64,000 nt of DNA from Candidatus Cloacimonadales bacterium (GTDB lineage Bacteria > Cloacimonadota > Cloacimonadia > Cloacimonadales > JAIOQZ01). The stretch covers positions 3,008,001 through 3,072,000 of the forward strand of contig OY771587.1 in assembly GCA_963674825.1 (NCBI GenBank), given 5' to 3'. The notes below the pieces were generated by a model that was not told where the DNA came from, did not search any database, and worked only from the letters and a program-made list of their open reading frames with translations. The translations under genes were made by a program, and so were the position numbers. How positions within the stretch are numbered: the first letter of the stretch is position 1; each line of letters begins with the position of its first letter. Below are positions 1-64,000 of this stretch, one piece after another.

Positions 1-124
1 CAAGCCGGAACCTGCCGCAGAACACCAGATTAACGTAAATCAGAACGCCCTGCGCGATACGACCGATTACGTCGATAGAATCCTCTTCGACGGAAAGCAG
101 AGCGCGTTCAACCATAAAGAATAA
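1..124 (+). CDS. 3' end of an upstream CDS (partial, unknown product)
   Basis: Frame 2 is open from the window edge (KPEPAAEHQ...FNHKE) to TAA at 122-124, 26 bp before the next ATG. Confidence 0.55.
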   Translation, partial: KPEPAAEHQINVNQNALRDTTDYVDRILFDGKQSAFNHKE

Positions 125-150
125 ACAATCCTTACCCATTGGAATATCAC

Positions 151-2583
151 ATGAACCTCCCGACTGTAGATTTCTCGTATTTACTCCCATCCGTGGAAAA
201 ACCAGCGCGTTACATTGATCATGAAGTCAACGCGCGAAAGAAGATGCCAACCAGCGAGACCATCAATTTCTGCCTCGCTTTCCCCGATGTGTATGAGGTT
301 GGATTTTCGCATTTGGGCATAAAAATCCTCTATTCGATCCTCAATGAGCTTCCCGGTGTTACAGCCGACCGCAGTTATGCTCCATGGCAGGATTTCGCAA
401 AGCTGCTAAGCTCTGAGAACATCCCGCTATTTGGCGTTGAAAGCCGCGTTCCCATGAAGAGCTTCGATGTGGTCGGATTTACATTGCAAAGCGAACTGAC
501 CTTCACCAACGTGCTTTACATGCTGGATCTGGCGCAGATTCCGCTGCATGCATCCGAGCGCACGGAGGAGCATCCGATTATCCTCGGCGGTGGGCCTTCG
601 CTAAGTAATCCTGAACCGATGTCGCGCTTCTTCGACGCCATCATGATCGGCGAAGCTGAAGAAGTAATCAGCACGATTGCGGAGGTTCTAAAAGAAAATA
701 CAAGCCGGATGGATCGCCTCATAGCGTTGGCGAAGATTCCGTCAGTCTATATCCCGAATATGCGCGAGGAATCGCTTCCCGTTCAGGCCGCGAAGTTTAC
801 CGGATTCAGCGAATCGAATCTACTGCATACGAACCAACTCATTCCGTGGCTTCAGCCCACGCACGACCGCTATGTGGAAGAAATTATGCGTGGTTGTACA
901 CGAGGATGCCGGTTCTGCCATGCAGGGTTCTATTATCGTCCGGTGCGCGAGAAATCCCCCGAAGCGATTCTGGAGCGACTGGTGCACGAGGTGGAGACGT
1001 ACGGTTGGGAAGAGGCGGGTCTCTCGTCGCTTTCGTCGTCCGACTACACCTGTATCCGCGAGCTGATGCCGGCACTTTATGAGCGACTCGGCGCGAAAAC
1101 AACCTCGCTTTCATTGCCATCGTTGCGAGTGGATACGCTGGATGAAAAACTGATCCAGCTCATGAATTTTATCGGTGCTGCCGGACTAACCATCGCTCCC
1201 GAAGCGGGAAGCCAAAGGCTGCGTGACATCATCAACAAGAACGTCACCGAAGAAGATATTCTGCGCGGTTGTCAGATCGCGCTCGATAACGGCTGGAAGC
1301 TTATCAAGCTCTACTTCATGATCGGCCTGCCGTTCGAAACGGACGAAGACGTAATGGGTATCGTGGACCTTGTCGAAAAGATCAACGGCCTCTCACGGCG
1401 CAAGCTCAAGATCAATATTTCGCTTTCGCCTTTCGTTCCCAAGCCATTTACGCCGTTCCAGTGGGCGCAGATGCAGCCACCGGAAGAAATGCTCCGTCGC
1501 ATAATGCTGGTGAAGCACGCACTTAGGCCATTCAAAAACGTCCGAGCCAAATATCCGGAAGTCGAATCCTCGATCCTGGAAGGCGTTCTCTCTCGCGGTG
1601 ACGCGACCTTGGGTGAGGTTATCCTTGAGGCGTATCGCGATGGCGCGATGTTCGACGGCTGGAGCGAGATGGAGAACACTGATCGCTGGCTACGTATCAT
1701 CGACAATCACGGCAGCCGGAAGTTTCTGGACGCGATTCCGCTCGAGCGTGAATTGCCTTGGGACATTGTGGACTTGCTGGTTGATAAATCGTTCCTGAAA
1801 GAAGAATGGCACCGGGCCTCGGAGGCTGTGACGCTGGGCGATTGCCGTGAGATAGGCTGCTATCATTGCGGTGTGTGCGATATGGAGATCAAGCCGGTTT
1901 ACACGAAAGGTATCGAGCTGCCATCCATACCGAAAATAGCATCGCCGGATGAGATCCATCCGGAATATTATCGACTTTGGTACGAGCGGCTTGGTGACGT
2001 TCGCTTTGCCGGGCATCTGGATCTTCTACGCATGCTTCAGCGCGTACTGAGAAGCAGTGGTCTACCCATTGTTCATTCGGAAGGCTTCAATCCGCATCCG
2101 AAAGCCGCATTGGGTCCACCTTTACCTGTCGGCGTGGAGAGCAAGTGCGAGTACGTAGATTTCGCGATTGCCGACATCATGAGCGTGAAGGAGATCGAAA
2201 GCGCCATGCAAAAGGCGATGCCGGACGCGCTGGGATTCGTTGGAATCGAAGCGGTTCCGACAAAGCAGCAGCGTGCTATGGATTTCTATCGTCAGGAACG
2301 CGTGGAAGTTACGCCACCTGAAATACTGCACCCGGTTTTCCCGGACAAACTTGTAACGTTCGACCAGATGAGCGAGTTCCTCTATGATCGCACCCGCAAG
2401 GGCAAGACGAAGACAGTCGATATCAAGTCGATGATCGAATCGATCGTATGGCAGGACGGTATGCTGACCATTGTGAAGCTGTTATCCGGTATCAGTGTGT
2501 TCGAGATTCTTGATCTGGTGTTCGGCATCCCGCGCGAAGAAACCGGACGATTCCGTATCGTGCGACAGGAGCTGATCAAGTAA
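151..2583 (+). CDS. B12-binding-type radical SAM protein (TIGR03960-like) fused to a radical SAM-linked DUF2344/TIGR03936-like domain
   Basis: FPDVYEVGFSHLG motif; CTRGCRFC iron-sulfur motif; TIAPEAGSQRLR; C-terminal GHLDL...HSEGFNPHPK...LPVGVES. ATG at 151 preferred over TTG at 139. Confidence 0.9.
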   Translation: MNLPTVDFSYLLPSVEKPARYIDHEVNARKKMPTSETINFCLAFPDVYEVGFSHLGIKILYSILNELPGVTADRSYAPWQDFAKLLSSENIPLFGVESRVPMKSFDVVGFTLQSELTFTNVLYMLDLAQIPLHASERTEEHPIILGGGPSLSNPEPMSRFFDAIMIGEAEEVISTIAEVLKENTSRMDRLIALAKIPSVYIPNMREESLPVQAAKFTGFSESNLLHTNQLIPWLQPTHDRYVEEIMRGCTRGCRFCHAGFYYRPVREKSPEAILERLVHEVETYGWEEAGLSSLSSSDYTCIRELMPALYERLGAKTTSLSLPSLRVDTLDEKLIQLMNFIGAAGLTIAPEAGSQRLRDIINKNVTEEDILRGCQIALDNGWKLIKLYFMIGLPFETDEDVMGIVDLVEKINGLSRRKLKINISLSPFVPKPFTPFQWAQMQPPEEMLRRIMLVKHALRPFKNVRAKYPEVESSILEGVLSRGDATLGEVILEAYRDGAMFDGWSEMENTDRWLRIIDNHGSRKFLDAIPLERELPWDIVDLLVDKSFLKEEWHRASEAVTLGDCREIGCYHCGVCDMEIKPVYTKGIELPSIPKIASPDEIHPEYYRLWYERLGDVRFAGHLDLLRMLQRVLRSSGLPIVHSEGFNPHPKAALGPPLPVGVESKCEYVDFAIADIMSVKEIESAMQKAMPDALGFVGIEAVPTKQQRAMDFYRQERVEVTPPEILHPVFPDKLVTFDQMSEFLYDRTRKGKTKTVDIKSMIESIVWQDGMLTIVKLLSGISVFEILDLVFGIPREETGRFRIVRQELIK

Positions 2584-2657
2584 CACTAGGTACGTAGAGC
2601 TCCTGTAGGTTTTAGCATAAAACCAGGAATCTTCAGTACTCCGCATTCCATGAGAGA

Positions 2658-2684
2658 AGGGCAATCACAGTGGATTGCCCCTAC
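2658..2684 (-). repeat. GTAG-type REP-like palindrome
   Basis: Minus strand reads GTAGGGGCAATCCACTGTGATTGCCCT: GTAG head followed by the hairpin GGGCAATC/GATTGCCC. Confidence 0.6.
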
Positions 2685-2691
2685 AGCCCCC

Positions 2692-2717
2692 CTGGGTACG
2701 CAGACGTCTCGTCTGCA
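2692..2717 (+). repeat. REP-like palindrome, CTGGGTACGCAGA family, copy 1
   Basis: CTGGGTAC-GCAGACG-TCT-CGTCTGC-A; a sister copy lies at 36021-36047. Confidence 0.65.
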
Positions 2718-2954
2718 TTTCTTTTCCTCGGATCGCCAAGCCCCTGTGATTTTCAGACGTGGTCTGATAAATCGAATCCCCAAAGCTTGGCATCTCTTCT
2801 CTTTCCCTTATTGAGCACGGACGTCCGCGCTCCATAAGAGAATTGCTGACACAGGTACCTGCTAACGTTTACGCTTCTTGAATCAGAACTTGACAGTTTC
2901 AACCCACAAAACGAGCTTGAGGAAAATTCATACATACGTTATTATGGGACGATT

Positions 2955-3515
2955 ATGAGCCGTTTCCTGAAGAGATTTTCCTCGAAAGACCTGTTGACCA
3001 TCGCCATTTTTGCAGCGTTGGGTATCGCGATCAAGCCGATCGTGACACCACTTGTGCATCTGATCTCCACACCGCTGATGATCCCGGGAGGATCGCTTGC
3101 AGGTGGTCTCTACATGATGTGGTTAGCGCTTACCATAAACATTGTATGGAAACCCGGTACAGGAATGCTGTTTGGGCTTGTGCAGGGCGTAACGGTCCTG
3201 GCATTGGGCCTTTTCGGCAGTCATGGGGTGGTGTCGCTGATCAGCTACACGCTTCCGGGCGTTATTGGCGACCTTGTCATGCTTCTTCTTCCGCGAAAGC
3301 AAACTGCGTTTCATCACGCGATGCTTTGTAGCGTTCCCAACATTGTCGGCTCATTGGTCGTAACCATTTTAATTATGCGCATGCCCGGACTTATGATCGC
3401 CATCGCGCTCACCAGCGCAGCAGTTTCGGGCATTATCGGAGGTACATTGTCATGGATAATCTATCAGCGTTTAGTACATTTTCGCGTTATTGTAAACGAA
3501 TCCTCGTCCTGTTAA
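2955..3515 (+). CDS. ECF transporter S component (MptD/Trep_Strep-like)
   Basis: 186 aa, about 6 hydrophobic segments, FSSKDLLTIAIFAAL start and KPGTG motif, in an operon with two ECF-type ATPases. Confidence 0.8.
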   Translation: MSRFLKRFSSKDLLTIAIFAALGIAIKPIVTPLVHLISTPLMIPGGSLAGGLYMMWLALTINIVWKPGTGMLFGLVQGVTVLALGLFGSHGVVSLISYTLPGVIGDLVMLLLPRKQTAFHHAMLCSVPNIVGSLVVTILIMRMPGLMIAIALTSAAVSGIIGGTLSWIIYQRLVHFRVIVNESSSC

Positions 3516-4402
3516 CGCTCCTGATGGCGACAGCGCTTTCTGCGTTGTCGATCCAGCACGAACAGAAGACGATCGAGCTTGATCGCGCACAACTTCTCTC
3601 GCAGCCGATAACGAAGATCGAGACTGTGCGAGAAAAGAAGGGCATGACGATCAAAGAAGTCTGGACAGGTGTCAGGATCGAAGACCTCGTGAAGCTGGTA
3701 ACGGAAACTTCCTCATGGCAGACAGTTGTACTGCGTTCCGAGGATAACTACCAGGTGCGGCTTTCGCGGCAGGAAGTGCTGGAAAGCGGTGCCATCATCA
3801 GTTGGGATCGTGACGGCAAACCGCAGAAAAACAATGGCACTCGCGTGATTGTTCCCGGAATGCGCCAGATGTACTGGATCAACGATCCAGTTCTGCTGCT
3901 GGTCGAAGCTGAGCAGGAAACGATTCCACCGACGGCAATCGTCAACGGCGATCTGATCCTCGCGACGCTGACCAAAGGTGAAATCCCTCCTTTCGAGAAG
4001 GATGAAGGCTACTTTTTCCGCGATCTTGCCTCAGCGCTTTTTCCTGATGTCCGTGGTAGTTACAGATTGATCGCGCGCGATGGTATCACCCACAATCTTA
4101 CGCTGGAACCTTACTTGCAAAACGCGGTGGTTGCCGCGAAAGGCGACACGCTGTTCCTGAAGAGTCCCGACATGCCGGGCGGAATGTGGATCAAAGAGTT
4201 GGTGTATATCCAGAAGGACGATCTTGGCGTGGTGTTCACGAAGCAATTGAAAGATTTTGCCGGGCTTGCCGCACTCATCGACATTGATCTCAGCAAGACG
4301 AGCCTGTGCGCTGACGATAAAAAGAAAACGAAGCTGGATGCCGAGACGCCGTTCACCGATGCGGTATGGCAGAAGTGCAGAAAGGTGCTGTTATGGAAAT
4401 GA
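3452..4402 (+). CDS. Exported protein with two Oxidored_molyb (sulfite-oxidase fold)-like domains
   Basis: GGAGG at 3438-3442; signal-peptide-like KRILVLLTLLMATALSA; WTGVRIEDLV, SEDNY, RVIVPG...YWI; second repeat LIARDG...PGGMWIKELVYI. Confidence 0.65.
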   Translation: MDNLSAFSTFSRYCKRILVLLTLLMATALSALSIQHEQKTIELDRAQLLSQPITKIETVREKKGMTIKEVWTGVRIEDLVKLVTETSSWQTVVLRSEDNYQVRLSRQEVLESGAIISWDRDGKPQKNNGTRVIVPGMRQMYWINDPVLLLVEAEQETIPPTAIVNGDLILATLTKGEIPPFEKDEGYFFRDLASALFPDVRGSYRLIARDGITHNLTLEPYLQNAVVAAKGDTLFLKSPDMPGGMWIKELVYIQKDDLGVVFTKQLKDFAGLAALIDIDLSKTSLCADDKKKTKLDAETPFTDAVWQKCRKVLLWK

Positions 4403-4821
4403 GAATAGTGCTTCTTCTATCGGTCGTGGTGCTATTGGTGTCCTGCGACTACAACTCGCCTCGATTGACGGGCGACATCGACAGCGATTGCTTGCGGATA
4501 CATCCTGGCAGTCTCGACGAAATTCTGGAGCAATACGATGCCGATTATGCGCTTCTTATCGCAGAGGATGGCATCGCGGCGCTGGTTTCGGAGATCTCGT
4601 TTCCGCAGATCGAGCTGACGCGCAAGGATGGCGTCTGGTATAGCCAGGCCGATTCTCTGCCGCCTTTCTGTAGCATCGATTCACTGCGGGAAATATGCGT
4701 CTTCCGCATGCAGCACGAGCGTTCCGACACCTTGTCGTTTCAGCATCGAATCCTGTCTTTCGAGCGAATCGGAAGCTCCACGAAGAATGACTATCCCGCA
4801 TGGAAATACCGGAGGAAATAA
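4399..4821 (+). CDS. Predicted lipoprotein, ECF-associated
   Basis: ATGA overlap with the upstream stop; lipobox-like LLVS|C; LIAEDG motif. Confidence 0.7.
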   Translation: MRIVLLLSVVVLLVSCDYNSPRLTGDIDSDCLRIHPGSLDEILEQYDADYALLIAEDGIAALVSEISFPQIELTRKDGVWYSQADSLPPFCSIDSLREICVFRMQHERSDTLSFQHRILSFERIGSSTKNDYPAWKYRRK

Positions 4822-5225
4822 TGAAGAAAGTAATTACCCTGCTCGTTCCAGTCGTCTTGATTCTTGCCGCACTACTTCTGTTTCGCGCTACGCGTGAACA
4901 GGAGAAAGTCATGGCCTCAGAGACGATCAACCTGACCGCGAGCCTGATGGATAACCTCCAGATGGAGACCGTGATGATCGGCAACGATAAGACCGTCGAT
5001 GCGATGCGTGTACGCGGTGTCCTGGATATCTACCATGTTGACGTCAGCACTCTCAAGGGTCTTGATTTCATCTCGAACGATGGTATGAACATGGAGATCG
5101 GGATCGAAGAGCTTCCGGATCTTTTCCTGGCACCCTATGAGGACGACACATTCCGGCTCATCATTCCAACGGACGAGTTTCATCAGCGCTGGCTGAAGAA
5201 CATCGTCAAGATCGAGTTGCAATAA
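4821..5225 (+). CDS. Membrane-anchored exported protein with an Oxidored_molyb-like C-terminal motif
   Basis: TAATG coupling and GGAGG RBS; N-terminal TM helix; FISNDG...RLIIPTDEFHQRWLKNIVKIE. Confidence 0.7.
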   Translation: MKKVITLLVPVVLILAALLLFRATREQEKVMASETINLTASLMDNLQMETVMIGNDKTVDAMRVRGVLDIYHVDVSTLKGLDFISNDGMNMEIGIEELPDLFLAPYEDDTFRLIIPTDEFHQRWLKNIVKIELQ

Positions 5226-5226
5226 C

Positions 5227-5892
5227 GTGAACGCTGTCACGATCAGAAATCTCAGCTTCCGCTACCATTCCGGGAGTGAGGTTTTCAGTAACCTCAATCT
5301 CGTTGTCCCTAAGAATACAATCTCTGTGCTTAGCGGAGACAATGGATCCGGCAAGACGACGCTCCTCTATCTCATCTGCGGGATTATTCCCAGAGCGATT
5401 CATGGTACCATGAAAGGCCAGATTCTTCTGAATGACACAGATTACGCGAACGAACCGCTTTCACAGCTCGCACCTGTTATAAGTATCCTGATGCAGGAAA
5501 TCGAATGGCAGCTCCATTTTCCCACCGTTGAACAGGAGATCATCTTTGGTCCGGAAAACCTCTGTCTGCCGGTGGAAGAAATCAGAAAACGCCTTGATGA
5601 TTCATTAGCGTTCTTCAGAATCGAGAATCTTCGGCAAGAAGACACTCATACGCTTTCTGTAGGGCAGAAACGGCTGGTCGCACTGGCATCACTTTATGCT
5701 TTACGACCGTCCATTCTCGCACTGGACGAACCGCTGAATGGGCTGTCTGAGGAATCGATGGGGATTGTCATGGACTTCATCAGGACGTATCGCGAAAAGT
5801 ACGGGACCGTGATCCTCACCGCTCATCAAAAGGAAGCGCTGGATATCGCCGATCAAGTCACCGACTTGAACGCGATTAGGGGGACACAGTGA
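5227..5892 (+). CDS. ECF/CbiO-type ABC ATPase (A component)
   Basis: Walker A GDNGSGKT; PTVEQEIIFGPEN; LSVGQKR signature; LALDEP Walker B. Confidence 0.88.
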   Translation: MNAVTIRNLSFRYHSGSEVFSNLNLVVPKNTISVLSGDNGSGKTTLLYLICGIIPRAIHGTMKGQILLNDTDYANEPLSQLAPVISILMQEIEWQLHFPTVEQEIIFGPENLCLPVEEIRKRLDDSLAFFRIENLRQEDTHTLSVGQKRLVALASLYALRPSILALDEPLNGLSEESMGIVMDFIRTYREKYGTVILTAHQKEALDIADQVTDLNAIRGTQ

Positions 5893-6542
5893 TCATCCGC
5901 AACCTTTCCTTCGCCTATCGAAATGGGTCGCCGATCTTTATCGATGTCAATCTCGAGTTGCCCATGGACAGAAATACCCTGCTGTGCGGCGCGAATGGAT
6001 CGGGCAAGACGACCTTATGCCGTATTCTGGCAGGGCTGGAACCGGGTTATGGGGGGGGCATCGATTTGGATGGCGCTGACCTTCGAAATCTGGCTCCGGC
6101 AGCACGATCGAAGCTAATTTTGTATCTTAAGCAGGAAACGGAATTCAACTTGCTGGCTACGACCGCTGACGAAGATCTGGAGATATGGCAGAACCGCTTT
6201 CAACGCGACGATACGCGGGAAGAGTGGCAGCGAAGGCAGGGCGCGCTGAATGATCTTGATATGACGAGGCTGGACAATATCCCTCTTTGGGAGCTCAGCG
6301 GTGGTCAGAAGAAGCGCGTAGGGCTCTCGGCGGTTGCGCTCATGCAGAATCGTTTCTGGATTCTGGACGAACCGGACGCAGGCTTGGATGAATCCCGGAT
6401 GTCGTTATTGATCAAGCTGCTGGATATGCGCAGAAATGCTGGATATGGTGCATTGATCGTGTCTCATCGCAAGAAGCATTTTCAGGGGATACTTGATTCG
6501 GAACTAATGATTCATGAACAGAATGTTGTTTGGATAAAATAA
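5889..6542 (+). CDS. ECF/CbiO-type ABC ATPase (A' component)
   Basis: Walker A GANGSGKT; LSGGQKKR; ILDEP; VSH; GTGA overlap with the upstream gene. Confidence 0.85.
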   Translation: MIIRNLSFAYRNGSPIFIDVNLELPMDRNTLLCGANGSGKTTLCRILAGLEPGYGGGIDLDGADLRNLAPAARSKLILYLKQETEFNLLATTADEDLEIWQNRFQRDDTREEWQRRQGALNDLDMTRLDNIPLWELSGGQKKRVGLSAVALMQNRFWILDEPDAGLDESRMSLLIKLLDMRRNAGYGALIVSHRKKHFQGILDSELMIHEQNVVWIK

Positions 6543-6546
6543 AAAA

Positions 6547-6634
6547 TGGTACCAGAGGCCGGATTTGAACCGGCACGCAGTAAAACTGCGAGGGATTTTA
6601 AGTCCCTTGTGTCTACCAATTCCACCACTCCGGC
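6547..6634 (-). tRNA. tRNA-Leu (anticodon TAA)
   Basis: GCCGGAGTGGTGGAATTGGTAGACAC...AGGGA-CTTAAAA-TCCCT, long variable arm, GGTTCAAATCC, encoded CCA. Confidence 0.97.
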
Positions 6635-6649
6635 ATTGGTCTTGATTAA

Positions 6650-6723
6650 TGGAGGCGACACCCGGATTCGAACCGGGGATGAGGATTTTGCAGACCCTTG
6701 CCTTACCACTTGGCGATGTCGCC
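6650..6723 (-). tRNA. tRNA-Cys (anticodon GCA)
   Basis: GGCGACATCGCCAAGTGGTAAGGC...CTGCAAA...GGTTCGAATCCGGGTGTCGCCTCCA. Confidence 0.97.
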
Positions 6724-6735
6724 GGATAAAAAAAA

Positions 6736-6811
6736 TGGAGCGGGAAACGGGACTCGAACCCGCGACAACTACCTTGGCAAGGTAGCGCTCTACCACCTGA
6801 GCTATTCCCGC
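6736..6811 (-). tRNA. tRNA-Gly (anticodon GCC)
   Basis: GCGGGAATAGCTCAGGTGGTAGAGC...TTGCCAA...GGTTCGAGTCCCGTTTCCCGCTCCA. Confidence 0.97.
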
Positions 6812-6827
6812 CCGAGCAAGCATCGCT

Positions 6828-6855
6828 AAACTATTTGGGCGTGTTTCCTTGTCAA
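6828..6855 (-). promoter_or_regulatory. sigma70-type promoter of the tRNA Gly-Cys-Leu operon
   Basis: TTGACA-N16-TAGTTT, preceded by an A-rich UP-like tract, 16 nt upstream of tRNA-Gly. Confidence 0.7.
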
Positions 6856-6900
6856 TACTTTTTCTTTGTTTTTTTTCTTCCTTAACACTACTGAATTGAT

Positions 6901-7725
6901 TTATCGATAGATAGCCGCTGAAAGATATCCCACCACCTGTGTGTGATCACCGCTTGTATGGCCGGAATGGGTATAATTGAGCGCTGCGGCATGCTTGAAT
7001 TCGAATGCTTTCGCCAGCTCCAGAAGTGTCAGGATTCCGCCAAAACCGCACGCTTCGGTGTGATTTCGGCTGATGTGCTCCCATAATTGCAAGGCATCCA
7101 TCTTCGATACGGAATCGATCAGAACCTTATCCAGTTGTTCTGCCGCTTCACTTTGGTGATAGTGTGAGAGGTCGCTGCTGACAATGAACGCTGTGCGATC
7201 CAGCTGATCCTTGAAGGTATCCACCAGCACTTCAGCGATAGACTGCGAGTTGGCGTAGTTCTGCGTTCCAAGCACGATGGGGACTATCTTTGCTTCTGGC
7301 TTGGCGACCTGTAGGAATGGGATCTGGACTTCCAGAGAGTGCTCCATTTCATGCGCGAGCGGGAAGAACGATAGATGCTCTGAATCAAGCAACTTTTCGA
7401 TGAGTATCCTGTCTGTCTTGATTTCCCCCAGCGGAGTCAGGTAGGCATCGTAATCACCCACGGAGCAGGTGAAGCCGCCAACCCGGTGGCTGGGAGCAAT
7501 AATCACGGCGGTATCGAAATCCTTATCCATTAATGCCTTGAAGGCATATCCCGCGCATGACCCTGAATAAACGTAACCGGCATGCGGTGTAATCACCCCC
7601 AATAAATCACCATCGTAACGCTCGACATTCGCGCGATTGATGTAGTCGTTCACTTCTCGCTCAAGGCGAGCTTTGTTCGATGTATAGAACATCCCGGCTA
7701 CAACCGGTTTTCGTACAGAGCTCAT
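6901..7725 (-). CDS. amrB: AmmeMemoRadiSam system protein B (MEMO1 family)
   Basis: RKPVVAGMFY, PHAGYVYSG, EHSLEVQIPFLQ, SSDLSHY, ACGFG and VVGY motifs. Confidence 0.92.
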   Translation of the reverse strand: MSSVRKPVVAGMFYTSNKARLEREVNDYINRANVERYDGDLLGVITPHAGYVYSGSCAGYAFKALMDKDFDTAVIIAPSHRVGGFTCSVGDYDAYLTPLGEIKTDRILIEKLLDSEHLSFFPLAHEMEHSLEVQIPFLQVAKPEAKIVPIVLGTQNYANSQSIAEVLVDTFKDQLDRTAFIVSSDLSHYHQSEAAEQLDKVLIDSVSKMDALQLWEHISRNHTEACGFGGILTLLELAKAFEFKHAAALNYTHSGHTSGDHTQVVGYLSAAIYR

Positions 7726-7746
7726 ATCGACCTCCTTCTTATTAGA

Positions 7747-7774
7747 ATTCTACGTTCGTCCAATTCGGTGTCAA
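7747..7774 (-). promoter_or_regulatory. sigma70-type promoter of amrB
   Basis: TTGACA-N16-TAGAAT upstream of the AGGAGG RBS. Confidence 0.6.
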
Positions 7775-7878
7775 GCAAGTAATATAAATTGCACGAATGA
7801 CAATATGTAAGCGTGAAGTACCTGTTTTCAATTGACATCCATGAGGAAAAAAAACGAAATGAAGCAAATGGAGGTATT

Positions 7879-8976
7879 ATGCGTAAATCAATCCTTTTGG
7901 TTTTCATCGTTGCGCTCTGCTTCGGTTACCTTGTAGCTGGTAATTCTGAAGAAAAAGCCCAGTCCGATATAATTGCGATATTCAACGTAAATATCGACAG
8001 CCTTACAACCGCGGCGCAGACAGCATATTTAAGCAAAGATTTTGAAAGTTCGGTAGCGCTCTATCTGCAAGCGCTTCGATACGATATCAATAATAGTAGT
8101 TCGCTCTATAATCTCGCATGCTGCTATGGATTACTTGGTAACGATGCGATGGCCTCTTTCTTCCTGAAAAAGGCGTATCGCGCTGGCTTCACTGATCTGG
8201 AACATATCAACAGTGACATTGACTTTGACAAGGTGCGTGAAGGAGAACTGTTCAAGGCTGCGATGGATTCACTCACCGCTTGGGGTAAACCGAAAGAAGA
8301 CTTTCCCGGCGAAGAGCACTTCATCGAAAGCAAGGTCTATCTTAAATACAAAGTCTATCTGCCGGAAGGTTATTCGGCAGATAAAAAATACCCTATGATC
8401 ATCGGCCTTCATGGGTACGGTGGAGATTTGGAACGATTCGCACGCATCAATCAGCTATTGAAGGGCCGTGAGGTAATCTATGTCATACCAGAAGCTCCCT
8501 ACGCCTTCACGCCGGGTGGAATGCTTGGTTACAGCTGGTCGCTCTGGGGTATGACCGATGATGAAGCACTCGCGAATCAGTCTTTCGTGAACGTGATTGA
8601 CTGGGTCATGTCTGTTCGCAAAGAGGTCATGAGCAAGTATCCGGTAGATAAAGTCTATCTGATGGGCTTTTCACAGGGCGCAATGCTGACCTACCTCACC
8701 GGGATTTTCCATCCGAAGGAATTCGATGGTTTGATCTCAATGGGCGGTGACCTTTTTGAGGAAGTGATAGAAGGAAAAATCGACCAGGCGAAGGAACTTC
8801 CTATCTTCATTATCCACGGCAAGGAAGACAACGTTGTTGGATATGATTCTGCATTGAAGGCTGCGAAAATCTTCGAAGATCACGGAATTACCTATCAACT
8901 TGCATCGTTTGATGGGGGACACCGGCTGGATCGTGCTTCATTCTTCAAAGCATTGGAGTATTTCGGAATCAAATAA
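7879..8976 (+). CDS. Exported TPR-like plus alpha/beta hydrolase (phospholipase/carboxylesterase family)
   Basis: GGAGG RBS; signal peptide; YNLACCY TPR-like segment; LHGYG, GFSQG nucleophile elbow, HGKED, GGH. Confidence 0.85.
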   Translation: MRKSILLVFIVALCFGYLVAGNSEEKAQSDIIAIFNVNIDSLTTAAQTAYLSKDFESSVALYLQALRYDINNSSSLYNLACCYGLLGNDAMASFFLKKAYRAGFTDLEHINSDIDFDKVREGELFKAAMDSLTAWGKPKEDFPGEEHFIESKVYLKYKVYLPEGYSADKKYPMIIGLHGYGGDLERFARINQLLKGREVIYVIPEAPYAFTPGGMLGYSWSLWGMTDDEALANQSFVNVIDWVMSVRKEVMSKYPVDKVYLMGFSQGAMLTYLTGIFHPKEFDGLISMGGDLFEEVIEGKIDQAKELPIFIIHGKEDNVVGYDSALKAAKIFEDHGITYQLASFDGGHRLDRASFFKALEYFGIK

Positions 8977-8980
8977 AATC

Positions 8981-10162
8981 ATGGTAAATCCCAATTTCCA
9001 AGAGGTCAGTAAGTTGCTGCGGCGCAATCGCATGATGGATACATACTTCCTGATCAAATACACCTGTGCGCCGTACCGTGGCTGTCAACACGCCTGTATG
9101 TACTGTGATGGCAGGGCGGAGAAGTACTACGTCGAGGGTGATTTCGAGAGGGACATCGTTGTACGTACCAACTTCGCTGATCGTATCCGCATTGAGCTGC
9201 CGGGTCAAAAAGAGCGTGGTATCGTTTTCCTCAGCAGTGGTGTGACCGATCCCTATCAACCGATCGAGATGGAGCAAGGCCTTATGGCAAAGGCATCGGC
9301 AGTTCTTGCCGAGATGGATTTTCCTGTCGCGGTAATGACCAAGTCCAGCCTGGCAACGCGTGACTTGGAGAACTGGAAGCGCGTCAACGATCGCGGTGGC
9401 TTCATGCTGATGGTCTCTCTTACGACGCTGGACGACCGGGTGCGTCAGATCTTTGAACCGGGAGCATCCAGTGTGGGTGAACGGTTGGAGATGATCGCGC
9501 GTTTTAAGGAGGCTGGCTGCACGGTGGGGATTAGCGCAATGCCGTTCTTGCCCATGATCAGCGATACCGAAGAGAGCTTGAGCGCATTCTATAGCAAAAT
9601 GGGGGAGATGGGTGTCGATTATGTGATGTACGGGGGGCTGACTTTGCGTCCTGGCGTGCAGAAAGATTGCTTCATGCGAGTGATCAGGGAGCATTATCCT
9701 CACCTGGAACGCGAATATGAGCGTTTGTACCGCGCGAACAGGGCTTCAGGCAGCATGGAGTCGTCTTCTTCAGAAAAAGCGTATGAACGCTTCCTACGGC
9801 TCTCGAATTTACATGGAATCGTCACAATGATCCCGCACAGGCTCTATCGGAACTGGATGGCCCGTTACGATGAGGTTTACGTGCTGATTTCTCATATGAT
9901 CGAGCTGTATAGAAACAAAAACACCGATGTGCAACGCTTGAAAAAAGCATTTAAAAATTACATGCAGTGGCTTGACGAGGAAAAACGATATCTCTACCGC
10001 AAGCGTAAGGCGACATCTATGGAGTTGGAACGTAAGCTGATCTATTTGGTTGAAAGCGATGAGATGAGCCGCCTGCTGGGAAACAGGAAGCTTGCTGAAT
10101 TTATCAGGCAGGTTGTGTTGGAGAGACGGATCTTCGACTATCGCGAGTTGAAGCTTATATGA
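8981..10162 (+). CDS. Radical SAM protein, Rv2578c/SplB-like family
   Basis: PYRGCQHACMYC, TDPYQPIE, TKS and FEPGASSVGERL motifs. Confidence 0.85.
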   Translation: MVNPNFQEVSKLLRRNRMMDTYFLIKYTCAPYRGCQHACMYCDGRAEKYYVEGDFERDIVVRTNFADRIRIELPGQKERGIVFLSSGVTDPYQPIEMEQGLMAKASAVLAEMDFPVAVMTKSSLATRDLENWKRVNDRGGFMLMVSLTTLDDRVRQIFEPGASSVGERLEMIARFKEAGCTVGISAMPFLPMISDTEESLSAFYSKMGEMGVDYVMYGGLTLRPGVQKDCFMRVIREHYPHLEREYERLYRANRASGSMESSSSEKAYERFLRLSNLHGIVTMIPHRLYRNWMARYDEVYVLISHMIELYRNKNTDVQRLKKAFKNYMQWLDEEKRYLYRKRKATSMELERKLIYLVESDEMSRLLGNRKLAEFIRQVVLERRIFDYRELKLI

Positions 10163-10202
10163 AGACTGGGGTATTACCTGAATTCGATATTGAGTAAAAA
10201 AG

Positions 10203-10233
10203 AAAAACGCGGAGCCTATCGGTTCCGCGTTTT
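10203..10233. terminator. Bidirectional intrinsic terminator
   Basis: AAAACGCGGAGCC-TATC-GGTTCCGCGTTTT between convergent genes. Confidence 0.8.
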
Positions 10234-10249
10234 ATATTAGCTTTATGCC

Positions 10250-11503
10250 TTACTTCATACCGTGGCTGATAGCCAGACCGAGGTTGAAGATCGGCAGGTA
10301 GATGACCACGATGATCGATCCCACGACCGCAGCCATGATGATGATCAGGATGGGTTCGATAAGTGAGGTCAGACGGTCGATAACCGCATCTACAAGTTTT
10401 TCGTAGAATTCAGCGGCTTTCATGAGCAGTCTGTCCATATCACCGGTTTCTTCACCAGTAGCTGTCAGCTGAACAAGCGTAGGCGGGAATACTCTGGTTT
10501 TACGGAAGGCGTTCGCTACGCTATAACCTTCTTTAACCATGACACGTGCCTTACGTACCGCATTTTCGACAACTGCATTCTGGACCACGTTTTCCACCAG
10601 TTCCATCGTATCCATGATCGGCACACCGGCCGCCATTAGAATACTGAAGGTACGAGCGAATTTACTCATGATCGATTGCTGAATCAGCTTGCCGAGAACG
10701 GGTATTTTCAGCTTGATCGCATCGATGATGAATCGACCGCGATCTGTAAGATATACCAGGAAGAACGCAAGACAGAACAGGAACAGCATGATCAGAGTAA
10801 GCGCGATATTAGATCGTATGAAATCGCTTATTGAGATAGCAACGAGTGTCGGAGCCGGAAGATCGGCTTTGAAACGTGCATACACATCAGCGAATTTCGG
10901 GATAATGTAATAGAACAAACCCCATACCACGAAAGCGAGGAATATAATGATGAATACGGGGTAGGTCATAGCGCTATACACTTTTCTGCGTGTATCTTCT
11001 ATCTTTTCGAGGTATTCCGCCAGCTCATCGAGAACTGTGTGCAGCGTACCGGAAACCTCACCAGCCTTCACCAGCGAGACATACAACGGATTGAACACAC
11101 CGGGGTGCTGCTCCATTGCTTCCGACATACTGAAACCTTTCTTGATGTCGTCTGTAAGTTTGCGAAGAACTCTGCGGAACTTCTTGTTCTTCTCTTCTTT
11201 TTCAAGATCACCCAAGGCTTTTTCGATGGTCAAACCGGCTGAAAACATGGTTGAGAGCTGCCGAGTGAAGAAAACCAGAACCTTCAGCGAGACGCCGGTT
11301 TTCCACTTGTAGAACGTCAGCATCAGTTTGTCGAACAGGGAAAGCTTGCCTGAGAAAGCGCCTTCAGAAGCGCTCTTCACAGCGATAATCGTACCGCCTT
11401 CCTTATTCAACTTATCGATTGCTTCGTCCAGAGATGCAGCTTTGACCCTGCCTTCCAGTCGGGCACCTTTCGCATCCTTGATGATGTACGAAAATGTTGC
11501 CAT
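10250..11503 (-). CDS. pilC: Type IV pilus platform protein PilC/GspF (locus 1)
   Basis: FTRQLSTMFSAGL, AGEVSGTL, TGEETGDM, SLIEP...IYLPIF; three TM helices. Confidence 0.93.
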   Translation of the reverse strand: MATFSYIIKDAKGARLEGRVKAASLDEAIDKLNKEGGTIIAVKSASEGAFSGKLSLFDKLMLTFYKWKTGVSLKVLVFFTRQLSTMFSAGLTIEKALGDLEKEEKNKKFRRVLRKLTDDIKKGFSMSEAMEQHPGVFNPLYVSLVKAGEVSGTLHTVLDELAEYLEKIEDTRRKVYSAMTYPVFIIIFLAFVVWGLFYYIIPKFADVYARFKADLPAPTLVAISISDFIRSNIALTLIMLFLFCLAFFLVYLTDRGRFIIDAIKLKIPVLGKLIQQSIMSKFARTFSILMAAGVPIMDTMELVENVVQNAVVENAVRKARVMVKEGYSVANAFRKTRVFPPTLVQLTATGEETGDMDRLLMKAAEFYEKLVDAVIDRLTSLIEPILIIIMAAVVGSIIVVIYLPIFNLGLAISHGMK

Positions 11504-11528
11504 AAATCAATCCTTTTGACCGCGATGT

Positions 11529-13238
11529 TTATGCATCTGAGAAGGTCAGTTTGATAACCTCGCGGATCGAGGTTATACCACGCGCCATTTTTGAGATTGC
11601 GCTGTCATGCAGTGATTGCATACCGTTTTCCAGAGCCATGTTTCTGATCATATCCTGGTTGGAACCATCGAAGATCAGCTGGCGGATGTTGGGCTTGACT
11701 TCGAGGAGCTCGAAGATACCTGTACGGCCGGCATAACCTGTATTGTCACAGTGAACGCAACCTGCTCCGTGCTTGAACTTCATATTCACGGCATCTTTCT
11801 TATCGATACCAGCTTCAACGAGCTCTTCATCCGTAGGAGTATAATCTGTCTTGCAATGAGGGCAGATTTTACGAAGAAGACGCTGCGCCATAACCAGGTT
11901 GAGCGAGGAGCCCACCAGATAGCTGGGGACACCGATGTCGATCAAACGTGTAACGGTTGATGGTGCGTCATTCGCGTGAAGCGTCGAGAACACGAGGTGA
12001 CCGGTTAGCGAGAATTTGATCGCGATATCAGCGGTTTCCTCGTCACGAATCTCACCAATGAGCACGATATCCGGGTCCTGACGAAGAACCGAACGAAGAG
12101 CGGATGCGAATGTAAGTCCGATCTTTTCGTAGGCTTCGATCTGGGTAATACCGTCCAAGCGATATTCGACGGGGTCTTCCACGGTAACGATGTTGTTCTC
12201 GATATTCTGGATCTCTTTCAGCGCGGCGTGCAGCGTGGTTGATTTACCGCTACCGGTAGGACCGGAAACGATGATGATACCATACGGTCTGTGGATCCAT
12301 TTACGGAACACGGTAAAGTGCTCTTCGTCGAAACCGAGGGTGGTCAGCTTGAAGCCGAAATCACCCTTGTCGAGAAGACGCATAACGACTTTCTCGCCGG
12401 TAACAGTTGGTGTAATGGATACACGAACGTCCACGCTTTTCACCGAGGTCTTGAGCGAGATATGACCGTCCTGAGGCAGACGGCGCTCAGCGATGTTGAG
12501 CTTGGACATAACCTTTGTAAGCGAGATGAGACCAGCGTGCATTCCGATAGGTGGATTCATCACTTCGCGAAGAGCGCCGTCGATACGGAACCGGACGCGA
12601 GTGTGTTTAGTCAGTGGTTCGATGTGAATGTCGGTCGTGTTAGACTTGATAGCCTCGGTGATAATGAGGTTCATAAGCTTCACAACCGGGGCATCTGCAT
12701 CGTCTGATTTCTCGATGTTGATTTCGTTTTCTTCGTCATCAACAGCGACAAAGTCGAAGTTACCGACAGCATCTTCCACCTGAGAGGTTGTACGAATACT
12801 CTTATAATAACGTTCCAGCGTGTCCGAAAGGAGTGTCTCGGTAATCAGGATAGGTTTGACCGCTTTGTGCAGCAGCTTTTGCAGACCGTCCTGGATAACG
12901 ATGTTGTCAGGGTCGGTCATTGCGACAACGACACCGTCCACGTCATCCCGAATGGCAAGCACGCGGTTTTCGATCGCGAAAGGCTCAGGGATCATTCTAA
13001 CGACGGACTGTTCAAGCTCGAGCAGTTCTTGTTCGTCAATGATCGGGATTTCCAGCTGCTTGTGAAGTGCGACCAGAAGATCCTTTTCGCCGAGGTGACC
13101 AAGTTTGATCAGCGTTTCGCCAAGCTTCAGATTGAAGTTGTTCTGCTTGATGAGCGCTTCTTTAACGTGGTCTTCCGTTACGAATCCTTCCTTGACCAGA
13201 ATTTCTCCGATTCGGGCGAATTGAGGATTATACGACAT
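11529..13238 (-). CDS. pilB: Type IV pilus extension ATPase PilB/GspE with MshEN domain (locus 1)
   Basis: DIHIEP, ERRLPQDG, Walker A GPTGSGKST, VEDPVEY, LRQDPDIVLIGEIRD, TGHLVFSTLH, tetracysteine CPHC...CVHC. Confidence 0.95.
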   Translation of the reverse strand: MSYNPQFARIGEILVKEGFVTEDHVKEALIKQNNFNLKLGETLIKLGHLGEKDLLVALHKQLEIPIIDEQELLELEQSVVRMIPEPFAIENRVLAIRDDVDGVVVAMTDPDNIVIQDGLQKLLHKAVKPILITETLLSDTLERYYKSIRTTSQVEDAVGNFDFVAVDDEENEINIEKSDDADAPVVKLMNLIITEAIKSNTTDIHIEPLTKHTRVRFRIDGALREVMNPPIGMHAGLISLTKVMSKLNIAERRLPQDGHISLKTSVKSVDVRVSITPTVTGEKVVMRLLDKGDFGFKLTTLGFDEEHFTVFRKWIHRPYGIIIVSGPTGSGKSTTLHAALKEIQNIENNIVTVEDPVEYRLDGITQIEAYEKIGLTFASALRSVLRQDPDIVLIGEIRDEETADIAIKFSLTGHLVFSTLHANDAPSTVTRLIDIGVPSYLVGSSLNLVMAQRLLRKICPHCKTDYTPTDEELVEAGIDKKDAVNMKFKHGAGCVHCDNTGYAGRTGIFELLEVKPNIRQLIFDGSNQDMIRNMALENGMQSLHDSAISKMARGITSIREVIKLTFSDA

Positions 13239-13265
13239 TTATTCTCCTTGTAGAAATTATGAATA

Positions 13266-13293
13266 CGGAAGGGAGAACAATGTCTCCCCTCCG
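13266..13293 (-). terminator. Stem-loop after the Ig-repeat gene (terminator or mRNA stabiliser)
   Basis: CGGAAGGGAGA...TCTCCCCTCCG inverted repeat between 13307 and pilB; the U-tract is weak. Confidence 0.5.
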
Positions 13294-13306
13294 GAATATT
13301 ACTGAA

Positions 13307-15991
13307 CTACTCAGCGGGGCGGTAATTCAGAATAATGATCGTTGTCTGGTCCGTAACTTCGGTTCCGACAATCGTACCAGTGATGTCAACGGGAACCTCG
13401 TTTGGCGGAGGAGTCACGCGCGGACATTCATATTCGTGGAACAGGATTCTGGCGATTGCGACACCAGCTTCGTTTGTCTGAACGACGTCGTAGTCTTCAC
13501 CAGGAACCTGGTATTCATCATCAGGTGCAATGAAGTCACCACGAATCGAATACAGTGTGATTTTTGCACCGTGAATCGGGCTACCCTGACCATCAGTAAC
13601 AGAGATGTTAACTTCACCAGTAACCGTAGTGTAGGTGGTATCTTCGATGAAGTCGATATGCCCCGGAATCGGGATCATTTCAAGCTGCGGTGAGTTGAGC
13701 GGCAGCTTGAAGTTAACGACATCAGAGAGGTCGCCACATTCGATTCTGATCGGCAGTTCTTCGAAGGTATGGCTACCGTCGTAGATAACTGTGGAGAATG
13801 CAACACCTTGGAGGGAGTCACCTTCTTCGTTCAAGTTACCAACGTAAGCTTCCGCGATAACGGTAGCCCATTCGATGGTATCGTCGTCGATGGAGAACCA
13901 GACGGCTGTACCGTAGTCAACCGGGTTACCCCATTCGTCGGTGATGATAGCGCTGATACCTACTGACCAAAGACCGCTACCAACGTTTGTACCGGTATCG
14001 TATTCACCGATACCACCGTCGATGTGGTAAGGAGGACCAGCGTGGATAACGATATTCGAACGTGTCGCGCTGACTTCCTGGTTGTTATCGTTGATTGTAT
14101 AAGCCTTGATCCAAACAACACCAGCTTCTGTACCGCTGTTGACAGAGACGATTGCCGATCCATTGACAGAGGTCACGATCAGTTCGTCGTTCGGTGAATA
14201 GACCTGGTTGTTGAAGTTACAGCCCTCAGGTGGAGCAGCCATAAACTTGAAGTGTACGTCCTTGTTCTCGAGAATGGGGTTTCCACTCATGTCCCAGAGC
14301 TTTACGGTAAGTTCGTATGTGGACATACCACCCGTACCGATAATACTCATGTCGACCTGTCCCGGGAAGGCATAGGTCATCTGGCTGACGTCGTCAGAAA
14401 TGACGTTCACGACAGTTGAACCGGTAGCGGAGTCGGCGACGGCAGTGATTTCTGCGAGGCCAGCTTCAAGACCGGAAGAGAAGGACGCGGTTGCGATACC
14501 TTCGGTATTGGTGAAGTTCGGGGATGTTATCGAGCCAATTGATGATTCGAAGGTTACCGCTTTGCCGGAAAGGACAGCGTTACCGTAACGATCTGTTACT
14601 GCAGCCTTTACCCATATTTCTTCACTGCTGTTGACTTGGATTGTATCTTCCTCGGTAGTCATGGTGAGGTATGTCGGGCTACCGGGTTTTACGCTGAATG
14701 TCTGAGAATCAGCTACTTCGCCGATGAATGCTGTGACTGTGTTCTCGCCACTGATTTCGCCAGCGTTGAAGTAAACGGTACCTGTACCGTTGGAAGTTCC
14801 TACGGTATAGCGCTTGCCATTCGATGCACCGGAATCTGTTCCGTCCTGGAAGTAACCATTGACGGTGGTGAAGGTCATGAGGGTTCCGTCTTCGACGAAC
14901 TCGTCATACTCGTTCAGAGCGGTAGCGCTGACGGTACGAACCTGGTCGATACCAATGTTCGATACGAAAGAGCTGTCCATCACAACGGAAGATACGAGCG
15001 GTTCGGGAAGAACTTCAACCTGGACCTGCATGGAAGCGGTACCAACGATCGCTTCGATGGTTGCAGTACCGACATCACCCTGATCCCAGAATGTGGTCTC
15101 AGCAACACCGGAGCTATCTGTAGTTACGGTTGAGATAAGGTTACCGACAGAATTGCCCTGATTGTCGGGGACTATGCGGAAACGAACGGTTTCACCTGCG
15201 ACTGCGAAGTTATCTTCGTCGCGAACGACAGCAGTAAGTGTCGAATAGGTAAGATTATTGTCCGCATAGATAGTAGGAGGATTCGCGTTGAGGCTGACAA
15301 TCGAGTAGCTCGGAGGCGTTTCGATTGCAACAACCAGAGTAGCGCGAGAAGTGCCGATGCTAGCAACGATGGTTGCATCACCGGTTTCGCCGGTATCATG
15401 AAGCTCGACTACAGCAACGCCATTGGTGCCACTGATAGCTGAAGCAGTAATGTCTCCGAGATTGGTGTTGAATGTTACAGTTTCTTCGGGAAGAAGATTA
15501 CCTTCACTGTCGCGAACGGTGGCGCGGATTTCAGCATAGGTGGTTGCGTCGCTGTCTGCGTAGATCGAAGTCGGATTAGAGGTTATCTTGGAGATATATT
15601 TCTCCGGAGCTTCTTTAATCGTCATGCTGATCGTTTTTGCAGAGTTTGCGATCTTGGCAGCGATGACAACGGGGCCAGTCATGCCGAGATCGTGGAATTC
15701 AGATGTTGCGATACCAGATGCATCGGTTACAACAGCTTTAGTAATCTGACCGATGTTGCTGGTAAACGTGACAGTCTGGTCGGTAACCGGAACATTGTCG
15801 TTATCTTTGACAACAGCTGTAATGGTTGCGAACGTTTCCGTATTTCCATCAGCGTATATAGTATCAATATCCGTTCCAAGGTACGAGATGTAGTAGTCCG
15901 GAACTTCTACGCTTCGGTTATCACAACCTGAGAAGACCAGGGTCAGTCCTATTACAGCAATCAGTAGGATATACGGTAAGGATTTTCTCAT
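13307..15991 (-). CDS. Lipoprotein with tandem invasin/intimin-type Ig-like (Big_1) repeats
   Basis: Lipobox VFSG|C; repeated IYAD...ATITAVV(K/R)D...ETVTF...G...T..SGVA...F.D.G..G units; very rich in T, S, V and D. Confidence 0.85.
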   Translation of the reverse strand: MRKSLPYILLIAVIGLTLVFSGCDNRSVEVPDYYISYLGTDIDTIYADGNTETFATITAVVKDNDNVPVTDQTVTFTSNIGQITKAVVTDASGIATSEFHDLGMTGPVVIAAKIANSAKTISMTIKEAPEKYISKITSNPTSIYADSDATTYAEIRATVRDSEGNLLPEETVTFNTNLGDITASAISGTNGVAVVELHDTGETGDATIVASIGTSRATLVVAIETPPSYSIVSLNANPPTIYADNNLTYSTLTAVVRDEDNFAVAGETVRFRIVPDNQGNSVGNLISTVTTDSSGVAETTFWDQGDVGTATIEAIVGTASMQVQVEVLPEPLVSSVVMDSSFVSNIGIDQVRTVSATALNEYDEFVEDGTLMTFTTVNGYFQDGTDSGASNGKRYTVGTSNGTGTVYFNAGEISGENTVTAFIGEVADSQTFSVKPGSPTYLTMTTEEDTIQVNSSEEIWVKAAVTDRYGNAVLSGKAVTFESSIGSITSPNFTNTEGIATASFSSGLEAGLAEITAVADSATGSTVVNVISDDVSQMTYAFPGQVDMSIIGTGGMSTYELTVKLWDMSGNPILENKDVHFKFMAAPPEGCNFNNQVYSPNDELIVTSVNGSAIVSVNSGTEAGVVWIKAYTINDNNQEVSATRSNIVIHAGPPYHIDGGIGEYDTGTNVGSGLWSVGISAIITDEWGNPVDYGTAVWFSIDDDTIEWATVIAEAYVGNLNEEGDSLQGVAFSTVIYDGSHTFEELPIRIECGDLSDVVNFKLPLNSPQLEMIPIPGHIDFIEDTTYTTVTGEVNISVTDGQGSPIHGAKITLYSIRGDFIAPDDEYQVPGEDYDVVQTNEAGVAIARILFHEYECPRVTPPPNEVPVDITGTIVGTEVTDQTTIIILNYRPAE

Positions 15992-16000
15992 AAATTCCCC

Positions 16001-17401
16001 CTACTCTTCTTCAGAAGCGGTTTTGGTCTTAATCAGCTTCTGATTGAGTCTTTCATCAACTTCAAACTCAACTTGCTCACTCTGAAGGTCAACAATACGA
16101 GGTGTGATTTCGATGATGAGGTCGGTTGTCTTGAGCTCTTGAACAGTGTGCTGGAAAAGCTTGCCGATGAAGGGCAGGTCGCCCAGGAACGGAAGCTTGT
16201 CAACAGTGTTGGAGAGTGTTGAAGAGAGCAGACCGCCAACGATGATTTTGCTACCATCAGGAACGGTAACGGTTGAATTAACCTGTCTGGTTTTCTTACG
16301 AGGAAGACGTCCGTCAACCAGCTCGATGATAGAGCTGACTTCGGGAGAAATAGAAGTTGTAATCAGGCCGTCGCGGTTCACTTTAGGCTGAACCGACAGC
16401 TTGATACCGATTTCTTCTTCTTCAGTCTGATATTCGCCTTCGCGATCGACTGCTACGTATTTCACGATCTCACCGATAAGGATGTCAGCTTCTTCGCCGT
16501 TGAGGGCGGTGACGCGAGTATCGGTGAGCAGCTTGGCTGCGTTGTTTTCCAGAAGGAAGTCAAGGGTAATGTCGAAAGCTGTAAGCTGGCGACTAAAGTG
16601 GAATTGATCATCCCAGTTATCCATTTTGATAAAGTACTGCTGATCAGGCAGAACTTCGAAGTCGGTGGGGTCACCGTAAATCGTAGCGCCGGTATCGTCG
16701 CTGTAGTTGTAGGGAAGACCTACACCGTCAGCTGAGACCGGGTTTTCGGCCATGATCAGTGTGAAGTGGTTCAGGTTTGACCAATCGATACCGTATTGCT
16801 TGGTATCGGTAAGGGAGATTTCAATGATTCTTGCGCGGATTTCGATCTGCTTCTGTGGAACGTCCAGTTCAGCGATTCTGGAAGCGATTTCGGAATAGGT
16901 TTCCGGGTTTGCGCGAATCAGAAGGGCGTTCTGGCCTTCGATACCGGAAACTTCGCCGGGCATCATTTCGAGGGCGCGGATCAGCTTTTCCACATCAACA
17001 TAGTTAACGGGAATTACATAACTTCTTTCACCAACTTCCTCCTCAATCTTGGCCTTTTCGCCAACGAGGAAGGTGTTTTCTCCGATCAAACGGTAGGAGA
17101 GTCCAACTGTTTTTACAACTAGCGCCAGTGCCTGCTCGATCGGCACGTCGTTCAGGTGGATCGTAATCCGTTGATCTTCCTGATCATCTTTGCCGCCGAG
17201 AGCATCGAGCGAAAGGACGATGTTGCAGTCACTCAAACGTGCCATGGTTGATAACGTGTGTCCGATAGAACCATCTTCCACGTTGAGAGAAATTTTCCTG
17301 TTCAGCAGGTCATCTTGCGTGATCGCAAAAGAGCTGACTATGCCGAACATCAGGATTGCGACAAGCAAAACCCATTTTGCAGAATACTTTGACCTTTGCA
17401 T
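16001..17401 (-). CDS. pilQ: Outer-membrane secretin PilQ/GspD
   Basis: LDVPQKQIEIRARIIE, GIDWS, ALNGEEADILIG, IGIKLSVQPKV, KLPFLGDLPFIGKLF, ITPRIV; ATG at 17401 has a GGAG RBS. Confidence 0.92.
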   Translation of the reverse strand: MQRSKYSAKWVLLVAILMFGIVSSFAITQDDLLNRKISLNVEDGSIGHTLSTMARLSDCNIVLSLDALGGKDDQEDQRITIHLNDVPIEQALALVVKTVGLSYRLIGENTFLVGEKAKIEEEVGERSYVIPVNYVDVEKLIRALEMMPGEVSGIEGQNALLIRANPETYSEIASRIAELDVPQKQIEIRARIIEISLTDTKQYGIDWSNLNHFTLIMAENPVSADGVGLPYNYSDDTGATIYGDPTDFEVLPDQQYFIKMDNWDDQFHFSRQLTAFDITLDFLLENNAAKLLTDTRVTALNGEEADILIGEIVKYVAVDREGEYQTEEEEIGIKLSVQPKVNRDGLITTSISPEVSSIIELVDGRLPRKKTRQVNSTVTVPDGSKIIVGGLLSSTLSNTVDKLPFLGDLPFIGKLFQHTVQELKTTDLIIEITPRIVDLQSEQVEFEVDERLNQKLIKTKTASEEE

Positions 17402-17436
17402 AGATACTCCTTTAATTCTATATTTCTTCATTTTTT

Positions 17437-17970
17437 CTACCATTCCTGTTCCGTTACAATCTCATCTTTGATCAAGGCTTTCGGTTTTTCCGGTATCGGT
17501 GAGAGCTCGAGCGTGTGCTGTTGTCCACCGCGTTCATAAAGAATCTTACCCTTCTGGATATCGACAATCTTGCGTCCTTCAAACAGGTCACCTACACGGT
17601 AGTCGTTGCGGACGCCCTGATACTCGATGGTCGCGATCTTTTCGTTATCGACCAGATAGGTTCCGGTCAGACGAATCGTTGCTTCCACTTCTTTCTTCCA
17701 CTGTTTTTCGATGTCGATGATTGTTTTCACAATCAGGTTCTGTTCCAGCGGATCCTTTACGACGGTAAATGCGAAATCCTTACGATCCTGGATGGATTGC
17801 TCGATGTCTTCTATTTCCTTTTTCAGATCGGAGCTGATACCTTTGTTGCGATCTGGCTCATCCGGAAACTCGAGAGACTGGTTATACAGGAAGTAACCCC
17901 GTATGCCGAAAGCAATCATCATCAAAAAGATCAGGGCGATGGTGAAATCTTTAATGTATCTGCCTTCCAT
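17437..17970 (-). CDS. PilP/GspC-like alignment protein
   Basis: Lies between pilO and the secretin; N-terminal TM; KDPLE and RLTG...ATIE...YRVGD...IVDI beta domain. Confidence 0.65.
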   Translation of the reverse strand: MEGRYIKDFTIALIFLMMIAFGIRGYFLYNQSLEFPDEPDRNKGISSDLKKEIEDIEQSIQDRKDFAFTVVKDPLEQNLIVKTIIDIEKQWKKEVEATIRLTGTYLVDNEKIATIEYQGVRNDYRVGDLFEGRKIVDIQKGKILYERGGQQHTLELSPIPEKPKALIKDEIVTEQEW

Positions 17971-18563
17971 CACGCCTCCTTCCTGATTTTGAACGTACTC
18001 AAATCGAGTGTTACGATATAGCGGGTCACGTCATTTTCTTCATCCGACGGTCCTTCGAGCTCGGCTTTGAGGCGCTTTGCCTTTTCGTCGATGCGTTTGG
18101 GCTTTACGTCGATCATGTTGATCTTGATGATGCGATCCGATTTTTCGAGATTGGTAATGTATTTTCCAAGCTGAACGTAGGTGCAGTCCAGGGTGATTGT
18201 GTACTGGTGCTGCATGATCTCGTTCGGAGAATACACTTCTTTCGGCGTCAGGGATTGAATCGGAATCTCCAATGAATCTGCATAGGCTGCAAGTTTCTTG
18301 GCAAATGTGTTGATCTCGTCGGAATTGAATTCCATCACATCGTTTTCTACCATCACATTTCTGATAACCCGTGATACGCCACTGAGTTCTTTATTAAGCA
18401 CTTCTGCACTGTTAAGCTGTTCTTGCGCTTTGACAATCTTCTTGTCGAGCTTTGTTATTTCCTTGGCTTTGCCATTGTACATCAAGCTCGCATAGTAGAA
18501 GAAAAACACGGTCGAAGCAGCAATCAAGAATAACAGTAACAGATATCTTTCTTTCATCTTCAT
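17970..18563 (-). CDS. pilO: PilO-like protein
   Basis: TM plus coiled coil plus YVQLGKYITNLEKSDRIIKI; synteny within pilMNOP. Confidence 0.8.
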   Translation of the reverse strand: MKMKERYLLLLFLIAASTVFFFYYASLMYNGKAKEITKLDKKIVKAQEQLNSAEVLNKELSGVSRVIRNVMVENDVMEFNSDEINTFAKKLAAYADSLEIPIQSLTPKEVYSPNEIMQHQYTITLDCTYVQLGKYITNLEKSDRIIKINMIDVKPKRIDEKAKRLKAELEGPSDEENDVTRYIVTLDLSTFKIRKEA

Positions 18564-19162
18564 TGCTTACTCCTCTTCAGTGATTTCTTACCCGATTCCT
18601 TGGAGAAGCAGTCTACCTGGAAACGGATAATATCCGTATCTTTCTCTTTGTCACGGCGATACTGTTCGTAATAGATTTCAGGGAAGTCAGAGCTGATCTG
18701 TTCATTCTGTTTCAGATCTTCGATGAACTTATCGATCAGGCTGTATTCCTTTACGTCTTTATCGACCTGTGTGATGCCGTAAAGCGTCAGGATGCCACGC
18801 TTGAACTGGAAATGGGTAATCGCGATCTTGTCACTGGTCTTTTCAGCCAGCGCTACCAGTTTCTTTGCCCAGAAGATACGGTTCTTACTGACATCCGCGA
18901 TCTTGCTCAGGTCTTCAGAAGAAAGGTAGTCACCACTCGATTGTGTCGCTTCGATACGGTCGTCGATTTCCTTGAGGAAGTCTTTTCTCGCCTTGATTTT
19001 GTCGTCCATACGCATTTGAACGTAGTAAACGAACCCATACATGATGGCGGAGATGACCACAAAGCTGATGATCGAGTTGATGAACGTCTTCTTTTCTTGC
19101 TCCATTTTGAGCTTCAGTTCCCCGAAGCGGTTCAAGTTGATTTTGAAATACATTTGCGTCAT
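18560..19162 (-). CDS. pilN: PilN-like protein
   Basis: N-terminal KINL motif (PilM-binding INLL-like), TM helix, coiled coil; follows pilM. Confidence 0.78.
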   Translation of the reverse strand: MTQMYFKINLNRFGELKLKMEQEKKTFINSIISFVVISAIMYGFVYYVQMRMDDKIKARKDFLKEIDDRIEATQSSGDYLSSEDLSKIADVSKNRIFWAKKLVALAEKTSDKIAITHFQFKRGILTLYGITQVDKDVKEYSLIDKFIEDLKQNEQISSDFPEIYYEQYRRDKEKDTDIIRFQVDCFSKESGKKSLKRSKQ

Positions 19163-19171
19163 ATTCCACTC

Positions 19172-20239
19172 CTATTCCGGCCGCATGGCCAATCCAAGCG
19201 CCAGGGCCAGTTGGGGGTCTTTTTTGTCCTTGAACTTCTCCGGCATCTCCAGATTTGTGTACGGGCTGTACACTTCCGTTTCGATATTCAGGGTTTCCTG
19301 AATATATTCGGGAAGTCCCTTCAACTTCGCGGAACCGCCAATCAGGAGGACCTTACGGAAGTCGCTATTTCCTGCTTCCTTGACGTAGAAGCGAAGTGAT
19401 CTGCGAACTTCGAGTGTGATCTGTTCCTGGGTGGATTTCTCGGAAATGTCGAGCATCTGAAGGGTTGTGTCCACTTTCTTTGCTTCTTCAACGATTCCGT
19501 GCTCGATTTTGTAGTCCTCCGCTTCACTAAAGCTGATATCTTTCTTTGCCATGATATCGCGAGTGAAGTTGTAACCACCCCATGGGATGTCACGAGCGAA
19601 GAACTTCGACTTGGGACCGTAAACCACCATATTGGTCTTGTGTCCACCAATGTTGAGAATAATGTAAGTACCATCCTCCACGAAGGTATTGAGGGCAAAC
19701 GCATTTGCCACACCAAGTGCCTCGATATCGACGATTCCCGGTGATAACTGGGCATCCGTCAGGATATCCGTATGCTCTTTGAGCAGGGACTTGGTTGCTG
19801 CTGCGAGAAGGATGTTCATGTTGTTGGTCTGTTCTTCCACGCTGAGTACCTGGAAATCGAGCAGCATTTCACTACCGCTGATAGGAAGGTGCTTCTTTGC
19901 TTCAAAGAACAGGGCCGATTCAAGTTCTTCCTCCGGAAGGAAGATGGTCTTGATTTGTTTGATACTCGTGTTGTCGCCGCCGATTGAAGACACAAGACGT
20001 TTCACGCGTTTAGGACTGATCTTCAGCGATTTCAGCATTTCGATCAATACTGGGGCGAAACGTTCCCTGCGTAGATCGGACGGGACATACTCGACTCCGG
20101 AAGGAACCGTAGGCCGGATCTCGTAGTTCAGCAGCTTAAAGCCTTCGTGCAGTTTTTTAAGATGCACGAGCTTGATGCTGTGACTGCCGATATCCACACC
20201 GATGGATTCCCTGAACCTTGTTTTCTTCTGCTTAGCCAT
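19172..20239 (-). CDS. pilM: Type IV pilus assembly protein PilM
   Basis: GVDIGSHSIKLV, LLAAA, LNIGG, LIGGSAKLKGL, ALGLAMR. Confidence 0.93.
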   Translation of the reverse strand: MAKQKKTRFRESIGVDIGSHSIKLVHLKKLHEGFKLLNYEIRPTVPSGVEYVPSDLRRERFAPVLIEMLKSLKISPKRVKRLVSSIGGDNTSIKQIKTIFLPEEELESALFFEAKKHLPISGSEMLLDFQVLSVEEQTNNMNILLAAATKSLLKEHTDILTDAQLSPGIVDIEALGVANAFALNTFVEDGTYIILNIGGHKTNMVVYGPKSKFFARDIPWGGYNFTRDIMAKKDISFSEAEDYKIEHGIVEEAKKVDTTLQMLDISEKSTQEQITLEVRRSLRFYVKEAGNSDFRKVLLIGGSAKLKGLPEYIQETLNIETEVYSPYTNLEMPEKFKDKKDPQLALALGLAMRPE

Positions 20240-20282
20240 AGTACCTCTTTTCTATGTTAATCTTCGAAATTTATTAATATGA

Positions 20283-22121
20283 TCAGAAGCTCCGGGGCGG
20301 AATAATGTAACGATATGCCACTTCTTCGAGCGGAGCCTGACCCCCTTCTAAATGTACCTCAGGATAATCCGGAGGAGGATTTTCTATAAAACGATTGTCA
20401 TATCGATAATCCTTGTCGTAACCTATTCCGCTGCCGTCTGCGCCAGGTGCATTCACGCCAACGACAGGCAGCTCGCCAAAGCGATACTGATCAATATCCC
20501 AGTATCCGTTATCCTGGTCAGCGTTACCACTTCGGTGGACAAACCCTCTGCATCTCTGAGCGACGGATCCCCAGATAAAGATGTTTCCTCTTTCAAGGTA
20601 GGGGACTTCCTCGGGCCATATGGGATTGTACCAAGGGTAATCGAGTCGATTGCTTGCAAACCCAATACCTTCGGCAGTATTGGAAGGCCAGGGCCACCTG
20701 TGGCTCGGAAGATCGGGCGGATATTTTCCAAGATGAAGGTCGATGAATGAGTAACCGCCCTGATCAACAGTGGAACGATGCGGGAACTGGTATTCAAATG
20801 TGAAGATACCGTCAAGATGATGATCTCCGTCACCATCGCCCATTGCGCACATGGCTGCATAGATCATGATGCCGGGGTAGATGCTGTCCACATCCAGCGT
20901 TCCGCAATTAGGTTGCAACCGCTCCAAAGTATATGGATGTTTGTATCCATAGCCAACATATATGCTTTTTTCTGAGACGATACCGACAAAGTCCCGGGTG
21001 TTTTCCGCGCTTTCGTCGGAACCATCTGGTGGTGTTCCGGGGGTCGTGCCCGTCAAGGTGATATCGTCAACAAGATAGATATCATCTGAGCATCCCCAAG
21101 TCTGTGCTCCCGTAAATTTACCTTTGAGCCAGAGCTCCGTGTAGATCATGACCGAGCCTTCGCCCATCGTCCAGTTGTGCGGGCCTGTCCATACCGTATC
21201 CACGAATGTGACCATGTTGGTATTGATCTGGTTGCCTACAGGTCCGTAGGGCGGGTAGTTGTCATAAACAGGTATTTCAGTCGGCTCAGCATTTGAAATG
21301 ACTTGTCCGACATAATAAGTAACATTCATACCGTTTACTTCGCAGTAAAGGATATCGGTTGTTGCCCAGTTAGCCGGGAAATTCTGGCCATTTGCACGAA
21401 TAAGATCGGCTGTTGGTGAAAAGATGACAGAAAGCGCTTCTTCTTTCCATCCGTTGAGGAACAGCTCTTCATAATCGGGCTCATAGGGTTCGAAAACAAA
21501 GTTGCCGTGTGACGTAACCCGTTCGTGAAACAATGGCCAGCTACCGCCAGTGCGCTTGAAGTGAATGTCTGTATTGCTGTGGACTTTTCCCCAGAGAACG
21601 TCTTGACCATAGAACCATACTTCTGTTCCGAAAATGGACATATCCGTATCGGTAAAGTACATATAACCGGCGAGTGTCTGCGTTGCATAGGTCCTCTGTG
21701 CTGCCGTTTGCACAGGAGACAAATCTTTGTCACTGTAATAGGTGACTGTGTTCGCAGGTCTGCGGAACGTTTTTGCATTCGCAATAATCGATTTGCGGTT
21801 TCTCGTCGTTGCTGCCGTACCGATCGAGTTGCGAGACAGCTTCGTTTTGATTGCATGAGTCGACTTGGTCAACCCCGAATTGATCTGTATTTCCCTGATA
21901 GGAAGCGTTGTGTTGTTGTAGCCGCTACCCATAAAGGTCGTTGCGACAAGACCACGCGTCATCTCTGCACGAATCAGGTGGAGCTGCTGGATCTCATCCA
22001 GGTGATAGGTCGTAAAGACAGTGTCTCGGCTTGCAATCGAGCTAAAGACTAATCCAGAAACAGCGGCGAAGACCATAAGCACAACCGATATTACAATATT
22101 TCCATTTTCCTTTTTCAGCAT
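20283..22121 (-). CDS. Large PilX/GspK-like minor pilin, paralog 3 (DUF4900/ComZ-like)
   Basis: KKENG|NIVISVVLM class III-like leader with no Glu+5; WGKVHSN; DKDYRYDNRF..PPPDYP C-terminus. Confidence 0.75.
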   Translation of the reverse strand: MLKKENGNIVISVVLMVFAAVSGLVFSSIASRDTVFTTYHLDEIQQLHLIRAEMTRGLVATTFMGSGYNNTTLPIREIQINSGLTKSTHAIKTKLSRNSIGTAATTRNRKSIIANAKTFRRPANTVTYYSDKDLSPVQTAAQRTYATQTLAGYMYFTDTDMSIFGTEVWFYGQDVLWGKVHSNTDIHFKRTGGSWPLFHERVTSHGNFVFEPYEPDYEELFLNGWKEEALSVIFSPTADLIRANGQNFPANWATTDILYCEVNGMNVTYYVGQVISNAEPTEIPVYDNYPPYGPVGNQINTNMVTFVDTVWTGPHNWTMGEGSVMIYTELWLKGKFTGAQTWGCSDDIYLVDDITLTGTTPGTPPDGSDESAENTRDFVGIVSEKSIYVGYGYKHPYTLERLQPNCGTLDVDSIYPGIMIYAAMCAMGDGDGDHHLDGIFTFEYQFPHRSTVDQGGYSFIDLHLGKYPPDLPSHRWPWPSNTAEGIGFASNRLDYPWYNPIWPEEVPYLERGNIFIWGSVAQRCRGFVHRSGNADQDNGYWDIDQYRFGELPVVGVNAPGADGSGIGYDKDYRYDNRFIENPPPDYPEVHLEGGQAPLEEVAYRYIIPPRSF

Positions 22122-22142
22122 AGCTTCTACCTTGTTTTCGGG

Positions 22143-23981
22143 TTAAAAATTTCCAGGTGATTCGACAAAATTGTACGACACCTCATGATACGCGTTGCTA
22201 AAGTTTCCACGCTTCACCGGCGGAAAGTCCGGCGGTGGGCATGTTTGAAATCTATAGTCATAGTGATAATCTTTGTTATACCCGCTAGCACCGACGCTTG
22301 TCGTTCCATTGATGGATTCGCGTCCCCAGGCATGGTTTCCATACACAAAGTTATCCATATCCCAGTATTCACTCGAATCCATCGGGTCGCTACCGCTTCT
22401 ATGCGTGAATCCACGGCGAACCTGGGCGACTGATCCGTACAGATGGATCGTTCCGCGCATTCTGATCGGTTCTTCTTCCGGCCAGAGCGGGTTATAGAAG
22501 GGATAATCCGGAGCATAGTCATCGCCCGTCACGCCACTATAGATGGCGCGATTCACCGGCATGGGCCAGAGCTGATCACCTTGCGGCGGGTACCAGCAAA
22601 CATGAAGGTCAGGATACTCGTAGGTTACACTAAACTCCGTATAGGTTGGCGTGCTGTGATGCGTGTATTGATACTGATATGTGAATACACCGTTGCGTTG
22701 CGATGTTTCATCGCCATCTCCCAGCGCGCAGAGCGCTGCGTAGATGTTGATGTCGTCGCAGTTGTAATGTCGACGATGGCCGCCTTCATATTCATCGCTC
22801 AGTCCGTACTGGATATAAATCGATTTCTCCGACACGATTCCCATATAGTCGATCGTATTCATCGGTGCATCGTCAGAACCATCCGGATTTTCGCCCACTG
22901 GTGTATTCTGATAGATGATATCATCGACAAGGTAGATATCTTTCGAGCTACACCATGTCTGAGCGCCAGAAACGGTGCCCTTGATCCAGAGTTCATGCGG
23001 GACAAACACCGAGCTTCCGGTCGGGACAAGACCGGAAGGCCCTTTCGACCACAACGTATCGTAGAACGTGACCTTGTTAATTCCGATCGAGTCGCCGATT
23101 TCGCCCATCGGGGGATAGCTATCGTAAACGATATAAGGTACTGCTTCGGTTTCATAGACATCTCCGAACAAGACGTCGTACGATAATCCCATCAATCTAA
23201 CATATACGATCCTCTTCGGGCTGTTTGCCTGTTCGAGGAAAGGTCTTAGTCCATTACGTCGGATTTCTTCGGCGCGGTTATTGAAAATAATCTCGCGAGC
23301 ATTCTCTGTGTAACCACTAAGGAACACTTCGTCTTCGTCAGGAGGCCCACCAAAATACCGGATCTGGCCTGCCGTGCTTACATGGTCGTGGAATACAGGC
23401 CAGCCAAAATAGCTTTTCAGCCAGATATCCGTATTACTGTGCACTCTTCCCCATATCTCATCGCTTCCGTAAAAATAGATATAGTCGTTATTAACGGATG
23501 CGTTGGTTTTTGTTAGGTCCGAGAATGATGCGTATGTTTCAGCTGTGTAGGTTCTGATCGCGCTACACTCCACGGGGCATTTCTTGTGCGATTTATTGTA
23601 ATCCGCAAGGGATGCCGGGCATTGGAACGTCTTTGCTGTTGAAATCACCTGATGAAGCGTTCCATGGTAGTCCGATCCGTTGTCCCTGACGCACCGAATT
23701 TCGGTTTTGAGAGCATAGGTCGTTTTCGATGCACCGTTGTCCATCTCGATTTTACGGATGGGCAACGCACCGTTATCATTATTGGTAGACATTTTCAGCA
23801 TACCCTGGAATCCCCGGAGAATCTCGGAGCGAACCATGTGGGTTTGTTGTACTGCATTAAGCTGGTAGTTTGTGAATACACAATCACGGTTTGCTATCGA
23901 CGTGAAAACAATACCTGAAACCGCAGCCATCACGACGATGACCATGGATATCAAAACGTTTCCATTATCCTTTTTCAGCAT
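22143..23981 (-). CDS. Large PilX/GspK-like minor pilin, paralog 2
   Basis: KKDNG|NVLISMVIV; WGRVHSN; GYNKDYHYDYRF..PPPDFP. Confidence 0.75.
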   Translation of the reverse strand: MLKKDNGNVLISMVIVVMAAVSGIVFTSIANRDCVFTNYQLNAVQQTHMVRSEILRGFQGMLKMSTNNDNGALPIRKIEMDNGASKTTYALKTEIRCVRDNGSDYHGTLHQVISTAKTFQCPASLADYNKSHKKCPVECSAIRTYTAETYASFSDLTKTNASVNNDYIYFYGSDEIWGRVHSNTDIWLKSYFGWPVFHDHVSTAGQIRYFGGPPDEDEVFLSGYTENAREIIFNNRAEEIRRNGLRPFLEQANSPKRIVYVRLMGLSYDVLFGDVYETEAVPYIVYDSYPPMGEIGDSIGINKVTFYDTLWSKGPSGLVPTGSSVFVPHELWIKGTVSGAQTWCSSKDIYLVDDIIYQNTPVGENPDGSDDAPMNTIDYMGIVSEKSIYIQYGLSDEYEGGHRRHYNCDDINIYAALCALGDGDETSQRNGVFTYQYQYTHHSTPTYTEFSVTYEYPDLHVCWYPPQGDQLWPMPVNRAIYSGVTGDDYAPDYPFYNPLWPEEEPIRMRGTIHLYGSVAQVRRGFTHRSGSDPMDSSEYWDMDNFVYGNHAWGRESINGTTSVGASGYNKDYHYDYRFQTCPPPDFPPVKRGNFSNAYHEVSYNFVESPGNF

Positions 23982-24028
23982 AACCAGCTCCTTGTTGCTG
24001 TGTGTGAAACTGTCTATTCTTGCTTCTA

Positions 24029-25891
24029 TTAGAATCCTGAGGGCGGCCTCTTGATCTTCATCGCTACGTGCTGGAACTGACCAGCCTTACCGCGAATATT
24101 AACGGCAGGAAAGTCTGGCGGCGGATTTTCCATGAAGCGATAGTCGTAGTGATATGCCTTGTCATAACCTGTAGCACCAGTACCAAGAGCTCCGTTGATG
24201 GTCTCGCGTCCCCATGCATATCGCCCATAAACATAGTTATCCATGTTCCAGTAATCTGCGGTATCGAGCACATCGCTACCGCTACGACGGACGTGACCGC
24301 GACGCACCTGTGACAAGCCACCGAATAGATGGATCGTACCTCTGAGGCGGATCGGTTGAGTTTCCGGCCATAATGGGTTATACCATGGATAGTCGGGCGG
24401 TCTCTGGTCTCCGGTAAAGGCCGCGTAAAGGCCACGATTCACGGGAGTAGGCCAGAAGGGTGAGACAGTGGGCGGATACCAGCACAAGTGAAGGTCCGGG
24501 TAAGTGAATACCTCATTGCCAGCCAGTACGTTTGGCGTGCTGAAATGTGTGTACTGATATTCGAAGGTAAACTGACCGTCTTCGTGTGGCTCACCTTCTC
24601 CATCGCCCAGCGCGCAAAGAGCGCCGTAAATGTATATGTCTTCGCAATTGTAGTGATGACGCAGTGAGTCGGCCATCATATCGCGAATACCGTATTGAAT
24701 AAAAATTCGTTTCTCGGAAACAATACCGAGATAATCGACCGTATTGAGCGGGTCGCCGTTATCGCCATCGGGCGCTTCACCGGGGTCGGTATTGGCATAA
24801 ATGATGTCATCGACAAGGTAGATGTCCTTAGCGCAGCCCCAAGTCTGTGCGCCGTAAACAGAACCTTTCAGCCAAAGAGTATCATAGCAGAAAACCGATG
24901 TTCCTGACGGGATATTGCCCGAGTTTCCATAGACCCAGGTAGTATCGACAAAGGTGATGACATTGTAGCCAAGGGAGTCGCCGACAGCGCCGAAAGGCGG
25001 GTAGTTATTGTAAACATAAAGTGTTTCTGGCTGTGGCGGGTAAGATTTTTCATGAATATCGCCAAACATGACGTTATAAATCGTTCCATCGATTTCGACA
25101 TAGACGATTTCGTGTGTATCCGATTCTGCATCGCCGAAGGGTTTCATCGCGTTCTGGCGAAGGAGGTCGGCTGTTGGGTTGAACTCGATCCAGCCTGCTT
25201 CTTCAGTGTAACCGTCAAGGTACACTTCGTCTTCATCAGGGGTACCCCCAAAGTACTGCATATGTCCAGCCGTACTCACATGGTCGTGGAATACCGGCCA
25301 ACCCGAGAGGTTCTTGAGCCAGATATCGGTGTTACTGTGTACGCGCCCCCAAAGTTCGTCGTTACCGTAGAAATAGACCGGGTCCTCGTTCACCGATTCG
25401 TCGGTGTTGGTCAGATACATGTAGCCAGCGAAGGTTTCCTGCTGGAGAACGCGTTCACCGTATTTCTCGATGGGGGATTTATTTTCCGTTCCGTAGTAAC
25501 TGGTATAGGACGGAGTAGAGCGGAAACCTTTTATTTTGGATCTGATGATGCGTTTGTTTGCTAAATTGAGTCCGGAAGAGGTTGTGTATCTGCCTAATTG
25601 TGTTTTCATAGCATAGGTTGTCGTGGCAAAGCCGTGATTAACCTGCACTTTTTTAATAGGCAAAATGTATTGATCCGCGGATCCGGTGTACTCCTGGTTT
25701 GTGCGTATTCCTCTGGAAACTTCGGAACGAAGCCAGTGCAATTCTTGTGTTGAATCCAGCGACATTAATGTCGAGGTCGCATCACGAGAAGCGACAAGTG
25801 ACAACGTCAGGCCGGATATTACAGCAAGGATCGCGATAAGGATCGAGATCGCAAGGTCTCCTCGCTGATTTCTGAGTAATTTCATCCACAT
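24029..25891 (-). CDS. Large PilX/GspK-like minor pilin, paralog 1
   Basis: RNQRG|DLAISILIA; WGRVHSN; GYDKAYHYDYRF..PPPDFP. Confidence 0.75.
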   Translation of the reverse strand: MWMKLLRNQRGDLAISILIAILAVISGLTLSLVASRDATSTLMSLDSTQELHWLRSEVSRGIRTNQEYTGSADQYILPIKKVQVNHGFATTTYAMKTQLGRYTTSSGLNLANKRIIRSKIKGFRSTPSYTSYYGTENKSPIEKYGERVLQQETFAGYMYLTNTDESVNEDPVYFYGNDELWGRVHSNTDIWLKNLSGWPVFHDHVSTAGHMQYFGGTPDEDEVYLDGYTEEAGWIEFNPTADLLRQNAMKPFGDAESDTHEIVYVEIDGTIYNVMFGDIHEKSYPPQPETLYVYNNYPPFGAVGDSLGYNVITFVDTTWVYGNSGNIPSGTSVFCYDTLWLKGSVYGAQTWGCAKDIYLVDDIIYANTDPGEAPDGDNGDPLNTVDYLGIVSEKRIFIQYGIRDMMADSLRHHYNCEDIYIYGALCALGDGEGEPHEDGQFTFEYQYTHFSTPNVLAGNEVFTYPDLHLCWYPPTVSPFWPTPVNRGLYAAFTGDQRPPDYPWYNPLWPETQPIRLRGTIHLFGGLSQVRRGHVRRSGSDVLDTADYWNMDNYVYGRYAWGRETINGALGTGATGYDKAYHYDYRFMENPPPDFPAVNIRGKAGQFQHVAMKIKRPPSGF

Positions 25892-25965
25892 AGTTTCTCC
25901 AGGGAATTTACCTCAAACACAGTCCACGAGCTCTGTGTTCGGTTTTGTTTTTTTTCATTATGTTC

Positions 25966-26559
25966 TTATCTAACTTTGATTTTGGTTTCGAAATGAACGC
26001 TTTGCACTTTGTCATCGCCGACATCCATCTCCGCGTCTAGCTCGACTCCCCACAGTCTTTCTCTTGTGCCGTCGAGGTTGACAAACCGCAGATCGGTAAC
26101 GGTAATATCATCCGCATGTTCAACGGGGAAGAGTATTGTCGGGGTTGATGGTGAGTAGTTTCCATATTTGTAGCGTGCCTGAACGTTGCGATCGACCGGA
26201 TCATAGGAGAATTCGACGTAATCACCAGTATGGATCGTCTCTGTACCTTTGAAGATACAGCGTAACGTCCGATATTCACCTGGTGCAATCTGATCGGAAT
26301 ACTTTGTTGTATCTGCGACCATGATTCCCATGAATTCACCGTCGTCCGACCCTTCGATAATCATACCGTGTTTGAATGTGTGCATCAGGTCGAAGGCGTC
26401 GTTCTGCAGATCGGCATACATATTCAGCTGGCTGAATTTCACAAAAAAGACCATCATTCCGACGCCGGCCATGAAGATCATTATGCCTGTTATGGTCATC
26501 GCGATGATCAATTCGATCAGCGTAAAACCTTGGTTATTAGAACATTTCAAATCAAACAT
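25966..26559 (-). CDS. Minor pilin, PilW/GspJ-like
   Basis: NNQG|FTLIELIIAM prepilin N-methylation motif. Confidence 0.85.
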   Translation of the reverse strand: MFDLKCSNNQGFTLIELIIAMTITGIMIFMAGVGMMVFFVKFSQLNMYADLQNDAFDLMHTFKHGMIIEGSDDGEFMGIMVADTTKYSDQIAPGEYRTLRCIFKGTETIHTGDYVEFSYDPVDRNVQARYKYGNYSPSTPTILFPVEHADDITVTDLRFVNLDGTRERLWGVELDAEMDVGDDKVQSVHFETKIKVR

Positions 26560-26561
26560 CC

Positions 26562-26993
26562 TTAGATTTCACGGAAGTAGTCTTCACGCAACGTTATTTT
26601 TCGGGTTTCATTATCGGATGGATTCTTCCAGGTAACGGTTACTTCGACTGCATAATACATCATGGAGGCGAATCCGGTCGAACTGTCCGTATCACTCCAG
26701 TCGTTCATGGTCATCGTACCGTTCAGTCTGTGGTTTCCATCTCTATCCAATGTTACTGTGCGAGTTAGGAATCGGTCGGGTTCACTGTAAATCTCTATCT
26801 GGAGCATCTGATAATCCAGCTCGCCGGAAGCGTGCAGGATAGCGACCCTGTTGTGGTAATTATCCACCAGGGTCGCCTCCGCATACACTATTCCAATATA
26901 GAGTCCGATGAAAGCGACCAAAATGATCACACCTTCCATCAGAACAGAGATCAGGGTAAAACCGCCATCCGATTTAAGAATGGGTTTACGCAT
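26562..26993 (-). CDS. Minor pilin, PilV/GspI-like
   Basis: SDGG|FTLISVLMEG leader; C-terminal VEVTVTW motif; TGATG coupling to pilT. Confidence 0.78.
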   Translation of the reverse strand: MRKPILKSDGGFTLISVLMEGVIILVAFIGLYIGIVYAEATLVDNYHNRVAILHASGELDYQMLQIEIYSEPDRFLTRTVTLDRDGNHRLNGTMTMNDWSDTDSSTGFASMMYYAVEVTVTWKNPSDNETRKITLREDYFREI

Positions 26994-28048
26994 CAAAAGC
27001 CAACTCCAGTTACGAACATTTTGTCGTTATCTGCTACGCGTTCCGCAACGGAACGATCGAGCAGGCCGTTCATCACCAAGTTGTACAGGGATTGATCGCG
27101 AGACTGCATACCTTCTTTGGTTCCAGACTGGATCACGGAAGGAATCTGATAAGTCTTCTCTTCACGGATCAGGTTTCGAACCGCAGCGTTAGCAATCATG
27201 ATTTCAATCGCAGGAACGCGTCCTTTACCATCCTTTTTCTGAAGCAGTGTTTGAGCGACGACCGCCTCCAGAGATTCGGAAAGCATCGAACGAACCTGAG
27301 CCTGTTGCTCTTTGGGATACATATCGATTACACGGTCAATGGACTTGGTGGCGCTGCTGGTGTGCAGTGTCGCCAGAACCAGGTGACCGGTTTCAGCCGC
27401 AGTGAGAGCAAGTGAGACCGTTTCCAGGTCGCGCATTTCACCAACCAGGATGACATCCGGGTCTTCACGAAGCGCAGAACGAAGCGCCGCCACGAACGAC
27501 CATGTGTCCCTTCCCAGCTCACGCTGGTTGATCAGAGAGTTCTTACTCTTGTGTACGAACTCGATCGGGTCCTCAATGGTAATAATGTGGCAGTACCGGT
27601 TCTCGTTGATCGTGTCGATCATGGATGCGAGCGTGGTCGATTTACCGCTACCGGTAGGTCCTGTAACCAGGATCAGCCCTTTTTCCTTCATTGCAAGTTT
27701 GCGAAGGATGTCGGGAAGGAACAATTCCTCAAAGGATTTCACTTCATTGGGAATAACGCGGAAAGCCGCGGCAAGCCCGTTGATCTGATGAAAAGCGTTT
27801 ACACGAAAACGCACTTCGTTGTCGAGCTTTGTCGAGAAGTCCAGCTCCAGTTTCTCTTTGAAGATCGCCCGTTGGGATTCGTTCATGACTCCGAAGATCA
27901 GGTCTTCAACTTCTTTCTGCGACAGTTTCGGCAGGTTGAGAGGCTTCATGAGCCCGTGAACCCGCACCATCGGTATCGAATCCGTACTGATATGAAGGTC
28001 AGATGCCCCCGCGTCAGATGTGAATTCGAGCAGTTTTTGTATTGTCAA
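26993..28048 (-). CDS. pilT: Type IV pilus retraction ATPase PilT
   Basis: ASDLHI, RFRVNAF, GPTGSGKSTT, IEDPIEF, LREDPDVILVGEMRD, TGHLVLATLHT, AVRNLIRE; TTG start. Confidence 0.96.
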   Translation of the reverse strand: MTIQKLLEFTSDAGASDLHISTDSIPMVRVHGLMKPLNLPKLSQKEVEDLIFGVMNESQRAIFKEKLELDFSTKLDNEVRFRVNAFHQINGLAAAFRVIPNEVKSFEELFLPDILRKLAMKEKGLILVTGPTGSGKSTTLASMIDTINENRYCHIITIEDPIEFVHKSKNSLINQRELGRDTWSFVAALRSALREDPDVILVGEMRDLETVSLALTAAETGHLVLATLHTSSATKSIDRVIDMYPKEQQAQVRSMLSESLEAVVAQTLLQKKDGKGRVPAIEIMIANAAVRNLIREEKTYQIPSVIQSGTKEGMQSRDQSLYNLVMNGLLDRSVAERVADNDKMFVTGVGF

Positions 28049-28063
28049 GAAAGCCCCCTGTGG

Positions 28064-28486
28064 TTATTCTTCCTCGTCATCCGAGTACTGGTCAACACCC
28101 CAGCCATAGAAGTAAGCTTCTTCTACGTCGTAGGAGACCTGATGGCCTTCGCCTGCCGGATGGTCAGCGGTAGAGGTGGCAACATACTTTTTCGGCGGGT
28201 TGCCAACAACTTCGAATTCCCAGTTCATTGTGGTAGATTCACCAAGTTTACAGTCTTTCAGCGCTTCTTCAACGGTGTAATCGTCGGTATTTCCAAATTT
28301 CTGCTTTTGGATGTTATAGGCATTACGGATTGCGCGAATTGCTGATTGAGGCTCAGTTGCACGAGCTTGTTCCACATAACGCATATAAATAGGTACCGCG
28401 ATGGCCGCAAGGATCGCCACGATAATAACGACAACAAGGATCTCAATAAGAGTAAATCCTTTTTGGGTTTTCAGGAACTTTGACAT
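28064..28486 (-). CDS. pilA: Major type IVa pilin
   Basis: QKG|FTLIEILVVVIIVAILAAIAVP; strong AAGGAGG RBS; first gene of the cluster. Confidence 0.88.
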   Translation of the reverse strand: MSKFLKTQKGFTLIEILVVVIIVAILAAIAVPIYMRYVEQARATEPQSAIRAIRNAYNIQKQKFGNTDDYTVEEALKDCKLGESTTMNWEFEVVGNPPKKYVATSTADHPAGEGHQVSYDVEEAYFYGWGVDQYSDDEEE

Positions 28487-28528
28487 TTTTCCTCCTTAGA
28501 TTTGGTTTTCTATGTCGTGATTCTGTTT

Positions 28529-28545
28529 TGCAAATAGTATTCCAA
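28529..28545 (-). promoter_or_regulatory. Putative sigma54 (-24/-12) promoter of pilA
   Basis: TTGGAATACTATTTGCA with GG-N10-GC spacing, about 42 nt upstream of the pilA ATG. Confidence 0.6.
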
Positions 28546-28739
28546 CACCAATCACTAATTGTGTCATTTCGTGTAAGGAGTCCTGATTTTGTAAAGATAA
28601 TTTGCTGAACCCAAACACCCGAGCCCTCCAATTTATTCCTTGACGGGAAAATGACAGAATTTTGTAACTTCCACTTCCGAGTGTCGTTTCTAATTCAAAA
28701 AGCTATACAGGATAGAAAACAGGAAGAGGAGAGTAACCT

Positions 28740-30749
28740 ATGAAGTGTTCGTACATTATTATATGCTTTTTTTTCGCTGTAAGCCTTGCTTTCACTAATG
28801 TCTCGGTTCTAAACGCGGAAGAAAACGCAAAGAACGAAGTTTTGGCTGAATTTGACGGCGGAAAAATCACAACGCAGGACTTAGAAAACAAACTTGAAAA
28901 AATCCCGCCGATGCAGAGGGAACGCTACGAGACAATCGATGGGAAAAAACAGGTGCTGGATATCATGTGCACCGAACAAATGTTTTATCGTGAAGGCCTT
29001 GCCCTCGGTAAAGATAAAGATCCGGCGATTCTCGAGCAGATCGATATAAGAACACGCCCGGTCGTCATTCGCGCCTACCGCTCGAATGAGTTTAAAAAAG
29101 ACCTCAAGATCACCGACAAAGAAAAACGCGAATTTTACGAAGAGAATCGCGATAAAATGTTCAAAGTAAAGCCCGATTACAGCATTATGTACATCCAGGT
29201 CGAAAACATGGATGATGCGCAGGCTGCAAAAAAGATGTTCGACGAAGGCAAAGACTTCATCGACGTCATGAACCAGTATTCCACCAACAAGTACTCGCGT
29301 GAACGCGGCGGCAAGATCGATCACATCAACAACAGCGGTTACATCAAGGGTGTTGGACGCGATGAAGCACTCGACAGCCTGATCGTAAACGCTCCGCTGA
29401 ACCAGTTGATCGGGCCTGATTCCACCGAGACCGGTATCCATTTCTTCAAGGTTGTAGAATACGAACCTGCACACTATAAAGAATATAAGGATTCCGAGAA
29501 GCTTATCGAGCAACGGCTTCAGCCGATAAAAGAATCCGAACTGTACATGAAAGAGACAGAAAAGCTCTTTGCTGAGTTCGATATTGTGATTGACAACGAT
29601 TTGATAAAGAGTGTAAACATCAAAGACGATTCTCTCTCGGCAGAAGAGATGCAGAAGGTAGCTGTCAACAGCAGTAACCCCGAGTTTAAAATCACGGTTG
29701 CTGACCTGTTTGATATGTATAAAGAAATTGGCGCTGAACAACGCGGCCAGTTCGAAAGCCCGGATGCTCGTATCAACATCGTTACCAAGAATTTAGAAGA
29801 CCGTGTGTTCTTCCTGGACGCAAAACGTAAAGGTTATCTTGAATCGGATGAAGTCAAAGATGAACTCGATCAGATTCGTTATGCCGGCATCCTTCGCGCT
29901 GCATACGACGAAGACGTTCTGAAAAAGGTTGAGCTTAGCGACGAAGAGATTCGTAAAGCGTACGATGATGATAAAGAGAGCTATGCCGTCAATCCGACCC
30001 GTAAGATTCGTACATTCCACTTCGCTACCGAGAAAGAAGCGAAAAAAGCTCGTAAAAAAGCAATGAAGTACACGAAGAAAGATCAGATGGACAATTTGAA
30101 CGAATTGATTCAGGAGTCCTCTTTGTTTACACGCAATGATGGCGTCATTGACAACATCAGGGACAACAAGCTCATCCCGAACGTCGGTAAGGATGATAGA
30201 TACTCCGAAACCGTCTGGGCAACCCCGGTCGGCGAATTCTGTGAGATATTCGAATCGGCAGCTGGCGAATTCGTGTTCTTCCAGGTGCTTGAAGAAACTC
30301 CGCTCACCTACAAAGATTTCGAGACTGTCAAGACGACTATTTCCTCGAATCTGTATCGTAAAAAAGTTCGCGAGAAATTCGAAGCTGTCACCAAGGAACT
30401 CGAAGAGAAATTCCACCTGGTGAAGTATCCTGAAAAGATCGACATGAGTCTGACTGCCGAGCAGCTGTTCAACATGGCGGAAGATGCGCAGAAGCGTAAA
30501 CGCTACAACGATGCTGTCACCTACTACGACCAGATCATCAAGGTTTACAAGAACGGTAGCGACGACTACAAGGCGACCTTCATGAAAGCGTTCCTCTACT
30601 CGGAAGAGCTGAAGGACAACGAGAAGGCGAAAGAGCTGTTCCAGTCCGTTATCAACGACTTCCCGCAGGGTGATCTGCACGAATCGGCTGAGTTCATGCT
30701 CCAGTCGCTTAACGGCGATGTTGATTTCCTGGAAAACATCAAAGAATAG
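28740..30749 (+). CDS. Exported parvulin (PpiC-type) peptidyl-prolyl isomerase/chaperone, two rotamase-like units plus C-terminal TPR
   Basis: Signal peptide; ITDKEKREFYEEN and LSDEEIRKAY repeats; STETGIHFFKV; C-terminal TPR (AVTYYDQII, AKELFQSVINDFP). Confidence 0.82.
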   Translation: MKCSYIIICFFFAVSLAFTNVSVLNAEENAKNEVLAEFDGGKITTQDLENKLEKIPPMQRERYETIDGKKQVLDIMCTEQMFYREGLALGKDKDPAILEQIDIRTRPVVIRAYRSNEFKKDLKITDKEKREFYEENRDKMFKVKPDYSIMYIQVENMDDAQAAKKMFDEGKDFIDVMNQYSTNKYSRERGGKIDHINNSGYIKGVGRDEALDSLIVNAPLNQLIGPDSTETGIHFFKVVEYEPAHYKEYKDSEKLIEQRLQPIKESELYMKETEKLFAEFDIVIDNDLIKSVNIKDDSLSAEEMQKVAVNSSNPEFKITVADLFDMYKEIGAEQRGQFESPDARINIVTKNLEDRVFFLDAKRKGYLESDEVKDELDQIRYAGILRAAYDEDVLKKVELSDEEIRKAYDDDKESYAVNPTRKIRTFHFATEKEAKKARKKAMKYTKKDQMDNLNELIQESSLFTRNDGVIDNIRDNKLIPNVGKDDRYSETVWATPVGEFCEIFESAAGEFVFFQVLEETPLTYKDFETVKTTISSNLYRKKVREKFEAVTKELEEKFHLVKYPEKIDMSLTAEQLFNMAEDAQKRKRYNDAVTYYDQIIKVYKNGSDDYKATFMKAFLYSEELKDNEKAKELFQSVINDFPQGDLHESAEFMLQSLNGDVDFLENIKE

Positions 30750-30771
30750 GCTAAAACGTTAACGATAACTT

Positions 30772-30808
30772 GACGGGGTTGTGAATGAAACAACCCCGTT
30801 TTCATTTT
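30772..30808 (+). terminator. Intrinsic terminator
   Basis: ACGGGGTTGT-N7-ACAACCCCGT followed by TTTCATTTT. Confidence 0.75.
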
Positions 30809-30866
30809 GCTTGACAAGCCAGTCGGATCCGATTGGATTGAATAAAAGAAATAGAGGAGGTAGAAG

Positions 30867-32854
<1,988 letters not shown>

Positions 32855-32879
32855 TATGCGGTAAATTACCAATCAATAT

Positions 32880-32909
32880 GGGACGGCTCTTGGCTGTCCC
32901 TTTTGTTTT
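32880..32909 (+). terminator. Intrinsic terminator of fba-gap
   Basis: GGGACGGC-TCTTG-GCTGTCCC-TTTTGTTTT. Confidence 0.8.
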
Positions 32910-33119
32910 GCAAGTTGGTGCAATGTTAATAAATCGGCGTTCTATAATGAGCCGTATTTTGCTTAAAATCAAGCCTCTATTGCAATGTATGGAACGGCCG
33001 TTGCTCTTTTTCATTGAAAATCCTTTGACAAAAAGGTTTTGATGTGCCTTTACTGGCAGTATACGAAGATGTGTTTAATAGGTATGCAGATGTATGCTTA
33101 CAATCAAAGAGGAGGAATT

Positions 33120-35939
33120 ATGAAAAGAACGTTCGTTCTTGTGTTCGCACTGCTTTTCGCAAGTTTCCTTTTAGCAGGTCCGACACCGGTCAAAGGTTCT
33201 GTCACAACACAGGCTGTTGAACAGACTCGCGATGACGTGATCTACTGGACGGAAGACTTTGAAACCGGCCTCAACGGCTGGACGGGTGTTGACGAAACTG
33301 CACCCGCAGAAGAATGGCATCTTTCCACGGAAGGCGCTTATGATGGCAACTCCTGGTGGATGGGTGACGAATCGATCGGTGGCTACACCAACCACCGCTA
33401 TATCGTACTCGATACACCGATGCTTACCATGCCTGCTGCTAACCCGCAAATGACTTTCATGATGCACTACAACATGGAAGGTGTTGGCGGAACCGGCGAC
33501 TATGACGCATGGGACGGCTTCAACGTACGCGTTTCTACCGATGGCACAACCTGGACCCCGATCGCTGGTTCACCGGCTTATGACGCTGACAGCTTCTACA
33601 GCTTCGGTAACGAATTCAACGAAGGTCCTAATGTTCCCGGTTACGGTGGAACCAATGACGGTTGGGAAGAATACACATTCGACCTTTCCACTTATGCTGG
33701 ACAATCAATCGCGATTCGTTTCGCGTTTGCTTCAGATCCCGCTGCATGTACCGATGACGGTGATGGCGACGAATCCTGGTTTGGCGTACGTCTTGACGAC
33801 ATCAATATCGCTGACGTCCTCGTTTCCGATGGCGACGGCGCTGCTGGCGACGACCAGCTGATCCCCGGCACACTCAACGATGTTGCTGGCGACTACTGGG
33901 CAATCAGCACCGAGAACTACTACAGTGGCGAACAGTCAGCTCACTGCGCCGTTGAACACGGTCAGCTTGACGCGCTGATTTCTCCGCTGATCTCCGTCCC
34001 CGATCTTCCTGAAGTTTACTTCAGCTACTACGCTTTCTGCGAAATGATCGACTCCGACGGTAACGAAGACAACTCACTCGAAGACTACTATCTCGTGTAT
34101 GTGAAGGCCGAAGGCGAAACCGCCTGGACCCGTCTGCACTACCTGTTTACCGGCCCGGATAGCGGTGGTCTTTCCGCTGACTGGACCAATGTCAATCAGG
34201 CATGGGCTCTTGAAAACCTCACCTGGCAAACTGACGCAACTTGCGACATCACCGAATTCGCTGGCATGGACGTTCAGTTTAAATTCCAGGTAAAGACAGA
34301 CGACAACGACGACGGCGGTATCGGCGACGGTCTGTTCATCGACGATGTCAACATTTACGCCCCCGTCTTCCTTCCCTCGCCAACCGAGCTTACCGCTGAA
34401 GACAACGGCGAAAACCAGATCGAACTGAACTGGCTTAACCCGATGGCTTCCGGCGAACCTGGCTGGCTCCACTGGGATGATGGCGAGAACGATGATGGTA
34501 TCGGCCTCAACTCCGCTGCTATCCTGGACGCAGCTGCTCGCTTCACCGCTAGCGATCTGCTTCCTTACACCGAATTCCTTATCACCAACATCAAGTTCTT
34601 CCCGAGAGAAGCTGATTGTACTTATACACTCAAGATCTGGGACACCGGTGCAACCGAACTCTACTCTCAGGAACTTACAAGCGTCACCAACGAAGCCTGG
34701 AACGATATCGAGCTCGATACACCGTATGAAATCCAGCTTGGCGACGAACTCTGGATCGGTTACCGCGCTGACACCAACGCTGGTTTCCCGATCGGTTGCG
34801 ATGCCGGCCCGGCTGTTCGCAACACCTCTTACATCCGTATGAACAACGGCGCATGGACCGAGCTGTATGAAGCAGGTGAGAATCCGCTTGATTACAACTG
34901 GAACATCCAGGCGTATGTCGATACTCAGGGTGGAACCCGCAACCCGATGCCGCTTCTTAGCCGCAACATCACCGGTTACAAGGTCTTCCGTGCAACCGAA
35001 GCTGGTGGCTTTGACTTCAGCAATCCGATCGTGGAAATCACTGATCCTGAAATCACAACTTACATCGACGAAAGTCCTGAATTCTTCGCAGTGAACTACT
35101 ACACCGTAGTAGCTACCTATGATGATGGCGATTCTCAGCCTTCCAACGAAGCCAGCGTCTACGTTATGGACCCGATGGGTGCAGAACTTATGTACGACGA
35201 CGGCGAAGCCGACGACGACTACACACCGTCACCTGGCCAGCAGATGGCTGTTAAATTCACCCCTTACATCAACCCGAATGTTGATCACATCCTTATCAAG
35301 CAGATGAAAGTCTGGGTCGAAGACCTCGGTTCATCAAACGCTGTTGTGAAGATTTGGGCGGATGACGGTGAAAACGGAATGCCCGGTACCGAACTGGATG
35401 CATTCGTTCTCGCAACCAGCCAGCTTACTGCAGGTTGGAACATCATCAACCTTTCCGAAGATATCGAATTCAATGGCAATTCGTTCTACATGGGCTTCAT
35501 GGGATCACCAAGCTGCCCGACCTACGGCGCTGACGACAGCACCTCTGGCTATAGCTACACCGGTGACACTTCCGGTACCTGGACTGGCTGGAACAACGGT
35601 AGCTTCATGGTCCGCGCGATCGTCAACCGCATGACCGGAACCGACGAAGAACTGATCCCGACATACGAACTCAGTGCTTCGAACTATCCGAACCCGTTCA
35701 ACCCGACAACGACCATTCGTTACAACGTTCCCACTGAAGGCAAAGTGACTGTCAAGGTGTTCAACACCCGCGGTCAGCTTGTCAACACGCTGGTTAACGA
35801 TGTTGTTGACGCTGGCCAGCACGATGTTGTATGGCACGGCGAAAACAGCCAGGGTAAGAACGTCTCCAGCGGTATCTACATGTACAAAGTAGAGGCTGGT
35901 GGAAAGAGTGTCATGCAGAAGATGCTGCTTCTGAAATAG
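33120..35939 (+). CDS. Secreted acidic multi-domain protein (jelly-roll/MAM-like and FN3-like domains) with a FlgD-Ig/T9SS-type-A-like C-terminal domain
   Basis: GGAGG RBS; signal peptide; WTEDFETG, FDLSTYAGQSIAIRF, GLFIDDV; C-terminal NYPNPFNPTTTIRY...VSSGIYMYKV...KMLLLK. Confidence 0.85.
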   Translation: MKRTFVLVFALLFASFLLAGPTPVKGSVTTQAVEQTRDDVIYWTEDFETGLNGWTGVDETAPAEEWHLSTEGAYDGNSWWMGDESIGGYTNHRYIVLDTPMLTMPAANPQMTFMMHYNMEGVGGTGDYDAWDGFNVRVSTDGTTWTPIAGSPAYDADSFYSFGNEFNEGPNVPGYGGTNDGWEEYTFDLSTYAGQSIAIRFAFASDPAACTDDGDGDESWFGVRLDDINIADVLVSDGDGAAGDDQLIPGTLNDVAGDYWAISTENYYSGEQSAHCAVEHGQLDALISPLISVPDLPEVYFSYYAFCEMIDSDGNEDNSLEDYYLVYVKAEGETAWTRLHYLFTGPDSGGLSADWTNVNQAWALENLTWQTDATCDITEFAGMDVQFKFQVKTDDNDDGGIGDGLFIDDVNIYAPVFLPSPTELTAEDNGENQIELNWLNPMASGEPGWLHWDDGENDDGIGLNSAAILDAAARFTASDLLPYTEFLITNIKFFPREADCTYTLKIWDTGATELYSQELTSVTNEAWNDIELDTPYEIQLGDELWIGYRADTNAGFPIGCDAGPAVRNTSYIRMNNGAWTELYEAGENPLDYNWNIQAYVDTQGGTRNPMPLLSRNITGYKVFRATEAGGFDFSNPIVEITDPEITTYIDESPEFFAVNYYTVVATYDDGDSQPSNEASVYVMDPMGAELMYDDGEADDDYTPSPGQQMAVKFTPYINPNVDHILIKQMKVWVEDLGSSNAVVKIWADDGENGMPGTELDAFVLATSQLTAGWNIINLSEDIEFNGNSFYMGFMGSPSCPTYGADDSTSGYSYTGDTSGTWTGWNNGSFMVRAIVNRMTGTDEELIPTYELSASNYPNPFNPTTTIRYNVPTEGKVTVKVFNTRGQLVNTLVNDVVDAGQHDVVWHGENSQGKNVSSGIYMYKVEAGGKSVMQKMLLLK

Positions 35940-35959
35940 TACACTGTACTACATAATAC

Positions 35960-35996
35960 AAACCCCTCTTCTTCGTGGAGAGGGGTTTTTCTTTTT
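35960..35996 (+). terminator. Intrinsic terminator
   Basis: AAACCCCTCT...AGAGGGGTTT followed by TTCTTTTT. Confidence 0.82.
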
Positions 35997-36020
35997 CTGT
36001 TTGACCGTGCACATTTCCCC

Positions 36021-36047
36021 CTGGGTACGCAGAGCTCCAGCTCTGCA
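36021..36047 (+). repeat. REP-like palindrome, CTGGGTACGCAGA family, copy 2
   Basis: CTGGGTAC-GCAGAGC-TCCA-GCTCTGC-A; shares its 5' head and pyrimidine tail with 2692-2717. Confidence 0.65.
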
Positions 36048-36214
36048 TCTCTTCTCTCCAACAATCATTATAAACTGTGAAATCAATATTCGGAAGAGCA
36101 TCACTGCGTTCGACACCTTCGGAAGATGATTTCATGGTAGCGTCAGACTTTCTGGGCAATAAAAAAAGCTGGAGCATGAACCCCAGCCTTGGCATGAAAA
36201 ATTTGTGTAGCGGG

Positions 36215-37150
36215 TTATTCGCTAAACTCTTCCTCTTCCGCGCCGAACATCCGTTTGACCGAGCTACCGACGTTTTTGACGGCGTCCCATGTCTTCTTGC
36301 CGCTCATCACGATCAGATCCTTATAGATACGCTGTGTGACATCGGAGAGGATGTTGTGGGTGGTGCTGGCAATGGTCTGAACCGCAGGAAGCAGGTCGCT
36401 TTCCTTCTGAATGAAAAGCATGGTGCAGTAGCGCTCGGTGATCAGCGAGATGCGCGTAAGGAGAGCCGCATTGACCATCCCGTCTGCAAGCGAGCTGAGC
36501 ATAATGTTCGCTCCGGGGAGTTTCCGCATGCCGTCGGTGGCGTAGCGCGAAAAGAGCTCTGTGATGAAGTATTCAACGCCTTCAGAGCCGGCAATCATCG
36601 TAGAAAGCATGACAAGTCTTCCGATAGACCACAAATCGCGATTGGATACCCGTCCATGATAGAGTTTGAAGAACTCGCGCACCATATTGATGCTGGCTGT
36701 TAGCATCAGGAATGCGTCGATGAAGCCATTTTGAGAAAGGGTTGTGCTGTAGAACAATGACGTTACGTACCGCTTACGGATTCGCGCGCCTTCCTTCTTA
36801 AGCTCCTTCAACACAAGATTGTAGCCGTCTTCGTCGTTTGTAATAACCGAAAAATCGAAGCGCTGCTCGATAAGATACTTGTTTTCGCGGAACCGGGTCA
36901 ATCGCTTTTCGACCAGAATGGGAACGCGTGAGCGATCTTTCGCCGGCGGTTCATTGGGGCGCAGCAACAGCACCTTAATCAGCGGTATGGCTACGAAATA
37001 GACAAACGCCGCGGCCAGCAGGATGAGAAATCCATATCCCGCCCACGGATGCATCAGATAGAGCGATGTATAAAGCTGCAGGAATTCCTTGATCACGAAG
37101 TAGATCAGGAACATGGAGAAAAAGAATAGGATGCGCTGGATGGTTTTCAT
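36215..37150 (-). CDS. DUF697/YcjF-like membrane protein
   Basis: Two N-terminal TM helices; STTLSQNGFIDA and SLADGMVNAALLTRI motifs. Confidence 0.7.
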   Translation of the reverse strand: MKTIQRILFFFSMFLIYFVIKEFLQLYTSLYLMHPWAGYGFLILLAAAFVYFVAIPLIKVLLLRPNEPPAKDRSRVPILVEKRLTRFRENKYLIEQRFDFSVITNDEDGYNLVLKELKKEGARIRKRYVTSLFYSTTLSQNGFIDAFLMLTASINMVREFFKLYHGRVSNRDLWSIGRLVMLSTMIAGSEGVEYFITELFSRYATDGMRKLPGANIMLSSLADGMVNAALLTRISLITERYCTMLFIQKESDLLPAVQTIASTTHNILSDVTQRIYKDLIVMSGKKTWDAVKNVGSSVKRMFGAEEEEFSE

Positions 37151-37163
37151 AGCTCCTCCCGTG

Positions 37164-37739
37164 TCATTCGGGTAGTATCGGCGTTTTCGAAACGAGTCCG
37201 GCAGCGTCGAACGAAATATAAACCTTCTGCGAGAAGTCCCACTGGTAAATCCAGAGGTTTTTCTCGGGGATTTCGAAGCGAGAATTGAGCGGATACCCCA
37301 GGGTGCGGATCACGGCCTCTTTGCTCATGCCCTGCAAGACTTTGCCCTGTCCTATGTTCGTGCGCTCTGCGTCGGTGAGGCCACCGGTTAACTCGTTGTA
37401 AGTATGCGATGTGAACATACGATGCAGCAGGTCCTCGGTCTGGAGGTCTCTGTCTTCGTCGCGATCGATGATGACGGTGAAAAACTTACCTCGTACCTGG
37501 AAGGTAACAGTTGGGTTGCTGGTCGAGCTGAGTTCGTCAATCACATCGAGCTTGTCGATGCGTGTTCCGGCCGGTATGAAGCGGCCTTCGATACGATTGA
37601 GAGAGGAAATATGCTCGGGATCGGTGTACCATAGGTTATGCGCCAGATACCATGTTTTTGTTCTATCCAGCTCGAAATCCTTACAAAACATTGTTGCGCT
37701 GATGATGGCGAGTATGGCGATAAAAAAAAGTTTCTTCAT
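37164..37739 (-). CDS. Exported hypothetical protein with an SmpA/OmlA-like C-terminal motif
   Basis: MKKLFFIAILA signal peptide; GMSKEAVIRTLGYP...WIY. Confidence 0.65.
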   Translation of the reverse strand: MKKLFFIAILAIISATMFCKDFELDRTKTWYLAHNLWYTDPEHISSLNRIEGRFIPAGTRIDKLDVIDELSSTSNPTVTFQVRGKFFTVIIDRDEDRDLQTEDLLHRMFTSHTYNELTGGLTDAERTNIGQGKVLQGMSKEAVIRTLGYPLNSRFEIPEKNLWIYQWDFSQKVYISFDAAGLVSKTPILPE

Positions 37740-37752
37740 CGGAACATCCTTA

Positions 37753-39471
37753 TCACTTGGTTTGCACAAAACCGCGAATCGCGGGAGCGAAGACGCTCTG
37801 ATCGTGCCCGGTCAGGAACATAATGGCGATATCTTTGCGTTTCTGGGCATCTTGGGTGAGTTCCAACCGCCGCAATTCGGCATAACCGGCTGCGATTTCG
37901 TCGGTGTAATCCCTCTCAAGCAATGTCATGGCAGCACCCGTCTTGCCGCTTAGGATCGCCCATTCGGCTGCCTGGATGAGGAATGTCTCATTTTGTGTGT
38001 GCTCGTAAAGCGTCTGAAGCTTCTCGAGCGCGGTATCGAAGCGATAGAGGTTGAAGGCGCGATAGGCGTCGAAGAACAGGTTGCGGTCTTCGCCTTCCAG
38101 TTTCTGCGTAAGTTGCGATAGCATGAGCGCATCGTTGACGTTCTCCTGCCCGGCGTCTCGAATGATCATTATATTGAGCAGGGTGTCAGCATTGGCATCG
38201 CCTTGTAGTAGATACGAGAGATAGCGATAATAGAAGCTCATGGTTTCAGCATCGGAGCCTTCCTTCTGACCACGAAGCGTTTCCTGAATCTTCCGGTCGG
38301 CCTGGTCGTACTGCTCGTTCATAAGGTACAGGTGTGCGATCTCGAACTGCAAGCGATTCTTCTCACGTTGATTCGAGGTGAATTGCTCCGCTTCATTGAG
38401 GTAATCAATGATTGTTTCCGCCGGTTGCTGCCGGATCAATGCGATATCGGCCAGCAATTCGCGACTAAGCTGATTCGCGCCGATGCGATATCGTCCTGCG
38501 CCGCGTTGCAGCACCTGATTAGCTCGAATCTCCTGCAGGATGTTCTCCGCAACACTGAGACTATCGCGTGCGATTGCGATTTTTGCAAGCATGATGCTCG
38601 CGTCAGCTTTCATGAAGATGTCATCAGTTTTATCGATAAATGTGTTATAGGCACGCTGTGCAAGTTCGAGGTCACCTGCTGCCAAACGCTCGTTAGCAAA
38701 TTGCTGGAGCTTGTCCGGCGCAAGGTCGCTGTAGATGGCAAACGCCTGATCCAGCTCGCCGATCTCCACCAGCGATTGGGCGTAGAGCTCGATCAGGAGA
38801 GGGTTTCCGCTGTCGATAGTATTCCTGCGGATGATGGAGACAACATCCGGCTTCTCCATGATCATGTCCTTGAGCTTGCGATTGACGTAGTGGAAATAGC
38901 CCGGATTTTCTTCGAGCTGCGTAACGAGCTCCGGTATTGCTTCTTCATACTGTCCATTGGCCTGATAGACTCTCGCCAGTTCCAGGTGCATCGCGGATTC
39001 GGTTCCTGCTGCATCACGCGCCAGAAGCAGGTAACGAATCGCGTTGTCGTAGTCGCGATATGCTTCAAAAACTGTTGCCAACTCACTGAGAAGCAACATA
39101 TCTTCGGGTGACTCTTTCGCTTGGGTCTCAGCATACTTGCTCGCACGCTTGAAGTCGTTGTCACGCAATATGATGGAAAGCTTGTTACGCACATACTTCG
39201 GCTTCTCGAGAGCGCTGCCATACTGCTCCAGAACGGCTTCCGCTTCTTCGGTTTTCGATTGCAGAAGCAGGTTACGAATCAGATTCTCAACTGCCGGTGC
39301 GTGATCGGGGTTTTCCTTCAGGAGCTCCCGGTACATCTGGTTAGCGTCGTCGTATTGTCTTCTGAGCTCGAAGCTGCGAGCCCGTTGCATGTAGATTTTG
39401 GTTACGTCGTACTGCGCCAGCAACGTCGAGGCGATCAGCAGGGTGAGCGTAATCAGTATCAATCGTTTCAC
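37753..39471 (-). CDS. Exported tetratricopeptide repeat protein
   Basis: Signal peptide; repeated helical TPR patterns (LARVYQANGQYEEAI). Confidence 0.8.
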   Translation of the reverse strand: MKRLILITLTLLIASTLLAQYDVTKIYMQRARSFELRRQYDDANQMYRELLKENPDHAPAVENLIRNLLLQSKTEEAEAVLEQYGSALEKPKYVRNKLSIILRDNDFKRASKYAETQAKESPEDMLLLSELATVFEAYRDYDNAIRYLLLARDAAGTESAMHLELARVYQANGQYEEAIPELVTQLEENPGYFHYVNRKLKDMIMEKPDVVSIIRRNTIDSGNPLLIELYAQSLVEIGELDQAFAIYSDLAPDKLQQFANERLAAGDLELAQRAYNTFIDKTDDIFMKADASIMLAKIAIARDSLSVAENILQEIRANQVLQRGAGRYRIGANQLSRELLADIALIRQQPAETIIDYLNEAEQFTSNQREKNRLQFEIAHLYLMNEQYDQADRKIQETLRGQKEGSDAETMSFYYRYLSYLLQGDANADTLLNIMIIRDAGQENVNDALMLSQLTQKLEGEDRNLFFDAYRAFNLYRFDTALEKLQTLYEHTQNETFLIQAAEWAILSGKTGAAMTLLERDYTDEIAAGYAELRRLELTQDAQKRKDIAIMFLTGHDQSVFAPAIRGFVQTK

Positions 39472-42400
39472 TCTTCACCTCCACTGCTTTCATTCAGCCG
39501 CCTGAGATATTCCAGGATGACATCCTGATACTCACGCGGATATTCTTTGTAGTCCTCTTGCAAGAGTGCGCGACGCCGGATTTCTTCGAACCGCAAACGG
39601 AGGTCTTCAGGCAGTTCCCAATCCTTCTCCTTGCCGGTTTCGGCTTTGCGCTTCTTGGAAAACTCGCGATCGTGAATCGATTTCTGCGCTTCCAGCATGC
39701 GGGAGAGAATTCGCTGCTGACGATCAATCAACTCCTGATCCAGCTTGTTATAGCGCATATCTTTGGCGATCTCTTCCAGTTGCTGTGCGGCGTCCTCAAG
39801 ACCGGATCCACCCTTGAGCGCATCGGGATTGTTCTGGAGCATGCGGCGCATGTTTTCAGCCAGCCGGGCTTCGTCTTCGCCCATACGGCTGAGCTGGGAG
39901 CGTCCTTCGCCGGAGAGCTGGCCTTGCGAGAGCATCTGCTGCATGAGCTGCTGCGTGAGAGAATTGAGCATCATCTGTTCACCGCTCATCTGTTGAAGTT
40001 GTTGCATCATGCTCTGCATACCACCTCCCTGGCCCTGAGACATCGACGAGGAAGATTGCATCAGATCGTAAATCATCAGGTTGATGCCTTCCTGGATTCC
40101 AGTTAGGTTTTCGCGGATGGTGCGGCCAGGAGAATCATTGACAGAGGTGAACATCGCCTGGTAGCGCTTCATCGTCATGGAGGCGTCGGAGAAAAACTTG
40201 GGGTGCAGATAGAGCACGACCATCGGTACGGAGTAGAGCTTTTGCAGGGTGATCTGGATGCCTTCGAAATTGGCGAGCTGACGGTCGATAATCTCGAACG
40301 GGTCCCGGATGTAGCGCTGTGCGGAGCGTTCCTGCATCTGCGAGAAGAGGAGCAATCGCGTGATGCTTTCCTGGATTATATTACCGATGTCTGCCTGCAT
40401 GCCACCCGACATCATCGATTGCATCTGCTTGAGCTTATCGAGCATCGACTGCATTTTACCTTGAGCGCTTTGCTGATTTTGTTGTGCCTGCTGCATCTTG
40501 TTCTGCTGGAGATTCTCGGAGCTTTCCTGAATATCCTGAGAGAGGCTATCCTGCTTCATTTGCTCCTTGAGCTGCTCCATCATCTTTTTGAGCTCGCTGT
40601 CAGACTTCTCATCCAGCATGCTGTTTGTATTTTCAAGCTGCTCCTGGAGGTTTTCCAGCTTCTCACCGATCTGCTGCTGCTCTTTGCTCAGCTCTTGTGG
40701 CGATTCGCCACCTTCTTTGGTGCGCTCGTTTAAATCCTTCTGCATCTCGAGCATCTCTTCGGCGATCTCGGATGATTTCTGCAAGGCTTGTTCCTTCTTG
40801 ATGTCCTCAAGCAGGTCGATGGTCTGATCCAGCTTTTGCATGAATTCTTCCATGGAGAATTTCATTTCTTCCATCGCCTTCTGGACGTCTTCCATCTTCA
40901 TGTCTTTCATGGCGTCCTGCATCTTCTGCATGGCTTCTTGAAGCTGCTCGTTGTTGATCTGCTCCATTAGCTGCTGGATGCGATCCATCTTTTCGAGCGT
41001 TTCCTGAGAAAGGGCTTCGTTGCGGTTGAACTTCTCCGCAAGCTCCTTGTATTCTTTCGCGACATCCTCGACCTGCTTGTTGAGATCTTCCTGTCGCTTC
41101 ATCATCTCTTCCAGCGACTTCTGGTCTTCCCAGTCCGCTTCCTCTTTCTTCATCAGCTCGCGGCGTTTCTCCTCGAACTCCTTGGAGAGATCCTTCGCCT
41201 TTTCCAGGGTATTCTCCAGCTCTTCGCGCTTGGCCTCTTCCTGCGCTTCGATCTCCTCGTATATCTCTTCGATAGACGGGAATCGCACAGTGTAGCGCTC
41301 GCTTACGCCCACATTTTTCTGCGGCGAGAAGTCGGTAAGTTCGACCCAATACACCACCCGGTCACCGGGCAGCAGCTTCAGCGGCGAGAGATCGAAGGTC
41401 GTTTCGTAGTCCAGAAGCTTGGTGCCGATGGCGGAGCGGAGGTCGATGGTCGCTTCGCCGGAGCTGTTGAGGTCGTAGTGCAGGCTGAGGTGGTTCAGCC
41501 CAAAGTCGTCCGCTCCGAGGATGTGTAGCGGCAGGAGGTGGTTCTGGGTCAGGATCGTGTCTCGTCCCGGGTAGGCGATGCGTACTTCAGGGATCTTGTC
41601 GTCGAGCGCGGTGATGCCCTTTACCAGCCGGTTCGATTCGTTGTCGAGAAGGTCGATCATCTTGAAGTAGTAGCTGCCGTTATCATCGATGGGGATGTTC
41701 ACGGAGAATGCGGTGCGTCCCTGACGAGTCATTTCTCCAGTGGTGCCGTCGTTCATCACGATACGGGCGGCTTTTATAGGATTGTTGGTTTCCACACTAA
41801 GGCCGGCGACGGTACCGCGAATAGCCTTCAGGTTGCCGTCCGTGTTGAGGTAGGTCTCCGGCTTCATGCCGGTGTATTCGGGAAAATCATAACGGACGTC
41901 GATGCGCGTAACGGCTGGGAGCTCGAAAACCTCCACGTTGAAGGTGTCGGACACGGCCCAGGGATTTTTAACAAAGTAGCGGAAGCTCTGCTCGGTGTTG
42001 GTGAACTTCTTGCGGCTCTCGATCATGGGCGTTTCGCGCCAGATATCGCCGAGGGTGTAGGCCAGCGTGTATTCCACCTGCGGTTCGGGATCCACCACTT
42101 CTATTTCGATGGCGTCGTTGCGCAGGATGGTCTTGTCGCCGGGCAGGACATCGATGTGCGTCTTGTGCTGAACATGCGGATATTCCTTCATCTGAAAGGC
42201 TCGCCAGCTCGTCTTGAAGGCTTTTGGACTGATGAAGATGGCGGTGAGTGTAACGGCCAAGATCATCAGGGAAGGCAGTAGGATGCGTTTGAGATTAGCG
42301 GTTTCGGGTTCGATTACCTGATTGCGTGCCTTCTCGTCCGCGAGGTCGTAAACCCTTTCCAGGAGAGGGTTATCCTGCTTCTGTTGCTTCAGCTCACAGG

Positions 42401-42725
42401 CGTTCTGATAGGTGTCGGATTCATCCTGGTTGTAACGGTCGAGCTGCCGGGCCGCCTGAAAGTTGTCCAGCAGGCTTTTCCAGGCCTGCATGGCGATGTA
42501 GATGAGGAGCAGCGCCAGCAGGATGCGGATGCCCAGCGCCATCAGGAACATTGCGCGCAACTCGTGAATGAGGCCGCCGCGCATGAGAATGACTTGATAG
42601 CTGCCGTGGAAGAGGCTGAACAGAACGAGCACGACCAATGCCGCCAGGATCACGTAGTAGGTGATGCCGATCAGGTTCTGTTTGCGCTTCAGCGCGTCGA
42701 TCTTCCGTTGGAATTCGCGTTCCAT
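39468..42725 (-). CDS. DUF4175-like membrane protein (TM helices, Ig-like domains, long Q/M/E-rich coiled coil)
   Basis: DDFGL, LLPGDRVVYWV, coiled coil, RQQRILSRMLEA, YPREYQDVILEYLRRL C-terminus. Confidence 0.78.
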   Translation of the reverse strand: MEREFQRKIDALKRKQNLIGITYYVILAALVVLVLFSLFHGSYQVILMRGGLIHELRAMFLMALGIRILLALLLIYIAMQAWKSLLDNFQAARQLDRYNQDESDTYQNACELKQQKQDNPLLERVYDLADEKARNQVIEPETANLKRILLPSLMILAVTLTAIFISPKAFKTSWRAFQMKEYPHVQHKTHIDVLPGDKTILRNDAIEIEVVDPEPQVEYTLAYTLGDIWRETPMIESRKKFTNTEQSFRYFVKNPWAVSDTFNVEVFELPAVTRIDVRYDFPEYTGMKPETYLNTDGNLKAIRGTVAGLSVETNNPIKAARIVMNDGTTGEMTRQGRTAFSVNIPIDDNGSYYFKMIDLLDNESNRLVKGITALDDKIPEVRIAYPGRDTILTQNHLLPLHILGADDFGLNHLSLHYDLNSSGEATIDLRSAIGTKLLDYETTFDLSPLKLLPGDRVVYWVELTDFSPQKNVGVSERYTVRFPSIEEIYEEIEAQEEAKREELENTLEKAKDLSKEFEEKRRELMKKEEADWEDQKSLEEMMKRQEDLNKQVEDVAKEYKELAEKFNRNEALSQETLEKMDRIQQLMEQINNEQLQEAMQKMQDAMKDMKMEDVQKAMEEMKFSMEEFMQKLDQTIDLLEDIKKEQALQKSSEIAEEMLEMQKDLNERTKEGGESPQELSKEQQQIGEKLENLQEQLENTNSMLDEKSDSELKKMMEQLKEQMKQDSLSQDIQESSENLQQNKMQQAQQNQQSAQGKMQSMLDKLKQMQSMMSGGMQADIGNIIQESITRLLLFSQMQERSAQRYIRDPFEIIDRQLANFEGIQITLQKLYSVPMVVLYLHPKFFSDASMTMKRYQAMFTSVNDSPGRTIRENLTGIQEGINLMIYDLMQSSSSMSQGQGGGMQSMMQQLQQMSGEQMMLNSLTQQLMQQMLSQGQLSGEGRSQLSRMGEDEARLAENMRRMLQNNPDALKGGSGLEDAAQQLEEIAKDMRYNKLDQELIDRQQRILSRMLEAQKSIHDREFSKKRKAETGKEKDWELPEDLRLRFEEIRRRALLQEDYKEYPREYQDVILEYLRRLNESSGGEE

Positions 42726-43606
42726 GTCGCTCCTTGCCGTATGTTCCCGCTTTTCAAGCGTTGTCCGAGTTCATTCATCGCTTCCAGCTTCGAGCCAGTG
42801 TCCGGCGCGATTGCCACACCGGTTCTGCGCACATTCGAGGTGAACATCCGGCTCACCACGATGCGCTCGTCCAGCTCGGGAAGCAGTCTTGTCAAAATGG
42901 TGAGGTAGTCGCTGGTTGTCAACGGGATAAAGCGATCGTGTTGCATGATTTTTTCAAGCTCCGTATCCCGATAGATCACCAACTGATGGAATTTCACTTC
43001 GTCGATCAATCCACTGCCGGATATCCAGCGCACGGTTTCCAGCATGTCGTCGATGGTTTCGCCCGGTATGCCGATGATGAGATGCACGCCCGTTCGGATT
43101 CCATACCGCTTCAGCAATTCCAATGCTTGCTCGGTCTGCGCGTGTGTATGGCCGCGTCGCAGGAAATCGAGGCTTCTGTCGTGGATGGTCTGCATACCGA
43201 TCTCGACCGTCACCGGCTTTTCCAGTCCTTTCAGTAGGGTGCAGACTTCTTCGCTGACGCAGTCCGGTCTGGTGGAGATTGCCAGCTCGACAACATTCTG
43301 TTGTTGTAACGCGGTTTGGAAGATTCGTTTCAGTTGCGTCAGATCGCCGTAGGTCCCGGTTTCGGCATTGAAATAAGGGATCCATGCAGGATGTTTAAAC
43401 ATTTTGCCCATCCTGTCTGTCAGCGTGTGGAACTGGGTGATGACATCCTGATTGGAGACGGGGTCGGTGAAGGTATCCGGTCTGCAAAATATGCATTTAC
43501 CGTGCGGACAGGGAATGCCGGTAGAGAGCGGTACGCGCTGCACGCGGCGCTCGTATTTACGCTGCATGAAGGATGCGTAGGTGTTGATCAGCTCGCTAAG
43601 ATTCAT
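42689..43606 (-). CDS. TIGR01212 (YhcC-like) radical SAM protein
   Basis: CPHGKCIFC, ISTRPDCV, VEIGMQT, RRGHT, HLIIGIPGE, VKFHQL. Confidence 0.88.
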   Translation of the reverse strand: MNLSELINTYASFMQRKYERRVQRVPLSTGIPCPHGKCIFCRPDTFTDPVSNQDVITQFHTLTDRMGKMFKHPAWIPYFNAETGTYGDLTQLKRIFQTALQQQNVVELAISTRPDCVSEEVCTLLKGLEKPVTVEIGMQTIHDRSLDFLRRGHTHAQTEQALELLKRYGIRTGVHLIIGIPGETIDDMLETVRWISGSGLIDEVKFHQLVIYRDTELEKIMQHDRFIPLTTSDYLTILTRLLPELDERIVVSRMFTSNVRRTGVAIAPDTGSKLEAMNELGQRLKSGNIRQGATWNANSNGRSTR

Positions 43607-46600
43607 CGGTCAAAAGGCGCATCTGTCCTTCTGCGATCTCGATGAACTGCTTTGCGCCGATCTGTGTGAAGAGATCAATGGCTTTTTGCAGCTTCTCGAT
43701 CGCGTCGTTTTTTTCATCTTGCTCGATGTGGATCATGGCCCAGTTGAACCACGCACGTCCCTCACCGTCTTTATCGCCAATCTCTTGCAGCATGGTCTGC
43801 TGCTTACGATAATATTCGATGGCCAGCGGGAAATCCTTTTTCATCTTGGCGACATTGCCCAGATTGCCGTAGGTATGGGCTACTCCCGCGAGGTCGTTGA
43901 GTTTCTCTTGCAGCTTGAGGTTACTTTCGTAGGTTCTCTGTGCTTTTTCAATATCACCAGCCATAAATGAAATATCACCAATGGCGTCGTAGCAATAGGA
44001 GAGCATAACACGATCGCCGATATCCTGGGCGATCGCGAGCGCTTGGGAGAAATAGCCGGCGGCATCGTCGTTCTGCTCCTGGTAATAATAGGCTTCGCCG
44101 ATGTTGTAGAGAACGATGCACTCCTGCTGTCTGTTACCGGAAAGTCTGGCCAGTTGTAGAGAATTGCGATAGGCCTCAATAGCCCTGGTATTTTCTCCAC
44201 GGTAACGCATCAGGCCTGCAATATCCATCTGCACTTTGCCGTAGCCGTCTTTATCACCCAGTTTCTCGGCTACTTCGAGTGCCTGACGATAGTAGTTCTC
44301 CGCGTTTTCGGTGTCGCCTCTCTTGAAAGCGAGAATACCCATACTGCTGAGTGCAAGCCTAACATAAACCTGATCCTTGAGCTTCTTAGCGATGTGAAAC
44401 CGTTCGTTCAGGTAGGTCTCGGCTTCGTCGTAGCGCGCTTGATCCATGTAGTACTGTTCCAGGATCGAGCAGAGTTGCAGAACAATTCGTTCATCATTGG
44501 ATTTGCGTACCTTATCGAGGTATTCGATCGCCTTTTCCTCGAAGTCACGGCCAGTCTCACGCAATGCATTCAGGTAGAGAATTTCAACCTGATTGAAGCG
44601 TCTCTTGTCGGTGAATTGATCCAGTACAGCTTCTGCAAACTGGATTTGCTCGGTGAAACGGGCGGTTTTATCGTTTAGCCGGGCGGTAAGCAAGCGATGG
44701 TAATCCAGATCGGCACCTTCGAGTATACCTGTATCGAGCTTGATGAGTCGGGTCTCGGCTTCTTTTGTGTCTCCCTGTAGCAGAAGGATATCGATAATAT
44801 GAAGTTCCATCTCGATTCGCTGCAAATCGTTACTGCAATGTTCCTGTGCGATTCGGAAGAAGTACGCGCTTTCAGTGAGAGAATAGAGCGCGAAGTTTTT
44901 ATGTGCTGCTTCAAGCGCATAGCGGAATGTTTTTTGGTGGTTTTCGGCCAGGATGTAGTGATTGGCAATCAATTCCAACCACGGATAATGGTCATTTTCG
45001 TGTTTCCGCTCGTAGTAACCTGCGATGCGATTGTGCAGGTCCCTTTTCTCGCTTCTGAGGATCGTTCTGTAGATTGCCTCGCGCATGAGGTTGTTGCTAA
45101 AGATGTATTCGATCTCGGGATTGATGTTTTTCTCGTTGATGATGGAGATCACGTTGAGCATGTGGAGGATTTCAACCACGCGCCGCGAGAATTCCGCTTT
45201 ACCGATCACTGCCAGTGAATCTACACTAAAGGCACGGCCTACGATCGATGCGATCTTGAGAAGCTGGCGCGACGATTCATCAAGGTGCTCGTATTGCCGA
45301 ATGAAAAGGTTCTCCAGGGTCTGCGGGATGATTCCCCTGCGCAGCATGATTCCAATATGCGCTTCGGTAAGTATGTTCTTTCTACAGTCGAAGTTGGTTT
45401 GGATTAGGCTGCACATTTCGCTGATGAACATTGGGTTACCGTCGGTGATGGTTGCCAGGTTTTCAACAGCGTCCCCGGCGATGTTCGGGATGTCGTCCCG
45501 GATCAGCTGCGCAGCGTGCTCTCGCTGTAGATTTCCGAGCTGGATGTGGATCGGTTTTGAGCTAGAAAGTTCATCTGCGGTGGTTTCCTCACGCGTTGTG
45601 ATCAGAACGCCAATGCCTTCGTAGAGGAGACCGGGCAGTGCGCGAAGGAAGATCGCCAGCGATTTTGTGTCCATCCATTGCATGTTATCCAGTGTAACCA
45701 TCCCGGCATCTTTCCAGAGCTCCCGCAGGATTTCGGCGAAGGTTTGCTCAACGATGCTGATCATATCGAGGTAGCCGAAATCGAGCTTGCCTTGAAGGTA
45801 TTGCCGCATGAGGTTTTCGTCGATGGCAAGATTGTGTTCGTGGCACCAAGTAACGAGCTTGTCGAGGTCATTCGGTAAGTCACCAGCGTCGATCATGCGG
45901 CCCAGGACCTTACGAATGAATTCGAGCGGAGAATTGCGACTGTATTCGTCTAAAACGTAAAGTTCAAAGCGATTTCCGTTGTTGATCTGGTGCTGCAGAA
46001 TGTTGTATGTCAGAAAAGATTTACCAACACCCGCATTTCCCGATATTATAACGAGTCTATTTGCGTTCTCATAGATACTTTGAAGTTCGCAGTCGCATCC
46101 GACCAGCGTCTGATGCTCGTATAGCTGGCGGAAGGCTGTCCAGTTCTCAGGGAGTTCACGTACCGGCGAGTAGATGTCGATTTCGTCGCGGATTCCCTTT
46201 ACCTGCACACGTTTCACGAAGCGGGATTCGAAGTGTGACTGGATTTTGGGCAGTACTTCTTGCGAAAAGGCGATTTCGCCGTATCCCGCCACAGACATAA
46301 GCCGGGCGGAGATATTCACTGCGTTGCCGATGATGCCGTATTCCCAGCGATTCTCGGTTCCGAGCGTGCCGGCGTAGATATTGCTATAGGTGATTCCGAT
46401 GCGGATTCGGATGGTCTCGGTGGGAATTTGCAGGAGTTTCCACGAGCATATGAATGCGCGCTCGGCGTCATCGAAATGGACATTGGGTACGCCAAAGGTG
46501 ATGATGAGAATGTAACCCTTATCGGTGTAGTCGATTTTGTTTATGTTACCGCCCATGGCGTAGACTTTCTGCTGTACGCGGACGTAGAATTCTTGGTAGT

Positions 46601-47351
46601 CCGCACCGTTTATAGCTGGAGTGCCTTCTGCTGGACTGATCTCGATGAAAACGATGGCGGCATTACGTAGTTCAGCGCTGAATTCCATGCCGCTGATTTT
46701 TTCTTTTACTGAGTTGCTGACAAAATTTGCAGCGAAACCACTGTCGATATTCTCGATTTCAAAAGGTTCTGAAGCTTGCGACGGTTCAATGAGTGTTTCA
46801 TATACGAGGATCTCACCGGCTTTTGCGTATTCACCTATCTCATATGCCTGTTGAAGTGCGTCTCCTACGAAATAATAATCGAGGTGGTATTTCGGGTCGC
46901 CCACAATGTGCAGTTCTGTTTTACCCCAGGATATTCCCCCGTGTATCTCGATCTGTACACCGTATTGCTCCTGATAGTAAGTGTTCAGCTCTATAAGCTG
47001 TTCGAACATCGCGCTACGGCAACGGACGATGCGGGAAAGGGACTCTTTCTTTGATCCGGGAAAAACTGAAAGGAGCGAATCACCGCCGTATTTGACGAGA
47101 TAGCCTCCATGGGTGCGAATGCAGGTGTCCATTGCGTTGAAATAGCGATTGAGAACACCAGTAATCGTCTCGACACCGTAATGACCTGATCCGCTTACTT
47201 GCTCAGTGAGATGTGTGAATGATTTGATGTCGGTAAATAGGATCCCCATCTCACTTGAATGCAGAATTGGAAGCGGTATTTGCTCGATACTAACATACTG
47301 TCGAATCAGTTCGTGAATGTTGCCGGGGATGATACCTCGCAAGTCTTTCAT
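43596..47351 (-). CDS. Tandem class III nucleotide cyclase + STAND/AAA NTPase + TPR protein (soluble-adenylyl-cyclase-like architecture)
   Basis: ILFTDIKSFT and KYGGDS (cyclase 1); DKG and GNAVNISARLM (cyclase 2); GNAGVGKS Walker A; LDNMQWMD; DGNPMF; C-terminal TPRs. Confidence 0.88.
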   Translation of the reverse strand: MKDLRGIIPGNIHELIRQYVSIEQIPLPILHSSEMGILFTDIKSFTHLTEQVSGSGHYGVETITGVLNRYFNAMDTCIRTHGGYLVKYGGDSLLSVFPGSKKESLSRIVRCRSAMFEQLIELNTYYQEQYGVQIEIHGGISWGKTELHIVGDPKYHLDYYFVGDALQQAYEIGEYAKAGEILVYETLIEPSQASEPFEIENIDSGFAANFVSNSVKEKISGMEFSAELRNAAIVFIEISPAEGTPAINGADYQEFYVRVQQKVYAMGGNINKIDYTDKGYILIITFGVPNVHFDDAERAFICSWKLLQIPTETIRIRIGITYSNIYAGTLGTENRWEYGIIGNAVNISARLMSVAGYGEIAFSQEVLPKIQSHFESRFVKRVQVKGIRDEIDIYSPVRELPENWTAFRQLYEHQTLVGCDCELQSIYENANRLVIISGNAGVGKSFLTYNILQHQINNGNRFELYVLDEYSRNSPLEFIRKVLGRMIDAGDLPNDLDKLVTWCHEHNLAIDENLMRQYLQGKLDFGYLDMISIVEQTFAEILRELWKDAGMVTLDNMQWMDTKSLAIFLRALPGLLYEGIGVLITTREETTADELSSSKPIHIQLGNLQREHAAQLIRDDIPNIAGDAVENLATITDGNPMFISEMCSLIQTNFDCRKNILTEAHIGIMLRRGIIPQTLENLFIRQYEHLDESSRQLLKIASIVGRAFSVDSLAVIGKAEFSRRVVEILHMLNVISIINEKNINPEIEYIFSNNLMREAIYRTILRSEKRDLHNRIAGYYERKHENDHYPWLELIANHYILAENHQKTFRYALEAAHKNFALYSLTESAYFFRIAQEHCSNDLQRIEMELHIIDILLLQGDTKEAETRLIKLDTGILEGADLDYHRLLTARLNDKTARFTEQIQFAEAVLDQFTDKRRFNQVEILYLNALRETGRDFEEKAIEYLDKVRKSNDERIVLQLCSILEQYYMDQARYDEAETYLNERFHIAKKLKDQVYVRLALSSMGILAFKRGDTENAENYYRQALEVAEKLGDKDGYGKVQMDIAGLMRYRGENTRAIEAYRNSLQLARLSGNRQQECIVLYNIGEAYYYQEQNDDAAGYFSQALAIAQDIGDRVMLSYCYDAIGDISFMAGDIEKAQRTYESNLKLQEKLNDLAGVAHTYGNLGNVAKMKKDFPLAIEYYRKQQTMLQEIGDKDGEGRAWFNWAMIHIEQDEKNDAIEKLQKAIDLFTQIGAKQFIEIAEGQMRLLTDES

Positions 47352-47427
47352 CTATTCCTCGTCGGTTTGTTATCATGATAAGCTTGCGGAACGGCTCCGA
47401 TTTGTAAAGGTTTATTATGGATGGTTC

Positions 47428-47553
47428 CCGCACGCATCTTTGCCCGATCACTTCCCTCGCGTGGATATACCGCGGCTATCTTACTACCAGACATGAATAT
47501 AAAGCCGCGGAACACCACTGCTCGGAGCGTGATCGAACGAATCTGCTGTGCGG
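47428..47553. other. Unexplained ~126-nt rod-like nested inverted repeat (candidate structured ncRNA or decayed MITE)
   Basis: Nested stems CCGCAC/GTGCGG, CGATCAC/GTGATCG, GTGG/CCAC, CCGCGGCT/AGCCGCGG. Confidence 0.5.
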
Positions 47554-47567
47554 AGATGATATAAAGA

Positions 47568-47591
47568 AACCCGGGGCTTTCACCCCGGGTT
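47568..47591 (-). terminator. Intrinsic terminator after the P-loop gene
   Basis: AACCCGGGG-TGAAAG-CCCCGGGTT followed by TCTTT on the minus strand. Confidence 0.78.
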
Positions 47592-47605
47592 ATGACTGAA
47601 GTTCG

Positions 47606-48286
47606 TTATTGATTGACTGCGTATTCTTCCCACGGCTTGCGCAGGTAATATTTCATGATATGGCGATGCTGTTCACCGTCATTTTCCGGGATCATGCCGG
47701 CATACTTCTCGAGCGCGAGGTATTCTTTGAAGAGTACACTTTTCTGCTTGGCCGCTTCGCGAATAATTTCCACTCCTTCTGCGACCACCTCACGTGTGGT
47801 GAACTCCATCAGGTTGGTGTTACAGACGAATTCGCCGATTTCGAGACCGGATGTGTACTCAAGCATGCTCGCCATGACGAGGATTTCATCCACTGTAGAT
47901 GTAAAAGGTCTCCGGGTGTTGACGACAAGCTTGAGGTGATAGCCGCGCTCTTTGATCTCCTGCTTGAAACGGGCAAGTGTACGGCTGCCATTGGGATCGC
48001 CACCCACGTCGAGTATGACCAGCTTGTCCTGCTGCTGAATCGCACCGCGGATACGGGGCGAGATCATGGGCACGTCCGCGTGGGAATAGCTACCTTCAGG
48101 CGCAACCACTTCGATACCGTGCTGTTGGAACTCCTCGCGCACCTCACGGCTGCGGAAATATGGGTTCACAACGTCAAGATCGACAAGCGCTACGTCCTCC
48201 GCGCGCTTCTCGAATGCCAGATTGACAGAATATTCGCTCTTGCCGCTTCCATAAGCGCCAATAATGATTATCAGATCTTTTTTCAT
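47606..48286 (-). CDS. Conserved P-loop ATP-binding protein (MinD/ParA-like fold)
   Basis: GAYGSGKSE, DLDVVNPYFRSRE, ILDVGGD, VVNTRRPFT; AAGGAG RBS before the ATG at 48286. Confidence 0.82.
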   Translation of the reverse strand: MKKDLIIIIGAYGSGKSEYSVNLAFEKRAEDVALVDLDVVNPYFRSREVREEFQQHGIEVVAPEGSYSHADVPMISPRIRGAIQQQDKLVILDVGGDPNGSRTLARFKQEIKERGYHLKLVVNTRRPFTSTVDEILVMASMLEYTSGLEIGEFVCNTNLMEFTTREVVAEGVEIIREAAKQKSVLFKEYLALEKYAGMIPENDGEQHRHIMKYYLRKPWEEYAVNQ

Positions 48287-48337
48287 TTTCAACTCCTTCG
48301 CGACAAACTAAGCGAGCTTCTTCTTCAGGCAAGCGAA

Positions 48338-49870
48338 TTATCTGACTGGTATATAAAGCTCGTTAACCCACAACGCTTTACGATCGAAATTCTTCCTGAA
48401 CTGGTTGCGAATGTAGTCTCGGTCGTATGTCACGAGATCATTGAAAACCTCCACGCCGTTGACGATTACTTTCACTGGATCCTGCATGTTGACCATCTCC
48501 GGGTGGATGCGGATTTTCAGCGCGCTGATTCTGGAAGTGCGGATATCGAAAATGTTACCGTAGAAATCGGCATCGACTCGCGCTGATTTTCGCGGATAAT
48601 AAAAGGCGTTGAAGAAACCGGCATCGGGAATGGTTCCTTCCAGCAGGACTTCCTCGCCATCGCGAATGACCTTCAGCGCGATAGGATTGCCGAATGTGGT
48701 TTTATTCTTCATGGTGGCGATATCCGGGATGGTTTTCACTGGCTCGCCATCGAATTCGATGATCACATCGCCGGGTGCAAGACCTATTGAGCTGGCAATT
48801 GTCTCTCCGCCGGAAAGCTTAAGAACTCGGACACCACTATCGTTGAATTCCGGATCGATGTGAAAACCGATAGTCAGGCGGGTGTTCTGAATGCTGTCCT
48901 GATAGGTGATCTGCCAGGGTTGTGCGTCCATAGTAGTGTCGATACGTGCGATAGAAAGCCAGTCGCAATCGCCGAACATAGCTTTATCCGTTTCCCAGGT
49001 GATGTGTGGTGAAAATGGATCGCGCGGGTGCCGCTTCATGAAGTCGAAGGTGAAGTCGAGATGGCTTTCGATGTAGGAATCGTCATGCTTGAAGCCGTTG
49101 AATTCCTTGTAGATAATGTTAGCACCGGCATCGAGGGCAAGCTTGATATACTTGCGCATTTCCTGCGTAGGGTAGAGGCCATCCTGGTCAGTGTTGCTGG
49201 CGAATATTGGCCTGTTGGAGAGGTTCACCACATACGCGCCCTGGTTGTTCGAGAAGCTGCCGACCGACATCATACCGATCAATGGAATGAACGCGCTGAA
49301 CTCGGATGGACGTGTGAATGCCAGATGATAAGAACCAGAACCACCATCGGAGGTGCCGCTGACGAATACGCGGTCATCGTCGATATTGAGCTGGGTTTTA
49401 AGGTAGAACAGGATGCCGTGGACCATCTCATAGCCCGACTCGTCCCACCATTCACAGTCTTCCTTGCTCTGTGGACATACTACAATGTAGTCCTTTGCGT
49501 AATCGTTGAAGAGATACTTGAAGTCCATCAGGTTTTGCGGGTAGTCTTCATAGAAATAGGTTACGCCGATACCTCCATGCAGGTAGAGAAGTACGGGCGT
49601 AGGCGTTGCCGGGTTGTAGCTTTCTGGTACGAATACGTGAAACGGTGCGTTCGTTGTGTCGTTTACCGGATGACTCAGGCTGACGAGCTCACCGGGCTTC
49701 TCCCAGGCGGGATAGTCGTTGAGTGTGGTGAGTTGCTCGTATAATCCGTTGGCGTCGAGCGTGTTGTCTTGCAGCAGGTTTTTCATCGATGATGGAAGCG
49801 TGTTCGGCTGAATCGCTACAAGAGCTATTCCAGCAAAGAGACATATAATTATTAAGGCAGCTCTCTTCAT
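48338..49870 (-). CDS. Exported alpha/beta hydrolase (esterase/peptidase) with PDZ domain
   Basis: Signal peptide; YLHGG; GTSDGG elbow; NTDQD; GFKH; PDZ-like GLAPGDVIIEFDG...VIRDG. Confidence 0.82.
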   Translation of the reverse strand: MKRAALIIICLFAGIALVAIQPNTLPSSMKNLLQDNTLDANGLYEQLTTLNDYPAWEKPGELVSLSHPVNDTTNAPFHVFVPESYNPATPTPVLLYLHGGIGVTYFYEDYPQNLMDFKYLFNDYAKDYIVVCPQSKEDCEWWDESGYEMVHGILFYLKTQLNIDDDRVFVSGTSDGGSGSYHLAFTRPSEFSAFIPLIGMMSVGSFSNNQGAYVVNLSNRPIFASNTDQDGLYPTQEMRKYIKLALDAGANIIYKEFNGFKHDDSYIESHLDFTFDFMKRHPRDPFSPHITWETDKAMFGDCDWLSIARIDTTMDAQPWQITYQDSIQNTRLTIGFHIDPEFNDSGVRVLKLSGGETIASSIGLAPGDVIIEFDGEPVKTIPDIATMKNKTTFGNPIALKVIRDGEEVLLEGTIPDAGFFNAFYYPRKSARVDADFYGNIFDIRTSRISALKIRIHPEMVNMQDPVKVIVNGVEVFNDLVTYDRDYIRNQFRKNFDRKALWVNELYIPVR

Positions 49871-49957
49871 GTCATTCTCCAGAAGATTGATTTTGTGCCA
49901 TCGTTGTGCAAAGATGAAGGATTGGCAATCATTTTGTAATGAGGCCTGATATCTAAC

Positions 49958-50010
49958 TGTTATCCTTCGACTCCACTCAGGATGTCACGGAGGGAAAATG
50001 AAGGATGACA
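49958..50010. repeat. Decayed REP-like inverted repeat
   Basis: TGTTATCCTTC/GAAGGATGACA arms enclosing ATCCTTCGACTCCACTCAGGATG. Confidence 0.45.
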
Positions 50011-50123
50011 CGAAGGAGTATAAACAAGATTACATAAAGGTTTTTCACGATTCATCCTGAAATTGAGCGTAGAAATATCTTGACTCTGGTTGTTACACTG
50101 CAAGTACTGCAAAAGGAATAAAT

Positions 50124-50906
50124 ATGGATTTAATTCGCATACGCAAGATCACACAGATTGTGTTTCTCGTCGCTTCGGTGGCGATGTTCGTGCTTCTGGC
50201 ATTCGGTATCATAGATGCCGTTGCACATGAGTTCTGCCCATTTTCTGAGGTCTGTTTTGGTCTGTTCGGGCTGAACCCGAGGGTGCAGATTTTCTTTTTC
50301 CCGGTTGCGACTATTATCGGGTTTGCACTCACGCTGATACCCCTCTTTCTGGGCAGGGTTTTCTGCAGCTACGCGTGTCCGTTCGGCACGATCCAGGAAT
50401 TGCTGTTCAAGCTACGGCGCACGAAGAAGAAATTCAAGCACCCGATCCCTTACAATATCAATCGCTACATGACGCTTATCAAATACGGCGTTCTTCTGCT
50501 CACGATCGTTGCCGCTTTTTTCGGCTGGCAGCGGATTTACATGGGTTTTTGCCCAGCGCTGGTGTTCTCGCAACCTTTGCGGATTGCGATTCCTGGAATC
50601 CTGACGCTAATCTCGCTACTGATCGGTGGATTCTGGATCGAGCGCTTTTTCTGCCGCTATCTGTGCCCATTTGCTGCGCTGATGAATCTGATGGAATATC
50701 TCGGAGGGTTCTTCGGAATCAAGCGGATCAAAATCTATCGGAATATCCAAACAAGTCTCAATTGCTTCACCTGCGCGAATTACTGCCCGATGCAGATCGA
50801 TATAGGATATCTGGAGACCATCGAGAGCCCGAATTGTATCCAGTGCCGACTGTGCGTTCGGAAATGTTCAAAGAAAGACGCGTCCTGCTGTTGCTATCGG
50901 GATTAG
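50124..50906 (+). CDS. Membrane 4Fe-4S binding protein (NapH/MauN/YccM-like)
   Basis: GRVFCSYACPFG, ERFFCRYLCP, CFTCANYCP, CIQCRLCVRKC. Confidence 0.88.
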   Translation: MDLIRIRKITQIVFLVASVAMFVLLAFGIIDAVAHEFCPFSEVCFGLFGLNPRVQIFFFPVATIIGFALTLIPLFLGRVFCSYACPFGTIQELLFKLRRTKKKFKHPIPYNINRYMTLIKYGVLLLTIVAAFFGWQRIYMGFCPALVFSQPLRIAIPGILTLISLLIGGFWIERFFCRYLCPFAALMNLMEYLGGFFGIKRIKIYRNIQTSLNCFTCANYCPMQIDIGYLETIESPNCIQCRLCVRKCSKKDASCCCYRD

Positions 50907-50909
50907 CGT

Positions 50910-51584
50910 TTAAACCCTTATCGGATTGACCGCTGTAACCGACGTCACCGTCGTAGTGACGATTTCGTTGAGGTCGTTGACCGCTTTATTGACCGCCTGA
51001 CCGATCAGATCCATCTTTGATAGCTGAACGATTCTCTTGTAGGCCTGTTTGCGCTCACTCGGCTCGAAGAGCTCATCCACCAGATCACACGCCTGAATCA
51101 AGCTGATGATGACCACATCGCGTGGATCGGGAAGCTCGTCGGTGAGAATGATGTGGCGGATTCGGGTGCGGACTTCCGTCTCCTGGGTGTTGTCGATCAT
51201 GGGATAACGACGCGTCGAGAATACCCAGAGAATCTTGTGCTCATCCACCTTCAGGATACCTCGATCAACCAATCTCTGTAACAGAACATCCTTTATATTC
51301 TGGTAGTTACAGGCAATTTCCTGAACCCAACACTTTGCGCTTTTCTCGTGCGATACGAGCTGCGATAGGACTGTGTCGAGCGTTTTATCGCCTGTAGGTG
51401 TATTGTCGGTTACGTCCAGCAACTTGAGGTCTGTATCGATTCGATTGAGAAATGCGAGCTCCATCAGGATAGCGCCAGCGAGCGCATATTCGAGTGACAT
51501 GGACGGCATTTCTACGAAAGAGCCCTTGTCGTCATTGATTGCCAGCAGGAGCAGTTCTTCAGCAAAAGTCAATTCTCTGGTCAT
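50910..51584 (-). CDS. GPP34 (GOLPH3/Vps74) family protein
   Basis: LTFAEELLLLA, ALAGAILMELAFLNRI, PTGD..LD, LVDRGIL, RRYP. Confidence 0.85.
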   Translation of the reverse strand: MTRELTFAEELLLLAINDDKGSFVEMPSMSLEYALAGAILMELAFLNRIDTDLKLLDVTDNTPTGDKTLDTVLSQLVSHEKSAKCWVQEIACNYQNIKDVLLQRLVDRGILKVDEHKILWVFSTRRYPMIDNTQETEVRTRIRHIILTDELPDPRDVVIISLIQACDLVDELFEPSERKQAYKRIVQLSKMDLIGQAVNKAVNDLNEIVTTTVTSVTAVNPIRV

Positions 51585-53203
51585 AATTCCTCTATAGTCA
51601 GTATGATCTTGTCTTTATCTGTGGGAATGAAGCAGGCGTATCGCGCATCCGGCATCATTCGGTCACGGAATGCGTCTGTTTCTGATACAAAAATGACCGC
51701 TCGTTTGAGATATTGTAAAGGGATTTCTTGGTTTTGTTCGGCCAGGCGTTCAATGACGCGCCGTTTATCGATTTCCTGTGCACGCAGATATTCCGGGAAC
51801 CAGTGGCTGTTCGCAATTTCACACCAGTCCCAGCGCAGGCAGTCGATTGCCTCATAGTCGTCACCTATGTAATGAACCAGATGTTCTGCCTGTACCTGCC
51901 AGGTTGCGCTCTGCAGCGGGATATCGTTGGCTTCCCACCAGTCGAGTAAGTTCTGATAGAAGTCGTATGGAGTCGTAGCGCGCTGGACGAGGTGGTCGAT
52001 GGTCTGGGAGAATTTCTCACTGTTGTAGAAGATGTCCACCAGCCTTGCGATGCGGATGAGACGAGATATTTTCTGGAACGACACCCAATTAGTGCGCAGG
52101 ATATGGTACGGTGGATTCGCCATGCAGTCGAACTCGCTGTCATCCAGGAAGATGTTTGTTCCTGGCAGCACCTTGAGGAAACCCATTTGGAAGTGATCCG
52201 GCTTGAGCGCGTAGATGCGGTTAAAGCTTTCTCGTATATGCTCTTCTGTCTGGTATGGTAATCCGCATATCATGTCGAGGTGGATATGGATATTTCCCGG
52301 TTCGATGAGCTGTTTGAGGATGGGCTCCACATTCGTCCATGATTCATTGCGGTTGATGGCGCGCAGGATTTCATCGTGGGTCGATTGGATGCCGGCTTCG
52401 AACTGGAACAGGTGTGGCGGTGCAGACGTCAACAGGTCGAGATCCTTTTGGCGCAGCAGATTGGGATATACTTCGAAGTGGAATCGTGTTGTCGGGTTCA
52501 GCTTGATCAGGTGTTCCCAGATGGCATAAGCATATTCGGGATCGGCGTTGAAGGAGCGATCGACGAGTTTGACAATGTTCGGTTTGTGAGACGATAGCCA
52601 CTCCAGTTCCGGTAGAACTTTATCCAGGCCGCGCTTTTCAAGCTTGTGCCGTGAAGAAACGCAGTAAGAACAATTGAACGGGCATCCACGACTCGCCTCG
52701 TAGTAGATGTACTTGCCTTTCAGCGACTGCATATCCTCGTCGGTGTATAGGAAGGGGAGAGAAGAGAATCCCCTTTTGTTCCCTTTTATCAAGGGGGTGA
52801 GAGAGGAATCCGTTGCTTCACTTTCAGCCTCTATCATTTCCCGGAATGGAATCTCACCGAAGCCTTCGATGATGTGATTCTGCTCTCCGGCCAGCTTCGA
52901 CCAGAACTCTGGATTACCGCTGACTTCCGGGCCGCCGAGTACGAGCTTTGCGTCGGGGAGTATGGCTTTCAATGCCGGCACGATCTCTTGAAATAGCACA
53001 GAGTTCCATATGTAGATGGAGAGCGCGATCAGGTCGGGCTTGTGACGCCCGATCTCGGAGAGAATCTCGAGCGATGGTTGATGGATGGTGAATTCCTGGA
53101 TACGCACGTGATGCGATAGGTCTGCGATTGCACTGCGTAGATAATACAATGCCGGGCACGAGTGTGTAAAACGGCTATTGATAGCAACAAGCGAGATGTT
53201 CAT
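51581..53203 (-). CDS. B12-binding radical SAM protein with DUF4080-like C-terminus
   Basis: SIYIWN, LGGPEVS, YYEASRGCPFNCSYC, VDRSFN, HLDMICGLP, GFLKVLPGT. Confidence 0.9.
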   Translation of the reverse strand: MNISLVAINSRFTHSCPALYYLRSAIADLSHHVRIQEFTIHQPSLEILSEIGRHKPDLIALSIYIWNSVLFQEIVPALKAILPDAKLVLGGPEVSGNPEFWSKLAGEQNHIIEGFGEIPFREMIEAESEATDSSLTPLIKGNKRGFSSLPFLYTDEDMQSLKGKYIYYEASRGCPFNCSYCVSSRHKLEKRGLDKVLPELEWLSSHKPNIVKLVDRSFNADPEYAYAIWEHLIKLNPTTRFHFEVYPNLLRQKDLDLLTSAPPHLFQFEAGIQSTHDEILRAINRNESWTNVEPILKQLIEPGNIHIHLDMICGLPYQTEEHIRESFNRIYALKPDHFQMGFLKVLPGTNIFLDDSEFDCMANPPYHILRTNWVSFQKISRLIRIARLVDIFYNSEKFSQTIDHLVQRATTPYDFYQNLLDWWEANDIPLQSATWQVQAEHLVHYIGDDYEAIDCLRWDWCEIANSHWFPEYLRAQEIDKRRVIERLAEQNQEIPLQYLKRAVIFVSETDAFRDRMMPDARYACFIPTDKDKIILTIEEL

Positions 53204-53923
53204 TTATGAGCCGATGCGAGGTAAAATATCTTCTACCGCGCGTTGGTAATCCTCCGGGAAATCGATTTCGATACAGGCGTAATCCTGTGTGGGAACAGCG
53301 ATGAGCTTGTGTTTTTTTGCAAGCAGATCGACAGCCCACTCGAAATAATTTTGATTCAGCTTCTGATCAACGCCTTGCTGAAGGCATTCCGCGAAGTCGG
53401 GTAGCACGTTACGAGTGAATTTACCAATGCCGATGAATTCGCCGGCACAGTCCTTCGGATCCAGTTTTTTACCGATCTCGAGGATGCGGTAGTCGTTGTC
53501 GATGACCATCTTGACCTCTTCCTCGGCGCAACGCTTGGTCTCGAGCAACAGCTCGGGATATCCGTGGTCTTCCTTGATCAGATCGAGGAGCTTGGGATCG
53601 AATAAGATATCTGCGTTGAAATAGAGAAAGTCGTCGTCAAAATTCTCTCTGGCCAGCCACAGCGAGTAGATGGTGTTGGTTGTACGGTAATCGGGATTGT
53701 ACACTACGGTGAAGCTCTCGAGAACTTCACCGATGTGCGTTTTCATTTTATCGATCTCATAGCCAAGTACGAAAACGAAATCCTCGATACCAATGCGCAG
53801 GCATGCACCGATCATATGGTGCAGCAGCGATTTGTCACCGATTTGCAGCATGCTTTTAGGTAAACCGTTCGTGACGGGATGTATTCGTTTCCCATATCCA
53901 GCTGCGAGAATTATGGCTTTCAT
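53204..53923 (-). CDS. Phosphocholine/phosphonate cytidylyltransferase-family nucleotidyltransferase
   Basis: AIILAAGYGKR...PK, NPDYRTTNTIYSL, EEEVK, GEFIGIGKF, EIDFPED. Confidence 0.85.
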   Translation of the reverse strand: MKAIILAAGYGKRIHPVTNGLPKSMLQIGDKSLLHHMIGACLRIGIEDFVFVLGYEIDKMKTHIGEVLESFTVVYNPDYRTTNTIYSLWLARENFDDDFLYFNADILFDPKLLDLIKEDHGYPELLLETKRCAEEEVKMVIDNDYRILEIGKKLDPKDCAGEFIGIGKFTRNVLPDFAECLQQGVDQKLNQNYFEWAVDLLAKKHKLIAVPTQDYACIEIDFPEDYQRAVEDILPRIGS

Positions 53924-53928
53924 ATTTT

Positions 53929-55467
53929 CTATCTGTACTGCAACATTTCACGCAGTTGAGCACGATTGTGTGCGCTTTCCAGTGCATTTTCAGGACTGAT
54001 CAGACCCTTGCGAGAAAGTGCGTACAGATCCTGCTCCATCGTTTGCATGCCAACTTTCTGGCCTTGCATGATAAGCGTGTAAAGCTCGTTGATGTTGTTG
54101 TTCTGGATGGCTTGTTTGGTTTGGGCTGTGTTTATGAAAATCTCTTTTGCATGAACCATCGATTGTCGCGTTCCAGGAACAAGCTGTGTCGAGATTATCG
54201 AATTGATCGCCTGAGAAACCGCGACTCTTATCTGATCCTGCTCACCAGCAGGGAAGAGATTGAGTATCTTCTGGATCGCTTCGGTGGTGGATTTGCTGCG
54301 CATCGTGGCATAAACCATCGTGCCGGAATCGACCAGCTTAAAGATCGTTTCGGCGACATCCGGATAGCGAATATCCTCTACAACGACCAGGTTCGGATTG
54401 TAGTCCAGGCAACTTTTCAGGCCATCAACGAGGCTGTTGACATCGCTGTGGATTTCCTGCTGGCGAACCAGACATTTGCGTGATTCGTGATAGTATTCGA
54501 TGGAATCTGAGAGCAGGAAGATGCTCCCGTTTCCGTTCTGATTGTTGTAATCGACCAGTGAATCGATCATCGTACTCTTGCCTGATCCTGCCGGCCCGGT
54601 AAAGATGACCAGTCCGCCGTTGTCATTACGGAGTGTGATTCGGTTGAGAAGTGCCGATGGAAGCGTGAACATGTCGATTGGTGTAACTTCACGCCGAGTA
54701 GGTTTGATGCAGACGACCATTTCATTTAGCTCAAAGTACGCTTTAACGCGATAACGATAGAGCACGTCTTCTGCCTGGAATTCGTGATTGAATTTCAGAT
54801 ATTTCTGCTTCAGCATCAGGTCCAGCTCTTCTTTGCTGAGGATACTAAGAATCATGATATTAATCTCGTCCTGATTGAAAGTTCTTTCGACCTCAAAGGG
54901 AATGAAGCGATTTTTGATCTTCGCCCAGATGCGTCCTTTGGAGCCGTGACCACCCATCTCGACATAGGACGCGCCCTGATTTTCGATAAACAGCAGGAAT
55001 TCTTCGAGCTTGTTGAACACCTTTTCTTGAAGGTCGGGATTGGTGTTCAGCTTATCTTTGAGGCGTTTCAGTTTGTCGTTAGTCGTGGTGCGGAAGAGTT
55101 GACGCCGTTCGATCAGTCCAAGCTCAACAACCTGCAGGAATTCCTTCATATTGATCGGCTTGGTGAGGAACCGGAACGCTCCGTAGTTGAGTGCTTCGCG
55201 GGTGTATTCCATGTCGTCGTAGCCGGTGACGATGATCACGATGGCATCGGGATCGATCATCTTGAGCACTTTCATGAAATCGACACCGTTCATCTCGGGC
55301 ATCATGATGTCAGTGATGTACAGGTCGAAGCTCTTTTCACCTGCAAGGCGGAAGGCTTCCTGACCGTTTTGTGCTTCATGGATCTCGTAGTCTTCGGTTT
55401 CCAGAAAGTTCCGGTAAAGTTCGCGAATTTCAGGTTCGTCGTCAATGATCAGGATTCTTGGTCTCAT
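53929..55467 (-). CDS. Response-regulator receiver domain fused to a degenerate PilT/PilU-like ATPase
   Basis: Receiver: IIDDE, ITDIMMP, VTG, LTKP. PilT-like: RYRV, GPAGSGKST, DSIEYYHES...VRQQEI, GMQTMEQDL. Confidence 0.85.
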   Translation of the reverse strand: MRPRILIIDDEPEIRELYRNFLETEDYEIHEAQNGQEAFRLAGEKSFDLYITDIMMPEMNGVDFMKVLKMIDPDAIVIIVTGYDDMEYTREALNYGAFRFLTKPINMKEFLQVVELGLIERRQLFRTTTNDKLKRLKDKLNTNPDLQEKVFNKLEEFLLFIENQGASYVEMGGHGSKGRIWAKIKNRFIPFEVERTFNQDEINIMILSILSKEELDLMLKQKYLKFNHEFQAEDVLYRYRVKAYFELNEMVVCIKPTRREVTPIDMFTLPSALLNRITLRNDNGGLVIFTGPAGSGKSTMIDSLVDYNNQNGNGSIFLLSDSIEYYHESRKCLVRQQEIHSDVNSLVDGLKSCLDYNPNLVVVEDIRYPDVAETIFKLVDSGTMVYATMRSKSTTEAIQKILNLFPAGEQDQIRVAVSQAINSIISTQLVPGTRQSMVHAKEIFINTAQTKQAIQNNNINELYTLIMQGQKVGMQTMEQDLYALSRKGLISPENALESAHNRAQLREMLQYR

Positions 55468-55482
55468 ATGTCTAAATACTCC

Positions 55483-56811
55483 TTAGTCGGATTCGGTCCA
55501 GCGAGTCACTCTTCGCTCTCCGGTATCTGGAATTCCCGGAGGTGATTTCGTTCTGAATCTGTTATCGTACACGATTCGTTCTTTAAAGCCCTTTGGCTGC
55601 GCGAGGTTACCGTTCCAGGTAACGATGGGCTTGCTCTGGAGTCGGCTTCCAAAGGTAGTCCAGAACCCATAGTATTTTCCACCCCAGTTCTGGATTGTGA
55701 TATCGTTTGGTGTGACGATATTCGCCATGATCATGCATCCGGGCCATTCTCCGCCGAGGTCGTAATGTTTATCGGCAGGAATGAATATCTCATCAGCAAT
55801 GAGCCCCAGCATATCTTCGGAATCTTCCGGGACGCTGGGGATGCCTTCTGCGTTCTGGGTTGCGTCGCTATAGATGATATCTCCATCGATGAACATATCC
55901 TTCGATGTCTCGATGCTCAGGTTGCCCTTGATGGTTCCCTGAATGTGCAGATCTCTTTTAGCAACGATAACATGGCTGGTTATATCTGCAATATCCATCG
56001 TAACGACGTGAGTTCCGGTTTTATTCTGAAGGGTTATTGAACCGTCTGCAAAGAAGTAAACGAAGATATCGCCTACGGATGACGGGAACAGGGTTTCGAT
56101 ATCGAGCGGTGTTCCTGTCACTTTGGAGTAGTCAATAGAGAGTGCTGATGTGTTAAACGGAATTACGCGGTGAGTGAAGTCGTTATTATCGCCTGTAAGG
56201 CCTGTGTAGTCGGCTCCGGGGATATCGTCTTCGTCATAGTAGTGTCCGCTACCGCGAATGTAGAGGCCACCGGATGTTGTCAGGTTTCCGTTGAAGATGG
56301 GTCCGGGATAAAATACGCCCGAATGCCAACGGTCTCTATCGATACGGAATGCATCGTTGCAGTGAACAGGTCCCCAGAAATCTTCGCCGGTTCCATACCA
56401 GCCTCCTGTGAACTTGTTTACGAAGTAGGCATAGTAGGAGTATGGAAGCTCCCAGTCGGCGACTGTCACTGTTACACTTTCACCATCAATGTCGGCGGTG
56501 GATGTTATAACAACTTCTCCCGTTGAAGCATCACGTTCCACAACGACTTTTATATCGCCGCGAAGAGGAGTTGATATCTTGTGATCTTCACTGATGCTTG
56601 CCATGTATTCCGGTGTATCACGGAATGAAGCTGACCGAATCAAGTCGAGCTTCTGATAGGCATAGCTATTCGCCACGTTGAGCGCGACGCGTTTATTATA
56701 CAGCTCGATCGTCTCGCGAAGCGCCGCTTCTTCAGGGCCTTTCGCGCTTATCATCATGTAGGAGATGGACACAAACAGTGCCATCACAACGTATATTGCA
56801 TATCTTCCCAT
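55483..56811 (-). CDS. Large PilX-like pilin (DUF4900/ComZ-like) with a minimal leader
   Basis: MG|RYAIYVVMALF hydrophobic N-terminus; FWGPVHCND; DMLGLIA; YDNRFRTKSPPGIP, matching the locus-1 paralogs. Confidence 0.7.
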   Translation of the reverse strand: MGRYAIYVVMALFVSISYMMISAKGPEEAALRETIELYNKRVALNVANSYAYQKLDLIRSASFRDTPEYMASISEDHKISTPLRGDIKVVVERDASTGEVVITSTADIDGESVTVTVADWELPYSYYAYFVNKFTGGWYGTGEDFWGPVHCNDAFRIDRDRWHSGVFYPGPIFNGNLTTSGGLYIRGSGHYYDEDDIPGADYTGLTGDNNDFTHRVIPFNTSALSIDYSKVTGTPLDIETLFPSSVGDIFVYFFADGSITLQNKTGTHVVTMDIADITSHVIVAKRDLHIQGTIKGNLSIETSKDMFIDGDIIYSDATQNAEGIPSVPEDSEDMLGLIADEIFIPADKHYDLGGEWPGCMIMANIVTPNDITIQNWGGKYYGFWTTFGSRLQSKPIVTWNGNLAQPKGFKERIVYDNRFRTKSPPGIPDTGERRVTRWTESD

Positions 56812-56829
56812 GGTATCCTCCCGGGTTGA

Positions 56830-57411
56830 TTACCAGTCCCAAATGCACTTCAAAAAGATAATACCTTCTCCGATTGCCATAGCCCGATCTCCATCGGTAT
56901 GTCCGGCATCGGCTCCATAAGTGTCTTCGCTTTCCATTGTGAATTTGTATCCAACAAATTGAATATCATTTGTGTTGGTCGTTTCATTGTAATTATTATC
57001 GTAATATGTGAATTTGAAACTTGTTACGCCCATGAAACCATCGTTGATCGTTTTACCGTTCACAGTGAATTCGACGTTTCGGTCGTTAAGAGTCGGTGTG
57101 GGATCTTCAACCCAAGGTTTGTATGCGATGGAAACGGTATCCATAACGCTATCGTCATCGATATCCGCGACGAAAACCAGTTTCTTGGCGTCAGCTATAG
57201 TGATCGCCTTCTCGATATTGGAAACGGATCGTCCTACGTTTTTAATCTGGTTGCGTAGGACTTCCTTGAGCAGCTCGGAATATGACTGCTCGCGGTAGGT
57301 CAACGTTGCCTCGATATTGGACTCATAGGTGCTGATCTGCATCTTGAAGACAAGCGATATCAACATCATCGTAAGGATGAAAGCGCCAATGATTTCAAGT
57401 GCTGTTTGCAT
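56830..57411 (-). CDS. PilW/GspJ-like pilin without a prepilin leader
   Basis: M-QTALEIIGAFIL; FVADIDDDSVMDTV; GVTSFKFTYYD. Confidence 0.68.
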   Translation of the reverse strand: MQTALEIIGAFILTMMLISLVFKMQISTYESNIEATLTYREQSYSELLKEVLRNQIKNVGRSVSNIEKAITIADAKKLVFVADIDDDSVMDTVSIAYKPWVEDPTPTLNDRNVEFTVNGKTINDGFMGVTSFKFTYYDNNYNETTNTNDIQFVGYKFTMESEDTYGADAGHTDGDRAMAIGEGIIFLKCIWDW

Positions 57412-57426
57412 CGCTCACCTCCTCTT

Positions 57427-57822
57427 CTATAGCTCTGTAAAAACGTGCTGAAGCTCGATCGTGAATGTCTGGCTTTGATCCTGGACAAGGACTTTCAGCA
57501 GCTTATAATTTGTCGTGAGCGTTGTTTTTGCAAAGCCATTCGAGTTGAACGCCGCGAAGTCGATGCTCGAGGTAACTCTGAATGTGTCAGCTCCAAAATC
57601 AACTTTGTCCCACTTCCCATTCTTGTCGAATTCATCTTCCAGATCATCGAAATCCACCGACCATCCGCGTTCGATGATCGACTGAGCAAGTGAGACCGCA
57701 TCGTTCTGAAGCTGGCTGTTGATGGTGGATTCGGCTGTATTCTTTTTGTGCGTGTTCATGGTGACCACAAGGTTCATGAACAGGAAGATCGCGATCAGAA
57801 CATAGAGGTATTGGCTTCCCAT
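57427..57822 (-). CDS. PilV/GspI-like pilin with a minimal leader
   Basis: MG|SQYLYVLIAIFLF; AVSLAQSIIE; FDDL; YKLLKVLV. Confidence 0.65.
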   Translation of the reverse strand: MGSQYLYVLIAIFLFMNLVVTMNTHKKNTAESTINSQLQNDAVSLAQSIIERGWSVDFDDLEDEFDKNGKWDKVDFGADTFRVTSSIDFAAFNSNGFAKTTLTTNYKLLKVLVQDQSQTFTIELQHVFTEL

Positions 57823-57830
57823 AAGTTCTC

Positions 57831-59606
57831 CTAATCGGTTGTTGTCGAGAGGACGTCGTTAAGGTCGGCGACACCCTTGCGGACAAGCTCGATACCGGCC
57901 TGACGCAGTGACAACATTCCCTGTTTCTCGGCGATGCGCCTGATTTTGTTTTCGTCGATATCGGATTTCGAATCCAGAATAGCCTGCTGTATTTCGTGGG
58001 AGAAGAACAGCGTTTCGTGAATACCGGCGCGGCCTTTGAAGCCTGTCCCGCGACAAAGATCACAGCCCACCGGTTCGAAAACTTTGCCTTCGAGGATTTC
58101 TTCGGTAGTGATACCGTATTGCTCATATATTTTTGCGTTTTCTTTCGACACGGGTCGCTTGCAGGCTTTGCAGAGTTTACGCACAAGGCGCTGCGCAACG
58201 ATAATATTAATCGCGTTGGCCATCAAGAATGTCTCAATCTGCATTTTATACATACGAGAGATAGCGCTGGGTGCGTCGTTAGTATGCAGCGTCGCGAAAG
58301 TAAGGTGACCGGTGTTCGCGAGCTTGATACCGATTTCAGCTGTCTTCTTATCGCGAATCTCACCAACCATGACGATATCGGGGTCGTGACGAAGGATCGC
58401 GCGGAGTGCGAGGTCGAAGGTACATTTCGGGCTGATCTTGATCTGACGAGCGCCTTTGACGACATACTCGACCGGTTCCTCGACAGTCAGTGCGTTACGT
58501 TCCGGTGTCATTACGTGATAGAGTGTTGCAAGAAGCGTGGTACTTTTACCGGAACCGGTAGGTCCCGTGATGATCACCATACCTTGTGGCTTCGCGACGG
58601 CTCTTTCAAAGTCGCGTCTCGATTGTGACAGGAAGCCAAGATCGTCGATGTTGTCGATGACGTTACGGTCATCCAAAATACGAATAACGATACTCTCGAA
58701 ATGCCGTTCCATTTCGCGGGAAACAATCGGCAGGATCGAGACACGGAAACGGATTGTATAACCGTCGATGTCACGCTGGATGAATCCGTCTTGAGCCTCG
58801 TCGATCTTGAAACGATCCACACCCAGCGACCGGTCTTTCACCACAGCCTGGAACGCCTGCGGGTTGATGTTTTCCTTCCGTTTCCAGAGGGTTAGCTTAC
58901 CGTCGATACGGAACATAATGTCGGTAGTTTTCACATCAAATGGTATGATGTGAATATCACTAACCTTGTTCTTGACAGCTTCCACCAGAGCCGCTTCGAA
59001 GAGATAGACAAGTGCGCCTTTGTTGATTTCCTGATTGATCAGATCATCGTCGTCCGTCTTCTTGGAATCCTCGATGGCATTGATATCGATGGTTCCTTCT
59101 TCGGTACCGAGCAGGTCGAGGAATTCGTTTTCATCTTTCTGCACGATGTCGATAAGGCGCTTGATTTCGTCGAAAGGTGTATAGACGATCTCGTAGCGTT
59201 TGACTTTGGAGTAGGAGGCGATTTCTTTTGCGAAGCTATCGGTAGGATTAGAAGCCAGGATAATCAGAGTCTCGATGCGCTTCTTCTGAATCTTATAGGG
59301 GATAATCTTTTTCTGCAGGGCTTCGTTTTTTACGTCCTTCGGAAGCGAATCAAGCAGCTGCGTGATTTCTTCGATGTCGTCTTCGCTCAATTTCTCCGGC
59401 GAGATATTCATCTTGGAAATAGCGTAAAGCTTGGCTACCTCGGTGTACAGACGGTCCCTGTCAACCTGATATTGGTCGATGAGAATCTCTTCAAGCGTCT
59501 GGGTGTTGTCTGGTTTGTCCAGCTTGACCCTGGCCGCGTTGAGAATCTCTTCGGTAATGATATTCTTGAGAACGAGCAATTTTCCTAAAAACTGATTTTC
59601 TTTCAT
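57831..59606 (-). CDS. pilB: Second PilB/GspE-family extension ATPase (locus 2)
   Basis: SDIHIIP, FRIDG, AQDG, GPTGSGKST, VEEPVEY, LRHDPDIVMVGEIRD, TGHLTFATLHTNDA, CKAC...CDLC. Confidence 0.92.
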   Translation of the reverse strand: MKENQFLGKLLVLKNIITEEILNAARVKLDKPDNTQTLEEILIDQYQVDRDRLYTEVAKLYAISKMNISPEKLSEDDIEEITQLLDSLPKDVKNEALQKKIIPYKIQKKRIETLIILASNPTDSFAKEIASYSKVKRYEIVYTPFDEIKRLIDIVQKDENEFLDLLGTEEGTIDINAIEDSKKTDDDDLINQEINKGALVYLFEAALVEAVKNKVSDIHIIPFDVKTTDIMFRIDGKLTLWKRKENINPQAFQAVVKDRSLGVDRFKIDEAQDGFIQRDIDGYTIRFRVSILPIVSREMERHFESIVIRILDDRNVIDNIDDLGFLSQSRRDFERAVAKPQGMVIITGPTGSGKSTTLLATLYHVMTPERNALTVEEPVEYVVKGARQIKISPKCTFDLALRAILRHDPDIVMVGEIRDKKTAEIGIKLANTGHLTFATLHTNDAPSAISRMYKMQIETFLMANAINIIVAQRLVRKLCKACKRPVSKENAKIYEQYGITTEEILEGKVFEPVGCDLCRGTGFKGRAGIHETLFFSHEIQQAILDSKSDIDENKIRRIAEKQGMLSLRQAGIELVRKGVADLNDVLSTTTD

Positions 59607-59607
59607 C

Positions 59608-60954
59608 TTATGCACCTGGCGTGGGTGGACGCATGAATGCGCTTTCCGAGGAGACAACAATCAGAGCCGTCATCACCACGAGGATGAACAATGCCGTTAA
59701 GACATCTATCGTTTGGAGAATCGATTGGAATTTATACTTTGTTTCTTTCTCATAATAAGCAGCGATCTGGAAGGCCGCGTTCTTCACAGAACCCGTTGCG
59801 GAACCTGCGTTCAAACGTGTGATCGCGGTATCCGTAAATACTTCCGATGCCTCAATCGCATCAATCAGGCCGGCACCTTCCTTCAGCATGCGAGGGATTG
59901 TAATTTCTTTGATCTGGCGCTCCATATGTGCGTTGCCACAGGCTTCTGCAGCAATCTGGAGGACTTCGATGTTGTTTCCCGAACCGCTATAAACGATTGA
60001 GAATACGCGGAAGAAAATCTCGATATTCATTTTGTGGATCAGGCCGCCAATGACTGGAATCTTGATGATATTCTTGTCGCGCCACAGCCTTCCCTTAGGT
60101 GTTGTGAACCACCACAGTACAAATGCGATGGGTATGATAAAAGCAAGTGCCAGCCACCACCAGTTATCCTGGAGGAAATAGCTGAGCTGCATGGTCGCAG
60201 CCGTCATGGGAGGGAGGTCCATCTTGAACCGGATGAACATCTCCGTGATTTCCGGGAAGAGTTTGCCGACATAGTAACCGATCGCGCCCAGGATCGCAAG
60301 GAATGTAACAATGGGCATCACCAGAGCCTGACGCAGGTTCTTCTGAAAGTCCGCCTGGCGAGTCAGGTATTCGGCTGTACTCTTGTAGATTTCCGCCATG
60401 TTACCGGACTTCGATGCCAAACCGAGCATGTAGGACGTGAACTTGCCGAACACATCCGAATACTTCTGGAAGACACTCATACCGTCCTGGCCCTGACGCA
60501 AATCGCGCGAGATACCTTTAACTGCGGTACGCAGCGTTTTATTCTGCACGTCGGTAGCGTGGATCTTGAGGATTTCGTCGAACTTCATGTTCTCATTGAG
60601 CATGTCAGCCGTGATGGAGATAAACATCACGATATCGCCAAACGGTGGCTTGAGCCGCAGGTTCATAAGGTTCGGTTCGACAGCGATATTTTTGTATCCG
60701 AGGCTGGCAAGCGCGTTCTGAAGCTCATCCTTCGTAAACGCGTCCTGCTCACCCTTTACTTTCTTGCCTTGCGATGTGACAGCCTTGTAGAGGAAGGATT
60801 TTTTCTGCTCGACTTTTTGCACGCCAAAATTATGCTCAAGCGCAAGCTGATTGATCTTCTTGCGTGCCATAGCCAGGCTCGCTTCGTAGATCGTACCACG
60901 CACGATTTTCTTGGTGTCTCGCTTTACGCCTTGATAGCGGAATTCCTTCAGCAT
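59608..60954 (-). CDS. pilC: Second PilC/GspF-family platform protein (locus 2)
   Basis: Two GspF-like helical domains with TM helices (SKSGNM, DLPPMT, KIPVIGGL, GSATGSV). Confidence 0.85.
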   Translation of the reverse strand: MLKEFRYQGVKRDTKKIVRGTIYEASLAMARKKINQLALEHNFGVQKVEQKKSFLYKAVTSQGKKVKGEQDAFTKDELQNALASLGYKNIAVEPNLMNLRLKPPFGDIVMFISITADMLNENMKFDEILKIHATDVQNKTLRTAVKGISRDLRQGQDGMSVFQKYSDVFGKFTSYMLGLASKSGNMAEIYKSTAEYLTRQADFQKNLRQALVMPIVTFLAILGAIGYYVGKLFPEITEMFIRFKMDLPPMTAATMQLSYFLQDNWWWLALAFIIPIAFVLWWFTTPKGRLWRDKNIIKIPVIGGLIHKMNIEIFFRVFSIVYSGSGNNIEVLQIAAEACGNAHMERQIKEITIPRMLKEGAGLIDAIEASEVFTDTAITRLNAGSATGSVKNAAFQIAAYYEKETKYKFQSILQTIDVLTALFILVVMTALIVVSSESAFMRPPTPGA

Positions 60955-61010
60955 TAGCCCAATCCTTATAATTACAGTTTTTCTCTAATGAGAATATAAC
61001 CTCAACCGTG

Positions 61011-61039
61011 ATATTGCGCAGATTTTTTCATTCTGTCAA
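61011..61039 (-). promoter_or_regulatory. sigma70-type promoter candidate for locus 2
   Basis: TTGACA-N17-CAATAT, about 56 nt upstream of the pilC2 ATG. Confidence 0.5.
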
Positions 61040-61496
61040 CAAAAAACCTTTCGTCGCGGTGGGTTTTCCGCTTTGGAAAACGATTTCAACCTAAAAATGC
61101 CACATGGTTTTGACCGATTGAGGCGATAATGCTAATAAAGTATTTTAAGATTCTTTGTCAAGAACGTACTCACTTATTAATGAGTAATATTCATATTTAA
61201 TGGACGGCCGTAAGTTCATTATTGTGTAATAAATTGCATGTCAATAAAATACGAAAACATGCTACTTAAAAGAATGTAAGGATTTTTTTATTGTATACCG
61301 ATCGTGATAATCGTGACAATGCCAAGTAGATGATGTACATTCAAAAATTGATCAACCAAATTTGTCTATTTTCTGAAGATCGCTTGGATTGGGGGTTTCA
61401 GGCATGTGGTTCAGATTCATTATAGAACTGGTTGACAAAGAAGTGCATTCGTACGTTTTTCGTTCGATAGCGTAATATACTTACATTGGAGGAATT

Positions 61497-62318
61497 ATGA
61501 CAATGCAGAATCCACATCAGCCTTCAAATGAAAAACTTGAAGCGACCCTGAAAAGGATAAAACATAAAATAGTTATTCTCAGCGGAAAAGGCGGCGTCGG
61601 TAAAAGCACCGTCGCGGTCAATCTCGCGTATGGCCTCGCGCTTGCAGGCCGAAGAGTCGGTCTGATCGACACCGATCTTCATGGACCATCTTTGGCTAAG
61701 ATGCTGGGAATCGAGGGACGTCGCTTCGAACTGGGCGAAGATGGTCTTCCCGGCCCCATCCGTGTTCACGACAATCTTTTCGCGGTTTCCATCGCGACCA
61801 TGCTTCCGAGCGAAGATGAACCAGTCATCTGGCGCGGTCCGCTTAAAATGGGAGCGATTCGTCAGTTCCTGGAAGAAATCTCCTGGCCCGAACTTGATTA
61901 CCTCATCGCAGACTGCCCTCCCGGAACGGGCGACGAGCCGCTTTCCATCGTGCAGCTTCTCGGTAAGGTCGATGGTACCGTGATCGTCTCGACACCGCAG
62001 GATGTCGCATTTCTTGACGCTCGTAAGACTATTAACTTCTCGCACAAACTCACGATACCTGTGCTTGGTATCATCGAGAACATGGCATCGTTTTTCTGCC
62101 CACATTGCGGCAAGCCGATCAGCATCTTCGAAGGTGAAGGAACCAAGAAAGCAGCGGACGATTTCGGTATCGATATTCTGGGCAGCATCCCGATCGATCC
62201 GGATATTGCCAAATCAAGCGATGCAGGACGCCCGTACATCTACGATTTCGGAAAGATGGATGGTGCGAAGGCTATGCAGGGAATTACAACAAAAATCATA
62301 GAAAAAGTGGAGGGCTAA
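61497..62318 (+). CDS. mrp: Mrp/ApbC/NBP35 iron-sulfur cluster carrier ATPase
   Basis: SGKGGVGKST, DLHGPS, VIWRGP, DCPPGTGDE, STPQ, ENMA..CPHC. Confidence 0.93.
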   Translation: MTMQNPHQPSNEKLEATLKRIKHKIVILSGKGGVGKSTVAVNLAYGLALAGRRVGLIDTDLHGPSLAKMLGIEGRRFELGEDGLPGPIRVHDNLFAVSIATMLPSEDEPVIWRGPLKMGAIRQFLEEISWPELDYLIADCPPGTGDEPLSIVQLLGKVDGTVIVSTPQDVAFLDARKTINFSHKLTIPVLGIIENMASFFCPHCGKPISIFEGEGTKKAADDFGIDILGSIPIDPDIAKSSDAGRPYIYDFGKMDGAKAMQGITTKIIEKVEG

Positions 62319-62319
62319 A

Positions 62320-62655
62320 ATGTTAGTCGCAATACCAACCGATAAAGGTAAAATGAGCGGTCACTTTGGACACGCACCGGAATTCACGATCTATCAGATC
62401 CATGATAAAGATTTGCAGGACAAGAAAGTCGTTGCTGCTCCGCCGCATCAGCCCGGTCTGCTTCCCAAATGGCTCAAAGAGATCAACGTTGATGTCGTTA
62501 TCGCGGGAAACATGGGATCTAAGGCTCGCGACCTTTTCGATCAGAATGGCATCGAAGTGGTTTATGGTGTTGGCGAGACCGACCCAGACACGATCATTGT
62601 GAACTTTATCAAAGGTGATCTAAAGCGGGATGCAGAGCTGACCTGCTGCCATTGA
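62320..62655 (+). CDS. NifB/NifX-family (FeMo-cofactor-binding-like) protein
   Basis: VAIPT, SGHFGHAPEF, VVIAGNMG, GIEV, C-terminal CCH. Confidence 0.88.
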   Translation: MLVAIPTDKGKMSGHFGHAPEFTIYQIHDKDLQDKKVVAAPPHQPGLLPKWLKEINVDVVIAGNMGSKARDLFDQNGIEVVYGVGETDPDTIIVNFIKGDLKRDAELTCCH

Positions 62656-62672
62656 TCCATAAGTTTTTTAAA

Positions 62673-62704
62673 GCGGCGGCTGTCTATCGATGGTCGCCGT
62701 TTTT
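62673..62704. terminator. Intrinsic terminator between convergent genes
   Basis: GCGGCGGCTGTC-TATC-GATGGTCGCCGT-TTTT. Confidence 0.7.
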
Positions 62705-62739
62705 CATTATCAAAATTGCCCTTACAGTGAAAAATTTCT

Positions 62740-63948
62740 CTATGAAAACACCTGGTCCATTGCCTCCACGATATTCCCATCGATATATCCGTTTTTTACC
62801 ATTTTCTTCATGAGGATCATTACCTCTTTATGAGGCGACGGATTGCGGTAGGGGCGTTGTTCAGTAAGGGCCTGGTAGATATCCAGACATCCCATGAGGC
62901 GATCCTCGAAGCTTAACCGTTCAGCGTCGAAACCATATGGATAGCCAGCCCCGTTTAGCTTCTCGTGGTGATTGGCGGCCCATTCGGTGATGTCATCGAA
63001 ACCGGAGATTTGCTCCAGTGCTTTGCGTGTGAAATAGGTGTGCGCTTTTACGATCTCGAAATCATCCATGGAGAGCGTGTGGCGGTTATCGAGGATACGG
63101 TTTGGGATCGCCAATTTTCCGAGGTCGTGCAGACTGGCTGCAATAGCAAACCGAATTTTCTTCTGCGGTGTGAAGCCATAATAATCCGCCATGGTTTTCG
63201 CTTTCTGGATAAGACCGGTCGAGTGCCGTGAGGTGAATTTGGATTTGGAGTCAATGATACGAGAGAACACGCTTGTAATGCGCAAGACTTCTTCGCAATC
63301 GAATTCGCGATCGATCGGCGGTACAAGAAGCGGTAGTTCCTTCTGTAGAAATGGTTGACGTAAATCGAACCAGAAACGGGTACGCGAGCTAACTTTCATG
63401 AAGGCATCCACGATTTCTTCCGAGAAGCGCTTACCCTTCTGGAACCACACGAAGTCGATGATTTTCTTGCGGTGCTCCAGCGGAGGAATCTCGAAATGGA
63501 ATCGGTTGTCGACGTAGTCTGCCAGGGCTACTATCTGTGCCAGAAGCGGAATTTCGTTACCGTGAAGACCAAAGAAGCCGGTTCCGTCGAAGTTCTCGTG
63601 ATGATAACGTACGATATCGCGGTTGTCGGTAAGGAACGGGTAGTCCTGAACGTTGCGTTCACCGATATTGCAATGCTCCTTGAAGCCTTCCATTCTACCC
63701 AGACGGTCGAGCTTGTCGATCTCAAGAGTTGAGTGGAGCACTTCTTCGCTGAGGCCGTTATCGTGCAGGATAGCAAAAGAGCAAAGGTCGAATTTCTCTT
63801 CGGGTGTGAGGTTGAATTCTTCGGCGATACGCAAGGAAATATAGGCTACTCTTCGTGTGTGATCGGCTGTAGCGCCCAGAATGTCCATCTCGACGAAGTC
63901 GAGCGCCATTGAGACGGCGATTAGAAAATCATTCATATTGAATTTCAT
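62740..63948 (-). CDS. Tandem HD/HD-GYP cyclic-dinucleotide phosphodiesterase
   Basis: N-domain HDNGL...HHENFDGTGFFG; C-domain HS, HDLGK, HT, HHEKLNGAGYP, DIYQALTEQRPYR. Confidence 0.88.
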   Translation of the reverse strand: MKFNMNDFLIAVSMALDFVEMDILGATADHTRRVAYISLRIAEEFNLTPEEKFDLCSFAILHDNGLSEEVLHSTLEIDKLDRLGRMEGFKEHCNIGERNVQDYPFLTDNRDIVRYHHENFDGTGFFGLHGNEIPLLAQIVALADYVDNRFHFEIPPLEHRKKIIDFVWFQKGKRFSEEIVDAFMKVSSRTRFWFDLRQPFLQKELPLLVPPIDREFDCEEVLRITSVFSRIIDSKSKFTSRHSTGLIQKAKTMADYYGFTPQKKIRFAIAASLHDLGKLAIPNRILDNRHTLSMDDFEIVKAHTYFTRKALEQISGFDDITEWAANHHEKLNGAGYPYGFDAERLSFEDRLMGCLDIYQALTEQRPYRNPSPHKEVMILMKKMVKNGYIDGNIVEAMDQVFS

Positions 63949-64000
63949 GGCAACTCGCAAGTTTTTTAAGAATATCTACTTGAAACTTAGCTCAATGTCA

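Follow-up and report, generated by a model that had tools for sequence, protein, structure and literature searches.

The presence on the minus strand, at 53929..55467, of an open reading frame (ORF) that joins a receiver domain to a PilT-like ATPase raises the question as to whether its product is likely to be a working pilus motor or a regulator made from one. The window analysed here, a stretch of 64,000 nucleotides from a Candidatus Cloacimonadales bacterium (contig OY771587.1), also carries a canonical pilT (26993-28048) that sits in a complete pilus operon. An initial annotation made from the sequence alone had proposed that the fused protein, here called rec-PilT', binds nucleotide, hydrolyses it poorly and could act as a phosphorylation-gated brake or clutch by docking on PilC or by mixing into PilT hexamers.

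Domain organisation of rec-PilT'

The rec-pilT' ORF encodes 512 aa with no internal stops, which bears out its earlier description as full length and free of frameshifts, and its assignment as a receiver fused to a putative PilT2-derived pseudo-ATPase draws on ORF, Pfam, NCBIfam, alignment and tree evidence. Pfam places Response_reg at aa 5-114 (E 3.7e-32) and T2SSE at aa 283-451. A PAS-like N-domain and a RecA-like C-domain homologous to PilT are indicated by sequence homology over aa 154-501 and by PDB matches, the best of which are PilT structures (E 1e-56 to 1e-46). As a whole protein it falls below the curated cut-off of the NCBIfam family TIGR01420 (pilT_fam), with 221.8 bits over aa 181-503 against a threshold of 319.1; the window PilT scores 482.2 bits. 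By sequence rec-PilT' is a real and conserved protein of the PilT/VirB11 type that fails membership of the PilT motors, and whose function we infer. The motifs quoted in the initial annotation are all present, D9-D10, D53, T81 and K103-P104 in the receiver, and Walker A (291-299), the Asp box (319-325), Walker B (362-367), the His box (382-390) and the segments at 253-257 and 449-456 in the motor.

The receiver occupies aa 1-120 (55108..55467; this and all features below lie on the minus strand). D10, D53, T81 and K103 are invariant in all 31 full-length members and position 100 is Phe or Tyr in 30 of them, so that by its residues the domain is a canonical PF00072 receiver with the complete phosphorylation set. 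No cognate histidine kinase was found among the window ORFs scanned, and a kinase-like gene of ~700 aa near the locus in relatives has an NtrC-like neighbour of its own. A helical linker (aa 121-150, 55018..55107), which is homologous to a portion of the extension at the PilT2 N-terminus and is more conserved in the rec-PilT' family than in PilT2, likely marks the fusion junction. It leads into the PAS-like N-terminal motor domain (aa 151-265, 54673..55017), defined by alignment, which contains a conserved family-specific helix at aa 196-210. A promoter and terminator scan of 50000-62000 was uninformative, with 16 promoter-like sites where 14.9 were expected and 6 terminator-like sites where 11 were expected.

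Motor residues kept and lost

In PilT-like ATPases the last Glu of the Asp box coordinates Mg, the Glu after Walker B activates water and the second His contacts the gamma-phosphate, and Gly203 stands where the Mg-binding acid usually sits (PMC5424180). P. aeruginosa no longer twitches when PilT carries E204A or H229A; in G. metallireducens numbering, H230 and E164 are the only residues of the His and Asp boxes in contact with ATP or Mg, and H230-T221, T221-T133 and R195-D161 are among the closed-interface contacts (PMC6858323). We compared 32 rec-PilT' sequences with 21 canonical PilT and 48 PilT2 sequences, all from relatives, using the numbering of P. aeruginosa PilT (3JVU), which transfers because the window PilT is colinear with that structure to about residue 270.

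The residues expected to bind Mg-ATP are retained. In Walker A (aa 291-299, 54571..54597) G135, K136 and S137, here G296, K297 and S298, are present in 32/32, as is the Mg-contacting E163 (E324) of the Asp box (aa 319-325, 54493..54513), and in the N-terminal motor domain R80 is kept in 31/32 and R82 (R240) in 27/32. The residues of hydrolysis and cycling are not. In Walker B (aa 360-367, 54367..54390) the catalytic Glu204 is Asp in 28 sequences and Glu in four, Gly203 is Glu or Asp in 30 and Gly in one, the two canonical residues never occur together, and both positions are consequently acidic in 30/32 and 32/32. In the His box (aa 381-391, 54295..54327) His222 is retained in 0/32 and His229 is replaced by Arg in 16 and Lys in 16, leaving that position basic throughout. 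R176 and R194 are likewise found in 0/32 and R97, which together with R82 makes up the pair of N-domain arginine fingers in PilT/PilU, is Lys (K255) in 31/32, whereas all six residues (E204, H222, H229, R176, R194 and R97) are retained without exception in both intact families. Taken over the 61 positions invariant in canonical PilT and PilT2, rec-PilT' keeps 24, K136, E163, R80 and R82 among them, and loses 37, including E204, H222, H229, R176, R194, R206, D207, T132, D17 and D70.

When we looked more widely, at 138 PilT-family domains taken from 127 of the 148 proteins in P0123-P0270, E204 was present in 135, H229 in 129 and R194 in 134, against 4, 0 and 0 of 32 in the rec-PilT' family, and by this comparison the loss is more than chance. 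Glu at position 204 appears on four separate branches and position 229 alternates between Lys and Arg, indicating that at these two sites charge class is conserved and exact geometry is not. From the residue pattern of the 32 sequences it follows that the ATP/Mg-binding residues are kept and those of hydrolysis and cycling are lost. The earlier proposal of nucleotide binding with poor hydrolysis thus gains support from this pattern and from the selection described below, although its comparator, the canonical PilT of the window, was not the right one. That is PilT2 (403 aa, G000:C1:693358-694569), which lacks Glu159 (Gly in 45/48) and the AIRNLIRE motif yet keeps E204, H222, H229, R194 and R176 in 48/48. 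The missing first Glu of the Asp box and the missing AIRNLIRE, both of which had been read as signs of inactivity, are therefore uninformative.

Distribution and selection

A protein search returned 25 full-length homologues besides the query (512-516 aa, 46-88% identity) and two partial ones, the relatives being labelled Candidatus Cloacimonadota. Pooled with genome loci these give 32 distinct sequences, 30 of them at below 90% identity, whose ATPase parts have a mean pairwise identity of 0.50 and reach down to about 33%. The gene occurs in 14 of 232 Cloacimonadota genomes, all metagenome-assembled, 12 of which have a full-length copy and two a copy that is partial or split between contigs (G034, G010); one genome, G013, holds two copies, one of them (L043) on a long branch. 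A scan of 185,579 species genomes gave 13 loci matching past the receiver, 12 of which are titled Cloacimonadota or Cloacimonadales, and the thirteenth lies on an 8.4-kb contig of a Sphaerochaetaceae MAG that may be mis-binned. Among 1.84 billion representatives a profile search recovered two members of the family (P0011, P0122) before dropping to generic PilT and receiver matches. Of 80 loci from a metagenome scan seven were full length, and several of these seem to be the same stretches of DNA as loci already known.

With a view to selection we compared the gene with those of three congeneric genomes, where dS is near or at saturation and all values are approximate. The whole gene has a dN/dS of 0.030-0.037 and the ATPase C-domain 0.043-0.055 where dS could be computed. 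In the C-domain dN is 0.07-0.09, roughly fivefold higher than in PilT and PilT2 (0.009-0.016); the receiver dN (0.011-0.016) is as low as that of the intact motors and about five times below that of the ATPase domain. In addition 32 positions are conserved at 90% or above in the rec-PilT' family alone. The gene is under purifying selection. Collecting the homologues was a check that the initial annotation had itself suggested, and its outcome supports the proposal of nucleotide binding with poor hydrolysis: the substitutions are common to the orthologues, dN/dS lies at 0.03-0.055 and none of the rec-PilT' orthologues carries canonical motifs. Recent decay or a frameshift was rejected as a candidate on account of the shared substitutions, constant length and low dN/dS of the homologues.

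Origin of the fusion and its pilus system

The genome contains three PilT-like genes, the window pilT, rec-pilT' and pilT2, the last lying about 2.4 Mb away and followed by PilM-like and secretin genes. In a quick tree of the ATPase domain, with a long stem to the rec-PilT' family, the latter is a single clade (SH-aLRT 100) that is sister to PilT2 plus four PilT2-like proteins from profile and homologue searches (99). An AU test on 46 of the 75 rows, with 29 left out, rejected an origin from the window's canonical PilT (p=3.9e-5) and tolerated a tree that nests the family with the PilT2 of those genomes that carry the fusion (p=0.41), which does not demonstrate such nesting. The linker retains part of the PilT2 N-terminal extension. 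By these sequence relationships the motor part comes from the PilT2 lineage and not from canonical PilT.

The source of the receiver is suggested by the neighbourhood of pilT2 in other genomes. Across the phylum this second pilus system runs pilC2-pilB2-pilin-like genes-REC-cNMP-pilT2-pilM-like-unknown-secretin, where REC-cNMP is a receiver gene that precedes pilT2. In the window, pilC2 (59608..60954; platform protein with a tandemly duplicated N-terminal motif of ~50 aa) and pilB2 (57831..59660; extension ATPase with intact motifs and a likely ATG start near 59603) are followed by three genes, two minor-pilin-like genes assigned by domain scan and neighbourhood (131 aa, 57427..57822; 193 aa, 56830..57411) and a pilin-like gene of 442 aa (55483..56811) with an N-terminal hydrophobic segment and no Pfam match, and then by rec-pilT'. 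At locus L139 the same three pilin-like genes, the homologue of the 442-aa gene included, come before REC-cNMP and pilT2. pilB2 lies upstream of rec-pilT' on the same strand at 12/13 genome loci, metagenome loci L181 and L185 both read pilC2-pilB2-rec-pilT', and in fusion genomes rec-pilT' follows pilB2 or pilin-like genes, the slot that REC-cNMP fills elsewhere. REC-cNMP is present in 149 of the 232 genomes at E<=1e-12, a count that rises to 151 at 1e-3 with the weak matches in G003 and G147, and was found in 0/14 fusion genomes, two of which are only 68% and 82% complete, the weak G003 match having an E of 3.9e-4. This exclusion counts as one lineage event rather than 14, because the PilT2 proteins of the fusion genomes, present in 13/14, form one clade.

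In the receiver tree the fusion receiver groups with those of REC-cNMP (SH-aLRT 90, unstarred, 122 columns), and 25 of 26 REC-cNMP receivers outscore all but one of the 65 other receivers in the genome. A receiver encoded at G000:C1:3573607 is 55% identical to that of the fusion. The fusion receiver therefore likely came from the REC-cNMP gene that precedes pilT2 elsewhere. The simplest history would be a single event of one duplication and a fusion of two adjacent genes, after which catalysis was lost.

Subunit interface and docking surface

Two further positions stand out at the predicted subunit interface. D70 and R194 are invariant in both intact families and are mostly Lys and Asp in rec-PilT', where they correspond to K225 (54793..54795) and D355 (54403..54405; Arg in 0/32), the predicted halves of a charge pair that bridges subunits and has its signs swapped. 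An acid at 194 accompanies Lys at 70 in 18/19 rows, and 11 of the 13 rows without that Lys have no acid at 194 either. K225/D355 ranks 9 of 51,040 column pairs (MI-APC), each being the top partner of the other; the pair was chosen after viewing the same alignment, 13/32 rows have no Lys at 225, and the covariation is not significant after kinship correction (median p of 0.5 in a sign test on 4 independent pairs). The R194 equivalent touches the N-terminal domain of the next subunit in PilU (PMC13142100) and points into the neighbour's site in DotB (PMC6153414); we found no contacts described for D17, D70, R176 and R194, including a direct D70-R194 contact, in the open-access literature. From the exchange we infer an interface that is retained but re-keyed in favour of self-assembly, and the charge swap disfavours the mixing into PilT hexamers that had been put forward.

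The data likewise speak against docking on PilC by way of the usual surface. AIRNLIRE has been modelled at the PilT-PilC interface (10.1101/2025.10.30.685630), and its equivalent in rec-PilT' (aa 449-456, 54100..54123) is variable and among the least conserved windows of the family (0.47 vs 0.73 in PilT2). The linker and helix 196-205 reach 0.84 vs 0.44 in PilT2 and may be where the receiver or a partner docks. A predicted complex of rec-PilT' with PilT2 scored 0.33, with the best of three controls at 0.00, a contact agreement between runs of at least 81% and partner pLDDT of at least 81 (81-82), against a mark that is reached by 116/157 solved complexes and 2/215 mismatched pairs, those at or below 0.60 comprising 18/157 and both mismatches. 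This pass may reflect the likeness of the pair to solved PilT homo-oligomers.

Proposed function and alternative explanations

We propose that rec-PilT' is a phosphorylation-switched, ATP-bound dummy motor that would regulate system 2 (PilB2, PilC2 and PilT2) and not itself pull the pilus, a reading to which we give a probability of about 0.55. It draws on the residue pattern of the 32 sequences, the purifying selection, the pilC2-pilB2 linkage, the descent from the PilT2 lineage and the complementary distribution of REC-cNMP, each of which is an observation. A duplicated pilT2 would have acquired, by fusion, the receiver of the REC-cNMP gene upstream of it, and the product would have taken over from REC-cNMP the task of feeding two-component signals to the motor. 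The protein would bind Mg-ATP with slow or absent turnover and build its own oligomer through the D70/R194 pair re-keyed to K225/D355. With D53 phosphorylated, the receiver would pack differently against the conserved linker and helix 196-210, and this would switch the association with the system-2 machine on or off, the bound protein acting as a brake or clutch in the manner of ATP-locked PilT E204A. Such a role is plausible by analogy with V. cholerae, in which the E204A variant of PilT, presumed to be ATP-locked, causes hyperpiliation, and ATPase-dead PilT can still bridge PilU (PMC6821130). The target and the sign of the regulation are the weakest steps of the mechanism, and the poorly conserved AIRNLIRE-equivalent surface leaves the docking on the machine unexplained. 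A more specific version, in which a two-component kinase moves a self-specific, ATP-locked dummy hexamer, whose subunit interface is re-keyed, into the motor socket and back out, so that it serves the type IV pilus machine as a parking brake, we regard as tentative and rather doubtful.

The two acids of Walker B and the Lys or Arg at 229 could also form a rewired, slow active site, and four of the 32 sequences keep Glu204. Read this way, Glu364/Asp365 would be an acidic Walker B pair and Lys/Arg390 an in-cis phosphate finger replacing Arg194, and rec-PilT' would be a phosphorylation-activated switch ATPase or accessory motor. The acidity of the Walker B positions (30/32 and 32/32), the basic position 229 in 32/32, the invariant E163 and Walker A, and the fact that Gly to Glu restores the canonical Mg-binding acid (PMC5424180) all fit a real ATPase, and four receiver-PilT fusions with intact motifs (P0136, P0141, P0154, P0191), which are independent since they fall outside the PilT2/rec-PilT' clade, indicate that an active PilT has come under receiver control in other lineages. 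Catalytic bases are however normally invariant and position 204 toggles between Asp and Glu on four branches, the evolutionary rate of the ATPase domain is some fivefold that of the intact motors, and the hydrolysis network H229-T220-T132 and R194-D160 (PMC6858323) is broken at H229, T132 and R194. We consider both the rewired site and the switch ATPase or accessory motor built on it unlikely.

Less probable again is a poison subunit that enters mixed hexamers with PilT2 (or PilT) and stalls the ring upon phosphorylation. rec-PilT' is a paralogue of PilT2, which 13/14 fusion genomes possess, and the predicted complex (0.33 against 0.00 for the best control) gives this weak support, but K225 and D355, if they pair as predicted, would face like charges on a PilT2 or PilT neighbour, D17, R176, E258 and R239 are changed too, and V. 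cholerae PilT and PilU make separate homohexamers (PMC6821130). That selection keeps the receiver while the motor domain is vestigial, a slowly decaying relic or phosphate sink, would agree with the fivefold lower dN of the receiver and the long branch of the second G013 copy. It is very improbable and largely refuted by selection, given that the ATPase domain still has a dN/dS of about 0.04-0.055, the 25 full-length homologues keep a length of 512-516 aa, 32 positions are at least 90% conserved in this family alone, and neither Walker A nor E324 varies among sequences that are on average 50% identical.

Relation to known systems

Like PilT of P. aeruginosa (3JVU), A. aeolicus (2GSZ) and G. 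metallireducens (6OJX), rec-PilT' is by sequence a two-domain motor with Walker A, the Asp-box Glu163 and Arg80/Arg82 kept; it differs in its N-terminal receiver, the replaced Glu204, His222, His229, Arg176 and Arg194, the missing AIRNLIRE and a score below the TIGR01420 cut-off. Its sister PilT2 shares the N-terminal extension and the lack of Glu159 and AIRNLIRE, and differs in having all hydrolysis residues in 48/48 and no receiver; we found no description of Cloacimonadota PilT2 in the literature searched. PilU is another PilT paralogue without AIRNLIRE that acts indirectly on the machine, but its catalytic motifs are intact, it carries a C-terminal extension and it requires its own ATPase activity (10.1101/2025.10.30.685630). 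rec-PilT' ends level with PilT, so that the PilT-binding extension of the PilU type is absent, and its motifs are changed.

ATP-binding regulators of type IV filament motors that hydrolyse weakly or not at all include TadZ/CpaE of Tad pili and ArlH/FlaH of the archaellum. Their nucleotide-binding domains are MinD/ParA-like or RecA/KaiC-like and are not copies of the motor, TadZ/CpaE being a MinD/ParA-type ATPase domain behind an atypical receiver. They may be analogues of rec-PilT' in how they work, TadZ also in its receiver-like domain, whereas rec-PilT' is Pfam T2SSE rather than ParA/CbiA and its receiver is canonical.

DrdR of Xanthomonas campestris is a receiver protein that acts directly on PilB/PilT ATPase activity, but it stands alone as a REC-REC protein and lacks a motor domain (PMC13507683). 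Known control of pilus motors is by separate effectors, second messengers or small inhibitors, mostly on PilB (PMC11656802), and a Cloacimonadota survey notes only the presence of type IV pilus genes (10.1101/2021.10.08.463351). In the open-access literature searched we found no description of a receiver-PilT fusion, of a PilT pseudo-ATPase, or of a phospho-switched dummy-motor regulator of the PilT/VirB11 family. If the dummy-motor reading is true, a conserved non-hydrolysing motor copy wired to a phospho-receiver would represent a different design, regulation by decoy motor. rec-PilT' would also be a natural experiment on PilT catalysis, in which binding is split from the hydrolysis residues and an inter-subunit charge pair is swapped, making ring specificity and ATP-locked states testable with soluble recombinant proteins, and the path by which adjacent regulator and motor genes fused and the motor copy was then disarmed could be read from genomes.

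The four fusions with intact motifs, found among 54 long matches scanned, are unpublished database entries, one of them in a cluster named Gemmatimonadaceae; they have the same domain order as rec-PilT' and an intact receiver, and differ in that all catalytic motifs are intact. In Geobacter and Myxococcus, too, the PilT paralogues retain every motif (PMC5065972, PMC13584747). Scattered degenerate PilT domains do occur elsewhere, in P0135, P0222 and P0268.

Two pilus systems and the components of system 2

The minus strand of the window carries, in full, a canonical type IVa pilus operon (10250-28486) that contains pilin, pilT, minor pilins, pilMNOPQ, an Ig-repeat protein, pilC1 and pilB1, the last with a c-di-GMP-binding MshEN motif. 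The source genome therefore encodes two pilus systems, the other (system 2) comprising pilC2, pilB2 and pilT2 among its genes. PilC2 (59608-60954, minus strand) begins with a tandem duplication of a motif of about 50 aa that occurs once in PilC1. In each of the 26 PilC2 sequences tested, copy 2 is matched by a profile of copy 1, with per-sequence E values between 4e-6 and 0.06. Proteins of 130-160 aa encoded in the source genome (G000:C1, 2504785-2505806 and 3662720-3663133) and at loci L038, L131, L133, L140, L143, L148, L149 and L157 are likely the major pilins of system 2. These candidates have a leader of two residues, lack Glu5 and are missed by an N_methyl-type pattern; in relatives their genes adjoin pilC2.

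PilT2, a 403-aa PilT with an N-terminal extension, is encoded on the plus strand (G000:C1, 693358-694569; L179, 9359-10567) and all of its hydrolysis residues are intact. Its Asp box is without both first acids, position 159 (P. aeruginosa PilT numbering) being Gly in 45 of 48 sequences, and a conserved motif of its own replaces AIRNLIRE. Some genomes have an extra stand-alone pilT2 copy (L138, L150, L163, L165, L167, L168).

Receiver proteins

Upstream of pilT2 in other genomes of the phylum is the gene for REC-cNMP (L014, 559-1413), in which an intact receiver is joined to a cNMP-binding domain with a weak Pfam match (E 1e-3 to 3e-6). The phosphate-binding Arg of the cNMP-domain motif is apparently missing, and no DNA-binding domain was detected. 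The L014 copy has 25 homologues and REC-cNMP is present in 149 of the 232 Cloacimonadota genomes compared; it is likely a pilus-motor regulator across the phylum.

A 733-aa protein (G000:C1, 3573607-3575808; L178, 3608-5806; plus strand), with homologues at L176 and L177, has a receiver 55% identical to that of the receiver-PilT fusion rec-PilT', and the two nest together in a tree. Language-model features liken its C-terminal part to McrB-like AAA proteins (score 0.90, a lead only), and no Walker A is recognisable there. It is possibly a second receiver-pseudo-NTPase served by the same kinase.

Gene neighbourhood and other architectures

Closely downstream of rec-pilT' are a nucleotidyltransferase gene and a B12-binding radical SAM gene (51581-53923, minus strand). 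The nucleotidyltransferase directly follows rec-pilT' at L031-L035, L041, L159 and L185, and is not the next gene at L036, L038, L040 and L043. Genome G013 has two rec-pilT' copies (L042, L043), the stand-alone one 49% identical to the fusion in the window and the pilus-cluster one more diverged (42%).

Profile searches also returned tandem double-PilT proteins of about 540-1020 aa (P0123-P0131, P0135, P0139, P0204, P0268), some with one or both PilT domains degenerate, and PilT fusions to HEAT-repeat, HD-domain and MshEN partners. The window further encodes a 1251-aa protein (43596-47351, minus strand) with two guanylate/adenylate cyclase domains, an AAA_16 NTPase and TPR repeats.

Follow-up and report, generated by a model that had tools for sequence, protein, structure and literature searches.

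Type 4 pilins are defined by a cleavable class III signal peptide, in which a leader ending in Gly or Ala is followed by about 21 hydrophobic residues, and the prepilin peptidase is ranked as a core protein of every type 4 filament in the accounts cited here (PMC10191384; PMC4471445). Prepilins are described as being inserted by SRP/Sec via their hydrophobic helix, with cleavage giving a membrane protein without a cytoplasmic domain, and the peptidase, PilD, as promiscuous (PMC4471445), and Glu5 is stated to pair normally with the N-terminal amine of a neighbouring subunit (PMC10191384). As far as the accounts of these systems go, the shortest cleaved leader reported has three residues (PMC10117864), and loci without a peptidase are described only from genomes in which the enzyme comes from another system (PMC6668835). 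Among the individual subunits, ComZ has been presented as a DNA-binding pilin located at the tip (PMC6561018). The open-access literature, which was the main scope of our search with subscription journals mostly outside it, yielded no description of a leaderless system; the supplements of PMC6668835 may list such loci as T4aP or generic.

Here, these systems are compared with a locus from the Cloacimonadota. The window is the whole stretch of DNA that was analysed, 64,000 nucleotides in length, and it contains three adjoining candidate minor-pilin genes without a leader. Since most related genomes that carry such genes are without a detectable cutting enzyme, a processing step that is held to be universal may be dispensable.

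Leaderless starts and their conservation

The first-pass annotation had described three genes with the N-termini listed below, and this is confirmed from the sequence, all three being on the minus strand:

57427..57822, minus strand: orfA, 131 aa, leaderless PilV/GspI-like candidate minor pilin, starts MGSQYL
57828..57832, minus strand: AGGAG, ribosome-binding site of orfA, from sequence
56830..57411, minus strand: orfB, 193 aa, leaderless putative PilW/GspJ-like minor pilin, starts MQTALE
57418..57422, minus strand: GGAGG, ribosome-binding site of orfB, from sequence
55483..56811, minus strand: orfC, 442 aa, leaderless PilX/GspK/ComZ-like candidate tip pilin with beta-solenoid, starts MGRYAI
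56817..56821, minus strand: GGAGG, ribosome-binding site of orfC, from sequence

The annotation's statement that there is no room for a longer leader is also upheld. The nearest in-frame stops lie 13 codons (orfA, 57822), 2 codons (orfB, 57411) and 7 codons (orfC, 56811) upstream, and no ATG, GTG or TTG occurs between the upstream stop and the chosen ATG in any of the three genes; the ribosome-binding sites are present as described, at spacings of 5 nt (orfA), 6 nt (orfB) and 5 nt (orfC) and thus within 5-6 nt rather than the 5-7 nt first given. An overlooked longer leader is ruled out by the in-frame stops and the lack of an earlier start codon, with the same picture in homologues, and in place of a hydrophilic leader ending in Gly or Ala the trio carries 0-2 uncharged residues. 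Profile searches of the trio gave no match to a pilin family in Pfam or NCBIfam and none to PF07963 (class III signal peptide), as anticipated by the earlier remark that searches for the N-methylation motif would miss these proteins. A promoter scan remained at chance level (16 matches vs 14.2 expected).

Close relatives of orfC were collected by an unfiltered HMMER search at E<=1e-10 (n=23), the word-indexed protein search having returned three proteins only, query included. Of these relatives 19/23 start with MG[RK], and the other four start with MAR, with MLGK, inside the helix, or with 10 extra residues before MGK. The alignment of homologue N-termini that had been proposed as a check came out in favour of leaderless close relatives, and the leaderless start is more than a chance feature. 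The weaker orfC matches do include PilX-like proteins with ordinary basic leaders, and such leaders are also found on three orfC paralogues in the window's canonical locus. Given such PilX-like proteins among the weaker matches, orfC appears, judged by sequence, to be a PilX relative that has lost its leader.

A syntenic set of 57 orfC copies, from which 49 orfB and 45 orfA genes were obtained by their upstream position, extends these observations to the whole trio. Between the chosen start and the stop upstream of it, no further start codon occurs in 37/45 orfA, 40/49 orfB and 53/57 orfC, and no Lys or Arg stands ahead of the first Gly in any syntenic homologue. Most orfA proteins (35/45) have a G-Q-type anchor at position 4-5, and the G[RK]-type anchor of orfC begins at position 2 in 33/57 and at position 3 in 20/57. 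An acidic residue within the first 10 residues is found in 46/49 orfB proteins and is rare elsewhere (orfA 2/45, orfC 0/57). In orfB, where the first-pass annotation had compared the Glu of M-QTALE with E+5, this residue lies at position 6 in 13/49 and at position 8 in 23/49, with 10 unassigned. Within a single genus, orfB starts with MG at one locus and with MQ in the window and at another. Residue 2 is small, i.e. of the type acceptable to methionine aminopeptidase, in 32/45 orfA, 40/49 orfB and 50/57 orfC. A class I or lipoprotein signal peptide on the trio was considered and rejected, AxA motifs being rare in the homologues (1/45 orfA, 4/49 orfB, 3/57 orfC) and a lipobox absent from them. 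The orfC alignment used for modelling comprised 81 of 152 related proteins, picked by hand because they were full-length and had leaderless starts; counts resting on it, among them those of the syntenic set, lean toward leaderless; 4/45 orfA and 3/49 orfB rows (the window's duplicate and doubtful starts) were dropped from the respective alignments.

Predicted folds of the trio

All three proteins had been called pilin-like, with structure prediction suggested as a check. For orfA and orfC this is borne out by AlphaFold2, Foldseek and VIA-align, the models being pilin-like in both cases, and for orfB it is suggested by weak sequence matches. The orfA model (pLDDT 87.6, 42-row alignment) consists of a helix spanning residues 2-55 and then a beta sheet, and its best VIA-align match is GspI (3ci0_I; Z 9.7, rmsd 2.4, 81 residues aligned), followed by EpsI, XcpV and TTHA1218 at Z 9.2 each and by the following row at Z 7.2. 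Foldseek returned nothing for orfA at E<=0.001, the top match being TTHA1218 at E 0.16, and no pilin was recovered with the orfA profile from the PDB sequences. The orfC model (pLDDT 90.3, 81-row alignment) has a 58-residue N-terminal helix (2-59), a pilin sheet and a beta-solenoid; Thermus ComZ alone was matched by Foldseek at E<=0.001 (6qvi, E 5.9e-9), and in VIA-align ComZ reaches Z 14.2 (rmsd 9.7, 303 aligned), four ice-binding solenoids Z 12.5-13.5, S. sanguinis PilA 10.7 and GspK 10.2. In addition, orfC is homologous to the PilX-like genes of the window's canonical pilus locus, and DUF4900 matches some of its relatives.

The long alpha1 helix with a hydrophobic start is modelled in orfA and orfC and read from the sequence in orfB, and the beta-sheet pilin head is modelled in orfA and orfC only. 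The best PDB sequence match of the orfB profile is the pilin TTHA1219 (weak, E 0.12, 59 residues aligned). HHalign aligned the TALE of orfB with the TLIE of the window's canonical PilW at a non-significant probability of 5.6%, and the profile-vs-single-sequence comparisons with canonical PilV, PilW and PilA gave 0.4, 5.6 and 18.9%, none significant. The Atlas neighbours of orfB carry PpdB in 13% and N_methyl in 20%, and orfB is the middle gene of the trio in relatives' operons. The three proteins look like a minor-pilin trio, in which orfB, on weaker evidence than orfA and orfC, looks like the PilW/GspJ-like member.

Parts of a second pilus system

Limited to three subunits, the first-pass annotation did not recognise that they belong to an entire second pilus system, whose likely major pilins are leaderless too, or that the genome's PilD accompanies a separate canonical system. 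The genome, a single contig of 3.89 Mb (C1) that is 99.6% complete, contains one PilD, at C1:247629-248405, together with two secretins, two ATPases of the PilB type and three of the PilT type. The trio follows pilC and pilB on the minus strand and precedes a receiver-PilT fusion, and the system's putative parts, together with the canonical cluster, are the following:

59608..60954, minus strand: PilC-type platform protein of the leaderless system, T2SSF E 2.9e-26
57831..59660, minus strand: PilB-type extension ATPase of the leaderless system, T2SSE E 2.7e-96
53929..55467, minus strand: receiver domain with degenerate PilT-family ATPase, Response_reg + T2SSE, directly downstream of orfC
10250..28486, minus strand: separate canonical type IVa pilus cluster, pilins with basic leaders and G-FTLIE, canonical PilA at 28064-28486
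C1:693358-699069: distal cluster of PilT, two membrane-associated genes and secretin
C1:693358-694569: distal PilT, pilT_fam 312 bits vs cut-off 319, ATPase motifs intact
C1:698479: distal secretin (PilQ-type), PF00263 E 1.1e-23
C1:2504785, 2505405 and 3662720: candidate major pilins (MG-QQQ type)

The PilB-type ORF, in which translation probably begins at an ATG 18 codons further in, has intact Walker A, Walker B and His box motifs, and its best NCBIfam model is PilB, under the cut-off of that model and with a better score than on GspE. The window's PilC shares 41-54% identity with PilC of leaderless operons vs 24-26% with the PilC of its own canonical cluster. The receiver-PilT fusion is 31% identical to the distal PilT and has Walker B changed from GE to ED and the His box from H to M. 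Both the distal PilT (median 51%) and the distal secretin (24 matches, median 33%) are closer to their counterparts in leaderless operons than the canonical ones are, and the distal PilM-like and PilO-like genes occupy the expected place and are conserved in relatives, with no Pfam PilM or PilO match. The parts are spread over at least four loci in this genome.

In relatives, the full operon has the order major pilin, pilC, pilB, trio, pilT, pilM-like, pilO-like and secretin, and it was found complete at nine loci; other operons are without the trio in cis, three loci serving as examples, and stand-alone or duplicated trios are common. A scan of a genome collection confirmed at least 527 matching stretches, and the record titles among the matches listed include Cloacimonadota, Ignavibacteria, Kryptonia, Calditrichota, KSB1, Gemmatimonadota and Chlorobiaceae. 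Among 201 genomes sampled, at a requested completeness of at least 95%, from the phylum of a genome whose record is titled Ignavibacteria, the leaderless major pilin occurs in 86, the system's PilC type in 85 and both in 84, i.e. the cognate PilC accompanies 84/86 major-pilin carriers vs 1/115 non-carriers. In the window's own phylum, the major pilin is present in 82/121 genomes and the system's PilC in 78/121. The window adds an example from the Cloacimonadota in which the system is split over several loci and stands beside a canonical pilus.

Candidate major pilins

When the genome was scanned for Met-Gly proteins that are preceded by an RBS and become hydrophobic early on, 11 ORFs were obtained, among which two small unannotated proteins with MG-QQQILL and MG-FQQILL starts are candidate major pilins; a third candidate paralogue lies in tandem with the MG-QQQILL gene. 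The genome has two PF07963 pilin matches, both within the canonical cluster 10250-28486. Among the best 120 of 160 relatives of the candidate, Gln5 is found in 116/120, Lys or Arg within the first 12 residues in 0/120 and Glu or Asp in 3/120; the alignment consists of the query and 42 of the 120. Gly2 is nearly invariant (119/120), as expected of a Gly at -1, and this is a counterpoint to the explanation preferred below. An AxA motif ends at residue 21 in 97/120 and sits inside the hydrophobic helix. No match to a pilin family in Pfam or NCBIfam was obtained for the major pilin, sequence comparison links it only weakly to known pilins (E 0.13 for geopilin and, in one family member, E 0.0014 for ComP_DUS), and the register against PilA is ambiguous. 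Its identity as the major pilin is likely, the position at the operon head being the main indication.

Distribution of the prepilin peptidase

PilD was scored as PF01478 over cut-off and canonical pilins as PF07963, searches that would miss an unrelated protease. Among the 86 carriers in the 201-genome sample, PilD was found in 12 and canonical pilins in 17 (both in 11, PilD only in 1, canonical pilins only in 6, neither in 68), and PF01478 over cut-off was absent from 74/86, two of the 86 having sub-cut-off matches that bear internal stops. In the 11 carriers with both, ~1.5 kb at most separates the PilD match from a canonical pilin. The genomes are related, so Fisher p-values for these counts overstate. 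A second set of 50 carriers from 80 loci, mostly with non-Cloacimonadota titles and with three genomes common to the first set, gave PilD in 19 (both in 17, PilD only in 2, pilins only in 3, neither in 28) and no PF01478 over cut-off in 31/50. Five carriers in which the operon contig is about the whole genome gave no match to the PilD of the window's genome at E<=1, and all 5/5 PilD-positive controls matched it; the PF01478 profile recovers archaeal enzymes in controls. Neither PF06750 (methylase domain) nor PF06550 (SPP family) was found over cut-off in the five genomes searched for each (0/5 each).

PilD is nearly universal in the window's own phylum (111/121 genomes, that of the window included), so that PilD independence cannot be read within it; a single genome there, 94% complete and in ~190 contigs, gave matches to the leaderless pilin and its PilC but none to PilD. 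Since PilD stands beside canonical pilins in carriers and is also present in a family of this phylum in which the leaderless pilin is found in 0/9, it tracks the canonical pilus, and the PilD of the window's genome most likely serves the canonical system. As this genome does have PilD, leaderless subunits might incidentally be trimmed in this cell.

Proposed assembly and alternative explanations

Gene anatomy, the predicted folds of 2/3 proteins, operon conservation and the PilD distribution support the explanation that we regard as probable, namely that the genome encodes a second pilus, retractile and type IVa-like, to which the trio contributes the PilV-, PilW- and PilX/ComZ-like minor pilins of the tip or of priming, and that every subunit of this pilus is made without a leader to be cleaved and can do without a prepilin peptidase. 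The filament is known here from genes and predicted folds. SRP/Sec would insert the N-terminal hydrophobic helices of its subunits, just as it does those of ordinary prepilins, leaving 1-4 polar residues in the cytoplasm, and a pilin with so few polar residues before the helix would already be near the cleaved state; in orfC, the Arg/Lys after Gly would give the positive-inside charge. In rough structural alignments, residue 1 of PilA5 coincides with residue 2 of orfC, and residue 1 of PilA4 with residue 4 of orfA. The sole trimming would be carried out by deformylase and methionine aminopeptidase. The latter enzyme accepts a small residue 2, and Met would be removed before Gly2 in orfA, orfC and the major pilins, whereas orfB with Gln2 would keep it. 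Genes for deformylase and for a MAP-sized Peptidase_M24 were found in 5/5 genomes tested. The trio would then prime the filament, the operon's PilB and PilC would add MG-QQQ major pilins, and the distal cluster C1:693358-699069 would provide PilT, alignment proteins and the secretin. The ComZ-like solenoid may serve as a tip receptor, for which we estimate adhesion or twitching to be slightly favoured over all other roles together, DNA uptake to be a serious second candidate and any other role to be improbable.

In a broader form, towards which we lean only slightly, neither the leader nor the prepilin peptidase has been kept by an old and widespread lineage of type IV filaments. After housekeeping N-terminal trimming or none, its subunits would be ready for assembly, and Gln would stand in place of Glu5, possibly for the reason that there is no charged amine to neutralise when formyl-Met is retained; in Cloacimonadota it would stand beside a PilD-dependent pilus, the two machines sorting their subunits by N-terminal chemistry. 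That the conserved Gln5 replaces Glu5 if the N-terminus stays formylated is speculation on our part, and doubtful when taken by itself.

The system could instead be a short periplasmic endopilus for T2SS-like secretion or uptake, with no surface pilus, as might be suggested by the T2SS pseudopilins GspI, EpsI and XcpV being the closest orfA folds and by the so-called Bacteroidetes T2SS branching with T4aP in the phylogeny described in PMC6668835. It is made unlikely by the intact PilT within the conserved operon, by the resemblance of the tip to Thermus ComZ and by the higher score of PilB on the PilB model than on GspE, and it would still be compatible with leaderless, PilD-free assembly.

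The first-pass annotation had left the choice between a bypass of PilD and a leader of two residues, and the bypass has turned out to be the better supported. Met-Gly may be read as a minimal class III leader of two residues (one after Met loss) that is removed by a peptidase, either the shared PilD or a diverged enzyme, and such a leader would account for Gly2 in 119/120 major pilins and 35/57 orfC proteins, in a genome and a phylum (111/121) that do have PilD, archaeal PibD being described as cutting leaders down to three residues (PMC10117864). However, 74/86 carriers are without PF01478 over cut-off, though the profile finds archaeal enzymes, Gly2 is found in only 21/45 orfA and 28/49 orfB, and the +1 residue of orfC would be Arg/Lys. 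In orfB, a cut after Gly2 would place the acidic residue at +4 or +6 in the two main forms, and Met loss alone would place it at +5 in the short form. The bypass is favoured because most carriers are without detectable PilD, Gly2 is not conserved in orfA and orfB and the acidic register of orfB fits Met loss, and a cleaved Met-Gly leader seems to us quite improbable.

It is very improbable that the trio are not filament subunits at all, whether as proteins that lie next to a T4P motor and are anchored in the membrane or released by signal peptidase I, or as remnants of a system in decay, a view to which the missing Pfam and NCBIfam pilin matches, the AxA of 97/120 major pilins and the scatter of parts over at least four loci would lend themselves, but which is opposed by pilin folds with 54-58-residue N-terminal helices in the orfA and orfC models, by the rarity of AxA (1/45, 4/49, 3/57) and lack of a lipobox in the trio, by the location of the major pilin's AxA inside the hydrophobic helix, and by the cognate PilC in 84/86 carriers vs 1/115 non-carriers together with intact ATPase motifs.

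Significance and comparison with known systems

If the leaderless, type IVa-like pilus is real, a natural system without leader and peptidase would mean that the leader is a removable safeguard and not a requirement, and old questions about the purpose of the leader, of Glu5 and of N-methylation, and about what blocks premature assembly, would become testable. Motif-based annotation would be missing pili in several phyla, the major pilin being present in 82/121 genomes sampled from the window's own phylum and in 86/201 of the other sample. Where both systems share a genome, nature would provide a test of the way in which two such machines separate their subunits.

The archaeal PibD substrates with three-residue leaders, as described in PMC10117864, likewise have a very short N-terminal extension and often lack Glu5, but they are cut by a PF01478 peptidase, whereas here 0-2 uncharged residues are present and most carriers gave no match to such a peptidase. 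MSHA pilus loci are also without a prepilin peptidase gene in the survey of PMC6668835, in which another system in the same genome always supplies the enzyme, whereas 68/86 carriers here have neither PilD nor canonical pilins. With the T2SS pseudopilins GspI, GspJ and GspK (3ci0) the trio shares the I-J-K gene order and the predicted folds of orfA (GspI, Z 9.7) and of the orfC pilin domain (GspK, Z 10.2); unlike the T2SS, for which absence of PilT is a criterion, the leaderless system retains PilT as part of its conserved operon, and its subunits are without a class III leader.

The competence pilins of Thermus are PilD-processed prepilins. They comprise ComZ, PilA2 and TTHA1218/TTHA1219 (6qvi, 6qvf, 5g25, 5g23; PMC6561018). 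ComZ carries a beta-solenoid inserted into its pilin domain, as predicted for orfC, TTHA1218 is matched by orfA, and TTHA1219 is the best PDB sequence match of orfB. Identity between these pilins and the trio is ~10-15%, and DNA binding by orfC is putative.

From the type IVa pilus of Pseudomonas, Myxococcus and Thermus, the system differs in that no subunit has a basic leader, the major pilin has a Gln-rich start and no Glu5, PilD is not found in most carriers and PilC belongs to a distinct group, whose members share 41-54% identity with one another and 22-26% with canonical PilC. Both have PilB, PilC, PilT and a secretin, and in both a small major pilin, here a candidate, goes with a set of three minor pilins, of which the capping one has no Glu5. 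As predicted from genes and models, the system would therefore work like a type IVa pilus built of subunits that carry no leader and, in most carriers, operating without a detectable PilD.

Leaderless Pilin Loci

Three paralogues of the leaderless major pilin are encoded in the genome at two loci outside the window, all of them distant from the machinery genes:

L012:4786-5807 and L013:5721-6134 (G000:C1:2504785, 2505405 and 3662720), leaderless major-pilin paralogues

Another genome, G012, yields 10 major-pilin matches, a number that suggests pilin variation. Immediately 3' of the tandem leaderless pilins lie genes that, judged by eye, look like candidate phage scaffold/capsid genes (L012:6263-9145). 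Near the third pilin, a 506-aa ORF with N-terminal features that appear secretin-like by eye adjoins an ORF judged PilP-like in the same way (L013:7209-9382), and the 506-aa ORF is absent from the matches of the genome secretin search.

In some relatives, the leaderless operon encodes a PilB of 1126-1182 aa (L178:3813-7298, L179, L182 and L187), about twice the usual length, with an insertion, e.g., an intein, being a possible cause; at other loci (L160, L162, L164, L166 and L167), orfA-orfB-orfC trios of leaderless minor-pilin genes are duplicated in tandem, apart from the motor genes. Two genomes carrying a leaderless major pilin contain PilD-like matches below the cut-off and with internal stops (G191:C74:63320 and G357:C1:2184060), possibly decaying pilD genes.

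Associated Genes of the Window

Beside the trio lies a fused gene:

53929-55467, (-), response-regulator receiver domain and PilT paralogue

Sequence comparison revealed that both the Walker B motif and the His box of this PilT paralogue are altered, and the fusion, which is also conserved at L096, L099, L101 and L102, is possibly a signal-controlled regulator of, or brake on, retraction.

Two further features belong to the same strand:

43596-47351, (-), 1251-aa protein
20283-25891, (-), three PilX/ComZ-like genes in tandem, canonical pilus cluster

By eye, the former looks like a candidate adenylate cyclase that also carries ATPase and TPR regions. The tandem genes, sharing 41-50% mutual identity, are candidate alternative tips of the canonical pilus.
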